Shown here: positions 1-42,930 of the stretch, one piece after another
How positions within the stretch are numbered: the stretch's first letter is position 1
Layout of the letters: every line of letters begins with the position of its first letter
Virus genome (UHGV): UHGV-1283594
Length of the DNA: 42,930 nucleotides
Direction: 5' to 3' (one strand)
From: a virus
Notes under the pieces: model-generated
What the model was told of the DNA's origin: nothing
What the model saw: the letters and a program-made list of their open reading frames with translations, nothing else
Databases searched by the model: none
Translations under genes and position numbers: made by a program

Positions 1-28
1 TAAATCAGTAGAATAAAAATCATGCATA

Positions 29-37
29 TGTTATAAT
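29..37 (+). promoter_or_regulatory. Extended -10 promoter element (TGtTATAAT) upstream of the small ORF at 85-171
   Basis: TGnTATAAT motif at 29-37. An AAGGAAAGGGGG Shine-Dalgarno follows at 65-78, then an ATG at 85. Confidence 0.3.
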
Positions 38-84
38 GTCTAGGTTACCGCCCCTATACCCGGTAAGGAAAGGGGGTGTCTGAC

Positions 85-171
85 ATGGAAAATCTTATTT
101 CTTTTATTGTCGCTGTTGCGGCTGGTGTAGTTTGCCACTACATCATCAAATGGTTGGACGGCGGCAAATAG
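85..171 (+). CDS. 28-aa hydrophobic peptide (MENLISFIVAVAAGVVCHYIIKWLDGGK). Single TM helix with a basic C-terminus, resembling a type I toxin or small membrane peptide.
   Basis: Good RBS 7 nt upstream of the ATG. One predicted TM segment. Followed by a strong rho-independent terminator. Confidence 0.3.
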   Translation: MENLISFIVAVAAGVVCHYIIKWLDGGK

Positions 172-215
172 TCGGTAACCAGCCTGCAGATGCCTAACTG
201 CTTAAAAAGGAAGAA

Positions 216-256
216 AGCCCCTGAGTCTCGACCACTCAGGGGCTTTCGCTTTTGTG
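216..256 (+). terminator. Rho-independent terminator
   Basis: Perfect inverted repeat AGCCCCTGAGT ... ACTCAGGGGCT with a 7-nt loop, followed by TTTCGCTTTTG. Confidence 0.6.
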
Positions 257-349
257 TCCAACATGGAAACTTATTTCTTTTTGCCTAACGGCATTATAGC
301 ATATGCAGAAAATCTTTTCAAGATACCATTTGTAAGAGAAAAAATCCCT

Positions 350-376
350 TGACTTTTGCCCGACATAATATATAAT
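350..376 (+). promoter_or_regulatory. Sigma-A-type promoter (TTGACT, 15-16 nt spacer, TATAAT) for the RHH/antirepressor pair
   Basis: TTGACT at 350-355 and TATAAT at 371-376. Placed about 30 nt upstream of the RBS of the 409-573 ORF. Confidence 0.4.
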
Positions 377-408
377 AAATTTATGCCCGACAAAAGTGAG
401 GTAAGAAT

Positions 409-573
409 ATGAGTCCAAGGACAGGCAGACCAACGGATAATCCCAGACCGAATAAATTGAGTATTCGCATAAGTAATGAGGATAAAGAAATATTGGAAAA
501 ATATTGTGAAGAAGAAGGTGTGAACAGAACAGAGGCAATAAGTCGAGGGATTAAGAAGTTAGTAGAAAAATAA
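409..573 (+). CDS. Ribbon-helix-helix (CopG/Arc/MetJ-like) small DNA-binding protein, 54 aa. Likely regulator of the downstream antirepressor-like gene.
   Basis: MSPRTGRPTDNPRPNKLSIRISNEDKEILEKYCEEEGVNRTEAISRGIKKLVEK. The GRP...KLSIRIS(beta)-helix-helix pattern is typical of RHH proteins. Strong SD (AAGTGAGGTAA). Not in the supplied ORF track because it is under 60 aa. Confidence 0.55.
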   Translation: MSPRTGRPTDNPRPNKLSIRISNEDKEILEKYCEEEGVNRTEAISRGIKKLVEK

Positions 574-574
574 A

Positions 575-614
575 ACAGTCGTAGCACCGACCAAAGCACA
601 CACGACTGTTTTGG
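575..614 (+). terminator. Rho-independent terminator
   Basis: AACAGTCGT ... ACGACTGTT stem (9 bp) followed by TTGGG. Confidence 0.45.
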
Positions 615-692
615 GTAGAAGTTTCCTTCTGTAAATATTATAATGCAGCAGGAAACTTCTTTCAAGAACTAAAATTTGAAAGGAGTTTTATC

Positions 693-1250
693 ATGCAGTT
701 ACCGCAGACAGTAGAAGTAAAAGAAATTAGAGTTTTAACCAGTAAACAAATTGCTGAAGAATATGGAACTACTCCAGGTGTGATAAAAAAGAATTTCTCT
801 AATAATAGAGAACGCTTTGTTGAAGGAAAACATTACATATCACTTACAGGTGATGAGTTGAGAGCTTTCAAGAACCAGGTGAATAATGTTCACCTGGTCG
901 CAAATAGGACATCTCACCTATACCTCTGGACTGAAAAAGGAGCTCTTCTTCATGCTAAGTCCTTAAACACGGACAAAGCATGGGAAGTATATGATTACCT
1001 GGTTGATTTTTATTTTCGGGCCAAGGAAAAACGACCAGAGAAAAAGGAAATAGTACCGGTTCCAGCAAAAACGGTAGAACAGGTTAAGGAAGGGTATGAT
1101 ATAGCACCTTTGTTTCGAGAGGTTTTGGAAATGCTCCCTTTAGAGGCTTTAGATGAAATGGAAAAAGCATTTCGAATAGGCCATAGTAAAGCAATAAAAA
1201 AAGCAGCAACCAGTGTGTTAGCCGAAAAAATGAAAAGACAATTAATGTAA
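693..1250 (+). CDS. ORF6N-domain protein (phage antirepressor-associated N-terminal domain) with a basic C-terminal region
   Basis: The N-terminal approximately 110 aa (EIRVLTSKQIAEEYGTTPGVIKKNFSNNRERFVEGKHYISLTGDELRAFK ... KGALLHAKSLNTDKAWEVYDYLVDFYF) match the ORF6N fold pattern as I recall it. RBS AAAGGAG. Confidence 0.55.
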   Translation: MQLPQTVEVKEIRVLTSKQIAEEYGTTPGVIKKNFSNNRERFVEGKHYISLTGDELRAFKNQVNNVHLVANRTSHLYLWTEKGALLHAKSLNTDKAWEVYDYLVDFYFRAKEKRPEKKEIVPVPAKTVEQVKEGYDIAPLFREVLEMLPLEALDEMEKAFRIGHSKAIKKAATSVLAEKMKRQLM

Positions 1251-1290
1251 GTTTTTGGGGCGTCCTTCATATAGAGGGGCGCTCTTTTAA

Positions 1291-1304
1291 TTGTGACGTC
1301 GCAA
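1291..1304. repeat. Copy A of the 14-bp palindrome TTG(T/C)GACGTCGCAA (13/14 match), immediately upstream of the endolysin RBS
   Basis: TTGTGACGTCGCAA. The other copies are at 27883-27896 and 42917-42930. Flanks are also similar (TAATTGYGACGTCGCAAWWGRAAGRA). Confidence 0.7.
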
Positions 1305-1319
1305 TAGAAAGGAAATGCT

Positions 1320-2087
1320 ATGAAAATATCAGATAATGGATTAAATCTCATAAAAAAATTTGAAGGCTGTCGACTAACGGCTTATCAGGATACCGTAGGT
1401 GTCTGGACCATCGGATACGGCACCACAAACGCAGACAAAGCAATCACCGGAACAACAATCTGCCAAGGTCTGCGGATCAGCCAGGAAACGGCAGATGAAT
1501 GGTTGCGCCAGTCTGTTGATAAAAAGTATGGTCCAAAAGTGGACAAGTATAGTGCTTACAACTGGACGCAGCCAGAGTTTGATGCCTTGGTATCTTTTGC
1601 GTATAACATCGGAAGTATTGACGGATTGACGGCTAAAGGTACTCGTACCCGTTCTGAGATAGCAGCCAAAATCCTGGAGTATAATAAAGCTGGCGGAAAG
1701 GTATTATCTGGCCTCATCCGCAGACGTCAGGAAGAGAGGAAGCTCTTTTTAACTCCCGTTACAGTAAAAACAGGTTGGCAGCAGGAAAATGGAGGCCGGC
1801 GCTTCTATTTAAAAGACGGCTCAGGAAAATATGTTTCTAATGACTGGCACAAGGATGGAGAACTCTGGTATTGGTTCAACGGTGCCGGCATGATGGTCCA
1901 TGACACCTGGTACCAGTACAAAGGGTCTTGGTATTACCTTGGATCTGATGGTGCTATGCTTAAAGGCCTGCAGACGATTAACGGCAAGTGGTACTACCTG
2001 GATCAAGACGGCCGCATGGCAACGGATCCGGTAACATTGACACCGGATCAGGACGGCGCCTTACAGTATCCAGGCCTTGTAAAATAG
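1320..2087 (+). CDS. Endolysin: GH24 (T4/lambda-R-like) lysozyme domain plus C-terminal cell-wall-binding repeats (CW_binding_1/choline-binding-like)
   Basis: N-terminus LIKKFEGCRLTAYQDTVGVWTIGYGTT is the classic phage lysozyme catalytic E-x8-D/C-x5-T motif region. C-terminus carries tandem GWQQENGGRRFYLKDGSGKY / GSWYYLGSDGAMLKG / GKWYYLDQDGRMA repeats. Confidence 0.85.
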   Translation: MKISDNGLNLIKKFEGCRLTAYQDTVGVWTIGYGTTNADKAITGTTICQGLRISQETADEWLRQSVDKKYGPKVDKYSAYNWTQPEFDALVSFAYNIGSIDGLTAKGTRTRSEIAAKILEYNKAGGKVLSGLIRRRQEERKLFLTPVTVKTGWQQENGGRRFYLKDGSGKYVSNDWHKDGELWYWFNGAGMMVHDTWYQYKGSWYYLGSDGAMLKGLQTINGKWYYLDQDGRMATDPVTLTPDQDGALQYPGLVK

Positions 2088-2235
2088 AAAATCACACATC
2101 TGATCATCGGTTATATCTTGCCAAATTTCAACACCTGATTTATGATGAAAATATAGAAAAATTCTGCCAAAATCTAAGGAAAAATCCCCTATACGCACTT
2201 ACAATCTGGTCATCCAAATTGCTAGTACGTATAGA

Positions 2236-2272
2236 TGCCAGCAAACCCGCATAAATCAAGGGTTTGCTGGCA
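2236..2272. terminator. Bidirectional hairpin between the convergent endolysin and integrase genes
   Basis: Perfect 13-bp inverted repeat TGCCAGCAAACCC / GGGTTTGCTGGCA with an 11-nt loop. It overlaps the last codons of the integrase. Confidence 0.5.
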
Positions 2273-3782
2273 TTTCTGGATTTTCAGCTAAATAAAAATC
2301 TACGTCAATGTGACTGTTAGCCCGGTCGTAGGTGATCTTCTCTACAATGCTTTTTAGGGCTGCATTTTTCTCCTGGGGAGTGAAAGCGTCAGACTGCAGG
2401 ATGTCCAAGATAGAGGAGATGCTCTGCAGCATTTTCCGGGTATTATCTTCCGGGTTTTCTGGCTTTCTGGTAAGTTTCTCCAGCTGTTCTTCCAGTTCTG
2501 TTCGTTCCTGGTTGATACGTTCTTTGTTAGCCCGGTATTCTTCTATAGTGTCAATTCCATCTATGTAAGCTTCTTTTGCACGAAGTTCCTTTGAGTCCAG
2601 TCGGGACAATTTTTTTTCAATATTTTTAATTTCAGCATCCGGTGCATGGTCTGTCTGACGCTGGCGCAGGGAGTAAGAAACGGATCCGTTGTTAAGGGCA
2701 TCCTTAAGAGCGTTTAAAACAGCAGGGCCGATCACACTTTCATTGACATAGCAGTTAGTGGAACATTTGCCTTTTAAGTATCCGTAGCACTGGAAATAGA
2801 AAGTATCCGGTAGTGACTTTCTGTGGACTACACAGGAAGAAAGGGAACGGCCACAGCCGGAGCATTTTAAAAGTCCTGAAAGCCAGTGTTTAGTTACTTC
2901 TGAAGGCTTGGCATTTCTGGGTGTGTATTCCTTGTTAAAGCGCTCCTGGGCCTGCTCGAAGAGTTCCTTGCTGATAATAGCCGGGTGGTGACCGGGACGG
3001 ATGATCCACTCAGAACGGTCACGTATTTCATTGGTTTCGTTTATGGTTCGGTTCCAGCGGATATCTCCTGCATAGCCGGGATTTTGGATAATGTATTCCA
3101 GGGAACGCTTTTCAAAGGGCTTTCCACGGCTGGTTTTGTATCCCTGGGCATTCAGGTATTTGGTTAGAGCAAATAAGGACATCTTTTCATTTACATATTT
3201 ATCGAAAATCAGCTGAACGATAGCGGCTTCTTCTGGAATAATCTCAGGAGTGGCTTTGTGGTGTGGGATGCGGTATCCCAGAGGCGGTCTGCACTGGTAG
3301 GCGCCACGCAGGGCATTCTCTGTCATTCCCCTGGTAACATCACCGGAAAGCCGGATAGAGTAAAATTCGTCCATCCATTCAATGATGCGCTCGATCAGGC
3401 CACCGAAAGGGCCTTCGATCAGCGGCTCGGAGATACTGACTACATCCACATGGCATTTATTCCGCAGCATGGACTTGTAAACAATGCTTTCTTCCTGGTT
3501 GCGGGCGAACCTGGAAAACTTCCATAGCAGGATCACATCAAAGGGATGCTCATCAGACTTGGCGGCAGCGATCATCTGCTGGAACTTTGGCCGCTTATCT
3601 GCTTTCCGGCCGGAAATACCATTTTCTGTATAGATGTGTTGGTTGGACACAATCATATTGTGGCTTTTGGCATAGTCTAAGAGCAGACGTCTCTGGGAGT
3701 CCGGGGACAGTTCTTCCTGTTTATCGGTGCTGACGCGGATGTAGAGTGCAGCTGTTTTTACAGTGTCTTCTTCTTTTTTCAT
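2256..3782 (-). CDS. Large serine recombinase (phage integrase, resolvase/invertase-type N-terminal catalytic domain + recombinase domain + zinc ribbon/coiled coil)
   Basis: The true start is MKKEEDTVKTAALYIRVSTDKQ (catalytic Ser in RVST). The track ORF carries a 57-aa upstream extension with no RBS. Recombinase domain with YQCRPPLGY. Cys cluster CSGCGRSLSSC...C...C, then a coiled-coil C-terminus. Confidence 0.9.
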   Translation of the reverse strand: MKKEEDTVKTAALYIRVSTDKQEELSPDSQRRLLLDYAKSHNMIVSNQHIYTENGISGRKADKRPKFQQMIAAAKSDEHPFDVILLWKFSRFARNQEESIVYKSMLRNKCHVDVVSISEPLIEGPFGGLIERIIEWMDEFYSIRLSGDVTRGMTENALRGAYQCRPPLGYRIPHHKATPEIIPEEAAIVQLIFDKYVNEKMSLFALTKYLNAQGYKTSRGKPFEKRSLEYIIQNPGYAGDIRWNRTINETNEIRDRSEWIIRPGHHPAIISKELFEQAQERFNKEYTPRNAKPSEVTKHWLSGLLKCSGCGRSLSSCVVHRKSLPDTFYFQCYGYLKGKCSTNCYVNESVIGPAVLNALKDALNNGSVSYSLRQRQTDHAPDAEIKNIEKKLSRLDSKELRAKEAYIDGIDTIEEYRANKERINQERTELEEQLEKLTRKPENPEDNTRKMLQSISSILDILQSDAFTPQEKNAALKSIVEKITYDRANSHIDVDFYLAENPEMPANP

Positions 3783-3967
3783 GTTATCATCTCCTGGTAT
3801 TTGCTTTATTTTATGAAAAATGGGTACAAAAAAGACGCCCCTTGCGCAGACGTCCTGGAGATGATATAATTCAGGTGCATAAGTTGGATTATATCTGGCC
3901 AGAAGACTGGCAGGAGAAAATCTATGTAAGAGGCCGTTCAGTGCTGGTAACACTGAGCGGTCTTTTA

Positions 3968-4969
3968 CTATTTATGTTCTTCTGGAAGAACTGGTAATAT
4001 ATCCAATTCTTCAGAATGTGACTCTAAGGCTTTTCTGTGATAATCAAAGATTTCATATTGTTCTTTAGCAAAACGATCAGCATCTTCTCTGGAAATGTGT
4101 CCATTGTTATCTAACACTTTACGTCCAGTAAACTGTAAGAAAGCGTTTAAGCGATTTTCCCAGTCACTCATATACATAGGAATGCGCTGTTTTGCTTGAT
4201 CCTCGGCATAATCTAAATACATTGTGACAATACGGTTTAAATTTTCAATCTCATCTTTGTGAAGATAATTTTTTGCAATTGTAACATCGGATTTTCTGAC
4301 TTTTGCTCCTTTGAAAGAAGTTAATCCCATATTATCCTTAGTAGCATCTGCGCGTTCATGAATTAATTCAGGCGCAGTATGGCCGTGAACGGAGTAATGT
4401 AGCTTATTTTGAACAGTTTTGAAAAATCTATCTGCCTGCTCACTTTTGGGATCATAATCTACTGATGTAGCAAAAATATCACGAACTTTCATGTACACAC
4501 GTTTTTCAGATGCTCTAATGTCACGAATACGCTCAAGTAATTCATCAAAATAATCCTGGCCAAATTTTTTTGGATTTTTAAGGCGCTCATCATTAAGCGC
4601 AAATCCCTTTCGCATATATTCTGAGAGTATAGAGGATGCCCAGTTCCGGAAATGAATGCCAATATTGCTCCGCACTCTATAACCAACAGCAAGTACCATA
4701 TCAAGATTGTAATAATCCATTTCACGAGATACTTGTCGGCTACCCTCTGTTTGAACTGTTCGGAATTTCCGAACAGTTGAATTTTCATCAAGTTCTCGGT
4801 CAAGGTAGATATTTTTAATATGCTCACTGACTGATGATTTTGAAATTTGATAGAGTTCACTTATAGAGCGCTGGGTCATCCAGATAGTGTCATCATTAAA
4901 GTAAGCATCAACTTTTGTATCACCTTTTTCATTTTGATATATTAAAATATTTCCAATATTTGTATCCAT
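3968..4969 (-). CDS. RhuM-family (virulence protein RhuM / Fic-DOC-associated N-domain) protein, 333 aa
   Basis: N-terminus ILIYQNEKGDTKVDAYFNDDTIWMTQRSISELYQISKSSVSEHIKNIY...YYNLDMVLAVGYRVRSNIGIHFRNWASSILSEYMRKGFALNDERLK matches the RhuM pattern I recall (IVIYQTEDG..V..E.TVWLTQ..M..LF......I.KHI.NIF...YNLDVIISVGYRVKS..G.QFR.WAT..L.EY..KGF..DDERLK). Confidence 0.7.
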   Translation of the reverse strand: MDTNIGNILIYQNEKGDTKVDAYFNDDTIWMTQRSISELYQISKSSVSEHIKNIYLDRELDENSTVRKFRTVQTEGSRQVSREMDYYNLDMVLAVGYRVRSNIGIHFRNWASSILSEYMRKGFALNDERLKNPKKFGQDYFDELLERIRDIRASEKRVYMKVRDIFATSVDYDPKSEQADRFFKTVQNKLHYSVHGHTAPELIHERADATKDNMGLTSFKGAKVRKSDVTIAKNYLHKDEIENLNRIVTMYLDYAEDQAKQRIPMYMSDWENRLNAFLQFTGRKVLDNNGHISREDADRFAKEQYEIFDYHRKALESHSEELDILPVLPEEHK

Positions 4970-5065
4970 AGGCTCCTTTCTTAACCGTATGAAAATCTAG
5001 ATGGTTAGTTCTGAAGTGTTTCCAAACCGGAAATAGTTCAGCGTATAAATGTAAGAGAAAATCTA

Positions 5066-5938
5066 TTAACCAATTAGTGGTTCAATAGTTGTAGATGAAG
5101 GTTCCATGGGTGGGATTTTTATATTAGATATGAGTAACTCTTCGGCGTTTCTTGAGGTATGTACGGAGTAGTCCATATGTATGGTTAATGGAGACAATTG
5201 TTTGTACATTTTCCGAATTTCTTCAGCATTATCATAACTAATCAGCCATGGGTAGGTTTTGGATAGGATAAATTTAGATAAAAGCATATGTTGCTCATGT
5301 GTATAATAGCATCTATACAAATTAGCTCCTTCTTTATAGTATGGAGGGTCTATGTATACAAAAGTTTTTCTGTTCCGTTTATATCGTAGTGCTTGCTTCA
5401 TAAAGTCAATAGCGTCTAAATTGTAAAGAGTTATTTTATTTCCATATAGCGAAAGCTGTTGAATGGAATTAATAATCTTATCTTTATTAAATCGACAATT
5501 AATAGGGTATTGAGATTGCTGATTTAGCCCACCGAGTGGATTGGCCTTTAGTATGCCAGAGAAGTTAGTTCTATTTAAAAATAAACCAGCAAAACCTATT
5601 TGAACAGATGTTTTGTCTTGAAGATAATCATTATTTCTATAAAGAGAAAACTCATGCCAATTTTCTAATGTAATATCAGTGTTTCTAATAAGCGTAATCA
5701 GTTCTTCAGTGTGATTAAACACAGAGAACCAAAAGTTATAAAGCAAGGGATCAAGTTCATTAAGAACAGCCTTGCTGATAACTTGGTTTTCCAAAAGTAG
5801 CAATGATATGGCAGCACTGCCAGCGAATGGTTCGTAAAAAGTGCATCCGGTTCGCTGCTCTGCAATAAGTAATTTGCATATATAATCATATAACTTAGAT
5901 TTAGCACCAGGATAGCGTAAGGGATTTTTTATCGACAT
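5066..5938 (-). CDS. Dam-family (D12 class) DNA N6-adenine methyltransferase, 290 aa
   Basis: LRYPGAKSKL (Dam KWAGGKYPL), FYEPFAGSAAISL (AdoMet motif I, Dam VEPFVGAGSVFL), LFLNRTNFSGI (Dam LFLYLNRYGYNG), FVYIDPPYY (catalytic DPPY motif IV). Strong RBS AAAGGAGGTGAG. The gene is very AT-rich. Confidence 0.85.
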   Translation of the reverse strand: MSIKNPLRYPGAKSKLYDYICKLLIAEQRTGCTFYEPFAGSAAISLLLLENQVISKAVLNELDPLLYNFWFSVFNHTEELITLIRNTDITLENWHEFSLYRNNDYLQDKTSVQIGFAGLFLNRTNFSGILKANPLGGLNQQSQYPINCRFNKDKIINSIQQLSLYGNKITLYNLDAIDFMKQALRYKRNRKTFVYIDPPYYKEGANLYRCYYTHEQHMLLSKFILSKTYPWLISYDNAEEIRKMYKQLSPLTIHMDYSVHTSRNAEELLISNIKIPPMEPSSTTIEPLIG

Positions 5939-5991
5939 TTAATCTCACCTCCTTTAGTCAGCTTATCATATTTATAGATATTTGGCCAGAA

Positions 5992-7605
5992 CTAATTGAT
6001 TTTAGGTATTTTGGTTCTGGAAGCTAAAATATTAAATCGATTAACAAATGTTTTTTTGAATGTATCAAGATCTGTTTGGTTATCTTCACACCAATATCGC
6101 ATAATATTTAGATCATCAAACATAGCTTGATTATCTATGAACCAGTGCTTGTATTTCTCACGATTTTTTTCATATGAAGCATATTTGGGTGAAGTCAGAG
6201 GATTCATTTCTTTAAACATTCTAATGGATATACCTTTGTCGAAATTTTCCTGTAAGATTTCGTGAGTTGGAGGGAGATTGATTAAATAATTGTATAGTAA
6301 TGCTTCTGGTCCTTCGTTACCAGGTAAGAAAATAACATTACAATGTTTAGCAGGTAATTCGGCGTATTTGGTTTTTGCTAAATCTTTATCTCCGTCTAAT
6401 ATAAATAGAACATTTTTAAAGTAATCAGGGTCATTATATAAAAGATTCATAAGAGATTCTCCACCTAATTTAATGTCTAAAAGGCGAAAATGATCCTTAT
6501 AGTCAGCGAGCATATGTCTTATGAAATATCGTGCTTCAGCGTCTTCTGAATAAATATTTATCTTTCGATTATTACTGGTCAAATAATAGGTACTAATCAT
6601 CATATCATTCTCCATTGCTTCAAAAGGCGGGTTGTGATGAATTTCAAGCTTACCATTGGCTGTTGTAAAATATTCAATATTGATATCGGAATTTCTTATT
6701 TGCAGGCTGCTTAAATATTCCAAAATTTGCAGTGAGTGTGTAGTAAATACGGCTTGAAAATTGAATTGTTTACATACTTTATAAATTAAGTCAATAAGAC
6801 GAATTTGGGCTGCTGGGTGTAATGTTGCATCTAATTCATCAATAAGTAAAATACCACCGGGCCAAGGTTCTCCTATATTATCATATTCTGTTTTAAGTTT
6901 AATAAATGATAATAATAAATACATAATTTGCATTAAATTGTCTTGTCCGGAAGAATTACTTAAAAAGTCATAATGGGAAGTATTTACTCCACCAGAACGC
7001 TTTTTGAAAATTTCATAGTTTGATATACTAGAAATAGAATCGTCTATGGAAAGAATATACTTGTAGTTTTTGATTAGCCATTGGATATCATCATTTGTTA
7101 ATTTCTTCTTAAATTTTCGTTCCTCAATAACTTCTGAAGTATCTTCACCAAGTGGATACAAGCGACTTAATCCTAAATAAAAAGAAGGAACAGATAACTT
7201 TTTAGCAGTTACTTTTTCACTTATGGAGTGATCAACCCATTTTGGAAGAATTCTAAAACGGTTACTATCAACAGAATCCTTATCCCATTTTTGCCAAGTG
7301 ACACGTAAAGTAATAGGAATCTCGTTATCATTATCTTGTGGGAGGTAAAAAAGAGTACCGATATCTCCACTTCGTTTGTCAAAAGCTTTTGAACCCTTGA
7401 ATAGTTCAGAAAATTCAGTTTTAAATTGTTTATCAGTAATAGTTGTTCCGAATTTACTCTTAAGTTCACAGGTATTTCCAAGAATTCCTAAAATTGTAGA
7501 CTTTCCAGTGGCATTATGTCCAGCTATAGCGGTAATAGTATTCCCTATATGAATAGTTTGATCCTTAAAAATTCTAAAATCTTCTAAATATAGACGAGTA
7601 AACAT
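5992..7605 (-). CDS. ABC-type ATPase fused to a C-terminal Toprim-like (DUF4435/OLD-family-like) domain: putative ATP-dependent nuclease, 537 aa
   Basis: Walker A GHNATGKST. ABC signature-like SSGQDNL. Walker B ILLIDELDATLH. H-loop FTTHS. C-terminal NIYSEDAEARYF (conserved Glu of Toprim), FILDGDKD (DxD) and IFLPGNEGPE. Architecture matches OLD/GajA-type proteins. RBS AAGGAG. AT-rich. Confidence 0.6.
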   Translation of the reverse strand: MFTRLYLEDFRIFKDQTIHIGNTITAIAGHNATGKSTILGILGNTCELKSKFGTTITDKQFKTEFSELFKGSKAFDKRSGDIGTLFYLPQDNDNEIPITLRVTWQKWDKDSVDSNRFRILPKWVDHSISEKVTAKKLSVPSFYLGLSRLYPLGEDTSEVIEERKFKKKLTNDDIQWLIKNYKYILSIDDSISSISNYEIFKKRSGGVNTSHYDFLSNSSGQDNLMQIMYLLLSFIKLKTEYDNIGEPWPGGILLIDELDATLHPAAQIRLIDLIYKVCKQFNFQAVFTTHSLQILEYLSSLQIRNSDINIEYFTTANGKLEIHHNPPFEAMENDMMISTYYLTSNNRKINIYSEDAEARYFIRHMLADYKDHFRLLDIKLGGESLMNLLYNDPDYFKNVLFILDGDKDLAKTKYAELPAKHCNVIFLPGNEGPEALLYNYLINLPPTHEILQENFDKGISIRMFKEMNPLTSPKYASYEKNREKYKHWFIDNQAMFDDLNIMRYWCEDNQTDLDTFKKTFVNRFNILASRTKIPKIN

Positions 7606-7634
7606 AACAAACTCCTTATCTGTAGTATTTTTGC

Positions 7635-8078
7635 TTATTTCAGCCTTAATTCAAGCAATTCCTTAGGATATCCTGTGCATTGACAGAACTGGTCCTGAGT
7701 GTATACAGTATAATCTTGCAACATTTCATCTGATATCAAAAGGGAAGCGGCAAACAAATTTGCTTCTCTTTCTATTCCAGATGTAAGCAGTAATGTTTTA
7801 TTTTTTAGAAAAGCACAATTCTCTTTTCTATGTAGTAAAGCATGACCTAATTCGTGTGCTACAACAACCCGAAAAAGTGAACTGTCAGATGGAATATCCT
7901 CATTTATAAAAATCCAACGTTTTCTTTTTAGAAGTTTGTAGTTTCCAGAAATATTGCCTAACGGTAATACTGCGATCTGGATCCCGGCGTACCGTGCAAT
8001 AGTAACAGGATCCCGGCTGCCGGTTAGATGTTCATAGTACCTGATTAAACGACGAATCTTATGATTTACAGTCTCCAA
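7635..8078 (-). CDS. ImmA/IrrE-family zinc metallopeptidase (repressor-cleaving antirepressor protease)
   Basis: HEXXH motif VVAHELGHALLH, size 147 aa. Lies immediately downstream of and co-oriented with the XRE repressor (ImmR/ImmA arrangement). Confidence 0.8.
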   Translation of the reverse strand: METVNHKIRRLIRYYEHLTGSRDPVTIARYAGIQIAVLPLGNISGNYKLLKRKRWIFINEDIPSDSSLFRVVVAHELGHALLHRKENCAFLKNKTLLLTSGIEREANLFAASLLISDEMLQDYTVYTQDQFCQCTGYPKELLELRLK

Positions 8079-8088
8079 ACGGCGTCAC

Positions 8089-8505
8089 CTACTTTTTATT
8101 CTTATTTGGATTGTATTTCACTTTGTTTTCTTTTTTAGTTTCTCTAAGGGCGTATTCAATGGCATTCTGAAGTAGGCTTAGGGAAGCATTATCAATTTCT
8201 ACGCCATTGTAGTATAGAGGACCGTCATCACCTTTACGAATTTCACCCATAATACGGTCTAAATCCTTTTTTATATCTCGTTCATCTCTGGCATTGAGTT
8301 CCGTGTGCTCTTCGCTATCGCCATTAAGTAGATAATCCATTGTAACATTAAAGTATTTAGCAACAGCATTTAACTTATCAGCATTAGGAGTGGATTTATC
8401 CCATTTTACGATTGTACTATTGCCAAAACCCAACTCTGACTCAAGCGCAGGTAAACTAATACCACGTTCTTGCGCAAGGGCTTTTACTCGGTCTTTGAGT
8501 GTCAT
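8089..8505 (-). CDS. XRE-family HTH repressor (cI-like lysogeny repressor, ImmR-like)
   Basis: N-terminal HTH (LAQERGISLPALESELGFGNSTIVKWDKS) plus C-terminal dimerization region. Divergent from the cro-like gene. An operator-rich intergenic region lies upstream. Confidence 0.85.
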   Translation of the reverse strand: MTLKDRVKALAQERGISLPALESELGFGNSTIVKWDKSTPNADKLNAVAKYFNVTMDYLLNGDSEEHTELNARDERDIKKDLDRIMGEIRKGDDGPLYYNGVEIDNASLSLLQNAIEYALRETKKENKVKYNPNKNKK

Positions 8506-8509
8506 AATA

Positions 8510-9029
8510 GTCCCCTTTCAAATACGAGAAAAAAATCTCGAAAAAGTATTGACAAAAAGAAAATATTCTCGTATAGTAAGGAGTGTAAAGAGAAAACATT
8601 CTCGTGCAATGATGATCAGTCGATAAACGCCAATTTAAAAGACTGGATTTAAGAGAATATATTCATATTGCCTATTTGTATAATAGAATATTTTCTCACA
8701 AAAGTCAATATAAGAATGAGAATATTTTCTCTAACAAAGTACATGGGATGAAATCTCAACCCATAAAAATTCCACCGTACAGCGAATACGGTGGAATACA
8801 TGCAGACCTACAAGATTGTTTACGAGTGACGGCTAATTACTTAGCCAGGATATACAGCGCAGGGCTGTCTTCTCCTACGAAATAGGACATGGACAAAAGT
8901 CTATATCCTTTAGCTAAAAGAGTTTGGACCTTTTCAGCTGAATAGGTATATTTTTTCTTTATGGCATTCACCTCCCTCTCGCGGAGGTGTTAGGCCTGCA
9001 TGTACATCATAACACAAGGAGGTGGAACC
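8510..9029. promoter_or_regulatory. Repressor/cro intergenic switch region with repeated 14-bp operators (GAGAAnAnnTTCTC), a plus-strand promoter and a hairpin
   Basis: Operator-like inverted repeats at 8526-8542 (CGAGAAAAAAATCTCG), 8557-8571, 8590-8605 (GAGAAAACATTCTCG), 8653-8666, 8686-8699 and 8718-8731 (GAGAATATTTTCTC). TTGACA (8547-8552), 17-nt spacer, TATAGT (8570-8575). Hairpin CACCTCC-ctctcgc-GGAGGTG at about 8969-8990 just upstream of the cro RBS. Confidence 0.5.
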
Positions 9030-9212
9030 GTGATATACGACAATGTAAAAAAGCTTTGCGATCAAAAGGGAATTTCCATTTGGCGCCTTGAAAGGGATCT
9101 TGGATTTTCTAATCGCAGTGTTAGCAAATGGAATAACAATGAGCCCGGTATCCGCAAAGTTCAGAAAGTAGCGGACTACTTGGGAGTGCCCATTGAGAAG
9201 CTGTTGAAGTAG
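9030..9212 (+). CDS. Cro-like XRE-family HTH protein (61 aa from the GTG start)
   Basis: HTH KKLCDQKGISIWRLERDLGFSNRSVSKWNNN. Start GTG 9030 chosen because AGGAGG (9017-9022) is 7 nt upstream. The track start at 9000 lacks an RBS. Confidence 0.7.
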   Translation: MIYDNVKKLCDQKGISIWRLERDLGFSNRSVSKWNNNEPGIRKVQKVADYLGVPIEKLLK

Positions 9213-9215
9213 GAG

Positions 9216-9419
9216 GTGAGAGAGGTGAAATCATTCAAGCTAAAAACTCTTGAATTGGATTTAGAAAAAAAGGCCCTGACGATCAATGGAAAATCCGTTT
9301 CCACAACTGGACTGACGGATTTCTCTTTATCAATAGGGCCGGACGGAACCTGGATTTTATCTGGAAAGAAAGATTTGCTTATGGAGTTTTTCGAAGAGTC
9401 TCCTGTGCCAGATTTATGA
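9216..9419 (+). CDS. Hypothetical early protein, 67 aa
   Basis: RBS GGAGGTGAGAGAG precedes the ATG. Co-transcribed with the cro-like gene. No recognisable motif. Confidence 0.4.
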   Translation: MREVKSFKLKTLELDLEKKALTINGKSVSTTGLTDFSLSIGPDGTWILSGKKDLLMEFFEESPVPDL

Positions 9420-9798
9420 TTCCCGGAAGCACGGATGTCATTGCTGTGGTTGCTATTGTAGCCATTTGCTCTATGCTGGCGCTTCCTGCAACGCCGATAA
9501 AACTTTGAAGTATTTTGAATACTTTAGGTATTCTCATATTGGCGAGAAGTGCGTGAGCCTCCGGCATGATGTCTATAAAAGAGAAGCCACCATCTGGATG
9601 AAGCTTTCCGTGATAGAAAAAGCCAGACAGATAGAGTTGCTGACAGTGGTAGGCAAGTTCCTCAGATGTGTATTCAGTAAGCCGTGAGTCTTCTTGGAGA
9701 TCTTCCATAGATTCGAAGTGATAAGTGGTATTTGCGTCCTGAACAGTTTCTTCGAAAACTTCAAGTAAATCACGGATACATTTAGGGTTCAGTTTCAT
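9379..9798 (-). CDS. DUF2513-like hypothetical protein (139 aa), oriented opposite to the early operon
   Basis: N-terminus MKLNPKCIRDLLEVFEE resembles the MKLN.DCIRDIL..IEE start I recall for DUF2513 proteins of Firmicute phages. RBS AAAGGAG. Overlaps convergently with the 3' end of the 9216-9419 ORF. Confidence 0.45.
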   Translation of the reverse strand: MKLNPKCIRDLLEVFEETVQDANTTYHFESMEDLQEDSRLTEYTSEELAYHCQQLYLSGFFYHGKLHPDGGFSFIDIMPEAHALLANMRIPKVFKILQSFIGVAGSASIEQMATIATTAMTSVLPGIINLAQETLRKTP

Positions 9799-10003
9799 GC
9801 ATAACTCCTTTCGAAAAGATGTTTGGTATTGGCAAATACAAGTATATGGTGAAAGAAGTGGAAAAGCAATAGAGGGAAGGAGTGAGAAAGTGAAAAAAAC
9901 TTAATCCGTATCGAGAACCACGGAAGATCTGCCATTGGAGCCAGATTAATAGCAACAAGTACATGCTCCAAGGCATACAGATGAAGAGAGAGGGGTGGTG
10001 ATA

Positions 10004-10159
10004 TTGAAAGAGATTACTTTTACCAATCATGTAAGGATTGGAGAACAGAGATTGCTTCTGGATGAACTTCCGGAGGAACAGAGACGAGATATTGTTAACA
10101 GCATCTGCTACAGATCGCTTTTGACAATTCCTAATACAGAAGTGATCCAGACCGCCTGA
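10004..10159 (+). CDS. Hypothetical 51-aa protein (TTG start)
   Basis: GGGGTGGTGA RBS 5 nt before the TTG. LKEITFTNHVRIGEQRLLLDELPEEQRRDIVNSICYRSLLTIPNTEVIQTA. Not in the ORF track. Confidence 0.25.
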   Translation: MKEITFTNHVRIGEQRLLLDELPEEQRRDIVNSICYRSLLTIPNTEVIQTA

Positions 10160-10200
10160 GAGCGGCCTTGGTGGACAAGCTTGGAAAGGAGAGAGAAGCA

Positions 10201-10386
10201 ATGGCAAAGATCAAAAACTACAATGGTAGGACAGGCATGGAGCTGTCTTATGTGGCAGTGCAGGCAACCAAACCTAAGAAAAAAGCATGGAACTGGGTAG
10301 GTATCGCTGAGACGGTTGTTGCAGGCGGTATCTGGGCGGTGGTCCTGATGATGCTTGGGGCTGCGCTTGCGGTCCAGGTGCTGTGA
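10201..10386 (+). CDS. Small membrane protein (61 aa) with a C-terminal TM helix
   Basis: RBS GGAAAGGAGAGAG before ATG 10201. C-terminus GIAETVVAGGIWAVVLMMLGAALAVQVL is hydrophobic. Confidence 0.35.
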   Translation: MAKIKNYNGRTGMELSYVAVQATKPKKKAWNWVGIAETVVAGGIWAVVLMMLGAALAVQVL

Positions 10387-10583
10387 TGGCTGTGCGGGAA
10401 GACCAGTGCGGTACCTGCATCAGGAAGAACCGGTGCATGGGGAGAAGTCGCTTACAGGCATGCAGAGGCTACATAAAAAAGGACCCAGGCAGCGGCAACT
10501 GCGGAAGGTCCGGTAAGAAAAATAAATCACACCCTCATTATACGGAGGGAGAAGGAGAAATGCAAGATGGCAATGAAAATTAA
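10383..10583 (+). CDS. Cys-rich small protein (66 aa), translationally coupled (GTGATG overlaps the upstream TGA)
   Basis: CGTC...C...C...C spacing suggests metal binding. No independent RBS. Overlaps the start of the ATPase gene. Confidence 0.25.
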   Translation: MMAVREDQCGTCIRKNRCMGRSRLQACRGYIKKDPGSGNCGRSGKKNKSHPHYTEGEGEMQDGNEN

Positions 10584-11832
10584 CAAGCTTGAGATTGAGA
10601 ACGTCAAGCGTGTAAAGGCAGTAAAGATCGAACCGACAGCAAATGGGCTTACGATCATTGGTGGAAACAACAACCAGGGCAAGACCTCTGTCCTGGATGC
10701 GATCGCCTGGGCTTTAGGCGGGGACAAATACCGTCCGTCCCAGGCTCAGAGGGAAGGCTCCGTGATCCCACCAAACCTTCATATAGTCATGAGCAATGGT
10801 CTGGTAGTGGAACGCAAGGGTAAGAACAGCACGTTAAAGGTAACAGATCCACAGGGACAGAAGGCCGGGCAGCAGCTTTTGAATGAGTTTGTGGAACAGC
10901 TGGCACTGGACCTTCCGAAATTTATGGAGGCTTCTGACAAGGAAAAGGCAGGTATCCTGTTAAACATCATCGGTGTAGGAGACCAGCTGGCCCAGTTGGA
11001 AAAGGAAGAAAAGGAACTTTACAGTGAGCGTACCTATGTGGGGCGCACGGCAGACCAGAAAGAGAAGTATGCAAAAGAACAGCCTTATTATCCGGATGTC
11101 CCGACAGTCCCAGTCTCAGCAGCGGAACTGATCCGCAAACAGCAAGAGATCCTGGCACAGAACGGGGAAAACCAGAGAAAGCGTGAAAGACGCCACCAGC
11201 TGGAGCAGGAGATGCAGCGTGTCACGGATCAGATCCAGGAGCTTTTAAGGAAGCAGGCAGAGCTGGAAGCGGATCTTAAGATCGCCCGGTCGACCAGTGA
11301 GAACCTGCAGGATGAGTCTACCGCAGAACTGGAACGAAACATTGCAGAAGTGGAAGAGACCAACCGGAAAGTACGGGCCAACCTGGACAAAGACAAGGCA
11401 GAAGAAGATGCCAGGGGATACCGGGAACAGTACAATGCACTGACCGGAAAGATCCAGGAGGTACGGGATAAAAAGCTGGAACTGTTAAAGAAAGCAGATC
11501 TGCCGCTTCCAGGACTGACGGTTGAGGATGGGGAACTGGTCTACAATGGTCAGAAATGGGACAACATGTCCGGATCCGAACAGCTTAAGGTATCTACCGC
11601 GATCGTACGCCGGTTAAATCCGAACTGTGGCTTTGTGCTCATGGACAAACTGGAACAGATGGACCTGCATACCCTTCAGGAGTTTGGAAAGTGGCTGGAG
11701 GCAGAAGGTCTCCAGGCGATCGCTACCAGGGTATCTACGGGGGACGAGTGCAGCATTATCATCGAAGACGGGTATGTGGTAGGACAACCGCACACCGAAG
11801 AAAAGAAAGAATGGAAAGCAGGTGTTTTTTAA
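10567..11832 (+). CDS. SMC/RecF/SbcC-like AAA ATPase with a central coiled coil (phage recombination/repair ATPase)
   Basis: Walker A GGNNNQGKTS. Long coiled-coil middle. C-terminal signature SGSEQ and Walker B FVLMDKLEQMD. Confidence 0.75.
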   Translation: MAMKINKLEIENVKRVKAVKIEPTANGLTIIGGNNNQGKTSVLDAIAWALGGDKYRPSQAQREGSVIPPNLHIVMSNGLVVERKGKNSTLKVTDPQGQKAGQQLLNEFVEQLALDLPKFMEASDKEKAGILLNIIGVGDQLAQLEKEEKELYSERTYVGRTADQKEKYAKEQPYYPDVPTVPVSAAELIRKQQEILAQNGENQRKRERRHQLEQEMQRVTDQIQELLRKQAELEADLKIARSTSENLQDESTAELERNIAEVEETNRKVRANLDKDKAEEDARGYREQYNALTGKIQEVRDKKLELLKKADLPLPGLTVEDGELVYNGQKWDNMSGSEQLKVSTAIVRRLNPNCGFVLMDKLEQMDLHTLQEFGKWLEAEGLQAIATRVSTGDECSIIIEDGYVVGQPHTEEKKEWKAGVF

Positions 11833-13002
11833 ATGGAGATCATCAGAGGAAAACAGCCGGGAGCAAAGAAGACCGTGATCTACGGTCCGGAAGGGATCGG
11901 GAAGTCTACACTGGCTTCCTGCTTCCCGGATCCGCTGTTCATTGATACAGAAGGTTCCACCAGGGATATGGATATCGCGCGTACCAAAGAGCCAAGCAGC
12001 TGGATGATGCTCATGGAGCAGGTCATGTATGTAAAGAACCATCCGGATATCTGCAAGACCCTGGTCATTGATACGGCGGACTGGGCTGAGATGCTCTGCA
12101 TTTCCCAGATATGTGATAAGAACCACAAGAGCAGCATTGAGGAGTTTGGATATGGAAAAGGGTATACCTATGTCCAGGAAGAGTTCGGACGCCTTTTAAA
12201 CCTGCTCACGGAAGTGGTCAAGGCAGGCGTGAACGTGGTCCTTACAGCCCATGCAAAGATGCGCAAGTTTGAACAGCCGGATGAGCTGGGAGCTTATGAC
12301 CGCTGGGAGATGAAGCTGAGTAAAGGCGTAGCGCCCATGGTAAAAGAGTGGGCAGACATGGTACTGTTTGCGAATTATAAGACCATGGTGGTGAACGTGG
12401 ACGGCCAGGGAGCCCAGAAGGGGAAAAACAAAGCTCAGGGCGGAAAACGTGTCATGTATACCACCCACCACAGCTGCTGGGACGCAAAGAACCGCTACAG
12501 CCTTCCGGATGAAGTGCCTTTTACATATGAGAGCATCCGGCAGATCCTGGAACCGGGAACAGCCCCGGCAGAGGAGAAGCAGGAGGTAAAACAGCCAGAC
12601 CCTGTACAGGAAACACCACAAGCACCACCTGTCAGACCGGCAGAAACGGTAAAACATCCGGAGACAGCTAGTAGTAACAAGGGCAATGAAAAACCTGCAG
12701 AAGAAAAGAAAGGCATTGCGCCTGTGGAGGGCAGCAAAGGGGATGTAAAGCCGGATGGAAGATCGGCACTGGATCCACGTCTCCCCAAGAGACTGCGGGA
12801 CCTGATGATCGCCAATGATGTGTGCGAATGGGATATACAGAACGTATGTGAAGCCAAGGGATATGTACCGGTGGATACGCCTCTTTACATGTATGAAGAG
12901 GTCAATCCGGGCTTTGTGGACGGCGTTCTGGTAGGTGCCTGGGACCAGGTGTATGCGGCGATCAGGGAAATGAAAGAAAAGGATTCTTTAGTATTTAATT
13001 AA
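11833..13002 (+). CDS. RecA-like NTPase (AAA_24 family phage ATPase) with a Pro/Glu-rich linker and C-terminal domain
   Basis: Walker A IYGPEGIGKST. Walker B LVIDTADW. Position between the SMC-like ATPase and the DUF669-like/helicase genes is canonical. Confidence 0.75.
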   Translation: MEIIRGKQPGAKKTVIYGPEGIGKSTLASCFPDPLFIDTEGSTRDMDIARTKEPSSWMMLMEQVMYVKNHPDICKTLVIDTADWAEMLCISQICDKNHKSSIEEFGYGKGYTYVQEEFGRLLNLLTEVVKAGVNVVLTAHAKMRKFEQPDELGAYDRWEMKLSKGVAPMVKEWADMVLFANYKTMVVNVDGQGAQKGKNKAQGGKRVMYTTHHSCWDAKNRYSLPDEVPFTYESIRQILEPGTAPAEEKQEVKQPDPVQETPQAPPVRPAETVKHPETASSNKGNEKPAEEKKGIAPVEGSKGDVKPDGRSALDPRLPKRLRDLMIANDVCEWDIQNVCEAKGYVPVDTPLYMYEEVNPGFVDGVLVGAWDQVYAAIREMKEKDSLVFN

Positions 13003-13019
13003 TGAGGAGGATGAAAGAA

Positions 13020-13469
13020 ATGGCAGATTTAGGAAAAGAGATCGGCTGGGATGATGCGATCGAGAACGAGGGGACTGAGTTCGAGCCCCTTCCGGAAGGA
13101 ACATATGAATTTACAGTGGCATCCATGGAACGCGCCCATTTCGGAGGAAGCGAGAAGATGGCACCCTGCAACATGGCGAACCTGGACCTTCTGATCAAGG
13201 ATAAGGACGGCAAGGAACACCATGTATTTGACAGCCTGTACCTGAACTCAAAGGCAGAGTGGAGACTGAGCCAGTTCTTCTTATGCATTGGACAGAAGAA
13301 GAAAGGGGAAGCACTGCGGCCTAACTGGAATGAAGTGCCATGCTCTACCGGCAAGGTGGAAGTCATGATCAATGAATATGTGGACAAGAACGGCAATAAG
13401 CGCAGGAATAACCGTGTCAGCCGTTATCTGGAGTATGAACCAAAGCAGTTTAAGGCGGGTGTGTTCTAA
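13020..13469 (+). CDS. DUF669-like phage protein (possible ssDNA-binding/annealing accessory), 149 aa
   Basis: The AAA_24 - small protein - helicase gene order is conserved in Firmicute phages. Start ATG 13020 has GAGGAGG 9 nt upstream. Confidence 0.5.
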   Translation: MADLGKEIGWDDAIENEGTEFEPLPEGTYEFTVASMERAHFGGSEKMAPCNMANLDLLIKDKDGKEHHVFDSLYLNSKAEWRLSQFFLCIGQKKKGEALRPNWNEVPCSTGKVEVMINEYVDKNGNKRRNNRVSRYLEYEPKQFKAGVF

Positions 13470-15059
13470 ATGGAATTGAGACCGTATCAGGCAGAAGCGA
13501 AAGCAGCCGTATTTGAGCAGTGGGATAAGGGTTCATTGAAGACCCTTTTGGTACTGCCCACCGGCTGCGGAAAGACCATCGTGTTTGCAAAAGTCGCAGA
13601 AGACTGTGTGCGTCAAGGATACAGGGTACTGATCCTGGCGCACCGGGGCGAGCTCCTGGAACAGGCTGCGGATAAGATCAAGAAGAGCACGAACCTGGGA
13701 TGTGCGACAGAAAAAGCAGAGCAGACCTGTCTGGGGAGCTGGTTCCGGATCACAGTAGGCTCTGTACAGTCCATGCAGCGTGAAAAGAGACTGTCCCAGT
13801 TTTCAGAGGATTATTTCAATGTGATCATCATTGATGAGGCCCATCACTGCATATCAGACGGATACCAGAAGGTGCTGCAGCATTTCCCATCTGCAAAAGT
13901 CCTGGGAGTGACTGCAACGCCGGACCGTGGCGACATGCGCAACCTGGGAGAATTTTTTGAGAGCCTGGCTTATGAATATACCCTTCCGAAAGCGATCCGG
14001 GAGGGTTATCTATCCCCGATCAAGGCCATGACAATCCCGCTGCAGCTGGATCTGTCCGGGGTATCCATCCAGTCCGGTGATTTTAAAGCCGGTGACATTG
14101 CAACAGCCCTGGATCCGTATCTGCACCAGATCGCGGACGAGATGATGAAATACTGCAGGGACCGAAAGACGGTCGTGTTCCTTCCACTGGTAAAGACCAG
14201 CCAGAAGTTCAAAGAGATCCTGAATGAAAAGGGATTTAAGGCTGCGGAAGTCAATGGTGAGAGCAAAGACCGTACAGAAGTCCTGAAAGCCTTTGATAAA
14301 GGGGAATACAACGTCCTGTGCAATTCCATGCTGCTGACGGAAGGCTGGGACTGTCCGTCCGTTGACTGTGTGATCGTGCTGCGTCCAACAAAGGTGCGCA
14401 GCCTTTACAGCCAGATGGTAGGACGCGGGACCAGACTGTGTGAAGGAAAGAGCTATCTATTGCTCTTGGATTTTCTCTGGCATACAGAACGCCATGAGCT
14501 CTGTCATCCGGCGGACCTGATCTGTGAGAAGAAGGAAGTGGCCCGGAAGATGACGGAAAACCTGGAAGAAACAGCCGGATGCCCTATGGATCTGGAAGAG
14601 GCTGAGAGAAAAGCATCGGAAGATGTGATCGCAGAAAGGGAAGAATCCCTGGCAAAACAGCTCCAGGAGATGCGTACCAGAAAGAAGAAACTGGTGGATC
14701 CATTACAGTTTGAGATGAGCATACAGGCGGAAGACCTGTCCGGTTATGTCCCGGCTTTTGGCTGGGAGATGGCACCGCCTTCTGATAAACAGAAACAGGA
14801 ACTGGAAAAGAGAGGGATCCTTCCGGATGAGATCGACAATGCAGGAAAGGCAAACCTGATCCTGGACCGTCTGCATAAACGGCAGGAGGAAGGCCTTACC
14901 ACACCGAAGCAGATCCGGTGCCTGGAAAAATATGGTTTCCAGCATGTAGGGACATGGACGTTTGAAGCAGGAAAGAACATGATCGACAGGATCGCTGCGT
15001 GCGGCTGGAGAGGAGCCCCAAGAGGTGTGGACCCAAGAAATTATGTACCTGAAAGTTAA
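13470..15059 (+). CDS. SF2 DEAD/DEAH-box helicase (ResIII-like)
   Basis: Motif I LPTGCGKT. Motif II IIIDEAHH. Motif III GVTATPDR. Motif VI QMVGRGTR. Confidence 0.85.
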   Translation: MELRPYQAEAKAAVFEQWDKGSLKTLLVLPTGCGKTIVFAKVAEDCVRQGYRVLILAHRGELLEQAADKIKKSTNLGCATEKAEQTCLGSWFRITVGSVQSMQREKRLSQFSEDYFNVIIIDEAHHCISDGYQKVLQHFPSAKVLGVTATPDRGDMRNLGEFFESLAYEYTLPKAIREGYLSPIKAMTIPLQLDLSGVSIQSGDFKAGDIATALDPYLHQIADEMMKYCRDRKTVVFLPLVKTSQKFKEILNEKGFKAAEVNGESKDRTEVLKAFDKGEYNVLCNSMLLTEGWDCPSVDCVIVLRPTKVRSLYSQMVGRGTRLCEGKSYLLLLDFLWHTERHELCHPADLICEKKEVARKMTENLEETAGCPMDLEEAERKASEDVIAEREESLAKQLQEMRTRKKKLVDPLQFEMSIQAEDLSGYVPAFGWEMAPPSDKQKQELEKRGILPDEIDNAGKANLILDRLHKRQEEGLTTPKQIRCLEKYGFQHVGTWTFEAGKNMIDRIAACGWRGAPRGVDPRNYVPES

Positions 15060-15073
15060 GGAGTAAATAGGAA

Positions 15074-17365
15074 ATGGAAAGAAGCCAGTATGACCTGTTG
15101 GAGGTCTTAGATCATATAGAGCCGGCTGAACTGGATTACCAGCAGTGGTTGAATGTCGGCATGGCCCTGGACCTGGAAGGATACAGCATGGATGTGTGGG
15201 ACAACTGGAGCCGGAGAGATCCCGGCAGGTATCATCCTAGGGAATGCCAGAAAAAATGGAAGGGATTTAAGGGAAATGGCTCCCCTGTGACCGGAGGGAC
15301 GATCGTCCAGTATGCCAGGGAACAGGGTTGGACGCCACCCTATGATCCGGGACATGCCCTGGGCTGGGAAGATACCATTTCCAGTGAGGAAGGCGTGTTC
15401 ATTGACCGGAACTGGGTGGAGGGAAAAGAAGTACGGGAGCCGGCCCGTTTTGATCCGGCAAAGGAACTGATCCGGTATCTGGAGACCCTGTTTGAAGCAG
15501 GGGAGAATGTAGGCTACGTGGTAAAGAGCTGGCAGAAGGATGATAAATGGCTCCCTGCAGATAAAGGATCCTTTGACCGTACTGCAGGGCAGCTGATAGA
15601 AGCACTGTCTGCCTGTGGCGGTGATATCGGCAGCGTCCTGGGAGATTATGATCCTCAGGCTGGTGCCTGGATCCGTTTTAACCCGCTGGACGGAAAAGGC
15701 GTAAGGAACGACAACGTGACAGATTTCCGTTATGCCCTGGTAGAGTCAGACAGCATGGAGATCGACAAGCAGCATGCACTGATCCGGGAGCTGGAACTTC
15801 CTGTGGCATGCCTGGTCCATTCCGGAAAGAAGAGCCTTCATGCCATTGTAAAAGTAGATGCCGCAGACTATGGGGAATACCGTAAGCGCGTGGATTATCT
15901 CTATGACATCTGCAGGAAGAATGGCCTGGAGATCGACCAGCAGAACCGGAACCCATCAAGACTGTCCCGTATGCCAGGTGTGATGCGTGGAGAGAATAAG
16001 CAGTTCCTGATCGATACCAACATTGGAAAAGAAAGCTGGGCCGAATGGAAGGAATGGATCGAGTCAGTCAATGATGATCTGCCAGATCCGGAAAGCCTGG
16101 AAGATGTATGGGACAACCTGCCGGAACTGGCCCCGTGTCTGATCGAAGGAGTGCTGCGTCAGGGGCACAAGATGCTGATCGCAGGGCCCTCTAAGGCGGG
16201 TAAATCCTTTTTACAGATAGAAATGTGTATTGCCATTGCAGAAGGCCGTAAATGGCTGTCTTGGCAGTGCTCACAGGGCCGTGTGATGTATGTGAACCTG
16301 GAATTGGACCGTGCAAGCTGTCTGCACCGTTTCAGGGATGTTTACCAGGCAATGGGGATCCGTCCGGAACACCTGGATAACATTGATATATGGAATTTAA
16401 GGGGCAAGTCCCGGCCTATGGATAAACTGGCCCCTATGCTCATCCGCAGGGCTTCCAAGAAGAATTACATAGCCATTATCATCGATCCGATCTACAAGGT
16501 CATCACAGGTGATGAGAACAGTGCAGACCAGATGTCCAATTTCTGTAATCAGTTCGATAAGGTCTGCACGGAACTGGGCGTGGCCGTGATCTACTGTCAC
16601 CACCATTCTAAAGGCAGCCAGGGCAGCAAGAAGTCCATGGACCGTGCATCCGGTTCCGGTGTATTTGCCCGTGATCCGGATGCAATGTTGGATATGATCG
16701 AGCTGGACCTGTCCGAAGATGCCCTGAAACAGGAAGAGAATAAAGCTGTATGTGAAGCATGCAAACAGTATCTGGACTCCCATTTTAAATGGGAAGATGA
16801 CCTGTCCCAGGATGATCTTTGCAGCAGTTACCAGATGCTCAATTACTGCGAAAACAAGCTGGATGTGTGGCAGTGGGCAAACCTTCAGAAGATGGTGGAA
16901 GCAGCCAGGATAAGGGCCAGGAGTGTTACAGCGTGGCGTATTGAAGGCACTTTAAGAGAGTTCCCGAAGTTTCCGGCAGTCAATGCTTGGTTCAATTATC
17001 CGGTCCATACCATTGATCAGGTAGGGATCTTGAGTGATATTGAGCCAGAGACGGAGAAACCGCTTTGGCAAAAGGCAGCGGAAAAGAGAAAAGAACTGGC
17101 TCAAAAAGCGAAGGAAAAAAAGCTCAGTTCCTTTGAAGTAGAGTTTGCCAACATTGAATTTGAGGGCCGTGAGGTGCCTGCCCAGGAGCTTGCAGATAAG
17201 CTTGATACATCATCAAGGACCCTGCTTTCATGGTTAGGGGACAGCAATAAAAGGAAGAAAGATCTGGCAGATCATTATGAAAAATATCAGGGAGCTGATA
17301 ACAAAATGTATATCAGAAGAAAGGAAAAACAGGGTGCGCCAGACCAGAAAAACGGCGCAGTCTAG
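15074..17365 (+). CDS. Primase-polymerase/helicase fusion (N-terminal PriCT-2-like region + prim-pol + AAA_25/RepA-like ATPase)
   Basis: N-terminus YQQWLNVGMAL...W..WS...Y..C...W. Central segment DFRYALVESDS...LVHSGKKSLHAIVKV. Walker A LIAGPSKAGKSF. Walker B IAIIIDPIYK. Confidence 0.75.
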   Translation: MERSQYDLLEVLDHIEPAELDYQQWLNVGMALDLEGYSMDVWDNWSRRDPGRYHPRECQKKWKGFKGNGSPVTGGTIVQYAREQGWTPPYDPGHALGWEDTISSEEGVFIDRNWVEGKEVREPARFDPAKELIRYLETLFEAGENVGYVVKSWQKDDKWLPADKGSFDRTAGQLIEALSACGGDIGSVLGDYDPQAGAWIRFNPLDGKGVRNDNVTDFRYALVESDSMEIDKQHALIRELELPVACLVHSGKKSLHAIVKVDAADYGEYRKRVDYLYDICRKNGLEIDQQNRNPSRLSRMPGVMRGENKQFLIDTNIGKESWAEWKEWIESVNDDLPDPESLEDVWDNLPELAPCLIEGVLRQGHKMLIAGPSKAGKSFLQIEMCIAIAEGRKWLSWQCSQGRVMYVNLELDRASCLHRFRDVYQAMGIRPEHLDNIDIWNLRGKSRPMDKLAPMLIRRASKKNYIAIIIDPIYKVITGDENSADQMSNFCNQFDKVCTELGVAVIYCHHHSKGSQGSKKSMDRASGSGVFARDPDAMLDMIELDLSEDALKQEENKAVCEACKQYLDSHFKWEDDLSQDDLCSSYQMLNYCENKLDVWQWANLQKMVEAARIRARSVTAWRIEGTLREFPKFPAVNAWFNYPVHTIDQVGILSDIEPETEKPLWQKAAEKRKELAQKAKEKKLSSFEVEFANIEFEGREVPAQELADKLDTSSRTLLSWLGDSNKRKKDLADHYEKYQGADNKMYIRRKEKQGAPDQKNGAV

Positions 17366-17590
17366 TGCAGTCATGCGCAGGTGCGCTGAACCAGGAATTT
17401 ACGGTCCGGCGCACGGTGCGCATAACCTGGGTTTGGTGCAGTCCTGCGCAGTGCGCCAAAAGGGGTGCGCCGGACCTATACTTACGTATAGTGGTGTAGC
17501 GCACCCCTCTATGCGGGGGTAGGTAGTCGTGCGGAAGCTGTCGCACGACGACCACCCACCCCACAGACACAGAGGGCACCAAACCTAGAT
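17366..17590. repeat. GC-rich repeat block (TGCGCA/GTGCGC iterons and an 8-bp perfect inverted repeat): candidate replication origin
   Basis: TGCGCAGGTGCGC (17374-17386), GCGCACGGTGCGCA (17410-17423), TGCGCAGTGCGCC (17446-17458), GGGGTGCGCC (17462-17471), GTAGCGCACCCC (17497-17508), GTCGTGCG-gaagctgt-CGCACGAC (17526-17549). Lies immediately after the primase/helicase gene. Confidence 0.4.
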
Positions 17591-17609
17591 GACCCGGAAA
17601 GGAAACAAG

Positions 17610-17996
17610 ATGGAATTTTTTATGGCAATGGTGCCACCGACCGTGACACACCAGGAGAAGCAGGTACATGTGGTAAAAGGCAAGCCTGTTTTTTATGAAC
17701 CGGCAGATCTGAAAGCTGCCAGGCAGAAACTGATGGGGCATCTGGCCGGACACAGACCGGAGCAGCCATTTGATCAGGGAGTACGTTTGATGGTCAAGTG
17801 GTGCTTCCCTAAAGGGAAACATGCAGACGGTGAATACCGGATCACAAAGCCAGATACAGACAATCTCCAGAAGCTTTTAAAAGACTGCATGACAGCTTGC
17901 GGATTTTGGAAAGATGATGCCCTGGTAGCTGCAGAGATGGTCGAGAAGTTCTGGGCAGAGATTCCAGGGATCTATGTGAGGATAGAGGAGATATGA
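17610..17996 (+). CDS. rusA: RusA-family Holliday junction resolvase
   Basis: KPDTDNLQKLLKDCMTACGFWKDDALV matches the RusA catalytic Asp-rich motif. Start ATG 17610 has GGAAAGGAAA upstream. Confidence 0.8.
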   Translation: MEFFMAMVPPTVTHQEKQVHVVKGKPVFYEPADLKAARQKLMGHLAGHRPEQPFDQGVRLMVKWCFPKGKHADGEYRITKPDTDNLQKLLKDCMTACGFWKDDALVAAEMVEKFWAEIPGIYVRIEEI

Positions 17997-18238
17997 CACT
18001 GGATGATGTGGTGATCCTTTCAGACCAGCAGGTCAAAGGGATTTATTATGACGTATACAATGGATTCTGGAAGCGCTACAGCAAAGCAGTACCATCCTGG
18101 CAGTCAGAGGAATGGGATGAGATCGTAAAGCAGGCCCGCTTCCTGATGGAACGATATCATTCCTGTCCGCTGATAGTTCACCAGATACAGGACTTGCTGG
18201 ATCAGTTGGAAGCCAGAAGTAGGAAAGGGGAAAAATGA
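17993..18238 (+). CDS. Hypothetical protein, 81 aa
   Basis: ATGA overlap with rusA. No recognisable motif. Confidence 0.4.
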   Translation: MTLDDVVILSDQQVKGIYYDVYNGFWKRYSKAVPSWQSEEWDEIVKQARFLMERYHSCPLIVHQIQDLLDQLEARSRKGEK

Positions 18239-18375
18239 ATAACAGCAAGAAGATACCCGTCCCAATCTGCTGCATCTGCCAGAAGGTGATCAATGGGGAT
18301 GCAGAGTGGATCAGGACAAAGAGAGGGACGGTGTTGTACATGCATAAGGAGTGCGTAAGGAAGGAAAAATGGTAA
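18235..18375 (+). CDS. Small Cys-rich protein (46 aa, CCIC...HKEC)
   Basis: MNNSKKIPVPICCICQKVINGDAEWIRTKRGTVLYMHKECVRKEKW. ATGA/TAATG coupling on both sides. Confidence 0.35.
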   Translation: MNNSKKIPVPICCICQKVINGDAEWIRTKRGTVLYMHKECVRKEKW

Positions 18376-18770
18376 TGGATACAATATGTCGTAGGGATAT
18401 AAAGCTAAGTGATTATAATATTTCAAGAGCAAAATACAACGAGTTAAAGTATTTTTGCATTCAGTACGCTGAAAAGAAGCAGAAGCTCCAGGATGCGTAT
18501 GGGTTAAAGGCAACAGTAAATGACGGTATGCCTAAGAGCAACCTGTCAGGTGACTCTACGGCCCAGGAAGCAGTCCGAAATGCTATGATGCAGGAAGATA
18601 TCCAACTCATTGAGGAAACCGCCAGAAAAGCCTCTCCTGAGATTTACAAGTGGATATTGAGAAATGTTACAGAGGGAACACCATACGAATGGATGGACGT
18701 TCCAGTGGGACGAAGGCAGTTTTATGAATACCGCAGATATTTTTTCTATCTGCTGGCGCAGAAAAGATAG
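18375..18770 (+). CDS. ArpU-like late transcriptional regulator (sigma region-4-like), 131 aa
   Basis: Size, position (last gene before the late region) and the MDTICRRDIKLSDYNISRAKYNELKYFCIQYAEKKQKL pattern fit the ArpU family of Firmicute phages. Assigned from memory, not from a search. Confidence 0.45.
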   Translation: MDTICRRDIKLSDYNISRAKYNELKYFCIQYAEKKQKLQDAYGLKATVNDGMPKSNLSGDSTAQEAVRNAMMQEDIQLIEETARKASPEIYKWILRNVTEGTPYEWMDVPVGRRQFYEYRRYFFYLLAQKR

Positions 18771-18845
18771 TTTATAAAAATTTTATAATTATTGTATTGG
18801 TGTGAATATGCAAAATTGAATAGACTAATCAGAAAAATTGAATAT

Positions 18846-18895
18846 CTGTTACTACCTGTTACTATCTTTCACTATTTGTTATTATCTTTCGTATT
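18846..18895. repeat. Five tandem 10-bp units (CTGTTACTAC, CTGTTACTAT, CTTTCACTAT, TTGTTATTAT, CTTTCGTATT) in an AT-rich non-coding region
   Basis: Direct reading. Helical-turn phasing. A separate direct repeat AAAATTGAATA occurs twice at 18816-18845. Confidence 0.5.
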
Positions 18896-19011
18896 TTGCT
18901 TTGATATTTCCAAAACGGAAAGACCTAATTTTAGAAATTGCAGTGAAGTGTGTAATTGTGTAGACAATTCAGCTGGTTTACATTGAAGGATGACTGTGAT
19001 ATGTTGTGAAA

Positions 19012-19040
19012 GAGCCACCTACTCAGTGGTGGGTGGCTTA
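19012..19040. terminator. Hairpin AGCCACC ... GGTGGCT downstream of the minus-strand XRE gene
   Basis: 7-bp stem with a 12-nt loop. Confidence 0.35.
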
Positions 19041-19463
19041 TTGATGAAAAAGTTTTTGAGTTAAATAAGTGACATAGTCAGAGGTTTCAAGGACTAATCG
19101 CTTTAATTGGCTGACGGTAACAATAACGGAATTTTTGGTTTTGTTGTTTTCGATATCACAAATCGTAAACGTTCCATCTGGATTTTCATTAAGTTCGAAT
19201 CCAGACAGAGTTAGTAGATATTCAGCAGTGTTTGTTGCCATACTTCCAGTTTCACCGTATATCAAATACGAAACAGACACATCGAGTACATCAGCAATAC
19301 GCTTTAGAGTATCGTGATTAGGTTCTCGATTATTGTTTTCATAGTTTGAATAAGTCGAATATGGAATTCCCAATGCTTCGGCAACAGCTCGTTGAGATAT
19401 TTTTTTATCCATTCTGATACGCTTGATGCGTGTTCCAATTTTTATGATTTCGTTTAGACTCAT
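19038..19463 (-). CDS. XRE-family HTH regulator (141 aa), divergent from the RHH/Bro operon
   Basis: HTH IGTRIKRIRMDKKISQRAVAEALGIPYSTYSNYENNNREPNHDTLKRIADVL. ATG at 19463 preferred over the track GTG at 19472 because GAGGTG lies 7 nt upstream. Confidence 0.8.
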   Translation of the reverse strand: MSLNEIIKIGTRIKRIRMDKKISQRAVAEALGIPYSTYSNYENNNREPNHDTLKRIADVLDVSVSYLIYGETGSMATNTAEYLLTLSGFELNENPDGTFTICDIENNKTKNSVIVTVSQLKRLVLETSDYVTYLTQKLFHQ

Positions 19464-19575
19464 AATATTCACCTCTGAATATATTTTAGCATAAAATATT
19501 CAAATTTGCAAACATACACTTGACATATTCAATATTGAATATTATAATTCACATATATTCGATAGCGAATAGAAG
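19464..19575. promoter_or_regulatory. Divergent control region: TTGACA-17-TATAAT promoter with an 18-bp perfect palindromic operator in the spacer, plus three related ATATTCA half-site palindromes
   Basis: TTGACA 19520-19525 and TATAAT 19543-19548. Spacer is ATATTCAATATTGAATAT (19525-19542). Further palindromes at AATATTCAcctcTGAATATA (19464-19483), TATTCGATAGCGAATA (19556-19571) and CAAATTTG (19501-19508). Confidence 0.6.
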
Positions 19576-19587
19576 GGAGGCGAGACA

Positions 19588-19731
19588 ATGAAGCGAGTAG
19601 GAATTATCATGGATGACGAGCTTCACAAGCAGTTAAAGCATATGGCGGTAAACGAAGGCAGAACAGTAACTGACATTATCGTAGAGCTTGTGAAAGCGGA
19701 AGTTGAAACAAAAAAAGAGCAGTCACGGTAA
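19588..19731 (+). CDS. Arc/Mnt/CopG-like ribbon-helix-helix repressor, 47 aa
   Basis: MKRVGIIMDDELHKQLKHMAVNEGRTVTDIIVELVKAEVE fits the RHH beta-strand-helix-helix pattern. RBS GAAGGGAGG. Not in the ORF track. Confidence 0.55.
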   Translation: MKRVGIIMDDELHKQLKHMAVNEGRTVTDIIVELVKAEVETKKEQSR

Positions 19732-19833
19732 GTTTGGCGACCGACGTGATTGCTCAAAAATCGAAACCTGTAAACCCAGGAATCACCTTGTATTGTAAGG
19801 GATTCCGCCAGAAATTGCAAGGAGGAAATTGCA

Positions 19834-20652
19834 ATGCAGAATTTAATGATTTTTGAAGGACACAATGTAGAGGTATTTGAACTGAATGGACAGGTATTAT
19901 TTAACCCGTATCACGTTGGCACATGCTTAGAACTGGGTGACAGCGCAGTAAGAATGGCCATTGCCAAAATGAACGAAAAGCAGGTTGTTAAGATTAAAAA
20001 TTCGGATGTCAGTAAAGTTGACATCCGAAAATTGAACAATGCGGGTGAGAATTTTCTCACAGAAAGCGGTGTGTATAAGCTGGTATTCAAGAGCCATAAA
20101 CCAAACGCAGAAGCCTTCACGGACTGGATCGCAGATGAAGTTCTTCCAACACTTCGCAAGACCGGTTCTTATGAGATGCCAAAGCAAGACAAGCCCAAGA
20201 AGGAAAAATTGCCGTCTGTAAACATGATGGTGAAGAATGTTAAAGCTGCATTACATGATGCCGGAGTGGATTCTAAGTACATAGCAGCAGAAGTAATGAG
20301 GATTTATTCCGATTCAGGTTATCCAGTTAATGCCCCAGTAATCTCAGACGAACCAAAATTGTGGGACTGCACAGGTATTGCCAAAGAGTTAGGTATTTTT
20401 TCCGAGTCTGGCAGACCACATGATAAAGCAGTCAGTGCCATTATTCAGAAGCTGGATATTTTTACAGATGAGATTGTGAGAACTGCTTACAGTCGGAATG
20501 GTCATGACGGTGTTACAGTTCAGTATAAGGGAAGTGTTCTGGAGAAAGTCAGGGAATGGCTGAATGAGAATGGTTATCCGATTGTGATTGAGCTTATGCT
20601 CTCCAATGGCAATAGCAATAAATGCAAGGTTGTTTATGGGGAGGTGGCGTAA
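19834..20652 (+). CDS. Bro-N/KilA-N-domain prophage antirepressor with a C-terminal domain
   Basis: N-terminus FEGHNVEVFELNGQVLFNPYHVGTCLELGD...ENFLTESGVYKLVFKSHKPNAEAFTDWIADEVLPTLRKTGSY is a clear Bro-N signature. Confidence 0.8.
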   Translation: MQNLMIFEGHNVEVFELNGQVLFNPYHVGTCLELGDSAVRMAIAKMNEKQVVKIKNSDVSKVDIRKLNNAGENFLTESGVYKLVFKSHKPNAEAFTDWIADEVLPTLRKTGSYEMPKQDKPKKEKLPSVNMMVKNVKAALHDAGVDSKYIAAEVMRIYSDSGYPVNAPVISDEPKLWDCTGIAKELGIFSESGRPHDKAVSAIIQKLDIFTDEIVRTAYSRNGHDGVTVQYKGSVLEKVREWLNENGYPIVIELMLSNGNSNKCKVVYGEVA

Positions 20653-20867
20653 TGACATATTCAGAATTTTGTGATCAGATTGCACCGTCTGTTTTAGAAC
20701 TGGAAAAAGAATGCAGCAAAATGAGTTTGGAAGAATTTAAAGAATTCCGTGAGGATGTTATGCACGAAGCTGGAAAGCATAATTATAGCAAGAAGTTTAT
20801 GTCCGCCGTGCTTGATATGATATATGGTCATCTGTTTTTTAAAGATACTGCACAGGGGGTAGCCTAA
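20652..20867 (+). CDS. Hypothetical protein, 71 aa
   Basis: TAATGA coupling with the Bro gene. Confidence 0.3.
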   Translation: MTYSEFCDQIAPSVLELEKECSKMSLEEFKEFREDVMHEAGKHNYSKKFMSAVLDMIYGHLFFKDTAQGVA

Positions 20868-20868
20868 A

Positions 20869-21078
20869 GTGAATGTTCAGGAAGAATTAAGAATAAATGG
20901 ATATCAGCCTACAGTTGGATATCCAGGAACGGATATGGGAGATTTTTTCAAAGGGTTAATGGATAGATATAAATGTGAATGCTCACCATTTATGCTTTCA
21001 GTGGCTTATACATATGGAGTGATTCAAGGAAAGAGAGAAGAACGATTCAGAAGAAAAAATAAAAAAGTGGGTAACTAG
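20869..21078 (+). CDS. Hypothetical protein, 69 aa (GTG start)
   Basis: ORF only. Weak RBS. Confidence 0.25.
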   Translation: MNVQEELRINGYQPTVGYPGTDMGDFFKGLMDRYKCECSPFMLSVAYTYGVIQGKREERFRRKNKKVGN

Positions 21079-21189
21079 AGAGGGGTACTTCCGTGATATT
21101 ATGGTAGCATGAATTAAGCCAAAGGCATACGGCCGGCGGCTTACGTCGAACCCCACCAGGCAGCAGGCGAAAGCTTGTTGCCTCCCCCC

Positions 21190-21257
21190 TTGGAACGTAG
21201 CTCAGAGGTAGAGCAATGGCTTGTGTCCTAAGCGAAGGTTCGAGTCCTTCCGTTCCG
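21190..21257 (+). pseudogene. tRNA-like element / degenerate tRNA: canonical acceptor, D-arm and T-arm, but a truncated anticodon region
   Basis: TGGAACG-TA-GCTC-AGAGGTA-GAGC ... GAAGG-TTCGAGT-CCTTC-CGTTCCG-A. The 7-bp acceptor pairs fully (U1.G72). Only 19 nt lie between the D- and T-arms where 22-23 are expected, so no proper anticodon stem forms. A 7-bp hairpin (GGCAGCA...TGTTGCC, 21160-21183) sits just upstream. Confidence 0.35.
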
Positions 21258-21299
21258 ATGATTTTAGTTGCTATTTTTGTACTTCCCCTTTTTTCTTGG

Positions 21300-21338
21300 A
21301 AGCCTCTGTTAGATGCAGGGGCTTTCTTTTTACTGTAT
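21300..21338 (+). terminator. Rho-independent terminator after the tRNA-like element
   Basis: AAGCCTCTG-ttagatg-CAGGGGCTT followed by TCTTTTTACT. Confidence 0.5.
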
Positions 21339-21376
21339 TTAGGAGTATGATAAATAAAACTGAAGGGGGAGAAATT

Positions 21377-22150
21377 ATGAAATGTGCAAAATGCCTTTTA
21401 AACAAATTAAAAAACAGCCGTTTGGGGTTAGGAATAATAGTGTTGCTAATAATAGCAGTGCTTTTCCCGTTTTTAACGATTGGCTTAATAACGCCGATTG
21501 ATAATCCACCTCAATGGCTGAATGGAATATGTACTTTTTTGTCTAATGTTAAAGAAAGTAGTGATTGGATTGGCTTTTGGGGAAATTATTTTGGAGGTGT
21601 AAGCGGTGGCATAATTACAATTACGGTTTTCTTTTGGACTATTAAGGACTCGGAGGAAACAAGAAAAGAAGAAAAAAGATTACAAGTAATGCCGGTGTTT
21701 GATTATGTAGTTGTCGGAAAAGCATTTGTAACTTATGAAAAGGATTTATTATGTAATGCAGTTGCCCCAGATAGAAAAAAAGATACTTATAGTTATAGGC
21801 TAAATATTAGTTTACAAATCTGTAATATTGGTCTAGGACCAGCTCAAAAAGTATTTTTAAAAAGTTGTAAATATGGGGCAATTGAACAGACTCGTAAAAT
21901 GATAGGTACAATTCCAAAAGGATCTAATAGAATTATTCAAGAAAACTTTAAATTTTTAAATAATGATGATCCTACTAACGGATATCCTAAGACAATTCAT
22001 TTAGTTTTTGGATTTAAGGATATGCTTGGGAATGAATATGAACAGCAGTTTGACATGAATATACAGCGTATTATTATGGAAAAGGGAGAGTGGTGGGATA
22101 TAATCATAATAAATGATGATCCAGCTAACCTTATAAGTACATATAATTAA
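21377..22150 (+). CDS. AT-rich moron: two-TM membrane protein (257 aa) with a C-terminal soluble domain. Candidate superinfection-exclusion/abortive-infection protein.
   Basis: Start ATG 21377 has AAGGGGGAG 7 nt upstream (the track ORF starts upstream, with no RBS). TM1 LGLGIIVLLIIAVLFPFLTIGLI. TM2 IGFWGNYFGGVSGGIITITVFFWTI. Composition is visibly much more AT-rich than the flanking genes. Confidence 0.55.
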   Translation: MKCAKCLLNKLKNSRLGLGIIVLLIIAVLFPFLTIGLITPIDNPPQWLNGICTFLSNVKESSDWIGFWGNYFGGVSGGIITITVFFWTIKDSEETRKEEKRLQVMPVFDYVVVGKAFVTYEKDLLCNAVAPDRKKDTYSYRLNISLQICNIGLGPAQKVFLKSCKYGAIEQTRKMIGTIPKGSNRIIQENFKFLNNDDPTNGYPKTIHLVFGFKDMLGNEYEQQFDMNIQRIIMEKGEWWDIIIINDDPANLISTYN

Positions 22151-22223
22151 TGCTAACAAGTAGGAGTCACCCAGCGTGGCTCCTTTTCTATACCCAAAAC
22201 CGACGAAAGTGAGGTGAACGGAC

Positions 22224-22931
22224 ATGGCCAGAGCGCCGGATCCAAGAATAGAACAGGCGAAGGCCATGTATCTGGAAGGAGAGAAATTGGTTGAGATTGC
22301 AAGTCAACTAAATCTGCCGGAAGGGACGGTACGTCGTTGGAAGTGTACGCATAAATGGGATAACGAACGTTCGGGTAAGAAAAACGAGCGTTCGCAAAAA
22401 CGTAAACGGGGCGCTCAGCCAGGTAACCATAACAGCTCTGGTGGACCTCCGGGAAATAAGAAAGCAGAAAAATTCGGTTTCTTCAGCAAGTATCTGCCTG
22501 AGGAGACCGTTTCTATTATCCAGGAGATGCCGACGGACCCGCTGGATGTCCTCTGGGATCAGATCCAGATTGCTTATGCGGCTATTATCCGGGCACAGCA
22601 GATCATGTATGTGCGTGATCGGGATGATAAAACAATCGAGAAAATCGAGGAGAAAGACGGCAACGTGATCGGGGAACGCTGGGATGTACAGCATGCCTGG
22701 GACAAGCAGGGAAAATTTCTACAGGCCCAGGCCAGGGCACAGTCGGAGCTTCGCAGCCTGGTTAAACAGTATGACGAGCTGTTGCATAAGCGTTGGGACC
22801 TTGCCAGTGATGAACAGAAAGCCCGCATAGCTCAGATCAAGGCCCAGACGGACAAACTTAAGGGTACTGACAACGAAGAGGAGCTGAGCCGCCTGGATCA
22901 GGTTCTTAGTGAGATCAAAGGGGTTGTATAG
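22224..22931 (+). CDS. Terminase small subunit (HTH N-terminus)
   Basis: N-terminus IEQAKAMYLEGEKLVEIASQLNLPEGTVRRWK is terS-like. Immediately upstream of and overlapping terL. Confidence 0.7.
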   Translation: MARAPDPRIEQAKAMYLEGEKLVEIASQLNLPEGTVRRWKCTHKWDNERSGKKNERSQKRKRGAQPGNHNSSGGPPGNKKAEKFGFFSKYLPEETVSIIQEMPTDPLDVLWDQIQIAYAAIIRAQQIMYVRDRDDKTIEKIEEKDGNVIGERWDVQHAWDKQGKFLQAQARAQSELRSLVKQYDELLHKRWDLASDEQKARIAQIKAQTDKLKGTDNEEELSRLDQVLSEIKGVV

Positions 22932-22932
22932 T

Positions 22933-24189
22933 ATGCCATTTTCTGATAAACAGCAGGAGTTTTTCCGAAATGCAAACCACCGATGGAATATTAAGGTTGG
23001 TGCGACACGTTCCGGAAAGACCTATATGGACTATTATGTGATCCCTAAGAGGATCCGTGCCAGAGCCGAAAAAGAGGGCCTGGTGGCGATTCTGGGTGTT
23101 TCTAAAGGCACGATCCAGCGAAACATTATTGAACCATTACAGCGTATCTGGGGGACTAAGCTGGTAGGTGATATCAATTCACAGAACATTTGCCCTATGT
23201 TTGGAGAAGATGTTTACTGCCTGGGTGCTGAGAAAGTCAGCCAGGTATCTAAGATCCGAGGCTCTTCATTAAAGTATTGTTACGGTGATGAGGTCGTAGA
23301 CTGGAACCAGGATGTCTTTAACATGCTTAAATCCCGTCTAGATAAGCCTTATTCCTGCTTTGACGGAGCCTGTAACCCGGATGCCCCACAGCACTGGTTT
23401 AAAAAGTTCCTGGACTCTGATGCGGACATTTACTGCCAGAAGTATGAGATCTTTGATAATCCATTTTTAAGCCGGGTATTTGTAGATGAGCTTTGCAAGG
23501 AATATAAAGGAACGGTCTTGTATGACCGGTACATCCGTGGCCTGTGGGTAGCTGCGGAAGGTTCTGTGTATAAGTTGATGTGTGATGCGACATCCAGTGG
23601 AGGCATTAACCCATATGCAATCTATGAGAAGCCTAAAAGCCTTTTACAGATCAATATTGGTGTTGACTTTGGTGGTTCAGGATCAGGACATGCATTTGTT
23701 GCTACTGCATACTCCAGGGCTTATCAAAGTATTACGGCACTTGCCAGTGAGCGCCATATGAGCGTAAATGGCAGTATTAATCCGGATAAGTTGGGAGAAT
23801 TGTTTGTAGACTTTTGCTTGAAGATCATCAACCTGTATGGATTTATTACCGTTGTCTATTGTGATAGTGCAGAGCAGACGCTGATCGCAGGTATGAGGAC
23901 AGCGGTCAGGAAGGCGGGGCTTGGCTGGATCCGGATTGAAAATGCCCTGAAAACAACGATCAATGACAGAATACGTTTTATGCAGCGGATGCTTAGCCAG
24001 CACCGCTTTTTCTATGTAAAAGATCAGTGCCAGAGCCTGGAAGATGCTCTAACAACGGCATTGTGGGATGAGAAGAAATGTCTTGTGGAAGATGTGCGAC
24101 TGGATGACGGTACCAGTGATATTGATACGCTAGATGCTTTTGAGTACACATTTGAGCGGGACATCAGCCGGTTTATCCGGTACGAATAG
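22933..24189 (+). CDS. Terminase large subunit (PBSX/Terminase_3 family)
   Basis: Walker A VGATRSGKT. Nuclease-domain acidic residues in the C-terminal half. Start ATG 22933 lies 1 nt after the terS stop. Confidence 0.9.
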   Translation: MPFSDKQQEFFRNANHRWNIKVGATRSGKTYMDYYVIPKRIRARAEKEGLVAILGVSKGTIQRNIIEPLQRIWGTKLVGDINSQNICPMFGEDVYCLGAEKVSQVSKIRGSSLKYCYGDEVVDWNQDVFNMLKSRLDKPYSCFDGACNPDAPQHWFKKFLDSDADIYCQKYEIFDNPFLSRVFVDELCKEYKGTVLYDRYIRGLWVAAEGSVYKLMCDATSSGGINPYAIYEKPKSLLQINIGVDFGGSGSGHAFVATAYSRAYQSITALASERHMSVNGSINPDKLGELFVDFCLKIINLYGFITVVYCDSAEQTLIAGMRTAVRKAGLGWIRIENALKTTINDRIRFMQRMLSQHRFFYVKDQCQSLEDALTTALWDEKKCLVEDVRLDDGTSDIDTLDAFEYTFERDISRFIRYE

Positions 24190-24200
24190 AGGTGATAACA

Positions 24201-25580
24201 ATGAAATTTTCTAAAATGCTGGCTGCGATCACGCAGGTTTTAAATCAGGATTCAGATACACAGGTTGATGTCTGCATGACTTCTGAAATGGCCCGTAGGA
24301 TAGAGCTATGGACGGCCATGTATGAAGATAATGCGCCATGGGTGGATCGAAAGAAAGTGAAGAGTGCACAACTGCCGGCAGCTATTGCCTCTGAGGTTGC
24401 AAGGCTTGTTACTCTGGAAATGAAGTCGGAGATAACAGGAGGTTCTTCCGCCACCTATCTGAATGATCAGTATCAGAAAAAAGTGCTGACAAGTATCCGC
24501 AGATATGTGGAGTACGGATGTGCGAAAGGCGGTTTGATTTTAAAACCGTATGTTACAAAAACAGGTCTTGCGATCCAGTATGTACAGGCAGACTGTTTCT
24601 TCCCGCTTGCTTTTGATGATTCCGGACAGATCCAGCAGTGCGTATTTACGGAACAGTTCCGGAAGGGACAGAAGATCTATACCAGGCTGGAAGTCCACAC
24701 GCTGCAGGGAGAACAGATCCGGATCACAAACAGGGCCTTTGTTGCAACCAATGACTACAGCCTTGGAAGCGAGATCAGCATAAACTCAGTGGATAGGTGG
24801 TCAGAATTAATGCCGAAAGCAGTGATGGAGGGTGCTGACCGGCTTCTGTTCGGGTATTTTAAGGTACCTCTTGCAAACGCGGATGATACAGGCAGTCCGC
24901 TAGGAGTATCTGTATATTCCAGAGCAGTGGAACTGATCAAAGAGGGAGACAGGAGGTATTCCAATATCTGCTGGGAGTATGAAGGCACACAGCTGGCGGT
25001 GCATGTGGCCACTTCACTGCTTAAATATAACCGTGACCTGGATAAGTTTGAGTATCCGGGCGGTCAGGACAGGTTATACCGCAACGTGGAATACAACTCC
25101 GGGGCAACAGATAAGCCTTTCATGGACACATTTTCTCCCGAGATTCGAGATACGGCATTATTCAATGGGTTTAATAACCAGTTGAAGCTGATAGAGTTTG
25201 CATGCTGCCTGGCTTACGGAACGCTTTCAGATCCCCAGAATGTGGATAAGACAGCAACGGAAATCAAGACCAGCAAGCAGCGCTCCTATACCTTTGTATC
25301 AGATACGCAGTTAGCTTTACAGACCGCCCTGGAAGATCTGGTATATGCCATGAACTTCTGGGCTTCCTTGTATGGCCTGGTACCACCGGGCAATGACTAT
25401 CAGGTTTCCTTTGACTGGGATGACAGCATTGTAGTGGATGCAGAGGCAGACCGTCAGACGGATCGTGCGGATGTTGCTATGGGTGTAATGAGCTTGGCAG
25501 AGTACAGAAGCAAGTGGTATGGGGAGACACTGGAAGAGGCCCAGAAGAACCTTCCTGAACCAGCAAACGTAGAGGAGTGA
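24201..25580 (+). CDS. Portal protein (SPP1 gp6-like family)
   Basis: Size of about 460 aa. Position directly after terL. Start ATG 24201 with AGAGGTGA upstream. Confidence 0.8.
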   Translation: MKFSKMLAAITQVLNQDSDTQVDVCMTSEMARRIELWTAMYEDNAPWVDRKKVKSAQLPAAIASEVARLVTLEMKSEITGGSSATYLNDQYQKKVLTSIRRYVEYGCAKGGLILKPYVTKTGLAIQYVQADCFFPLAFDDSGQIQQCVFTEQFRKGQKIYTRLEVHTLQGEQIRITNRAFVATNDYSLGSEISINSVDRWSELMPKAVMEGADRLLFGYFKVPLANADDTGSPLGVSVYSRAVELIKEGDRRYSNICWEYEGTQLAVHVATSLLKYNRDLDKFEYPGGQDRLYRNVEYNSGATDKPFMDTFSPEIRDTALFNGFNNQLKLIEFACCLAYGTLSDPQNVDKTATEIKTSKQRSYTFVSDTQLALQTALEDLVYAMNFWASLYGLVPPGNDYQVSFDWDDSIVVDAEADRQTDRADVAMGVMSLAEYRSKWYGETLEEAQKNLPEPANVEE

Positions 25581-25585
25581 TCTGA

Positions 25586-27136
25586 TTGACGCCGGAAGAA
25601 CTTGAAAAGCTGCCGAAACCATTAGAGCGTACCATGACAGCCTTGGAAATGGATATCATGTTAGAGGTTGTAAACCGGATCCAGGAATGCTCCAAGATCA
25701 CACCGGTGACAGACTGGCTGCTTAACCGCATGACAGCTATAGGCATGAGTAAGAAGCGGATCAAAGAGATCCTGCGGGAAGGTGTAAAAGCTGCTGGGAT
25801 CGATATTGATGAGATTTATGAGACTGCAGCAAGATCTGATTATGTGAGAAATAGTGAGATCTACAAAGCTGTAGGCATGGATGCGATCCCGTATGAGGAT
25901 AATGACTGGCTGAAACAGGTGGTGCAGGCAGTAAAGGATCAGACAACGGATAGTCTTAGACTCATGGAGAATATCACAAAGACAACCGGTTTTAATGTGC
26001 CAATGGGAAACGGGAAAAAAGTATTTACTCCTATGTCTGAGTATCTGGAACGCAGCTTAGATGAAGCCGTGATGAAGATCACTACTGGAGCTAAGACATA
26101 TAGCCAGGCGATCGGTGATGTGATCGATGAGATGACATCCAGTGGTGTCCGGGTGGTTGATTATGCGTCAGGAAAGTCAGACCGCATTGAGGTGGCTGCC
26201 AGAAGAGCCGTTATGACAGGCATTGCTCAAATGACCGATAAGGTGAATGAGCATAACGCAAAGGAACTGGGAACGGACTACTGGGAAGTTGAATGGCATT
26301 TAGGAGCCCGTAACACGGGAACAGGATACATGAACCACCAAAGCTGGCAGGGCAAAGTATATAGTTCTGCTGAAATGCGTACTGTCTGTGGCTTGGGAGA
26401 AATGCTGGGATTTGCCGGGATCAATTGCTATCATATCCGCTTCCCTTTTATTCCTGGTATTTCAAAACGTAAATACACGGATGAGTGGCTTGCAGAGCAG
26501 AACCGGAAAGAAAATGAAAAGAAGTCCTTTCATGGTAAAGAGTATGATACATATGCGGCGCTGCAGTATCAGCGGAAGCTGGAACGCACGATCCGGAAGC
26601 AGAAACAGGACATTAAGCTCCTGGAAAAGGCCAGAGCTGATAAAGATGACCTGACTGCTGCCAGATGCAGGAAGCGATTAACAGAAAAGACCTATGTGGA
26701 ATTTTCAAAGGCTATGGGCCTGCGGCAGCAGAGGGAGCGATTGAAGGTTGGCGAGGCTAATCCGACCAAGGAAGAACTGGAAGCTATTGAAAAACGGAAG
26801 AGAATTGCTATAATAAAATCAGAGTTAAAGGAATTGGGTTTCCGAGGAAAGATTAATCTTGAACCGAGCAAAGTGGATTTTGAAAAACTCAGCTTTGACA
26901 GCGAACACATTAACGATGAACGGCAGCATGAAGTAACTTTTGACGAAGCAAAAGGTTTTATCCGCCGGGCATCATTTTCAGAGACCGTCTGGAAGGGGCA
27001 GTTCGAGCGGTACTACAGTGAAGATGGAGCTGCATACGTAAGAACATCGGATGCATTTATCCGTACTGCATTTAAGCGGGAAGAGTATTCTGACAACATT
27101 TTGAAAGCATTGGAGATAGTGAGACATGGAAGATGA
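25586..27136 (+). CDS. Head morphogenesis / minor capsid protein (SPP1 gp7 / Mu F-like) with a long C-terminal extension
   Basis: Central region (...GTDYWEVEWHLGARNTGTGYMNHQSWQGKVYS...) matches the Phage_Mu_F pattern. Gene order portal then gp7. Confidence 0.75.
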   Translation: MTPEELEKLPKPLERTMTALEMDIMLEVVNRIQECSKITPVTDWLLNRMTAIGMSKKRIKEILREGVKAAGIDIDEIYETAARSDYVRNSEIYKAVGMDAIPYEDNDWLKQVVQAVKDQTTDSLRLMENITKTTGFNVPMGNGKKVFTPMSEYLERSLDEAVMKITTGAKTYSQAIGDVIDEMTSSGVRVVDYASGKSDRIEVAARRAVMTGIAQMTDKVNEHNAKELGTDYWEVEWHLGARNTGTGYMNHQSWQGKVYSSAEMRTVCGLGEMLGFAGINCYHIRFPFIPGISKRKYTDEWLAEQNRKENEKKSFHGKEYDTYAALQYQRKLERTIRKQKQDIKLLEKARADKDDLTAARCRKRLTEKTYVEFSKAMGLRQQRERLKVGEANPTKEELEAIEKRKRIAIIKSELKELGFRGKINLEPSKVDFEKLSFDSEHINDERQHEVTFDEAKGFIRRASFSETVWKGQFERYYSEDGAAYVRTSDAFIRTAFKREEYSDNILKALEIVRHGR

Positions 27137-27305
27137 TAGATTCGTAAAATGTCCTCTTGTGGATGAAATGATTGAGGATATTGATTGTATCGAAAATGTA
27201 GATGCAGTTGATGGGCGTTTAAAAGCAGATAAGCTTCCTGATCGATTTAAGAAAAAAGACGATTGGGAAACAATTTGTAAGAAATGCAAATGGCATAATT
27301 ATTGA
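27126..27305 (+). CDS. Small CxxC...CxxC protein (59 aa, zinc-ribbon-like)
   Basis: MEDDRFVKCPLVDEMIEDIDC...ETICKKCKWHNY. Overlaps the 3' end of the gp7-like gene by 11 nt. Not in the ORF track. Confidence 0.35.
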   Translation: MEDDRFVKCPLVDEMIEDIDCIENVDAVDGRLKADKLPDRFKKKDDWETICKKCKWHNY

Positions 27306-27340
27306 TACCATTTGTTAAAACATTATGAAGGATGTTTCAG

Positions 27341-27511
27341 ATGGACTTAATTCAGTACTTAAAAACGGATGATGAAATGAAAAATCTTCGGGCAAAGTGG
27401 AAAGAGACTTTTGTCACACCATTTCCGCCATATAATTGGGATGAGTACAATGGAATTGAGGATTATAAAGAAAAAATCAGAAATAAGTTAAAAAATACCA
27501 CCAGTCAGTAG
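27341..27511 (+). CDS. Hypothetical 56-aa protein
   Basis: RBS GAAGGATG. Followed by an imperfect hairpin plus T-run (27497-27530). Confidence 0.35.
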   Translation: MDLIQYLKTDDEMKNLRAKWKETFVTPFPPYNWDEYNGIEDYKEKIRNKLKNTTSQ

Positions 27512-27558
27512 GCCGGTGGTATTTTTGTGCCCATTTTTAAGAAAGAGAGGATAAGAAG

Positions 27559-27882
27559 ATGAAGAAAGCAATGCTTAGTCAGCCCATGGCTGGAAAAACA
27601 GATGAAGAGATTATTGCAACCAGGGAACAGGCGATTAAGATACTGGAAGCTAAAGGTTATGAAATTGTAAACACCCTGTTTACTGATGAATGGTATAGCA
27701 ATGAAAAGATGAAAGAACGTGGAGTGGTACAGATACCTCTTTGTTTCCTTGCTAAAAGTCTGGAAAATATGTCCCTTTGCCATGCAGCTTATTTCTGCAA
27801 GGGTTGGGAAAAGGCTAGAGGGTGTCGGATTGAACACGATGCCGCAATAGCTTATGGGTTAGACGTGATTTATGAAGAATAA
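27559..27882 (+). CDS. DUF4406-like protein (nucleoside 2-deoxyribosyltransferase-like fold), 107 aa
   Basis: N-terminus MKKAMLSQPMAGKTDEE matches the M..YISGPM(T/A)G start characteristic of DUF4406 as I recall it. RBS AGAGAGGATAAGAAG. Confidence 0.45.
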   Translation: MKKAMLSQPMAGKTDEEIIATREQAIKILEAKGYEIVNTLFTDEWYSNEKMKERGVVQIPLCFLAKSLENMSLCHAAYFCKGWEKARGCRIEHDAAIAYGLDVIYEE

Positions 27883-27896
27883 TTGCGACGTCGCAA
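27883..27896. repeat. Copy B of the 14-bp perfect palindrome TTGCGACGTCGCAA
   Basis: Directly abuts the stop codon of the DUF4406 gene. The ATG of the next small ORF follows immediately. Confidence 0.7.
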
Positions 27897-28058
27897 ATGA
27901 AAGAAGGTGATCTTACGGGACTTATATCATGGATCTGGCAGAGGTTTTTCAAGAAAAAAGAATGTTGCCATCACTACCGCAAGCACTGGAGCCGGGCTTC
28001 CGGTCCTTATGGCGGTTATGTAAGACGGTGTACCAAATGTAATAAGATCGAGCAGTAG
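27897..28058 (+). CDS. Small Cys/His-rich protein (53 aa, CCHH...CxxC, zinc-ribbon-like)
   Basis: MKEGDLTGLISWIWQRFFKKKECCHHYRKHWSRASGPYGGYVRRCTKCNKIEQ. Weak RBS. Followed by the terminator at 28059-28086. Confidence 0.3.
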   Translation: MKEGDLTGLISWIWQRFFKKKECCHHYRKHWSRASGPYGGYVRRCTKCNKIEQ

Positions 28059-28086
28059 GCACGCAGAGATGCGTGTTATTTTTATG
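28059..28086 (+). terminator. Rho-independent terminator
   Basis: CACGCA-gaga-TGCGTG followed by TTATTTTTATG. Confidence 0.55.
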
Positions 28087-28166
28087 CAGAAAATTGTCCG
28101 GAATGACGTAAAACTACCAGCACAAGGGAAGCAACCCCGTAAAAAGCGTAGTGGGAAAGGAAGAAA

Positions 28167-28700
28167 ATGAAGAGAAAATTTTTAGAGGACATGGGCCTGT
28201 CAAAGGAACAGGTGGACAACATTATGGCTGAGAATGGCAGGGATATTGAAGCCATAAAGACAGAAAGAGATAACTATAAGACTCAGTTGGATACAGCCCA
28301 GACAACCCTGAAAAGCTTTGAGGGCGTCAATGTTCAGGACTTGCAGGGAAAAGTCATCAAGCTGACCGCAGATCTGGCAGCCAAGGATGCGGAGTACCAG
28401 AAGCAGATTGCGGATCGTGACTTTAATGATCTTTTAAAGACTACTGCAGAAGGGTACAAGCCCCGTGATCTGAAAGCGGTAATGCCATTCATGGATGTAG
28501 AGAAGCTGAAAGCCAGCAAGAACCAGGAAGCGGATATTAAAACTGCTCTGGAGGCAGTCAAGAAAGACAATGCCTATTTGTTTCAGGACACACAGATACC
28601 CAAAGTGGTTTCTTATACTCCTGGATCGGGCGGTAAAGGAACTGAGGACACAAAGACAAGGGCAAATGAAGCCTTAAGAAGTATTTTTGGAAGAGAATAA
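28167..28700 (+). CDS. Scaffolding protein (phage GP20-like minor structural/scaffold)
   Basis: MKRKFLEDMGLSKEQVDNIMAENGRDIEAIK is the typical scaffold N-terminus. Coiled-coil rich. Lies directly upstream of the capsid gene. Confidence 0.75.
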   Translation: MKRKFLEDMGLSKEQVDNIMAENGRDIEAIKTERDNYKTQLDTAQTTLKSFEGVNVQDLQGKVIKLTADLAAKDAEYQKQIADRDFNDLLKTTAEGYKPRDLKAVMPFMDVEKLKASKNQEADIKTALEAVKKDNAYLFQDTQIPKVVSYTPGSGGKGTEDTKTRANEALRSIFGRE

Positions 28701-28715
28701 GGAGGTAATTGATTT

Positions 28716-29909
28716 ATGCCAGTACATATTACAAGCAGATCTGATGCGGAGGCAATCATCCGCGAACAGGTAGTATCTACCATTTTTCAGGACGCACCGA
28801 AGCAGTCCGTATTTATGAGCATGGCACGAAAGCTGCCAAACATGACCAGTGACCAGACCAGGATCCGTGTATTGGATTTCCTCCCAACTGCGTACTGGGT
28901 GGATGGTGACACTGGTATGAAACAGACCAGCCGCCAGGCTTGGGATAACGTATATCTGGATGCAGCTGAGCTGGCTGTTATCGTGCCGATCCCAGAGGCA
29001 GTATTAGATGATGCGGAGTTTGATATTTTTGGTGAGATCACTCCAAGAGTAAATGAAGCAATCGGCCAGAGAGTAGACTCTGCGATCATCTTCGGTGTAA
29101 ATCGCCCGAGAGTATGGCAGAACGATATCATCACCCTGGCACGTCAGGCAGGCAACAACGTAGCACCTGGATCTACTCCGGATTATTACAACCTGCTTCT
29201 GGGAGAGAATGGCGTGATCTCCAAAGTTGAAGAGGATGGTTACATGGCAACTGGCGCTCTGGCAGCCATGGGTATGAGAGCAAAGTTAAGAGGCATCAAG
29301 GCAACGGACGGAACACCGATTTTTAAGAGCGACATGCAGGGATCCACTAATTACGCACTGGACGGTGCGCCTATGTATTTCCCGCAGAACGGTGCTTATG
29401 ATAACAGCATTGCTCAGCTGATCGTAGGTGATTTTAAGCAGGCGGTATATGCAATTCGTCAGGACGTTACTGTAAAGATCCTTGACCAGGGAGTTATCCA
29501 GGATCCGATCACTAAGGATATCGTTTATAACCTGGCTCAGCAGGATATGGTAGCTCTGCGTATTGTATTTCGTATGGGTTGGGCTCTTCCAAATCCGGCA
29601 ACCAGAATGGATGAGGACCGTGTAGGCTGCCCGTTTGCTTATCTGGAACCGGCAACACCGGTAACTACTCAGACTGTAACCTTTACTGTAAAGGATAACG
29701 CAGGAAGTCCGGAAGCAATTGAAGGTGCTATTGTAGATGTAAATGGATCCAGATTAAAGACCAATGCGTCAGGCGAAGCAGTATTTAACCTGCGACCTGG
29801 TACATATCCGGCAAAGATCAAAAAGACCGGATACAGTCAGATCACTGAGACCGTAACGGTGGTTGCATCTGCAGTAACGAAGGATGTAACCCTTATCAAA
29901 AATGCGTGA
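28716..29909 (+). CDS. Major capsid protein (HK97-fold) with a C-terminal Ig-like/carboxypeptidase-regulatory-like domain
   Basis: Size 397 aa. Position after the scaffold. C-terminus TVTFTVKDNAGSPEAIEGAIVDVNGSRLKTNASGEAVFNLRPGTYPAKIKKTGY is a decoration-type beta-sandwich. Confidence 0.8.
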   Translation: MPVHITSRSDAEAIIREQVVSTIFQDAPKQSVFMSMARKLPNMTSDQTRIRVLDFLPTAYWVDGDTGMKQTSRQAWDNVYLDAAELAVIVPIPEAVLDDAEFDIFGEITPRVNEAIGQRVDSAIIFGVNRPRVWQNDIITLARQAGNNVAPGSTPDYYNLLLGENGVISKVEEDGYMATGALAAMGMRAKLRGIKATDGTPIFKSDMQGSTNYALDGAPMYFPQNGAYDNSIAQLIVGDFKQAVYAIRQDVTVKILDQGVIQDPITKDIVYNLAQQDMVALRIVFRMGWALPNPATRMDEDRVGCPFAYLEPATPVTTQTVTFTVKDNAGSPEAIEGAIVDVNGSRLKTNASGEAVFNLRPGTYPAKIKKTGYSQITETVTVVASAVTKDVTLIKNA

Positions 29910-29930
29910 TAAAAGAAAGGAAAAAAGCTG

Positions 29931-30302
29931 ATGGTTTATGCAGATGAAGAGTTTTATAAAAATGAATATCTTCTTGGAAGGAAAGCGGCCATCAGCTCCG
30001 GTTTTCCTTTTTATGCCAGACAGGCAAGCCAGATCATGGATCAGTATACATTCGGACGGCTGACGATTATGGAAGATGTTCCGGAAGAAGCAAAATTATG
30101 CTGCTGTGAACTGGCAGAGGTTATCTGTCGGCAGGAAAAGACGGAAAAAAATGCATCCGGAAAGACTTCTGAAAAGATCGGAACTTATTCGGCTTCCTAT
30201 GGATCTTCGCAGGAATTAACAGAAGCTGCCATAAGGAAGCAAAACCAGATCGTTAAGAAATGGCTGGAAAATACCGGTTTATGCTATCAGGGGGTGTGCT
30301 GA
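29931..30302 (+). CDS. Head-tail connector protein (gp6-like DNA packaging/connector)
   Basis: Position and size. N-terminus EEFYKNEYLLGR. Confidence 0.5.
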   Translation: MVYADEEFYKNEYLLGRKAAISSGFPFYARQASQIMDQYTFGRLTIMEDVPEEAKLCCCELAEVICRQEKTEKNASGKTSEKIGTYSASYGSSQELTEAAIRKQNQIVKKWLENTGLCYQGVC

Positions 30303-30682
30303 TGTTTACTAATGCAGATGTAACCTTGTATTTATACCACAAATGCGGCAAGGATATGCGATACATCCGGATACCGGTTGAAGATGTTTATTGGGAAGAT
30401 GTGAGGCAGTCTACTTTTCTAAAAACAGGCCAGCGTGATGCAGCGTCAGTTCTTCTGGTAATCCCGCTGGAAAGTCTTTGCAATCCACTTACGTTTACCC
30501 AGGGAAAGGATCTGGCTGTAAAAGGTATCGTTGAAGACGAAATAGACTGCAGCAGTCAGGAAACCATGTCAAAGTCACTGGCAGCGTTGAAAGCAAGCCA
30601 TGGATATGTAACAGTTACAACTGTGGATGAACGGTTGTATGGTAGTGAAGCGGTCCAGCATTATGAGCTGTCCTGTAAGTAG
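30302..30682 (+). CDS. Head closure / head-tail adaptor protein
   Basis: ATGA overlap with the upstream gene. Position. Confidence 0.45.
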   Translation: MFTNADVTLYLYHKCGKDMRYIRIPVEDVYWEDVRQSTFLKTGQRDAASVLLVIPLESLCNPLTFTQGKDLAVKGIVEDEIDCSSQETMSKSLAALKASHGYVTVTTVDERLYGSEAVQHYELSCK

Positions 30683-30693
30683 GAGGTGTAACC

Positions 30694-31119
30694 ATGAAAA
30701 TAGTTATAAAAATGCTTTCTACGGCAGAAATGCGGCGTAGACATAAAGTTGCTGAAAATGGACCTGTGCAAGCAGCAATCGACAGTGAATGTATGCGCTA
30801 TATGAGTGATTATATGCCAAGGCGTCAGGCCGGCGAGCTGAAACACCTGATGGTGGCTGCCACTACAATCGGTTCAGGCCAGATTGATACTCCCGGTCCG
30901 TTTGCTCATTACCTGTATGAAGGCATCCTTTATGTGTCACCAACAACTGGAAGTGCCTGGGCGAAGAAAAATGAGATCAAGGTACCAACAGGAAAAGAGC
31001 TGACTTATGCTGGTGCTCCTATGCGCGGAAAGAAATGGTTTGAACGTATGAAAGCAGATCATAAGGATGATATCCTTCAGGCGGCGCAGGCAGTGCTTAG
31101 CAGAGGAGGCAGGATATGA
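30694..31119 (+). CDS. Tail-component (HK97 gp10-like) protein
   Basis: Position and size. Confidence 0.45.
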   Translation: MKIVIKMLSTAEMRRRHKVAENGPVQAAIDSECMRYMSDYMPRRQAGELKHLMVAATTIGSGQIDTPGPFAHYLYEGILYVSPTTGSAWAKKNEIKVPTGKELTYAGAPMRGKKWFERMKADHKDDILQAAQAVLSRGGRI

Positions 31120-31571
31120 CGATCATTGAATATATGCGTCAGAAACTAACGGAATATCCCAAGATATCCGAGTTTCTGACCGGTGATGATATTCACATTG
31201 ATTTTACAGAACCGGATCCGGTTAATTACGGCCTGTCCAGCAATGGTGACAGCCTGGTGAAAGAAGATATCCTGGGTAATCAGATCCGCAGGCATAACTT
31301 TGTTATGTATGCAGTGGGACAGTCCTTTACAGATTACAACCGGCTGGCAAACAGCAATTTCCTTTTGGAACTGGCCTATTGGCTAGAGCAGCTTCCAGAA
31401 GAGAGTGGAATAGAAGTAAATGTGGGTGATGAAGTGAAAGAGGCCACATTTTTAAAGGCAACCACAGCCAATGCCATGAGCATGGGCCTGATGGGAGATA
31501 CCGTTGATCAGGGCGTTATGTATCAGCTGCAGATCTATGCCCAGTACAAAGTAGAAAGTGAGGAAGAATAA
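31116..31571 (+). CDS. Tail completion / tail terminator-like protein
   Basis: Position and size. ATGA overlap with the upstream gene. Confidence 0.4.
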   Translation: MTIIEYMRQKLTEYPKISEFLTGDDIHIDFTEPDPVNYGLSSNGDSLVKEDILGNQIRRHNFVMYAVGQSFTDYNRLANSNFLLELAYWLEQLPEESGIEVNVGDEVKEATFLKATTANAMSMGLMGDTVDQGVMYQLQIYAQYKVESEEE

Positions 31572-32090
31572 ATGGCAGATAAAGCACCTATTGCAGGACA
31601 GAAGATCAAAAGAAAATTCATGGGTAACTTTATTGACTCTGCTCTTCCGGGCACAAAGGAAACAGCTTATGTCCGTTTAGGAAAAGACCTGGAAGAATAC
31701 AACGTAGAAATGAATGCCAATGTGGATACCAAGAACAATATTCTGGGTGAAACATCCGTTACATTGGACAGCTACCAGCCACAGGCTACGGCAGATCCGT
31801 TTTATGCGGTTGTGGGTGATCCTATGTTTGAACGGCTTCAGGGGATCATTGATGAACGTCAGACCCTAGATGACTTAAAAACTACCGTTGTTGAAGTACA
31901 CCTTTGGGAGTCGGCATCTGGAGCAGCAGGCTCTTATGTGGCTTATCGCGAAGATGTGATTATTGAAGTGTCAAGCTATGGCGGAGATACCACCGGTTAT
32001 CAGATCCCGTTTAATGTACATCATACAGGCAACAGAGTAAAGGGAACTTTTGCCTTAGAAACAAAGACGTTTACACCTGACAGTGAATAA
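31572..32090 (+). CDS. Major tail protein
   Basis: Size 172 aa. Position immediately before the chaperone pair and the tape measure. Confidence 0.6.
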   Translation: MADKAPIAGQKIKRKFMGNFIDSALPGTKETAYVRLGKDLEEYNVEMNANVDTKNNILGETSVTLDSYQPQATADPFYAVVGDPMFERLQGIIDERQTLDDLKTTVVEVHLWESASGAAGSYVAYREDVIIEVSSYGGDTTGYQIPFNVHHTGNRVKGTFALETKTFTPDSE

Positions 32091-32101
32091 GGAGACTATA
32101 T

Positions 32102-32548
32102 ATGGAAAGCCTTAAATTTGATGAAGGTTATAAGGAGTACATGATAAATGATGATCCGGACCGTGTGATCCGGATTAATCCTTCTGATCTGAATATGTGG
32201 CAGCGCTGCATGGATGAAATGGAGAAGCTGGGGCATGTGAAAGATGAGCTTCAGGGCAACGTCAAGCTTTTGGAGGACGGTACCGTAGATCCAACAGATG
32301 AAAATGCAAGTATTGAGTGGAAGAAAGCAGAGCAGGGCGTAAAAGACTGTTTTAATGCTATTTTTAACGCAGACGTTTATGACACGCTGTTTAATGGTCA
32401 GTCTCCATTTTCACCAGTAAAAGGCGGAAAGCTCCTGTTTGAGTCCGTTATGAACGGTCTGATGCCGATCATCAAGAAAAACATGAAAGCCGGAGTAGAG
32501 GCAAGCAATAAGCGGATCCAGAAGTATACGGCCGGCTATACAAAATGA
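32102..32548 (+). CDS. Tail assembly chaperone (gpG-like)
   Basis: Acidic 148-aa protein directly upstream of the second chaperone and the tape measure. Confidence 0.5.
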   Translation: MESLKFDEGYKEYMINDDPDRVIRINPSDLNMWQRCMDEMEKLGHVKDELQGNVKLLEDGTVDPTDENASIEWKKAEQGVKDCFNAIFNADVYDTLFNGQSPFSPVKGGKLLFESVMNGLMPIIKKNMKAGVEASNKRIQKYTAGYTK

Positions 32549-33111
32549 TCCGGTTAGGCCAGCTTCCTGTCACTCTTAAGGTAGGCAAAAAGGAATGGAA
32601 GATCAGAACGGACTACAGGGATATCCTGGTGATCATGCAGGCGTTTAATGATCCAGAGCTTACGGTAGAAGAAGCTCACGTGGTTATGTGTAAGATCCTG
32701 TATGAAGGCTGGACAGATATGCCAAAGGAACTTTATGAAGAGGCAGCTAAAAAGGCGCTCTGGTTCCTGGACTGTGGCCAGGAAGATGAAGAGGATATAA
32801 TGCCGGTCAAGGTGATGGACTGGGAGCAGGATGAGCCGATCCTGTTTCCGGCTATCAACCAGGTGGCCGGATGCGAAGTAAGATCCGTCCCATATATTCA
32901 CTGGTGGACCTTTGTGGGATATTTCATGGAAATCCGGGAAGGTATCTTTTCCACCGTACTGGGGATCCGGCAGAAAATGGCAAAAGGTAAGCACCTGGAA
33001 AAATGGGAAAGAGAATTTCGTAGAAACAATAAAAAGATCTGTGACCTTAAGAAACGGTATACGAAAGAAGAACAGGAAGAAATTGACTATTGGAATAAGT
33101 TATTAGGCTGA
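32545..33111 (+). CDS. Tail assembly chaperone (Gp15/gpT-like), 188 aa
   Basis: In the -1 frame relative to the upstream gene and overlapping it by 4 nt. Has its own ATG. No classical slippery heptamer in the overlap. Confidence 0.5.
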   Translation: MIRLGQLPVTLKVGKKEWKIRTDYRDILVIMQAFNDPELTVEEAHVVMCKILYEGWTDMPKELYEEAAKKALWFLDCGQEDEEDIMPVKVMDWEQDEPILFPAINQVAGCEVRSVPYIHWWTFVGYFMEIREGIFSTVLGIRQKMAKGKHLEKWEREFRRNNKKICDLKKRYTKEEQEEIDYWNKLLG

Positions 33112-33116
33112 GGCGC

Positions 33117-34865
33117 GTGACAGCGTCTTATTTTGATGCCTGGAAAAGAGGTGAGGATATGGCAGCTGATGGCAGTCTGAAATTTGATACAAAAATTGAT
33201 ACCTCTGGACTGGAAAAAGGAACCGGAACACTGGAAAAAGCTTTTGACAGACTCACTAAAGCAGTTGACAGGCTTTCTGACAATATTTCAAATGTGTTTA
33301 ATAATGTGGGCCAGGCGGCAGAAACAGCAGCAGCCCAGTCTTCCAAGGCAGCTGAGGGGATTGATCAGGTAACAGAGTCAGCTAAACAGGCAGAAAGACA
33401 GACCAAAAGCCTGCAGGAACAGATGGATGCCATCAAAGTAGATCGTGGGGAATACCAGGAACAGGAGCCGACACCCGCCAGACGGGTAAAGGTAGACGAT
33501 CCTTCGGCATATGGTTATGATCCTGCAGCAATAGAATTTATTGATAAGTATGCAGCCGGAGAAGAGAAAGCGGAAAAGGCAACCAATGATTTTGCACAGA
33601 AGATCAGCGAATTAAAACAGGAACTCAAAGACCTGGAAAGCCAGGGGATGTACTTTGGTGATGAAAAATATGATGAAACTTATCTGAAACTGGAGAAAGT
33701 CAAGCAGGCTTTGAAAGATTATAAGCAGGAACTGACCAATCCAACGCCAGACGCAGTTATTTTTCCAGCGGACTCCCTGCAGGGGAAGATTGATCGTTTA
33801 AAGCAGGAACTTAAAGATCTGGAAAGCCAGGGAAAAAGCTTTGGTGATGCCTTGTATGACAGCACCTATAAGGCTTTAAACCAGGCACAGTCCGATCTGA
33901 GTACTTATAAAAAGAACCTTACCACTCCTGTTAAAATTCCGGTCCAGTTTGATCCCAATTCCTTTGAGGGACAGAAAGAAGCACTTAGAAGTAAGCTTTT
34001 GGGAATGGAGCAGCAGGGAATATCACTTGGAGATGCAGATTATGACCAGACTTATGTGCAGCTACAACAGGTGATCCAGGCAGAGAATGAATACAAAAAA
34101 TCCCTTTTAAGTGCAGATGCCGGACAGAAGAAAGCAAAAGCATCCGCGGATAAATTAAGGGACTCTGTAAATGGCGCTGGTAAAGCGGCGAAGAACTCAG
34201 GGAAAGGGATGCAGCTCTTAGGCCGGATCAGCCGTATGATGATGATGCGTTTTGTCATGCAGGCGGTAATGGCAGTGATGAGCGCGACAAAGGAAGGCTT
34301 TCAAAACCTTGCAAGATATTCCGGAAGCGCAAACCAGACATTATCCGGTCTGTCCTCTTCTTTATTGTATTTAAAGAACAGCCTGGCAGCCGGTTTTGCT
34401 CCCATTTTAAGTGTTGCGGTACCGGCAATCACTGCATTGATTGATGCGATAGCCCAGGCACTGGCCTGGATCGGGCAACTGGTAGCGGCATTAACTGGGA
34501 AATCCACCTTTGTGAAGGCTAAGAAGACCCAGGAAGATTATGCAAAAAGTCTTAAAAAGACAGGAAGCGCAGCAAAAGATGCAAAGAATAGTCTGGCAGC
34601 TTTTGATAAATTAAATGTCTTAAGTCAAAATAATGCAGGTGGCGGAGGCGGCGGTTCCGGAACAGATCCGTCCCAGATGTTTGAAACGGTGGCAGTATCC
34701 AGCTCACTGTCAAAAGCCCTGGATGCATTAAAAAAGAAATGGAGTGATCTGTCTAATCTGTTTGCCAAAGGATTTAAGGTAGGATTAGGAGATACTACTT
34801 CCCGGTTCGCTACGATCCAGAAAGGGCTTCAGAGTATTAAGGAAAGCCTGGCTGATATTTTTTAA
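33117..34865 (+). CDS. Tape measure protein, N-terminal part (582 aa), ending at an in-frame TAA
   Basis: Coiled-coil rich. Three tandem repeats of about 50 aa (KQELKDLESQG..FGD..YD.TY). TM-like glycine-rich segment near the C-terminus. Same reading frame as 34908-36215. Confidence 0.75.
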   Translation: MTASYFDAWKRGEDMAADGSLKFDTKIDTSGLEKGTGTLEKAFDRLTKAVDRLSDNISNVFNNVGQAAETAAAQSSKAAEGIDQVTESAKQAERQTKSLQEQMDAIKVDRGEYQEQEPTPARRVKVDDPSAYGYDPAAIEFIDKYAAGEEKAEKATNDFAQKISELKQELKDLESQGMYFGDEKYDETYLKLEKVKQALKDYKQELTNPTPDAVIFPADSLQGKIDRLKQELKDLESQGKSFGDALYDSTYKALNQAQSDLSTYKKNLTTPVKIPVQFDPNSFEGQKEALRSKLLGMEQQGISLGDADYDQTYVQLQQVIQAENEYKKSLLSADAGQKKAKASADKLRDSVNGAGKAAKNSGKGMQLLGRISRMMMMRFVMQAVMAVMSATKEGFQNLARYSGSANQTLSGLSSSLLYLKNSLAAGFAPILSVAVPAITALIDAIAQALAWIGQLVAALTGKSTFVKAKKTQEDYAKSLKKTGSAAKDAKNSLAAFDKLNVLSQNNAGGGGGGSGTDPSQMFETVAVSSSLSKALDALKKKWSDLSNLFAKGFKVGLGDTTSRFATIQKGLQSIKESLADIF

Positions 34866-34907
34866 GATCCGCGAGTCCAGGCTGCAGCAAGTACCTGGGG
34901 AAATAAA

Positions 34908-36215
34908 ATGGTCTATGATTTAGGCGTGATTGCAGGTTCTGTTGCGTCAGTTGGTATTACGCTGGCAGCAAACCTGGTCGGTGGCACTGCAAAGTATCTG
35001 GAAGAAGTCCGGGAACGGATTAAGCAATATATCATAGACATGTTTGATATAACCGGGGACATAGCAGATATTGTGGCAAATTTTTCCGCAGCTTTCGCAG
35101 AAGTATTCAGTGTCTTTGCAGATGAAAACGGGCAGACATTTACTGCAAATCTGATCGGCTTTTTTTCCAACTCCTTCATGGGTTTGACAGAAGTGTTTGC
35201 CAAGCTTGGGCGGGATCTTTTAAACGCCCTGCTGACGCCTCTTACAAATAATACGGCCGGTTTTAAACAGGCATTTGACGGGCTTCTGGGAGTTGCTGCT
35301 CAGATAATGGGAGATCTTAAAGATCTGTTTACAGATGCGTTTGATCAGATAAACCAGACATATGATGAGCATGTAGCACCTATGTTTGACGCATTTACAG
35401 AGGGACTTACAGAAATCCACAAAAGCGCTCTGGAAGCATTTGAAACATACATATTGCCGGCACTTCAGAAAGTGGCAGATAAATTTACAGAAGTCAAAAG
35501 CCAATATTTGCAGCCATTTATTAAAAGTTTTGTAGAATTATTCGGAAACGTTGCAGATACCCTAACCGTCTTATGGAACCAGGTACTGCAGCCGCTTTTA
35601 AACTGGATCGTTCAGAGTTTTGCCCCGCTTATTGGTGCAGCCATTGAAAATGTTGGAGGATTTTTTACTGCTCTTCTTGCAGTAGTAAGCACTGCAGCCC
35701 AAGGTGTAACAGACGCTTTAAACGGCATCCTGGAGTTTATACAGGGCGTATTTACCGGGGATATGGAAAAGGCCTTAAATGGTATAAAAGATATATTTAA
35801 GAGTGTTTTTAACGGGATCATTTCCACAGTAGAAGTTGCGATCAATCATATTGTGGAAGGTTTAAATGGTATCAGCTTTGATGTACCGGACTGGGTGCCC
35901 CTTGCCGGTGGTCAGCATTTTGGATTTAATGTCTCATCAATGAAACTTCCTAGACTGGCTACAGGAACCGTTGTTCCAAGACAGGCCGGAGAATTTGCGG
36001 CGATCCTTGGAGATAACAATCGGGAAGCAGAAGTGGTCTCTCCATTGTCTACGATCAAGCAGGCATTGCTGGAAACCTTGAAAGAGGCAGGTGCTGGACT
36101 GGGTGGAGACATTCAGCTGATGATCAATCTGGATGGAAAGGTAGTGTACGAAAATGTGGTAAAACGTAACCGGTTGGCAAGAAAGCAGACGGGGAAAAAT
36201 CCGCTGCTTGTGTAA
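34908..36215 (+). CDS. Tape measure protein, C-terminal part (435 aa), or second tape-measure-like protein
   Basis: Composition (A/L/F/Q-rich helical protein). Same frame as the upstream part, separated by one TAA and 14 sense codons. Confidence 0.65.
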   Translation: MVYDLGVIAGSVASVGITLAANLVGGTAKYLEEVRERIKQYIIDMFDITGDIADIVANFSAAFAEVFSVFADENGQTFTANLIGFFSNSFMGLTEVFAKLGRDLLNALLTPLTNNTAGFKQAFDGLLGVAAQIMGDLKDLFTDAFDQINQTYDEHVAPMFDAFTEGLTEIHKSALEAFETYILPALQKVADKFTEVKSQYLQPFIKSFVELFGNVADTLTVLWNQVLQPLLNWIVQSFAPLIGAAIENVGGFFTALLAVVSTAAQGVTDALNGILEFIQGVFTGDMEKALNGIKDIFKSVFNGIISTVEVAINHIVEGLNGISFDVPDWVPLAGGQHFGFNVSSMKLPRLATGTVVPRQAGEFAAILGDNNREAEVVSPLSTIKQALLETLKEAGAGLGGDIQLMINLDGKVVYENVVKRNRLARKQTGKNPLLV

Positions 36216-36227
36216 GGAGGAAGGACT

Positions 36228-36638
36228 ATGGCTTTTAAAGGATGGCTTATAAAATTTGGAAATACCGTCCTTCCGAACAAATATCTGGAGAAATATAAAA
36301 GTACACCTAATCAGAGACTGGAACTGGATGCATCTCGTGATGCAACGGCATTGCTCCACCGTCAGACATCGCCGAATTATAAGACGAGCCTGACAGTACC
36401 GATCCGGAAACTATATCTGGGTGAAAAGATAGTCGTTAAAGCGATCATAGATGCGGGGATCGTGTCAGGAGGAGAGCGGGAAAGAAAGGTATCTGTCACG
36501 TATTGGAACGATGAGGAAATGGATTATAAGTCAGGAGTATTTTATATCGCAGATATTGAATATACGATTTCCTATGTGAATGAGAGAAAACTGGATATGG
36601 TCTATGAACCATTTGATATCCAGCTGACAGAATATTAG
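36228..36638 (+). CDS. Distal tail protein-like (short), 136 aa
   Basis: Position directly after the tape measure. RBS AAGGAGGAAGG. Confidence 0.4.
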   Translation: MAFKGWLIKFGNTVLPNKYLEKYKSTPNQRLELDASRDATALLHRQTSPNYKTSLTVPIRKLYLGEKIVVKAIIDAGIVSGGERERKVSVTYWNDEEMDYKSGVFYIADIEYTISYVNERKLDMVYEPFDIQLTEY

Positions 36639-36649
36639 GGAGGCAGCTT

Positions 36650-38725
36650 ATGTTAAATGTGGATGAACGATTAAAAGAATTGTATCGGGCAGACAGTACA
36701 GATAAACAGCTGATCCTGGACTTTTATCACAAAGGAGAAGATGAACCTTACCTGCGTCTTTCAAGCAGCAATATAAAAGCGGAAACAATGGAACTGGATG
36801 AGGCATTGTCCAGTAATGAAAATCTGGAATTTGGAAGCTGCGAAGCATCACAGTTAAAAATTACACTTCTTAATGTTACGGAAGTTGTAAAAGAAGCCAG
36901 AATGGAAGTTTATCAGATCCTGGAGGGAATATGGCCGGAAGCAGGCCTGTTTCCAGGATCTGACATATATCCCAATGGATATCGGATGCCTTTAGGAGTA
37001 TATATCATTAAATCCGCAGAAAAAGAAACAGATAGAAAATACCTGGATATTGTAGGTCTGGATCAGATGTCTCTGTTTGATGCAAATGTGGCACAGTGGT
37101 ATAACAATCTTTCGTTTCCAATGACATTGAAAGAATTCAGATCCAGTTTATGTCAGTACGTTGGTGTGACGGAAAAGGTTCCATCTTATCTTCCAAATGA
37201 CAGTATTTTGATTGAAAAGACAATGAGTGTAGAAGAATTGTCTGGTCGGGATACTTTGATTGCATGTGAACAGATGAATGGTGTGTTTGGCCATTTTGAC
37301 CGGGAAGGGATTTTACAGCATATTGCATTGCAACCGAATTATATTTTGGCACCAGCTGAAAATCTGTATCCGTCAGATGAATTATATCCTCTTGTTCCAG
37401 GTGAAATGAATGAGCAGGTCTATGATGAAATAATTTCACAAAATCTGTATAAATCTTGTGTTTTTGAAGATTACACGGTAAAAACCGTTGAAGCGGTACA
37501 AATCCGCCAGGAAGAAGAGGATATTGGTGCGATCTATGGAACCGGTAATTGTCTGGTAGTAGAAGGTAATTTCCTGCTATACGGCAAGGGCGCAGATGAA
37601 TTACAGCAGATCGCAGCGGGGATTTATGGAATGGTGAGCAGCCGGCCTTATGTTCCTTACGAATGTAATCTGCTAAAAGGCTTGCCATATTTAGAACTGG
37701 GAGATGCCAGCTTGATCAAGTCGGAAGAAGGGACAATTGTTTCTTACATCATTAAGAGGACGATGAAAGGGATCCATGCCTTACAGGATACCTATAGCGC
37801 AACAGGTGAAGAAATACGAAAGGAAGAGCAGGGGACCAACGCGGACATTATCCGCTTAAAAGGCAAGGCTGCATATTTAAAGAAAAATGTAGATGAAGTA
37901 TCAGCAAACCTGGTGGACCTAGAAAAACGTACAGAGGCAAAACTGACGATCACTGCAGAACAGATTGCCGCAGAAGGAGAATTATCTTCTCAGATCACGA
38001 TGACGGCAGAGAACATAAAACTGATGGTTAAAAAGGGAGAAGTATCAGCTCAATTATCCATTGAAAGTGGCGGCATTGATATTAAAGGCAATCGCTTTAG
38101 CTGGACGTCCACCTATTCTTCCTTGACTGCAGACGGGAAACTGACCGTAGTGGAAGGCCTGTTCAAGGGAAGTATCAATGTTGGTGATGGTCAGTTTACG
38201 GTAGATCAGAATGGTAAAGTCCTTGCGAAAAATATAGAGATTGGTACCACCGCTACAGGTGCTACCATTTATGGAGAAACCGTACTGGCATCCAGATTTA
38301 CATGCAGGGATACTTTTTCTGTAGATTGTTATGCCTCCATGGCGGATATAGGCGCCAATACCATTGGGTGTGACAAGCTCAGAGCCAATACGATCATTGG
38401 GACAATAGATGAGTACTCAGACCGAAGATTAAAGGAAAATATCCATAAGGTAGATACAGAAACAGCACTTCAGATCATCAAACAGCTTCAGCCGGTATCC
38501 TACAATATGAAACGGACAGACCATGCAGGTATAGGTTTTATTGCTCAGGATGTCCGTAGGATATGCAGAAAGCAGGGGTTAAACCTTCCTCTGTATGGAC
38601 ATAGTGGAAGATATTTTACGATCCCGTATACCAATTACATTCCCCTGCTGGTAGCTGCTATGCAGAGCCAGCAGGAGGAAATTGACAGGCTGAAAAGCCT
38701 GATCAGAAAGGAAGCACATGTATAA
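36650..38725 (+). CDS. Tail fiber / tail-associated protein with a C-terminal intramolecular chaperone (peptidase S74-like) domain
   Basis: C-terminus DRRLKENIHKVDTETALQIIKQLQPVSYNMKRTDHAGIGFIAQDVRRI ... matches the autoproteolytic chaperone domain of tail spikes/fibers. Preceding coiled-coil segment. Confidence 0.65.
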   Translation: MLNVDERLKELYRADSTDKQLILDFYHKGEDEPYLRLSSSNIKAETMELDEALSSNENLEFGSCEASQLKITLLNVTEVVKEARMEVYQILEGIWPEAGLFPGSDIYPNGYRMPLGVYIIKSAEKETDRKYLDIVGLDQMSLFDANVAQWYNNLSFPMTLKEFRSSLCQYVGVTEKVPSYLPNDSILIEKTMSVEELSGRDTLIACEQMNGVFGHFDREGILQHIALQPNYILAPAENLYPSDELYPLVPGEMNEQVYDEIISQNLYKSCVFEDYTVKTVEAVQIRQEEEDIGAIYGTGNCLVVEGNFLLYGKGADELQQIAAGIYGMVSSRPYVPYECNLLKGLPYLELGDASLIKSEEGTIVSYIIKRTMKGIHALQDTYSATGEEIRKEEQGTNADIIRLKGKAAYLKKNVDEVSANLVDLEKRTEAKLTITAEQIAAEGELSSQITMTAENIKLMVKKGEVSAQLSIESGGIDIKGNRFSWTSTYSSLTADGKLTVVEGLFKGSINVGDGQFTVDQNGKVLAKNIEIGTTATGATIYGETVLASRFTCRDTFSVDCYASMADIGANTIGCDKLRANTIIGTIDEYSDRRLKENIHKVDTETALQIIKQLQPVSYNMKRTDHAGIGFIAQDVRRICRKQGLNLPLYGHSGRYFTIPYTNYIPLLVAAMQSQQEEIDRLKSLIRKEAHV

Positions 38726-38869
38726 CTTATCAGAGGAGCAGCGGGCAACGTTGCTCTATATTTTTGATCATCTTGTAGTAACAGGCCCGGACCAGGCAGC
38801 ACTGCTCAGTAATGCAGCGGTTGTTGTACGTGGGTTAGAGAAAACAGATAAAAAGAAGGAGATAAAATA

Positions 38870-39784
38870 ATGGCAGTAAAAACAGTACAGGCCATCATTA
38901 ATGGCGTAACAACTATATTAACATTAAATTCCAGCACAGGAAAATATGAAGCTACGATCACAGCTCCATCTAAGTCCAGTTATACCATCAATGACGGGCA
39001 TTATTATCCGGTAACGGTTAAGGCAACGGATGTGGCTGGAAATACAACGACAAAGACGGATTCAGATACGACCTTGGGAGCCAGTCTGAAATTAAAAGTA
39101 AAAGAGAAAGTTGCACCGGCTATTACCATTACCAGTCCAACAGCAGGATCTTATATCACCAACAATAAGCCAACTATTAAGTGGAAAGTAACAGATGCGG
39201 ATTCTGGTGTTAATCCTGCAACTATTGGTATTACCATTGACAGTGGCAGCAAGGTTACAGGTGACAGCATTACTAAAACAGCTGTTACAGGTGGATATGA
39301 GTGTACTTATACTCCAACTACAGCTCTGGCAGATGGCAGCCATACAATTAAGATCGATGCATCTGACTTTGATGGAAATGCGGCTACACAGAAGACCGTT
39401 ACATTCAAGATCGATACTGTACCACCTACACTTTCTATCACAGCTCCGGCAGATAAACTGGTTACCAACAAGACTGCGGTTACTGTTACCGGTACTACCA
39501 ATGACGCAACTTCCAGCCCTGTTACAGTAACAGTCAAGCTGAACAGTGGTACTGCGGAAACAGTAACAGTCGGATCTGATGGTACCTTTAGTAAGGCACT
39601 GACACTGGTTACTGGTACAAATACCATTACAGTTGTTGCGAAAGACTCTGCAGGTAAGACTACAACCGTTACCAGAACCGTAACAGTAGATACAACAGCG
39701 CCTGTGATCAAGTCTGTAACGATCAATCCAAACCCAGTAGATTGTGGCAAGACCTATGTGATCAGCGTGGAGGTTACCGACTAA
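38870..39784 (+). CDS. Ig-like (Big-type) repeat protein, Thr-rich (receptor-binding/tail decoration candidate)
   Basis: Repeated beta-sandwich units (ITSPTAGSYITNNKPTIKWKVTD; SITAPADKLVTNKTAVTVTGTTND; VIKSVTINPNPVDCGKTYVISVEVTD). Confidence 0.55.
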   Translation: MAVKTVQAIINGVTTILTLNSSTGKYEATITAPSKSSYTINDGHYYPVTVKATDVAGNTTTKTDSDTTLGASLKLKVKEKVAPAITITSPTAGSYITNNKPTIKWKVTDADSGVNPATIGITIDSGSKVTGDSITKTAVTGGYECTYTPTTALADGSHTIKIDASDFDGNAATQKTVTFKIDTVPPTLSITAPADKLVTNKTAVTVTGTTNDATSSPVTVTVKLNSGTAETVTVGSDGTFSKALTLVTGTNTITVVAKDSAGKTTTVTRTVTVDTTAPVIKSVTINPNPVDCGKTYVISVEVTD

Positions 39785-39796
39785 TAGGAGGCTATA

Positions 39797-40126
39797 ATGG
39801 TCAAACGTGTTTTTGGCCGTGTAGACGGCTGCGAAGTCGAGCTGAACCGATCAGAAGGGGACTGGTGGAATGTACCGGTCCCCTTTGATACGGACGGGGA
39901 ATATGTGGTGGAGATCCTGGCAGAAGATGAGGCTGGTAATCAGGCATATATAGCAAAGATGTTGTTTGTAGTCAATACAGCATTGTTGTGTGCTCATGTG
40001 GAGCCGGTTCCTTACTATGGACAGCTTCTTGAAACGGAATGGGAGGCTGAACTTGTAGCACCGCAGATTTATACAGAACTGTTAGTGGAAGGAGGAAAAA
40101 GATGCAACGGGTCCATTTCTATGTAG
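39797..40126 (+). CDS. Hypothetical tail-region protein, 109 aa
   Basis: RBS TAGGAGG. Confidence 0.4.
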   Translation: MVKRVFGRVDGCEVELNRSEGDWWNVPVPFDTDGEYVVEILAEDEAGNQAYIAKMLFVVNTALLCAHVEPVPYYGQLLETEWEAELVAPQIYTELLVEGGKRCNGSISM

Positions 40127-40368
40127 GTGAAAATAAAAGCATTGGACTTCGGATACACGCAAGAGATCAGGCTCCCTTCACGATCCGAGATGCCACCTGG
40201 GAACTTAAAGGCAACTATGAAACTGAAGCCCAGGGTGAATGTGAGATCAATGGGGATGTGATCCGTGCCATGATAGCTCCGCAAAAACGTGTGACCTATC
40301 GCCTTTATTTCACCTATAAAGTAGCAGAAGAGATTTTGATGGAATGTATAGAGGTGGTGGCTGAATAA
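40102..40368 (+). CDS. Hypothetical protein, 88 aa
   Basis: Strong RBS GGAAGGAGGAAAAAG. Confidence 0.4.
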   Translation: MQRVHFYVGENKSIGLRIHARDQAPFTIRDATWELKGNYETEAQGECEINGDVIRAMIAPQKRVTYRLYFTYKVAEEILMECIEVVAE

Positions 40369-40592
40369 TGGCAGACAGTATTTATATCCAATCAGTATCG
40401 ATCACGCCGAACCCGGTGACTGCAGGCGGGAAGATAAAGATCGAGGTTGAAATTTATACCCTGTATCCACAGACAACCTTATATCCGGCAACCACGCTTT
40501 ATCCTGGAGAGGATCTGTTTACCCTGCATCCAGATACAGACCTGTATCCATCAAAAGATATTTATCCAACTGAAGGAGGAATAGAAACATGA
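40368..40592 (+). CDS. Ig-like N-terminal segment followed by five (T/D)LYP repeats, 74 aa
   Basis: SVSITPNPVTAGGKIKIEVEI is homologous to the C-terminus of the 38870-39784 protein. Repeats TLYPQT, TLYPAT, TLYPGED, TLHPDT, DLYPSK, DIYPTE. Confidence 0.45.
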   Translation: MADSIYIQSVSITPNPVTAGGKIKIEVEIYTLYPQTTLYPATTLYPGEDLFTLHPDTDLYPSKDIYPTEGGIET

Positions 40593-41158
40593 AATTGAGC
40601 AGCTTTACGGCTTATGTAAAACAGCTTTGGAAAAATAAGCCTGATACCAGTACGCCATTATCAGCGGAAAGACTGACACATATGGAAGAAGGAATAAAAG
40701 GAAACAGTGATGCTATTGAAGCCATTGCAGCAGCAGTAGTAAGCCAGATCGTTAATGATCCGGATAAGATTGCCAGTATGGCAGCGTTGTATTCTGTAAA
40801 TCAGAAGATCGGTGATGTATCGAAATTGCCAGACAGTGTAGCGGATGTGGTGACTGCGATTGCTAAACAAAATAGTAATTTAGATTCGGGATATTTTAAA
40901 ATAAAAGTTAAGACTACAACGATTGTTTTAATTATCGAAGAGTTTACCTTTACAAATGGAGTAGCAACTAAGACACTTCAATCTATTTTTGGAAACATTC
41001 CTACATATGCTAGCGGTATATGTCAAACAAAAGTTGAAGATAGCGGTGTTTACAATTTTACAGCAGTAAAAGACGGAAATAATTTAAAAATTGCAACAGC
41101 TGGTTCTACATTTTCCGGAAAAAAATGGGTAACTATGATAATTTTTGGTACGGCTTAA
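40589..41158 (+). CDS. Tail fiber-like hypothetical protein whose C-terminal half is visibly AT-rich
   Basis: Composition shifts near 40870. Confidence 0.4.
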   Translation: MKLSSFTAYVKQLWKNKPDTSTPLSAERLTHMEEGIKGNSDAIEAIAAAVVSQIVNDPDKIASMAALYSVNQKIGDVSKLPDSVADVVTAIAKQNSNLDSGYFKIKVKTTTIVLIIEEFTFTNGVATKTLQSIFGNIPTYASGICQTKVEDSGVYNFTAVKDGNNLKIATAGSTFSGKKWVTMIIFGTA

Positions 41159-41494
41159 TCTACAAAAAGATTGTTTGCTATTGGAATACAAGTCTTTGCA
41201 ACTGATAAATTAAGATGCTGACAAGGATACATACCGTTTTATGATTTGCCCATCATAAAAGAAACTAAGGGTTAATTTAGATAATGTTGTATCAATTTCC
41301 ATTCTAGTAATGCTCTTTCCCGCAACCATTATCGGTGAAGTATAAGGAACGCCATCAATCGTAAACGTTACTCCATTATTATTAGCATTCAAGACTACCT
41401 TGGAAATATGATTATCTGTGTTGAGTTTGTTTGTTCCAAGAGTTTCTAAATTACTATAAAACTAAGCCAATTTCATAGAAATAACAATCCAAGG

Positions 41495-41522
41495 CCTAAA
41501 AGGGCCTTTTATTATACACAAA
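41495..41522 (+). terminator. Rho-independent terminator
   Basis: AAGGCC-taaaag-GGCCTT followed by TTATTAT. Confidence 0.5.
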
Positions 41523-41549
41523 ATCAAATCAGAAAGGAGATAGAACATT

Positions 41550-41978
41550 ATGGAATCTATCAAAATCGGAACTCAGAGTTATGAATTAGTAGCTGACGGA
41601 TATCAACTGCAGCAGGATGGAGGATGTATTATCTTCCAGCCAGGGGAGCAGACCTTTGAAGAAGTTGAAACCGTGATGTCAGGCGTTAAATCTATTTTGC
41701 TTTTAGATGAAAATGGGGACACAATGGCATCCAGGACAGATTTGGTATATGCTGGTCGCATGACCAGACAGAAGGATTATGTAATTAGAGTTGAGAAAAA
41801 CCAGACAGGCACTGATTCAGAGGGCAATGCAGTGTATGAGTATAAAGATATAACAGGTACCGTTCTGATTGCAGAGTTTCGTCTTCCGGACTTGCGTGAA
41901 AAATATGCAGCATTAGAGGAAGAAGTGACAAATACCCAGCTGGCAATTGTAGAACTTTATGAAGGAGGTGAGGCATAA
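41550..41978 (+). CDS. Hypothetical protein, 142 aa
   Basis: RBS AAAGGAGATAG. Confidence 0.45.
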   Translation: MESIKIGTQSYELVADGYQLQQDGGCIIFQPGEQTFEEVETVMSGVKSILLLDENGDTMASRTDLVYAGRMTRQKDYVIRVEKNQTGTDSEGNAVYEYKDITGTVLIAEFRLPDLREKYAALEEEVTNTQLAIVELYEGGEA

Positions 41979-42079
41979 TGGCAAGAGTATATGCAGATCT
42001 GATCCGCAAAGGGAAAATTAATATTGAAAACGTGCCTGTGAAGATCAGAACAGAAGTTGAGGCAATTTTAAATGCTTAG
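41978..42079 (+). CDS. XkdX-like small protein, 33 aa (paralog 1)
   Basis: MARVYADLIRKGKINIENVPVKIRTEVEAILNA. TAATG coupling. RBS GAAGGAGGTGAGG. Not in the ORF track. Confidence 0.4.
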   Translation: MARVYADLIRKGKINIENVPVKIRTEVEAILNA

Positions 42080-42119
42080 ACTTTTGCTCTTTTTATTATT
42101 TGGGAAGGAGGTGGAGACA

Positions 42120-42251
42120 ATGGCAGTTATTTATGCGACCCTCATTGTTAAGGGCAAAAAAACCTATGCGCAGGTTCCTGAAAAGATTAAGCCTCAGGTT
42201 CGACAGGTCTTAATCGATCTGGAGTGCGAAGATCTGATCGTGGAGGAATAA
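42120..42251 (+). CDS. XkdX-like small protein, 43 aa (paralog 2)
   Basis: MAVIYATLIVKGKKTYAQVPEKIKPQVRQVLIDL is clearly paralogous to the 41978-42079 peptide. RBS GGGAAGGAGGTGGAG. Confidence 0.4.
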   Translation: MAVIYATLIVKGKKTYAQVPEKIKPQVRQVLIDLECEDLIVEE

Positions 42252-42257
42252 GTTTTA

Positions 42258-42599
42258 ATGGAACCAATTACACAGTACATAGCGGCGCACTGGGTTGCGT
42301 GGCTTTTTGCAGCTATCTCCGGTATCCTGGCTACAGCATATCATAGATTAGCAGGACGATTAAAAAAGGAGCAAATAAAGACACAAGCTATCAATGCTGC
42401 AGTCCTTGCCTTACTTCATGATCGGATCTATCAGGCATGTACATTCTATTTAAAGAGAAAGTATTGTACTGTGGAAGACAGAGATAATTTGGAGTATATG
42501 TTTAGGCCTTATAAAGCATTAGGTGGAAATGGTACTGGAGAAGAGCTTTATAACAGATGTCTGGCTTTACCATATGAGTCGGCAGAGCAGGAGGTATAG
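42258..42599 (+). CDS. Membrane-anchored protein (one N-terminal TM), 113 aa. Possibly lysis-associated.
   Basis: TM HWVAWLFAAISGILATAY. Position immediately upstream of the holin. Confidence 0.4.
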   Translation: MEPITQYIAAHWVAWLFAAISGILATAYHRLAGRLKKEQIKTQAINAAVLALLHDRIYQACTFYLKRKYCTVEDRDNLEYMFRPYKALGGNGTGEELYNRCLALPYESAEQEV

Positions 42600-42601
42600 G
42601 T

Positions 42602-42865
42602 ATGGATTTTGGAATTGCAGGCGTGGCGGCGATCACGGTGATCTGCTATTTAGGCGGAATGGCATGTAAGACGACGGAAAAAGTGAAGGATGAAGTGATA
42701 CCAGTAGTCTGCGGAGTAACTGGCGGCATCCTGGGAGTAGCTGGCATGTATCTTATGCCAGAGTTTCCAGCCACAGATGTGATCAACGCTGCAGCTATTG
42801 GTATTGTATCCGGTCTGGCCGCAACCGGAGCGCACCAGGTCATCAAACAGGCAAGCAAGAAGTAG
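42602..42865 (+). CDS. Holin (small multi-TM, basic C-terminus), 87 aa
   Basis: Two to three TM segments (GIAGVAAITVICYLGGMA; VIPVVCGVTGGILGVAGMYL; AAAIGIVSGLAATGA) plus C-terminal KQASKK. Position at the end of the late operon. Confidence 0.7.
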   Translation: MDFGIAGVAAITVICYLGGMACKTTEKVKDEVIPVVCGVTGGILGVAGMYLMPEFPATDVINAAAIGIVSGLAATGAHQVIKQASKK

Positions 42866-42916
42866 AAGGAGGTGATCCGACTATCTCCCGCAGGCAGTCC
42901 GGGTCATGGCTGCCAT

Positions 42917-42930
42917 TTGCGACGTCGCAA
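42917..42930. repeat. Copy C of the 14-bp perfect palindrome TTGCGACGTCGCAA at the window edge
   Basis: Identical to copy B. A 13-nt perfect anti-16S sequence AAGGAGGTGATCC lies at 42866-42878, just after the holin. Confidence 0.7.

Follow-up and report, generated by a model that had tools for sequence, protein, structure and literature searches.

Organization of the locus

The DNA considered here is a window of 42,930 nucleotides, the UHGV virus genome UHGV-1283594, which belongs to a temperate phage whose host is a Clostridium of the human gut. Its lysogeny operon runs leftward on the minus strand and opens with an HTH (XRE/CI-type) prophage repressor (positions 8089–8505; Pfam HTH_19, 7.1e-08), whose gene order is repeated in variants of the same prophage. 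The repressor is followed by its partner, an ImmA/IrrE-type M78 metallopeptidase (7635–8078, minus strand; Pfam Peptidase_M78, 2.4e-14), identical copies of which occur in 3471 indexed blocks of the assembly collection. Three further minus-strand genes lie between this ImmA/repressor pair and the integrase, in the co-oriented arrangement given by the preliminary description: a 537-aa ATPase with a Toprim-like domain (5992–7605), which we take as the putative effector nuclease of the module, a 290-aa D12-fold methyltransferase (MTase; 5066–5938; PF02086, 1.8e-21) and a 333-aa RhuM protein (3968–4969; PF13310, 2.2e-117; PADLOC candidate PDC-S05, 7e-146). From the repressor through RhuM, the intergenic gaps are 10, 29, 53 and 96 nt. 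Both the ATPase and the MTase have a Shine-Dalgarno sequence upstream of their starts, and the minus strand is free of predicted terminator-like sites from 8505 to 3968. The operon probably ends with a strong hairpin with an 18-bp stem (3926–3968), directly after the RhuM stop codon, together with a terminator-like site predicted downstream on the minus strand (3856–3832). The next gene encodes a large serine recombinase of 508 aa, the integrase (2256–3782, minus strand), with Resolvase, Recombinase and Zn_ribbon_recom domains; its start is at 3782 and not at 3953, and ten variant loci have gene calls of 508 aa. Since the ATPase-MTase pair is located within the repressor-ImmA immunity operon, both proteins would probably be made in lysogens.

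The three cargo genes are AT-rich, with a GC content of 0.310 (ATPase), 0.337 (MTase) and 0.354 (RhuM) versus 0.437 over the full window. Together, the ATPase and the MTase occupy a segment (5066–7605) with a GC content of 0.319 (31.9%), level with the lowest values (minimum 0.318) of a 2.5-kb sliding analysis of the whole sequence (mean 0.438, sd 0.048), which bears out the foreign composition initially proposed for this block; the flanks of the host chromosome are at ~0.445 (about 44.5%). The same tendency is found elsewhere, as the pair is AT-richer than its own flanks in 61 out of 65 loci. Moreover, the interval between repressor/ImmA and integrase also houses the pair in other prophages, such as the Streptococcus phage phiGBSVK-D and loci L057, L065, L080, L083, L088 and L107. 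The ATPase-MTase pair is mobile and foreign in character.

RhuM had been suggested as a third member of the module, a suggestion that we drop: it occurs near the pair in just 2 of the 80 genome loci, with one partial match among 59 viral loci, and the functional module is made of two genes. RhuM is a co-transcribed but separate cargo, with no conserved partnership with the pair. The recurrence of RhuM genes near restriction-modification (R-M) and defense loci, also pointed out beforehand, is documented by an odds ratio of 14.4 for their presence beside type I R-M systems (PMC9881135).

An OLD-type ATPase with a Toprim-like domain

The N-terminal part of the ATPase (residues 1–325; 6631–7605, minus strand) is matched by the Pfam AAA_15/AAA_21 ABC ATPase models and carries the complete set of motifs of the OLD-family ATPases: a Walker A (GHNATGKST, K35), an SSGQ signature (S218–Q221), a Walker B (D256–E257) and an H-loop (H290). 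Residues K35, S218, G220, D256, E257 and H290 are invariant in all 68 paired homologues, and position 221 is Q in 66 of them. The core of the C-terminal region (residues 348–445; 6271–6564, minus strand) follows the order β-α-β-α-β-α-β, and shows the four-stranded parallel sheet of a Toprim fold with a glutamate after β1 (E354; codon 6544–6546), a glycine after β2 (G381) and a DxD motif after β3 (D404-G-D406; 6388–6396), followed by E434 (6304–6306) where the next helix begins. The five acidic residues E354, D355, D404, D406 and E434 are at canonical Toprim positions and invariant in 68/68 pairs. A C-terminal helical bundle (residues 446–537; 5995–6270, minus strand) completes the protein, whose last 24 residues are DTFKKTFVNRFNILASRTKIPKIN, with F516 and F520 invariant.

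Domain models tell less about this C-terminal region. On its own, it gives nothing significant against Pfam, Toprim and DUF4435 included (best E 0.12), no match among the PADLOC models, REase models included, only irrelevant matches when its profile is compared with the PDB (best E 0.77), and nothing significant with Foldseek (best E 0.1). Similarly, hhalign against P2 Old yields 0.2%, and REase families are absent from the best 25 of the 113 PADLOC matches of the full-length ATPase. The picture changes with profile-profile comparison. Although the best PADLOC family, HEC-04 (E 1.5e-20), is matched over model positions 233–406 of 494, about a third of the model, the profile of the ATPase family aligns in hhalign with a HEC-04-like plasmid protein (itself 3.9e-32 against the HEC-04 model and ~23% identical to the ATPase) at 98.8%, with an E of 1.2e-16 over 357 columns. 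This alignment (query 4–413 on 11–388 of the plasmid protein) covers both the ATPase and the Toprim and superimposes the E and DxD motifs. The ABC ATPase plus Toprim architecture of the preliminary description is therefore backed by Pfam in its first half, whereas the second half, silent in the Pfam and PADLOC models, is Toprim-like on the basis of its topology, its motifs and its profile homology to HEC-04-type ATPase-Toprim proteins.

The kinship with Gabija GajA that had also been put forward calls for a correction, as the protein is closer to HEC-04/IbfA than to GajA. With the OLD family (P2 Old, BpOLD, TsOLD and GajA), the C-terminal domain shares no significant sequence or profile match, and in contrast to Gabija or retron-associated members, the partner is an MTase instead of a UvrD-type helicase or a retron. 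Gabija itself was considered and rejected: GajA HMMs cover just the ATPase motif segments, and no helicase family is conserved beside the pair. PARIS and AbiL resemble our module in having an OLD-type ABC ATPase and a Toprim-like effector, often phage-borne, but they are split into two proteins and lack an MTase. The AriA and AbiLi HMMs match the ATPase region only. Foldseek returns a weak match to one chain of the PARIS complex (306 residues), presumably AriB. An identity with PARIS was discarded, given the single fused protein and the lack of DUF4435 or AriB matches. PARIS cleaves tRNA (through AriB) after sensing Ocr, so Toprim effectors can be RNases, an observation that speaks against an R-M reading.

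Could the ATPase be something other than a nuclease? It could load, activate or regulate the MTase in an ATP-dependent manner, comparable to MtsA of MANTIS, in which case the pair would be an epigenetic or anti-restriction device protecting the phage DNA. MANTIS, where the ATPase (MtsA) can be needed for methylation, offers a precedent, and the C-terminal domain, as described above, lacks significant HMM or Foldseek matches to nucleases. MANTIS/Gao_RL and Hma are also methylation-based defenses involving ATPases; however, they comprise three or four genes, with AAA+/helicase components and separate nucleases, in a non-homologous architecture. The invariance of the five acidic residues at Toprim positions argues against a non-nuclease role, as does the loss of defense in homologous HEC-04-type proteins when the equivalent residues are mutated (Payne et al. 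2024 preprint). Together with the behavior of the MTase in natural variants described below, these data make such a role quite improbable.

A methyltransferase of the PD-λ-5 family

To judge by its profiles, the MTase is an α-class enzyme (D12/Dam-fold) of the PD-Lambda-5_B family (E 4.7e-92, residues 3–276 on model positions 4–274 of 291). It also matches the PADLOC MTase_II model (3e-78) and, as expected for the MTase of a Type II R-M system, has a SAM-binding motif I (EPFAGSAA; 5810–5833, minus strand) and a catalytic DPPY (5339–5350, minus strand), the latter invariant in 68/68. The original assignment to the Dam-family N6-adenine MTases stands for the D12 fold, matched in Pfam, but N6-adenine is just a family label: the nearest solved structure is the N4-cytosine MTase M.CbeI (7M6B, E 4.7e-15), ahead of DpnM (2.3e-8), and the TIGR dam score (74.9 bits) falls under its cutoff of 114.85.

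This family is also that of PD-λ-5, an experimentally validated defense system (Vassallo et al. 2022, PMC9519451). Its cloning required an mrr-deleted host (PMC9519451), and hence its MTase is taken as active. Both systems are two-gene, prophage-borne cassettes of a methylase and an effector, but the effector of PD-λ-5 is a ParB/HEPN protein, dissimilar to the ABC ATPase-Toprim-like protein; PD-Lambda-5_A is absent from the PADLOC matches listed for five proteins of the window (the best 25 each for the ATPase and RhuM). Of the 80 closest relatives of the MTase in viral contigs, ~31 are paired with PD-λ-5_A and 25 with the present ATPase family, and a few loci hold both effectors. With its MTase family in common with PD-λ-5, our locus is a sister architecture of that system and not one devoid of relatives. 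The preliminary description did not recognise the pair as a characterised system, and no characterisation of it was found in the literature searchable here; the description overlooked the MTase family of PD-λ-5. The discoverers of PD-λ-5 read it as 'RM+Abi', and it protects against T-even phages, which they consider intrinsically resistant to most R-M systems (PMC9519451), a point that, given the common MTase, weighs against an R-M reading.

Conservation and co-evolution of the pair

Across genomes of many phyla, 74 of 80 loci have a homologue of the MTase beside the ATPase and on the same strand, either as adjacent ATPase->MTase (48 loci) or MTase->ATPase (23 loci) genes, or with an inserted gene in between (3 loci). 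Viral contigs give a similar result: 53 of 59 are paired (50 adjacent and 3 separated), and the remaining 6 loci end at a contig edge. Taking genome and viral loci together, nearly all the unpaired ones are at contig ends. Within ±6 kb, only the ATPase and MTase families are conserved, the next commonest family appearing in 10 loci, and the 82 immediate neighbors of the pair include 6 PD-λ-5_A, 3 AlwI REases and 12 integrases, the rest being unrelated. The distances of both proteins correlate (r = 0.78; Mantel 0/999): the ATPase and the MTase co-evolve.

The possibility that an orphan phage MTase simply met, in one cargo hotspot, an OLD-like defense working independently as a single gene deserves mention, as the repressor-integrase interval is a known hotspot that also received the unrelated RhuM. 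Since pairs are found in either gene order and across unrelated contexts, with correlated distances and no other conserved gene nearby, this possibility has a negligible probability; a chance neighborhood, the outcome that would have undone the association first noticed at this locus, is effectively refuted.

Natural variants of the prophage

Natural variants are informative on how both genes depend on each other. The exact intact ATPase is accompanied by an intact MTase in every context (22 contigs), and the exact MTase coexists with a broken ATPase (730-bp deletion, mobile-element insertion or truncation) in ~6 of 23 contigs. The one-sided Fisher p for this asymmetry is 0.012, with the caveat for an R-M reading that the lineages are non-independent and the events few. 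Related MTases are also found without the ATPase, and this, together with the retention of the MTase where the ATPase is destroyed, indicates that the MTase is apparently independent of the ATPase, contrary to what a regulator of methylation would predict. In two decayed genome loci (L060 and L064), both genes are broken.

In prophage variants, the MTase is lost only alongside the last 24 codons of the ATPase. The resulting 514-aa protein keeps every catalytic motif and is present on 209 contigs, compared with 521 for the intact protein. If this variant were active, the MTase would be unneeded for self-protection, so its abundance tells against an R-M reading. On the practical side, the deletion and insertion variants of the prophage provide ready genotypes for probing the dependency between ATPase and MTase.

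Proposed functions: restriction-modification or abortive infection

On comparative evidence, our favored interpretation for the pair is an R-M logic. We would give slightly better than even chances to a self-contained, mobile two-gene R-M-like defense cassette formed by the ATPase (5992–7605) and the MTase (5066–5938). The MTase, with its intact SAM-binding and DPPY motifs, would mark the DNA of host and prophage. The OLD/HEC-04-type ABC ATPase, which keeps the full metal-binding acidic set in its Toprim-like domain, would engage DNA through ATP binding and hydrolysis, and would nick or cleave unmarked DNA, such as that of an incoming phage. As in Type II R-M systems, a standalone α-class MTase sits beside a putative endonuclease in a mobile, AT-rich unit with one-sided loss; the difference is that this endonuclease would be ATP-dependent and Toprim-based, and its C-terminal domain matches no REase model of PADLOC. 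The one-sided loss and the joint decay of both genes would support, indirectly, a blocking of this endonuclease by the methylation.

Alternatively, the pair could be a methylation-linked abortive infection or 'guard' module, where the ATPase-Toprim protein would be an infection sensor and suicidal nuclease, like HEC-04/IbfA or PARIS. The trigger would be a phage factor, for example an anti-restriction protein, and protection would stem from the death or arrest of infected cells and not from restriction of unmethylated DNA at entry, with the MTase either shielding the chromosome from collateral cleavage or being itself the guarded component. The profile homology of the ATPase to HEC-04-like proteins fits this possibility. 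HEC-04 and IbfA are, like our protein, ABC ATPases fused to a C-terminal Toprim with a motif style xED...LDGD; as the nearest characterised relatives, they act alone as single genes (Payne et al. 2024 preprint; PMC12111858), IbfA by abortive infection (PMC12111858), which counts against an R-M reading. HEC-04 is also embedded in methylase-containing Hma systems and toxic on induction (Payne et al. 2024 preprint), and the comparative-genomics literature sees OLD-ABC/Toprim modules as backup suicidal effectors on R-M-like systems. The 'RM+Abi' label of PD-λ-5, the common MTase-less 514-aa variant and the 6 genome loci where the ATPase adjoins or lies within a complete PD-λ-5 point in the same direction. 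Nevertheless, ~85% of loci lack a second nuclease that the ATPase could back up. Whereas HEC-04/IbfA are standalone and the plasmid copy lacks an adjacent MTase, the present family almost never occurs without one (74/80 genome and 53/59 viral loci), a near-obligate coupling that is difficult to understand if the methylation state has no bearing on the effector. A nuclease restrained by methylation would fit with the one-sided loss. All in all, we find abortive infection an unlikely, albeit serious, explanation.

Distribution and implications

At 50% identity, the family-specific domain falls into some 500–800 clusters, and the module is present in Bacillota, Fusobacteriota, Actinomycetota, Elusimicrobia, Melainabacteria, Campylobacterota, Planctomycetota and others. 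Prophage immunity regions are a frequent site, including those of streptococcal prophages and of a very prevalent human-gut Clostridium prophage. The proteins appear in NCBI as 'AAA family ATPase', 'ATP-dependent nuclease' and 'DNA adenine methylase'. The ATPase, the MTase and RhuM have no full-length match completing a named PADLOC system, and model-based annotation therefore probably leaves the pair unlabelled.

A bolder version of the R-M interpretation, which we hold tentatively and at a little under even chances, is that of a new ATP-dependent R-M class with an OLD/HEC-04-type ATPase-Toprim protein as the restriction endonuclease, within a wider 'methylase hub' design. In such a hub, one MTase family would gate swappable effectors: ParB/HEPN (PD-λ-5), ATPase-Toprim or sometimes both. 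This would tie the OLD family, so far regarded as self-contained or abortive-infection nucleases, to the epigenetic discrimination between self and non-self. Should the pair work as the two-gene cassette proposed above, the R-M repertoire would gain a compact architecture, and the OLD nuclease family a new class of partner; it would also help in explaining PD-λ-5, a system with a common MTase.

Genomic setting of the cassette

Five co-oriented genes on the minus strand lead from the divergent immunity region of the prophage towards the integrase: an HTH repressor (8089-8505), an ImmA-type M78 peptidase (7635-8078), a 537-aa ABC ATPase with a Toprim-like domain (5992-7605), a 290-aa methyltransferase of the D12 fold (MTase, 5066-5938) and a 333-aa RhuM protein (3968-4969). 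The gaps between them, from repressor to RhuM, measure 10, 29, 53 and 96 nt, and good Shine-Dalgarno sequences precede the ATPase and the MTase. On the minus strand of this run, no terminator-like site is predicted upstream of the RhuM end; after it, ahead of the serine integrase, come a hairpin with an 18-bp stem (3926-3968) and a terminator-like site (3856-3832, minus strand). Both fall inside the longest integrase ORF (565 aa), which is an over-extension of a 508-aa protein starting at 3782, as supported by the calls in ten variant loci. The block formed by the ATPase and the MTase has a GC content of 31.9%, equal to the lowest-GC 2.5-kb windows of the sequence (minimum 0.318, mean 43.8%, sd 4.8), against about 44.5% in the flanks from the host chromosome. 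Gene layout and composition therefore confirm, as it was written, the preliminary description of co-oriented genes in an AT-rich block. Expression of the cassette in lysogens is suggested by its position, by the strand that it shares with the repressor and by the absence of a terminator between them.

The same order of repressor/ImmA, ATPase, MTase and integrase recurs in Streptococcus phage phiGBSVK-D, in Romboutsia, Vallitalea, Selenomonas and Enterococcus prophages (loci L057, L065, L080 and L067), and in many IMG/VR contigs. In a P2-like Vibrio phage the pair lies just after the repressor, with its two genes convergent, and in Citrobacter phage phiNP it follows the integrase, where the MTase is unannotated: a homologue with 38% identity over residues 1-269 (L082 4769-5566, corresponding to OR565852.1 ~43926-44723) lies directly downstream of an “AAA family ATPase”, in a stretch for which the feature table lists no CDS.

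Clostridium sp. AM22-11AC and gut MAGs labelled “Clostridium sp.” carry proteins identical to those of the prophage, which sits in chromosomal contigs 200-635 kb long; the index of the assembly collection lists its ImmA in 3471 blocks. A Megablast search with 24 kb of the phage gave no close relative among GenBank phages. Modular mosaicism within this single lineage is strong, with an identical repressor and ImmA region combined with at least four replication/recombination modules of different kinds (L226, L227, L228 and L229, positions 1-5600 of each): a DUF927 primase, RecT/YqaJ, DnaB_C/ERCC4, and the combination of PriCT_2, DEAD helicase and AAA_24, which is the type of the window. Positions 10567-13002 encode a second ATPase of the SMC_N/AAA_23 type (421 aa) and, after it, a 389-aa AAA_24 protein, a pair that recurs in L228 and L230; these two genes belong to the phage replication/recombination module, outside the defence cassette. 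Directly upstream of the ATPase, one chromosomal context (L236 20-1531; L246 1-2698) has a Mob_Pre relaxase together with another serine recombinase of 503 aa instead of the repressor and ImmA, which suggests that another element inserted or recombined at this junction.

Pairing of the ATPase and the methyltransferase across genomes

The association of the two genes, proposed in the preliminary description, is borne out by their neighbourhoods in ATPase-centred samples. With one genome per species, 74 of 80 loci carry the MTase, adjacent in 71 and separated in 3; among viral contigs the figures are 53 of 59, with 50 adjacent and 3 separated. The genome loci come from many phyla, including Bacillota, Fusobacteriota, Actinomycetota, Elusimicrobia, Melainabacteria, Campylobacterota, Alphaproteobacteria, Planctomycetota and Bacteroidota, and the 71 adjacent cases show both gene orders (48 ATPase to MTase, 23 MTase to ATPase). 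All six MTase-less viral loci are cut at a contig end; four of the six genome loci without MTase also end at a contig edge, another is a remnant with both genes degraded (L064), and the last is a 2.5-kb contig (L053). Even an ATPase clade with only 27% identity has the MTase adjoining. The two proteins show correlated pairwise distances (r = 0.78, Mantel 0/999), and in 61 of 65 loci the flanks are less AT-rich than the pair. Chance adjacency is thus excluded as an explanation, and a real, widespread and uncharacterised two-gene module is well supported.

No third family is conserved within ±6 kb of the pair, the third commonest occurring in 10 loci, and a hidden REase or helicase component was rejected through clustering and a scan of 82 immediate neighbours. 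These neighbours comprise 6 PD-λ-5_A genes, 3 AlwI restriction endonucleases (REases), 12 integrases or recombinases and a few type I restriction-modification (R-M) parts. The AlwI REase was likewise discarded as a third component, as each copy comes with its own two MTases. In those three genomes (L008, L011 and L016, ~1000-5100), a complete AlwI-type Type IIS system, with two extra D12-class MTases and its REase, lies directly upstream of an MTase-ATPase pair, so that these loci are stacked defence systems with the MTase fold in common. The RhuM gene, placed in the same island by the preliminary description, does not belong to the module: it occurs near the pair in only 2 of the 80 genome loci and is independent cargo. 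The accompanying remark that RhuM genes recur beside R-M loci agrees with their known enrichment next to type I R-M loci (PMC9881135).

The methyltransferase and its kinship with PD-λ-5

The MTase matches PF02086 of Pfam, the PADLOC model PD-Lambda-5_B over its full length (E 4.7e-92) and a Type II MTase model (3e-78). It contains motif I (EPFAGSAA) and a catalytic DPPY that is invariant in 68 of 68 homologues. Among solved structures its closest relative is M.CbeI (7M6B), ahead of DpnM; M.CbeI is an α-class enzyme that methylates cytosine at N4 and has a Dam-like fold and DPPY. The earlier assignment to a Dam-family N6-adenine enzyme is thus a family label, and the target base may be adenine (m6A) or cytosine (m4C). 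Site frequencies were also considered: under a maximal-order Markov model CTAG and CGCG are under-represented in the window (20 observed against 50 expected, and 19 against 41), and GATC is over-represented (313 against 236). GATC avoidance was therefore uninformative about the specificity of the MTase and was dropped, and none of these frequencies could be tied to the enzyme.

PD-λ-5 is a validated defence system of E. coli prophages, composed of a ParB/HEPN protein and an MTase; its authors cloned it in a host deleted for mrr and characterised it as “RM+Abi” in compacted form (Vassallo et al. 2022, PMC9519451). The MTase of the window belongs to the same PD-Lambda-5_B family; however, no gene for a ParB/HEPN effector is present in the window. 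Reciprocal sampling of the 80 nearest MTase relatives in viral contigs showed that 25 adjoin the ATPase family described here, about 31 adjoin PD-λ-5_A (two of these loci holding both effectors) and 3 adjoin another candidate ATPase family (PDC-M38A), the remainder having no recognisable neighbour. The MTase thus serves as a hub for alternative effector partners, and the locus of the window is a sister architecture of PD-λ-5. A PD-λ-5_A gene accompanies the ATPase and the MTase in several other loci, either upstream (L024, L029, L042), downstream and convergent with the pair (L045, L046), or between the two genes, as in at least one of the separated cases (L097, which is the contig of L201); in such loci a single MTase may be shared by both effectors.

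The ATPase and its predicted nuclease domain

Residues 1-325 of the ATPase form an ABC-type ATPase (AAA_15, AAA_21 and SMC_N in Pfam). All 68 homologues keep K35 of Walker A, S218 and G220 of the SSGQ signature, D256-E257 of Walker B and H290, and 66 of them keep Q221 of the signature. The C-terminal 210 residues, Toprim-like in the preliminary description, are its weakest part. A scan of the C-terminal 218 aa alone yielded no significant Pfam match and no PADLOC match; the domain's HMM profile retrieved nothing relevant among all PDB sequences and did not match P2 Old as a single sequence (hhalign), and Foldseek against the PDB gave nothing significant (best E 0.1). However, the structural model of the domain has a predicted β-α-β-α-β-α-β topology, with an invariant E354 after β1, a conserved G381 after β2 and an invariant D404-x-D406 after β3; a Glu, a Gly and a DxD at these places are what Schiltz et al. 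list as the three motifs that define Toprim. D355 and E434, the latter heading the helix that follows β4, are also invariant, and together with E357 (59 of 68 homologues) and K486 (65 of 68) they resemble the second-metal ligands and lysine of BpOLD. Moreover, the family profile aligns with an enterobacterial plasmid protein, itself a match to HEC-04 (3.9e-32), at 98.8% hhalign probability (E 1.2e-16, 357 columns), an alignment that spans the Toprim-like domain, with IYSEDAEAR opposite VFVEDELAR and FILDGD opposite CVLDGD. In HEC-04, whose domain has been superposed on BpOLD, the triple mutant E319A/D375A/D377A loses defence (Payne et al. 2024, preprint); by position and spacing, we infer that these three residues are those matched in the ATPase family. 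Topology and motifs, the additional conserved residues and the profile alignment therefore make a HEC-04-type Toprim-like nuclease domain the probable identity of the C-terminus. Among 1.84 billion representatives, the domain family forms 793 clusters at E <= 1e-3, of which 500 remain at the stricter E <= 1e-10, and is always C-terminal, in proteins of ~530 aa.

Although distantly related to HEC-04, OLD and GajA, the ATPase belongs to none of these groups. Models of Gabija, PARIS, Septu/PtuA, retron I-B, MADS mad3 and Menshen NsnB match only shared ATPase motifs and were rejected as identities; so were WonAB, an OLD-ABC ATPase with a PD-(D/E)xK nuclease and no methylase, and MANTIS/Gao_RL, with four genes and an AAA+ ATPase. 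Beside the HEC-04-like gene of E. coli plasmid p42-2, and convergent with it, lies a gene for a 293-aa cysteine-rich “hypothetical protein” (L145 3015-3893) with an RNNLQH (Rx4H-like) stretch. It is not an MTase, and it might be either a partner of the HEC-04-like ATPase or an unrelated gene.

Natural variants and the proposed mechanism

Most contigs with an identical ImmA or MTase keep an intact cassette. In L227 the ATPase has lost 730 bp out of frame (7317-6588), with the MTase intact. In three further contigs a Tn916-like element of ~6.5 kb interrupts the ATPase at 7099-7117 (L232 9144-15266; L240 1-2092; L245 1-816), with a 19-bp overlap at the junction, and the visible MTases are intact. 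This element encodes a tyrosine integrase, Xis, Rep_trans, an HTH regulator, DHFR_1, Polyketide_cyc2 and TfoX_N, the DHFR gene making trimethoprim-resistance cargo possible. Altogether, the exact MTase occurs with a broken ATPase in about 6 of 23 contigs, and the exact intact ATPase is accompanied by an intact MTase in every context (22 contigs), an asymmetry with a one-sided Fisher p = 0.012 among lineages that are not independent; in two decayed genome loci both genes are broken. Such one-sided loss is what an R-M or a toxin-antitoxin relationship predicts.

One variant has lost the MTase. In L228, a 992-bp deletion (6065-5074) removes nearly the whole MTase together with the final 24 codons of the ATPase, leaving a 514-aa protein (P0122) that is identical through residue 513 and keeps all catalytic motifs. 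This protein occurs on 209 contigs, compared with 521 for the intact one, so the MTase-less variant is a successful lineage. The lost segment corresponds to a terminal helix, modelled with confidence, that bears the invariant F516 and F520, so inactivation of the 514-aa ATPase appears plausible.

The best-supported reading, and on balance a probable one, is that the pair is a compact ATP-dependent R-M-like system, where the MTase would mark self DNA and the ABC ATPase-Toprim protein would attack unmarked DNA. PrrC-EcoprrI and rloA/rloB are older precedents of ABC-ATPase effectors physically tied to R-M loci. The main rival, which we consider rather unlikely, is a methylation-linked abortive-infection or guard module; in its favour stand the Abi-like behaviour of the single-gene HEC-04/IbfA (Payne et al. 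2024, preprint; PMC12111858), the “RM+Abi” character of PD-λ-5 (PMC9519451) and literature in which OLD-ABC/Toprim modules are regarded as suicidal backups attached to R-M-like systems. A role of the ATPase as a loader of the MTase, as in MANTIS, is less likely because its acidic residues are invariant and the MTase persists without it.

All parts of the proposed R-M-like system come from known families, and its logic is also a known one. The searchable literature holds no description of a D12-fold MTase whose partner is an ABC ATPase-Toprim fusion, an earlier in-silico mention being possible, and the natural variants of this prophage allow direct tests of the two-gene module.

Follow-up and report, generated by a model that had tools for sequence, protein, structure and literature searches.

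A P22 immI-like control cassette for an antirepressor-type gene in a gut Clostridia phage, assembled from unrelated parts

A gut Clostridia phage, represented here by a 42.9-kb stretch of DNA (the window), carries a control cassette for an antirepressor-type gene that has the layout of the P22 immI region and consists of unrelated parts. The explanation that we favor, and consider reasonably probable as a whole, is an autonomous, exchangeable cassette that does the job of immI with non-homologous components. By comparison of related contigs, its repressor-plus-operator block is exchanged among phages at two conserved hairpin junctions, while rhh, the predicted antisense RNA, the leader and the antirepressor gene form the block that stays conserved. 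This swapping of repressors and operators before a conserved effector block would be expected of an immunity specificity under diversifying selection, which control of the antirepressor may be. The genes and sites placed by a first-pass annotation of the same DNA were all found where it had put them (Table 1).

Table 1 Features of the cassette and their positions in the window
Feature	Position	Strand	Description
Left junction hairpin and terminator, AGCCACC...GGTGGGTGGCT	19009..19037	-	3' end of repressor gene
XRE-family repressor gene	19038-19463	-	141 aa; HTH_3 E 1.5e-16
O1, ATATTCAcctcTGAATAT	19465-19482	.	Perfect 7-N4-7 inverted repeat
P_xre	19483..19511	-	-35 TTGCAA, 17 bp, extended -10 TGcTAAAAT
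O2	19496-19513	.	Good ATATTCA half-site plus 4/7 half-site; inside P_xre
P_R, rightward promoter of rhh-bro operon	19520..19548	+	TTGACA (19520-19525), 17 bp, TATAAT (19543-19548)
O3, ATATTCAATATTGAATAT	19525-19542	.	Perfect 18-bp palindrome; fills P_R spacer
O4, ATATTCGatagCGAATAg	19555-19572	.	Symmetric A->G / T->C variant
RHH gene	19588-19731	+	47 aa; first gene of P_R operon; ParG, RHH_5, PHROG 'Arc-like'
H1, leftward intrinsic terminator	19710..19755	-	11-bp hairpin (19717-19727 with 19745-19755) plus A-run 19710-19716
Predicted cis-antisense small RNA	19711..19786	-	~76 nt; interval set by P_as and H1
H2, bro mRNA leader hairpin	19779..19806	+	Folds here in 31/31 diverged spacers
P_as, antisense promoter	19792..19820	-	-35 TTGCAA (19820..19815), 17 bp, -10 TACAAT (19797..19792)
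Bro-N domain protein gene (bro)	19834-20652	+	272 aa, antirepressor-type; Bro-N E 4.7e-13
orf71	20652-20867	+	In P_R transcription unit; start overlaps bro stop as TAATG
orf69	20869-21078	+	In P_R transcription unit
tRNA-like gene	21190-21259	+	In P_R transcription unit
Terminator-like hairpin	21298-21326	+	In P_R transcription unit (20652..21326 part)

The antirepressor-type gene and its setting

The cassette is a low-GC block with replication and late-regulator genes on one side and terS on the other. The main switch lies elsewhere in the window and comprises ImmA (7635-8078), an ImmR-like repressor (8089-8505) and a Cro-like gene (9000-9212). In sibling contigs, bro is accompanied by orf71 and orf69.

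The Bro protein contains a Bro-N domain (PF02498; 50 bits versus a cut-off of 25.6, residues 12-105) and matches phrog_2011, 'anti-repressor Ant', over its full length (1e-43). Its C-terminal domain, spanning about residues 115-272, gave no family, PDB sequence or fold match, and ANT/KilAC (PF03374) was not detected in the isolated domain even at E values up to 10. The structural model is poor (pLDDT 61.7), with only weak KilA-N/APSES-like matches for the N-domain, to the baculovirus Orf22 N-domain and Mbp1. What points to Bro as a possible inactivator of the 8089-8505 repressor is its annotation label. A dedicated Bro-ImmR pairing is unproven, because Bro is present at 83-99% identity on different phage backbones and the ImmR-like repressor is common to one sibling contig only (72% identity).

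A live, though unlikely, reading keeps the same regulatory anatomy but makes Bro an AriS-like or other regulator, for example a host SOS modulator or a DNA-binding early regulator, so that the cassette would be a tightly gated moron rather than a second immunity region. Listeria 'anti-repressor' proteins with Bro-N, pRha or AntA/B N-termini inhibit both induction and the SOS response, as shown for a phage with an ImmA-like protease switch (PMC9043618), and by analogy with such AriS-type proteins the 'anti-repressor' label can mislead. Here too, the gene after the conserved leader alternates in its N-terminus between Bro-N, Rha-like and other types over a common C-domain, the main switch is of the ImmA/ImmR type and needs no antirepressor, and the retention of Bro across backbones fits as well. 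The activity of AriS, however, maps to the ANT/KilAC C-domain that went undetected in Bro, and the homologue in Flavonifractor phage Castelnaud occupies the anti-repressor slot of a classical repressor/Cro-like/anti-repressor primary switch. Furthermore, an immunity-type function would be expected to show the arrangement seen here, with a dedicated, hypervariable repressor preceding an effector that is conserved.

A predicted antisense RNA and a leader hairpin between rhh and bro

Within the rhh-bro spacer, a conserved promoter and, about 76 nt away, a conserved terminator both point leftward; their predicted product, very probably present, is a cis-antisense RNA placed like P22 sar. This prediction follows from the conservation of P_as and H1 together with the compensatory changes and the U-run of H1. 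The RNA would be able to base-pair with the 3' end of rhh and with two thirds of the spacer, counted from the rhh side. It is an element that the first-pass annotation had missed.

Conservation was assessed in an alignment of 31 diverged spacers and across 12 spacer families. Within the P_as region, the only columns invariant in all 31 are TTG of the -35 element and T, A and T of the -10 element. The pattern TTGnnn-17-TAnnnT occurs exactly once on the minus strand in 12/12 families and never on the plus strand, against a chance expectation of 2-8% per family, and the distance from P_as to H1 is constant. For H1, whose loop contains the rhh stop codon (19729-19731), pairing is kept in 94.7% of alignment cells when read as plus-strand RNA and in about 95.6% when read as minus-strand RNA, with compensatory changes at four pairs. 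Double-change cells numbered 28, compared to 10.6 +/- 2.1 in shuffles (0/500 reached 28), and slid controls collapsed. The hairpin is retained in two relatives (L040 and L051) where the open reading frame ends earlier, and the A-run flanking it is invariant across the 31 spacers; read on the minus strand, H1 is a hairpin followed by a U-run. Its wobble pairs do not show which strand it serves.

The antisense interval folds at -22.9 kcal/mol (z -3.15), and on either strand the fold is more stable than in shuffles (z about -3.2). An antisense covariance model matched the window once (19708-19788, minus strand) and additionally recovered two prophage loci outside its training set but none of 80 main-switch loci; its matches stand only beside antirepressor-type genes. 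The cultured C. difficile phage CDMH1 has the same layout. Searches of Rfam 15 gave no match in 19700-19840 at E values up to 5.

Could the spacer function without any antisense RNA? H1 and H2 would then be structures of the sense rhh-bro mRNA, serving processing, stability or translational coupling, or else conserved recombination joints, and the promoter match would be a by-product of a conserved loop and of sequence flanking the Shine-Dalgarno site. H2 can form in sense RNA only, the G-U pairs of the H1 variant in the window favor the plus strand, the conserved block does serve as a recombination boundary and the spacer matched no Rfam family, all of which would suit this account. It leaves unexplained, however, why TTG and TA...T are invariant at exactly 17 bp in 12/12 families whose hairpins differ in sequence and length. 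Moreover, the invariant A-run before H1 could not serve a terminator on the plus strand, whereas in minus-strand RNA it becomes a canonical U-run, other H1 variants show G-U pairs solely when read on the minus strand, and the annotated sar terminator of P22 lies at the same position relative to arc. We regard a spacer lacking antisense RNA as quite improbable and continue with the predicted antisense unit.

The second hairpin, H2, overlaps the -10 element and start site of P_as; therefore, both of its arms are present in sense RNA only. The 5' arm, GGAATCACCTT, is Shine-Dalgarno-like and the 3' arm, AAGGGATTCC, is anti-Shine-Dalgarno-like. Among the 31 diverged spacers, the arm sequences are unrelated while the position of the hairpin is the same. 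The predicted antisense RNA ends near 19786, leaving the bro ribosome-binding site (Shine-Dalgarno sequence at 19820-19825) outside the complementarity. In folding calculations, blocking the antisense-complementary part of the window sequence lowered the probability of an unpaired Shine-Dalgarno site from 0.80 to 0.32, and blocking the 5' arm lowered accessibility from 0.78 to 0.00 in L040 and from 0.92 to 0.30 in L012. This switch is not uniform, as in L052, L053, L090, L116, L121, L133, L043 and L039 the OFF fold was already dominant or blocking brought no change.

In the contigs examined, the spacer element lies upstream of Bro-N, Rha-like or other antirepressor-type gene starts. We see an even chance that it represents a previously undescribed family, widespread in gut Clostridia phages, that unites a cis-antisense RNA with a structured mRNA leader and anti-Shine-Dalgarno gating inside a cassette with shuffled repressors.

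Operators, the XRE repressor and the RHH protein

P_R is the sole 12/12 consensus match within 18300-22400, and the earlier description of a consensus promoter with its spacer filled by a palindrome held in full. P_xre and P_R are divergent and share an overlapping face-to-face region, with O1 to O4 between and over both. The same description had listed three further ATATTCA palindromes; O1 and O4 are borne out, while O2 has only one good half-site and is a probable weak operator. O1 covers the XRE ribosome-binding site and the predicted XRE transcript start, a position from which autoregulation is predicted. O2 sits over the spacer and -35 element of P_xre, and O4 spans about +1 to +18 of the P_R transcript, where relatives have an equivalent site. 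Centre-to-centre spacings, read from the sequence, are 31, 29 and 30 bp, or about three helical turns. No LexA-type box was seen by eye in 19464-19587, nor was any link of the cassette to SOS found.

The half-site ATATTCA occurs 21 times in the window (10.0 +/- 3.2 expected; 0/100 shuffles reached 21), and five of these occurrences fall within 19465-19542. Perfect 7-N4-7 inverted repeats are about as frequent as in shuffles (3 versus 2.6); O1 and O3 account for two of them and, at a distance of 60 bp, have the half-site in common. All three copies of the relaxed site TATTCR-N4-YGAATA in the 42.9 kb fall inside 19466-19571. This absence of the site from the rest of the genome makes XRE a local regulator.

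For the XRE protein, the likely start codon is ATG (19463), which GAGG precedes by 7 nt; the open reading frame program chose an alternative upstream GTG at 19472. The protein has an N-terminal HTH (residues 8-72; HTH_3, 60.6 bits versus a cut-off of 23 in Pfam) and a C-terminal part of 70 aa with no assigned family, and its nearest solved relatives in the PDB are ICEBs1 ImmR, P22 C2 and SinR. Relatives with the same operator half-site carry an identical recognition helix, PYSTYSNYENNNREP. Three of these (L007, L010 and L012) combine the exact helix with TATTCA/TGAATA half-sites at matching positions, retain the P_xre arrangement with a half-site in its spacer at the O2 position and encode a Cro-like HTH instead of RHH as the small gene. 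At least six cassette types exist, each with its own repressor and its own palindrome in the P_R spacer; types B-F pair other repressors with other palindromes. Every type has a near-consensus promoter at the place of P_R with a palindrome in or beside the spacer. Comparison of the related contigs from gut phages shows repressor and operators exchanged together, as a single block. The left junction hairpin is kept in every cassette type regardless of the adjoining repressor, codes for the ..KPPTTE tail of the repressor in types B, C and F and, judged by these comparisons, is the left end of the exchangeable block.

The RHH protein has weak but consistent family matches: ParG just above its cut-off (23.2 versus 21.4 bits), RHH_5 below it (21.5 versus 26 bits), RHH_10 and ParD also among the Pfam matches, PHROG 'Arc-like' at 1.5e-5 and the RHH domain of ParG in the PDB at E 0.0018. 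A strand/helix/helix pattern can be read from its sequence. RHH is part of the conserved right-hand block and is paired with many different repressors; RHH clusters c31, c27 and c17 occur with four, three and two repressor clusters, respectively, and cluster c2 occurs with both type A and type B operators.

The first-pass annotation had proposed, after P22, that an Arc-like RHH represses at the palindromes. An RHH that binds the ATATTCA sites, alone or together with XRE, would fit its place as the first product of a palindrome-bearing promoter and the autoregulation of Arc and CopG, and the symmetric variant in O4 could in principle be a second specificity. We nevertheless consider such binding very improbable. 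Near-identical RHH proteins stand behind wholly different palindromes in types A and B; one of them (L217, cluster c2) has the beta-strand KRVGIIM identical to that in the window yet an unrelated repressor and unrelated palindromes. The pairing of a single cluster with up to four repressor clusters points the same way, and the half-site tracks the XRE recognition helix even where RHH is missing. An Arc-like role for RHH at these sites is, therefore, unsupported, and the comparisons assign the ATATTCA palindromes, as candidate operators that do not follow RHH, to XRE alone. A comparative search for an RHH operator revealed no DNA segment that co-varies with the RHH cluster, neither among the operators nor among spacer families.

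Lastly, a toxin-antitoxin-like or abortive-infection pair unrelated to lysis-lysogeny, in which XRE or RHH would be the antitoxin and Bro the growth-inhibiting effector, is hardly credible. Xre-Bro pairs did emerge from a comparative screen for such modules and some Ant/KilA proteins are toxic, but the authors of that screen judged the pairs to be regulators rather than toxins (PMC2701414). The low GC content of the moron and the uncharacterised membrane protein that follows it would suit such a pair, but the 47-aa RHH has, as read from its sequence, no toxin-binding extension, PADLOC gave no match for RHH, Bro, orf71, orf69 or the membrane protein, and the operators lie in promoters with classical switch geometry.

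Proposed mechanism and comparison with known systems

For the immI-like cassette that we favor, the following course can be envisaged. According to the comparison of related sequences, the 141-aa XRE protein would bind ATATTCA-N4-TGAATAT, closing the very strong P_R through O3 and O4 and, through O1 and O2 over its own promoter and ribosome-binding site, regulating itself negatively. Convergent with P_R, the conserved elements predict a ~76-nt cis-antisense RNA that runs from P_as (19820..19792) to H1 (19755..19710). Folding suggests that this RNA would pair with the rhh 3' end and the 5' arm of H2 while leaving the bro ribosome-binding site uncovered; the freed anti-Shine-Dalgarno 3' arm would then block that site. 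Transcriptional interference, or cleavage of the duplex formed by the two RNAs, may contribute, and the sum of these effects would silence leaky transcripts. In a naive or heteroimmune cell that lacks XRE, or after inactivation of XRE, P_R would read across P_as, sense RNA would exceed antisense RNA and RHH, Bro, orf71 and orf69 would be produced. By analogy with Arc and CopG, RHH would curb this burst. At the level of annotation, Bro may target a repressor, either the ImmR-like main one or those of co-resident prophages.

The closest counterpart is P22 immI (mnt - Pmnt/Pant - arc - sar - ant). All four of its roles are, as far as sequence can tell, present in the window: a maintenance repressor, a small RHH protein, a predicted antisense RNA and an antirepressor-type gene. 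In both, a divergent maintenance repressor faces a strong promoter whose operon begins with a small RHH gene and continues with an antirepressor-type gene, and the operators lie within an overlapping promoter region. P22 sar spans 15021-15090 (~70 nt) and is terminated at the arc stop codon, arc ending at 15022; in the window, the predicted RNA measures ~76 nt and H1 spans the rhh stop. Both regions are far from the primary switch, as morons that neighbour late or packaging genes and are accompanied by further accessory genes, and the placement of the cassette is comparable to the P22 'ant moron' (PMC2629481). The mnt / arc-ant logic proposed in the first-pass annotation is supported as layout, more strongly than that annotation could show; homology is lacking, and the Arc-like role of RHH is unsupported. 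Mnt and Arc are PF03869 RHH proteins (Mnt at 4e-30, plus PF11423 in Pfam) and Ant has P22_AR_N/C domains, whereas the window encodes an HTH_3/XRE repressor, a ParG/CopG-like RHH and a Bro-N protein. Bro and Ant gave a BLASTP E value of 0.49 and differ in Pfam domains, and RHH showed neither a BLASTP alignment to Arc nor a PF03869 match. Additionally, Arc has its own mapped operator, whereas none was found for RHH. By annotated coordinates, Psar lies inside ant and sar extends across the full arc-ant spacer to where ant starts; P_as, in contrast, lies upstream of the bro Shine-Dalgarno sequence, and any translational control would therefore be indirect, via H2.

In Gifsy prophages, trans-acting antirepressors inactivate master repressors and allow cross-talk between co-resident prophages (PMC3121763); in Vibrio phages, TF-smORF modules are described in which a transcription factor activates an adjacent small-protein gene (PMC10432266). 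If Bro does inactivate a repressor, the likeness to the window is a separate module whose repressor-inactivating protein opens induction routes or cross-talk between co-resident prophages (PMC3121763, PMC10432266). Unlike them, the window uses a dedicated hypervariable repressor and a predicted antisense RNA. Gifsy antirepressor genes are LexA-controlled.

AriS-like proteins of Listeria comK phages share with Bro a two-domain build with a Bro-N, pRha or AntA/B N-terminus, and there too an ImmA-like metalloprotease handles the repressor (PMC9043618). They differ in their ANT/KilAC (PF03374) C-domain, and AriS is described as an early gene, with no dedicated repressor/antisense cassette mentioned (PMC9043618).

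Among the primary repressor/Cro-like/anti-repressor switches of Firmicutes phages, that of Flavonifractor phage Castelnaud also has a divergent HTH repressor and a gene for a small DNA-binding protein, directly after which comes a homologous anti-repressor gene (the C-domains are 41% identical); the cassette relatives L007-L012, with a Cro-like HTH as the small gene, resemble such switches. In Castelnaud, however, the module is the main switch, adjoins ImmA/ImmR and has excisionase and replication genes behind it, and the 30-nt gap between the Cro-like and anti-repressor genes leaves no room for an antisense unit. The window, by comparison, holds a second, separate copy of the switch logic, with repressor sites in the cassette only.

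The pMV158-type system comes, like the window, from Firmicutes. Its copG is a ~45-aa RHH gene, first in its operon, and RNAII arises from the copG-repB spacer. The order of RHH gene, spacer with countertranscript (predicted here) and regulated gene is the same. The abstract of PMC4485353 names two regulators and repB and describes CopG as a transcriptional repressor. Unlike the cassette, pMV158 controls a plasmid replication initiator rather than a phage regulator and has no divergent second repressor; and CopG represses transcription, whereas the comparative data speak against use of the promoter palindromes by the RHH of the window. If the spacer family is real, P22 sar/immI and pMV158 RNAII would both have been re-invented in it by convergence.

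Setting and composition of the cassette

The window has the appearance of a complete temperate phage genome. Its left end encodes an endolysin and a serine recombinase, and between the latter and ImmA lies a low-GC (31–36%) accessory island (3968–7605), with genes for a RhuM-family protein, a D12 methyltransferase and an AAA ATPase, that may be a prophage-borne defence system. The primary switch pairs ImmA and ImmR-like genes with a divergent Cro-like gene, and the long plus-strand ORFs that follow are taken to be replication genes. A second antirepressor-type gene (693–1250), encoding an ORF6N-domain protein (E = 6e-22), sits directly upstream of the endolysin gene and contains a perfect 7-N4-7 palindrome, TTCTCTAATAATAGAGAA, at 795.

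The cassette is located between a conserved 139-aa gene (18351–18770, phrog_11237) and terS, in a stretch of 37–40% GC flanked by DNA of 50% and 46% GC. Its low GC content and the mosaic comparisons identify it as a moron-like block, placed far from the main switch. When cassette-less relatives were sought through the upstream gene, only close relatives were returned, all with the cassette. The close relatives found overall are uncultured IMG/VR contigs and prophages of Clostridium sp. OM02-18AC and a Lachnospiraceae MAG; a DNA search of 18300–22300 against cultured phages found no close relative, its one match being 126 bp at 71% in C. difficile phage Bro genes.

Features of the window discussed in the text
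Feature	Position	Strand	Description
Endolysin	1320-2087		choline-binding; left end
Serine recombinase	2256-3953		left end
RhuM-family protein	3968-4969		
D12 adenine methyltransferase	5066-5938		
AAA ATPase	5992-7605		537 aa; PtuA/AbiEii-like matches
ImmA-type metalloprotease	7635-8078		primary switch
ImmR-like HTH	8089-8505		primary switch
Cro-like gene	9000-9212		divergent; primary switch
XRE-family gene	19038-19463	minus	141 aa; HTH_3, E 1.5e-16
O1	19465-19482		ATATTCAcctcTGAATAT; over XRE ribosome-binding site
P_xre (XRE-gene promoter)	19511..19483	minus	TTGCAA-17-TGcTAAAAT
O2	19496-19513		inside P_xre
P_R (rightward promoter)	19520-19548	plus	TTGACA-17-TATAAT
O3	19525-19542		perfect palindrome ATATTCAATATTGAATAT; P_R spacer
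O4	19555-19572		ATATTCGatagCGAATAg; over first bases of rightward transcript
RHH gene	19588-19731	plus	47 aa
H1	19717-19727 with 19745-19755		11-bp hairpin
Predicted antisense RNA	about 19786 to 19711	minus	~76 nt; bounded by P_as and H1
H2	19779-19789 with 19797-19806		hairpin
P_as (predicted antisense promoter)	-35 19820..19815; -10 19797..19792	minus	TTGCAA-17-TACAAT
Bro-N protein	19834-20652	plus	272 aa; Bro-N, E 4.7e-13
TerS	from 22224		

As the first-pass annotation described, 19038–20652 holds an XRE-family gene divergent from genes for an RHH and a Bro-N protein. The XRE gene likely starts at the ATG at 19463, which has GAGG ahead of it; the 70 C-terminal residues of its product have no family match, with neither an S24 peptidase domain in the protein nor an ImmA gene adjacent. 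For the 47-aa protein, RHH matches are weak yet consistent (ParG at 23.2 bits, barely above the cut-off; RHH_5; PHROG 'Arc-like'; PDB ParG at E = 0.0018), while the Bro protein matches phrog_2011 'anti-repressor Ant' over its full length (1e-43). A PADLOC defence-system search returned nothing for RHH, Bro, orf71, orf69 and the membrane protein, and only generic HTH models for XRE.

The palindrome-filled promoter spacer was likewise confirmed: P_R is the sole 12/12 match in the surrounding 4 kb, and O3 occupies its spacer. Of the additional palindromes proposed, O1 and O4 stood, and O2 proved to be one good half-site joined to a 4/7 half-site. Centres of successive sites from O1 to O4 are 31, 29 and 30 bp apart. 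ATATTCA has 21 occurrences where 10 ± 3.2 are expected, five of them within 78 bp, and all three occurrences of TATTCR-N4-YGAATA in the window fall within 19466–19571. Further ATATTCA/TGAATAT copies at 18803, 18839, 22033 and 22056 were rejected as distal operators: they are direct rather than inverted, the first two sit in an insert missing from another type A contig (L027) and the last two lie within the 21374–22150 ORF.

Both flanks carry variable or accessory elements. Between the upstream gene and the XRE terminator lies a ~240-bp non-coding insert (18771–19008) with 10-bp periodic direct repeats (TAYCTGTTAC-like, three to five copies, 18843–18890) and direct TGAATA repeats. Sibling contigs have unrelated DNA there (L027 and L037) or lack it (L015 and L022); all inserts begin with GTTTATAAAAATTTTATAATT, and most have a TTTACA..GTGATAT promoter-like motif near the right end. 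Downstream of bro, a tRNA-like gene (21190–21259) reaches 49 bits against the Rfam tRNA model, the sole solid Rfam match in the 4-kb region scanned, and is assigned no anticodon by ARAGORN. It follows a GC-rich, apparently structured stretch (21110–21190), precedes a terminator-like hairpin (21298–21326) and appears to be the last part of the rhh–bro transcription unit. Between the cassette terminator and terS, low-GC DNA encodes a 258-aa ORF (21374–22150; possibly 309 aa from TTG at 21221) whose product has a hydrophobic segment at its N-terminus and no reliable family or defence-system match; its placement recalls sieA of the P22 ant moron.

Assignment of the palindromes and exchange of the repressor half

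Among related contigs, the Bro gene is 83–99% identical and in every case follows a ~47-aa RHH gene and a divergently oriented HTH repressor gene, and the repressor gene and entire intergenic region swap as one block. In every cassette type (A–F, the window being type A), the rightward promoter is close to consensus and a type-specific palindrome lies in or beside its spacer: ATATTCA-N4-TGAATAT in type A, GCACTAATTAGTGC in B, TGTACA motifs in C, ATCATAC-N5-GTATGAT in D, ACCGT-A-ACGGT in E and CCCATATATGGG in F.

A literal P22 reading would have the RHH protein act on the ATATTCA palindromes in the manner of Arc. Type B RHH proteins are 94–96% identical to that of the window, yet the repressor (135 aa) and the palindromes are unrelated; in a type B prophage (L217), even the β-strand KRVGIIM is identical. 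Across 47 distinct cassettes, single RHH clusters pair with two to four repressor clusters. Three further repressors (L007, L010 and L012) have 50–58% identity in the HTH domain, are unrelated beyond it and retain the exact recognition helix PYSTYSNYENNNREP; their loci keep the TATTCA/TGAATA half-site at the O2, O3 and O4 positions, and a 72-aa Cro-like HTH protein takes the place of the RHH protein (for example, L007 at ~3550–4000, reverse strand). On the strength of these comparisons, we assign the palindromes to the XRE repressor as its operators rather than as Arc-type sites. Arc-like action of the RHH protein at these sites is not supported, as the sites follow the XRE helix and near-identical RHH proteins sit behind unrelated palindromes.

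By the same sequence comparisons, we assign the RHH gene to the right-hand half of the cassette, which is conserved. Two conserved hairpins bound the exchangeable left half, one at the repressor 3′ end (19009–19037), which encodes common ..KPPTTE tails in other types, and H1 at the RHH 3′ end, encoding a common ..KKEQSR tail. The 72-aa Cro-like protein retains a C-terminal ..ETKKE(QT), specified by the H1 arm.

RHH clusters vary at residues predicted from the β-strand to face DNA, which suggests specific binding. Cassettes with the same RHH and different repressors shared no motif in the 5′UTR, spacer, rhh ORF or insert downstream of the XRE gene, and no DNA co-varied with RHH clusters in the operators, spacer or that variable insert. 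The 10-bp periodic repeats (18843–18882) were discarded as an RHH array, having no linkage to RHH type.

Predicted antisense RNA and leader hairpin between rhh and bro

From the last rhh codons to the bro start codon, ~125 nt are about ≥93% identical across types A–F, and more distant versions of this spacer precede genes with Bro-N, Rha-like or other antirepressor-type N-termini. Conservation was judged on an alignment of 31 diverged spacers. H1 has 94.7% of cells paired, with compensatory changes at four pairs; its 28 double-change cells compare with 10.6 ± 2.1 after shuffling (0 of 500 shuffles reach 28), and the signal collapses once partner columns are slid. It persists in two loci (L040 and L051) although the ORF stops earlier there, so the constraint acts on nucleotides. 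With an invariant A-run (19710–19716) ahead of it and no T-run behind, H1 does not qualify as a rightward terminator; read on the minus strand, it is a canonical hairpin followed by a U-run.

In the P_as region (alignment columns 95–124), the only invariant positions are plus-strand CAA and A....TA, corresponding on the minus strand to a -35 TTG and -10 T, A and T exactly 17 bp apart. All 12 diverged spacer families have exactly one minus-strand TTGnnn-17-TAnnnT and none on the plus strand (chance 2–8% per family), and the distance from P_as to H1 is constant despite varying total spacer length. The RNA predicted between them folds at -22.9 kcal/mol (z = -3.15). A covariance model found one copy in the window (19708–19788, minus strand), one directly upstream of bro in each of two prophage loci outside the training set and none among 80 loci around ImmR-type main switches; at a permissive threshold, Rfam has no family in the spacer. 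We consider it probable that this antisense RNA exists.

The H1 loop (19728–19744) carries a conserved motif, (A/C)TTTGGCGA(C/G), whose reverse complement CCGACCAAAG takes its place in some spacer families and C. difficile phage CDMH1, giving the impression of an inverted hairpin top (L007, L051 and L224). UUGG is an instance of YUNR, the U-turn motif found in antisense recognition loops, which would put that motif on the sense RNA in one set of families and on the antisense RNA in another.

The leader hairpin H2 folds at the same position in 31 of 31 spacers with unrelated arm sequences. As MAFFT gave no common register for H2 and a further hairpin, H3 (CCTG/CAGG, 19767–19780), formal covariation was counted for H1 only and H2 was judged sequence by sequence. 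H2 encloses the P_as -10 and start site, so that both arms are in the sense RNA only; since its sequence tracks neither RHH type nor downstream protein, it is not a protein operator.

Since P_as is upstream of the bro Shine–Dalgarno sequence, the antisense RNA would be unable to mask the ribosome-binding site directly. The H2 3′ arm (..GGGAUUCC) is complementary to the Shine–Dalgarno region, and the 5′ arm is itself Shine–Dalgarno-like and is the part covered by the predicted RNA. Folding suggests that this covering could free the 3′ arm to occlude the bro Shine–Dalgarno sequence indirectly. With the antisense-complementary segment blocked, the probability that the Shine–Dalgarno sequence is unpaired fell from 0.80 to 0.32 in the window, from 0.78 to 0.00 in L040 and from 0.92 to 0.30 in L012. 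Several families either have a dominant OFF fold already or show no change upon blocking, and for this reason we propose the H2 mechanism tentatively, at lower confidence than the RNA itself. Convergent-promoter interference and RNA-duplex cleavage would be alternative or additional routes.

Bro function and comparison with known systems

The Bro protein combines a Bro-N domain with a C-domain (about 115–272) common to proteins with other N-termini. The isolated C-domain matched nothing meaningful in Pfam (E up to 10) and nothing in a PDB sequence search. Structure prediction was poor (29 sequences at 73–97% identity, pLDDT 61.7), and Foldseek of the model against PDB yielded no match for the C-domain and just weak ones for the N-domain (E 0.05 or worse). 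That Bro is an antirepressor of a phage repressor accords with its annotation label and with a homologue in Flavonifractor phage Castelnaud that occupies a repressor/Cro-like/anti-repressor position; against this stand AriS, a Listeria protein labelled 'anti-repressor' that inhibits SOS and induction (PMC9043618), and the presence of near-identical Bro on different backbones. Bro and the ImmR-like repressor occur together in one sibling contig only (L037/L141, ImmR 72%); in the other contigs, the loci do not extend as far as the main switch.

Through antirepressor modules, prophages can sense and induce each other or evade each other's immunity; to our knowledge, almost nothing is known of their control outside enterobacterial phages. 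New here are the apparent re-creation of a four-part circuit with non-homologous parts in Clostridia phages (its antisense RNA predicted), the block-wise shuffling of a repressor/operator half at hairpin joints, and a well-supported family of predicted antisense RNA plus leader, which may be a new regulatory RNA family. If the model is true, dominant human-gut Clostridia phages share P22's repressor–RHH–antisense RNA–effector logic, with parts unrelated to P22's, and convergence in circuit design would be evident. The cassettes would form a natural library of orthogonal repressor/operator pairs on one common output module (at least 15 repressor clusters in a small sample) and a concrete route for prophage cross-talk in polylysogenic gut bacteria, with CDMH1 and Castelnaud as cultured entry points. 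The immI region itself was already known, as were Xre–Bro gene pairs (PMC2701414).

CDMH1 (L224, HG531805, 1640–2010), a cultured myovirus, has a related module inside its tail-gene cluster, a case based on a promoter/terminator scan and folding. A TTGAAA-17-TATAAT promoter flanked by TCGCGATACA repeats is followed by RHH-like gp19; then come, both on the minus strand, a terminator and a TTGAAA-17-TATACT promoter, and last Bro gp20. The annotation shows no divergent repressor gene alongside, and CDMH1 gave no covariance-model hit at E 0.01 or better. The operon layout of pMV158 also matches that of the cassette. There, two comparable regulators, the repressor CopG and antisense RNAII, hold down repB (PMC4485353).

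The likeness to P22 immI held for circuit layout and failed for membership by homology. The ant moron of P22-like phages lies far from the main switch, as the cassette does (PMC2629481). In the annotated P22 record, mnt is divergent from arc–ant, O_arc and O_mnt lie in overlapping promoters, and the sar RNA, 70 nt long, has its promoter within ant and its terminator abutting the arc stop codon. Unlike the sar promoter, P_as lies ahead of the effector's Shine–Dalgarno sequence; the plan is otherwise the same, including, for the predicted RNA, an antisense terminator over the RHH-gene stop codon.
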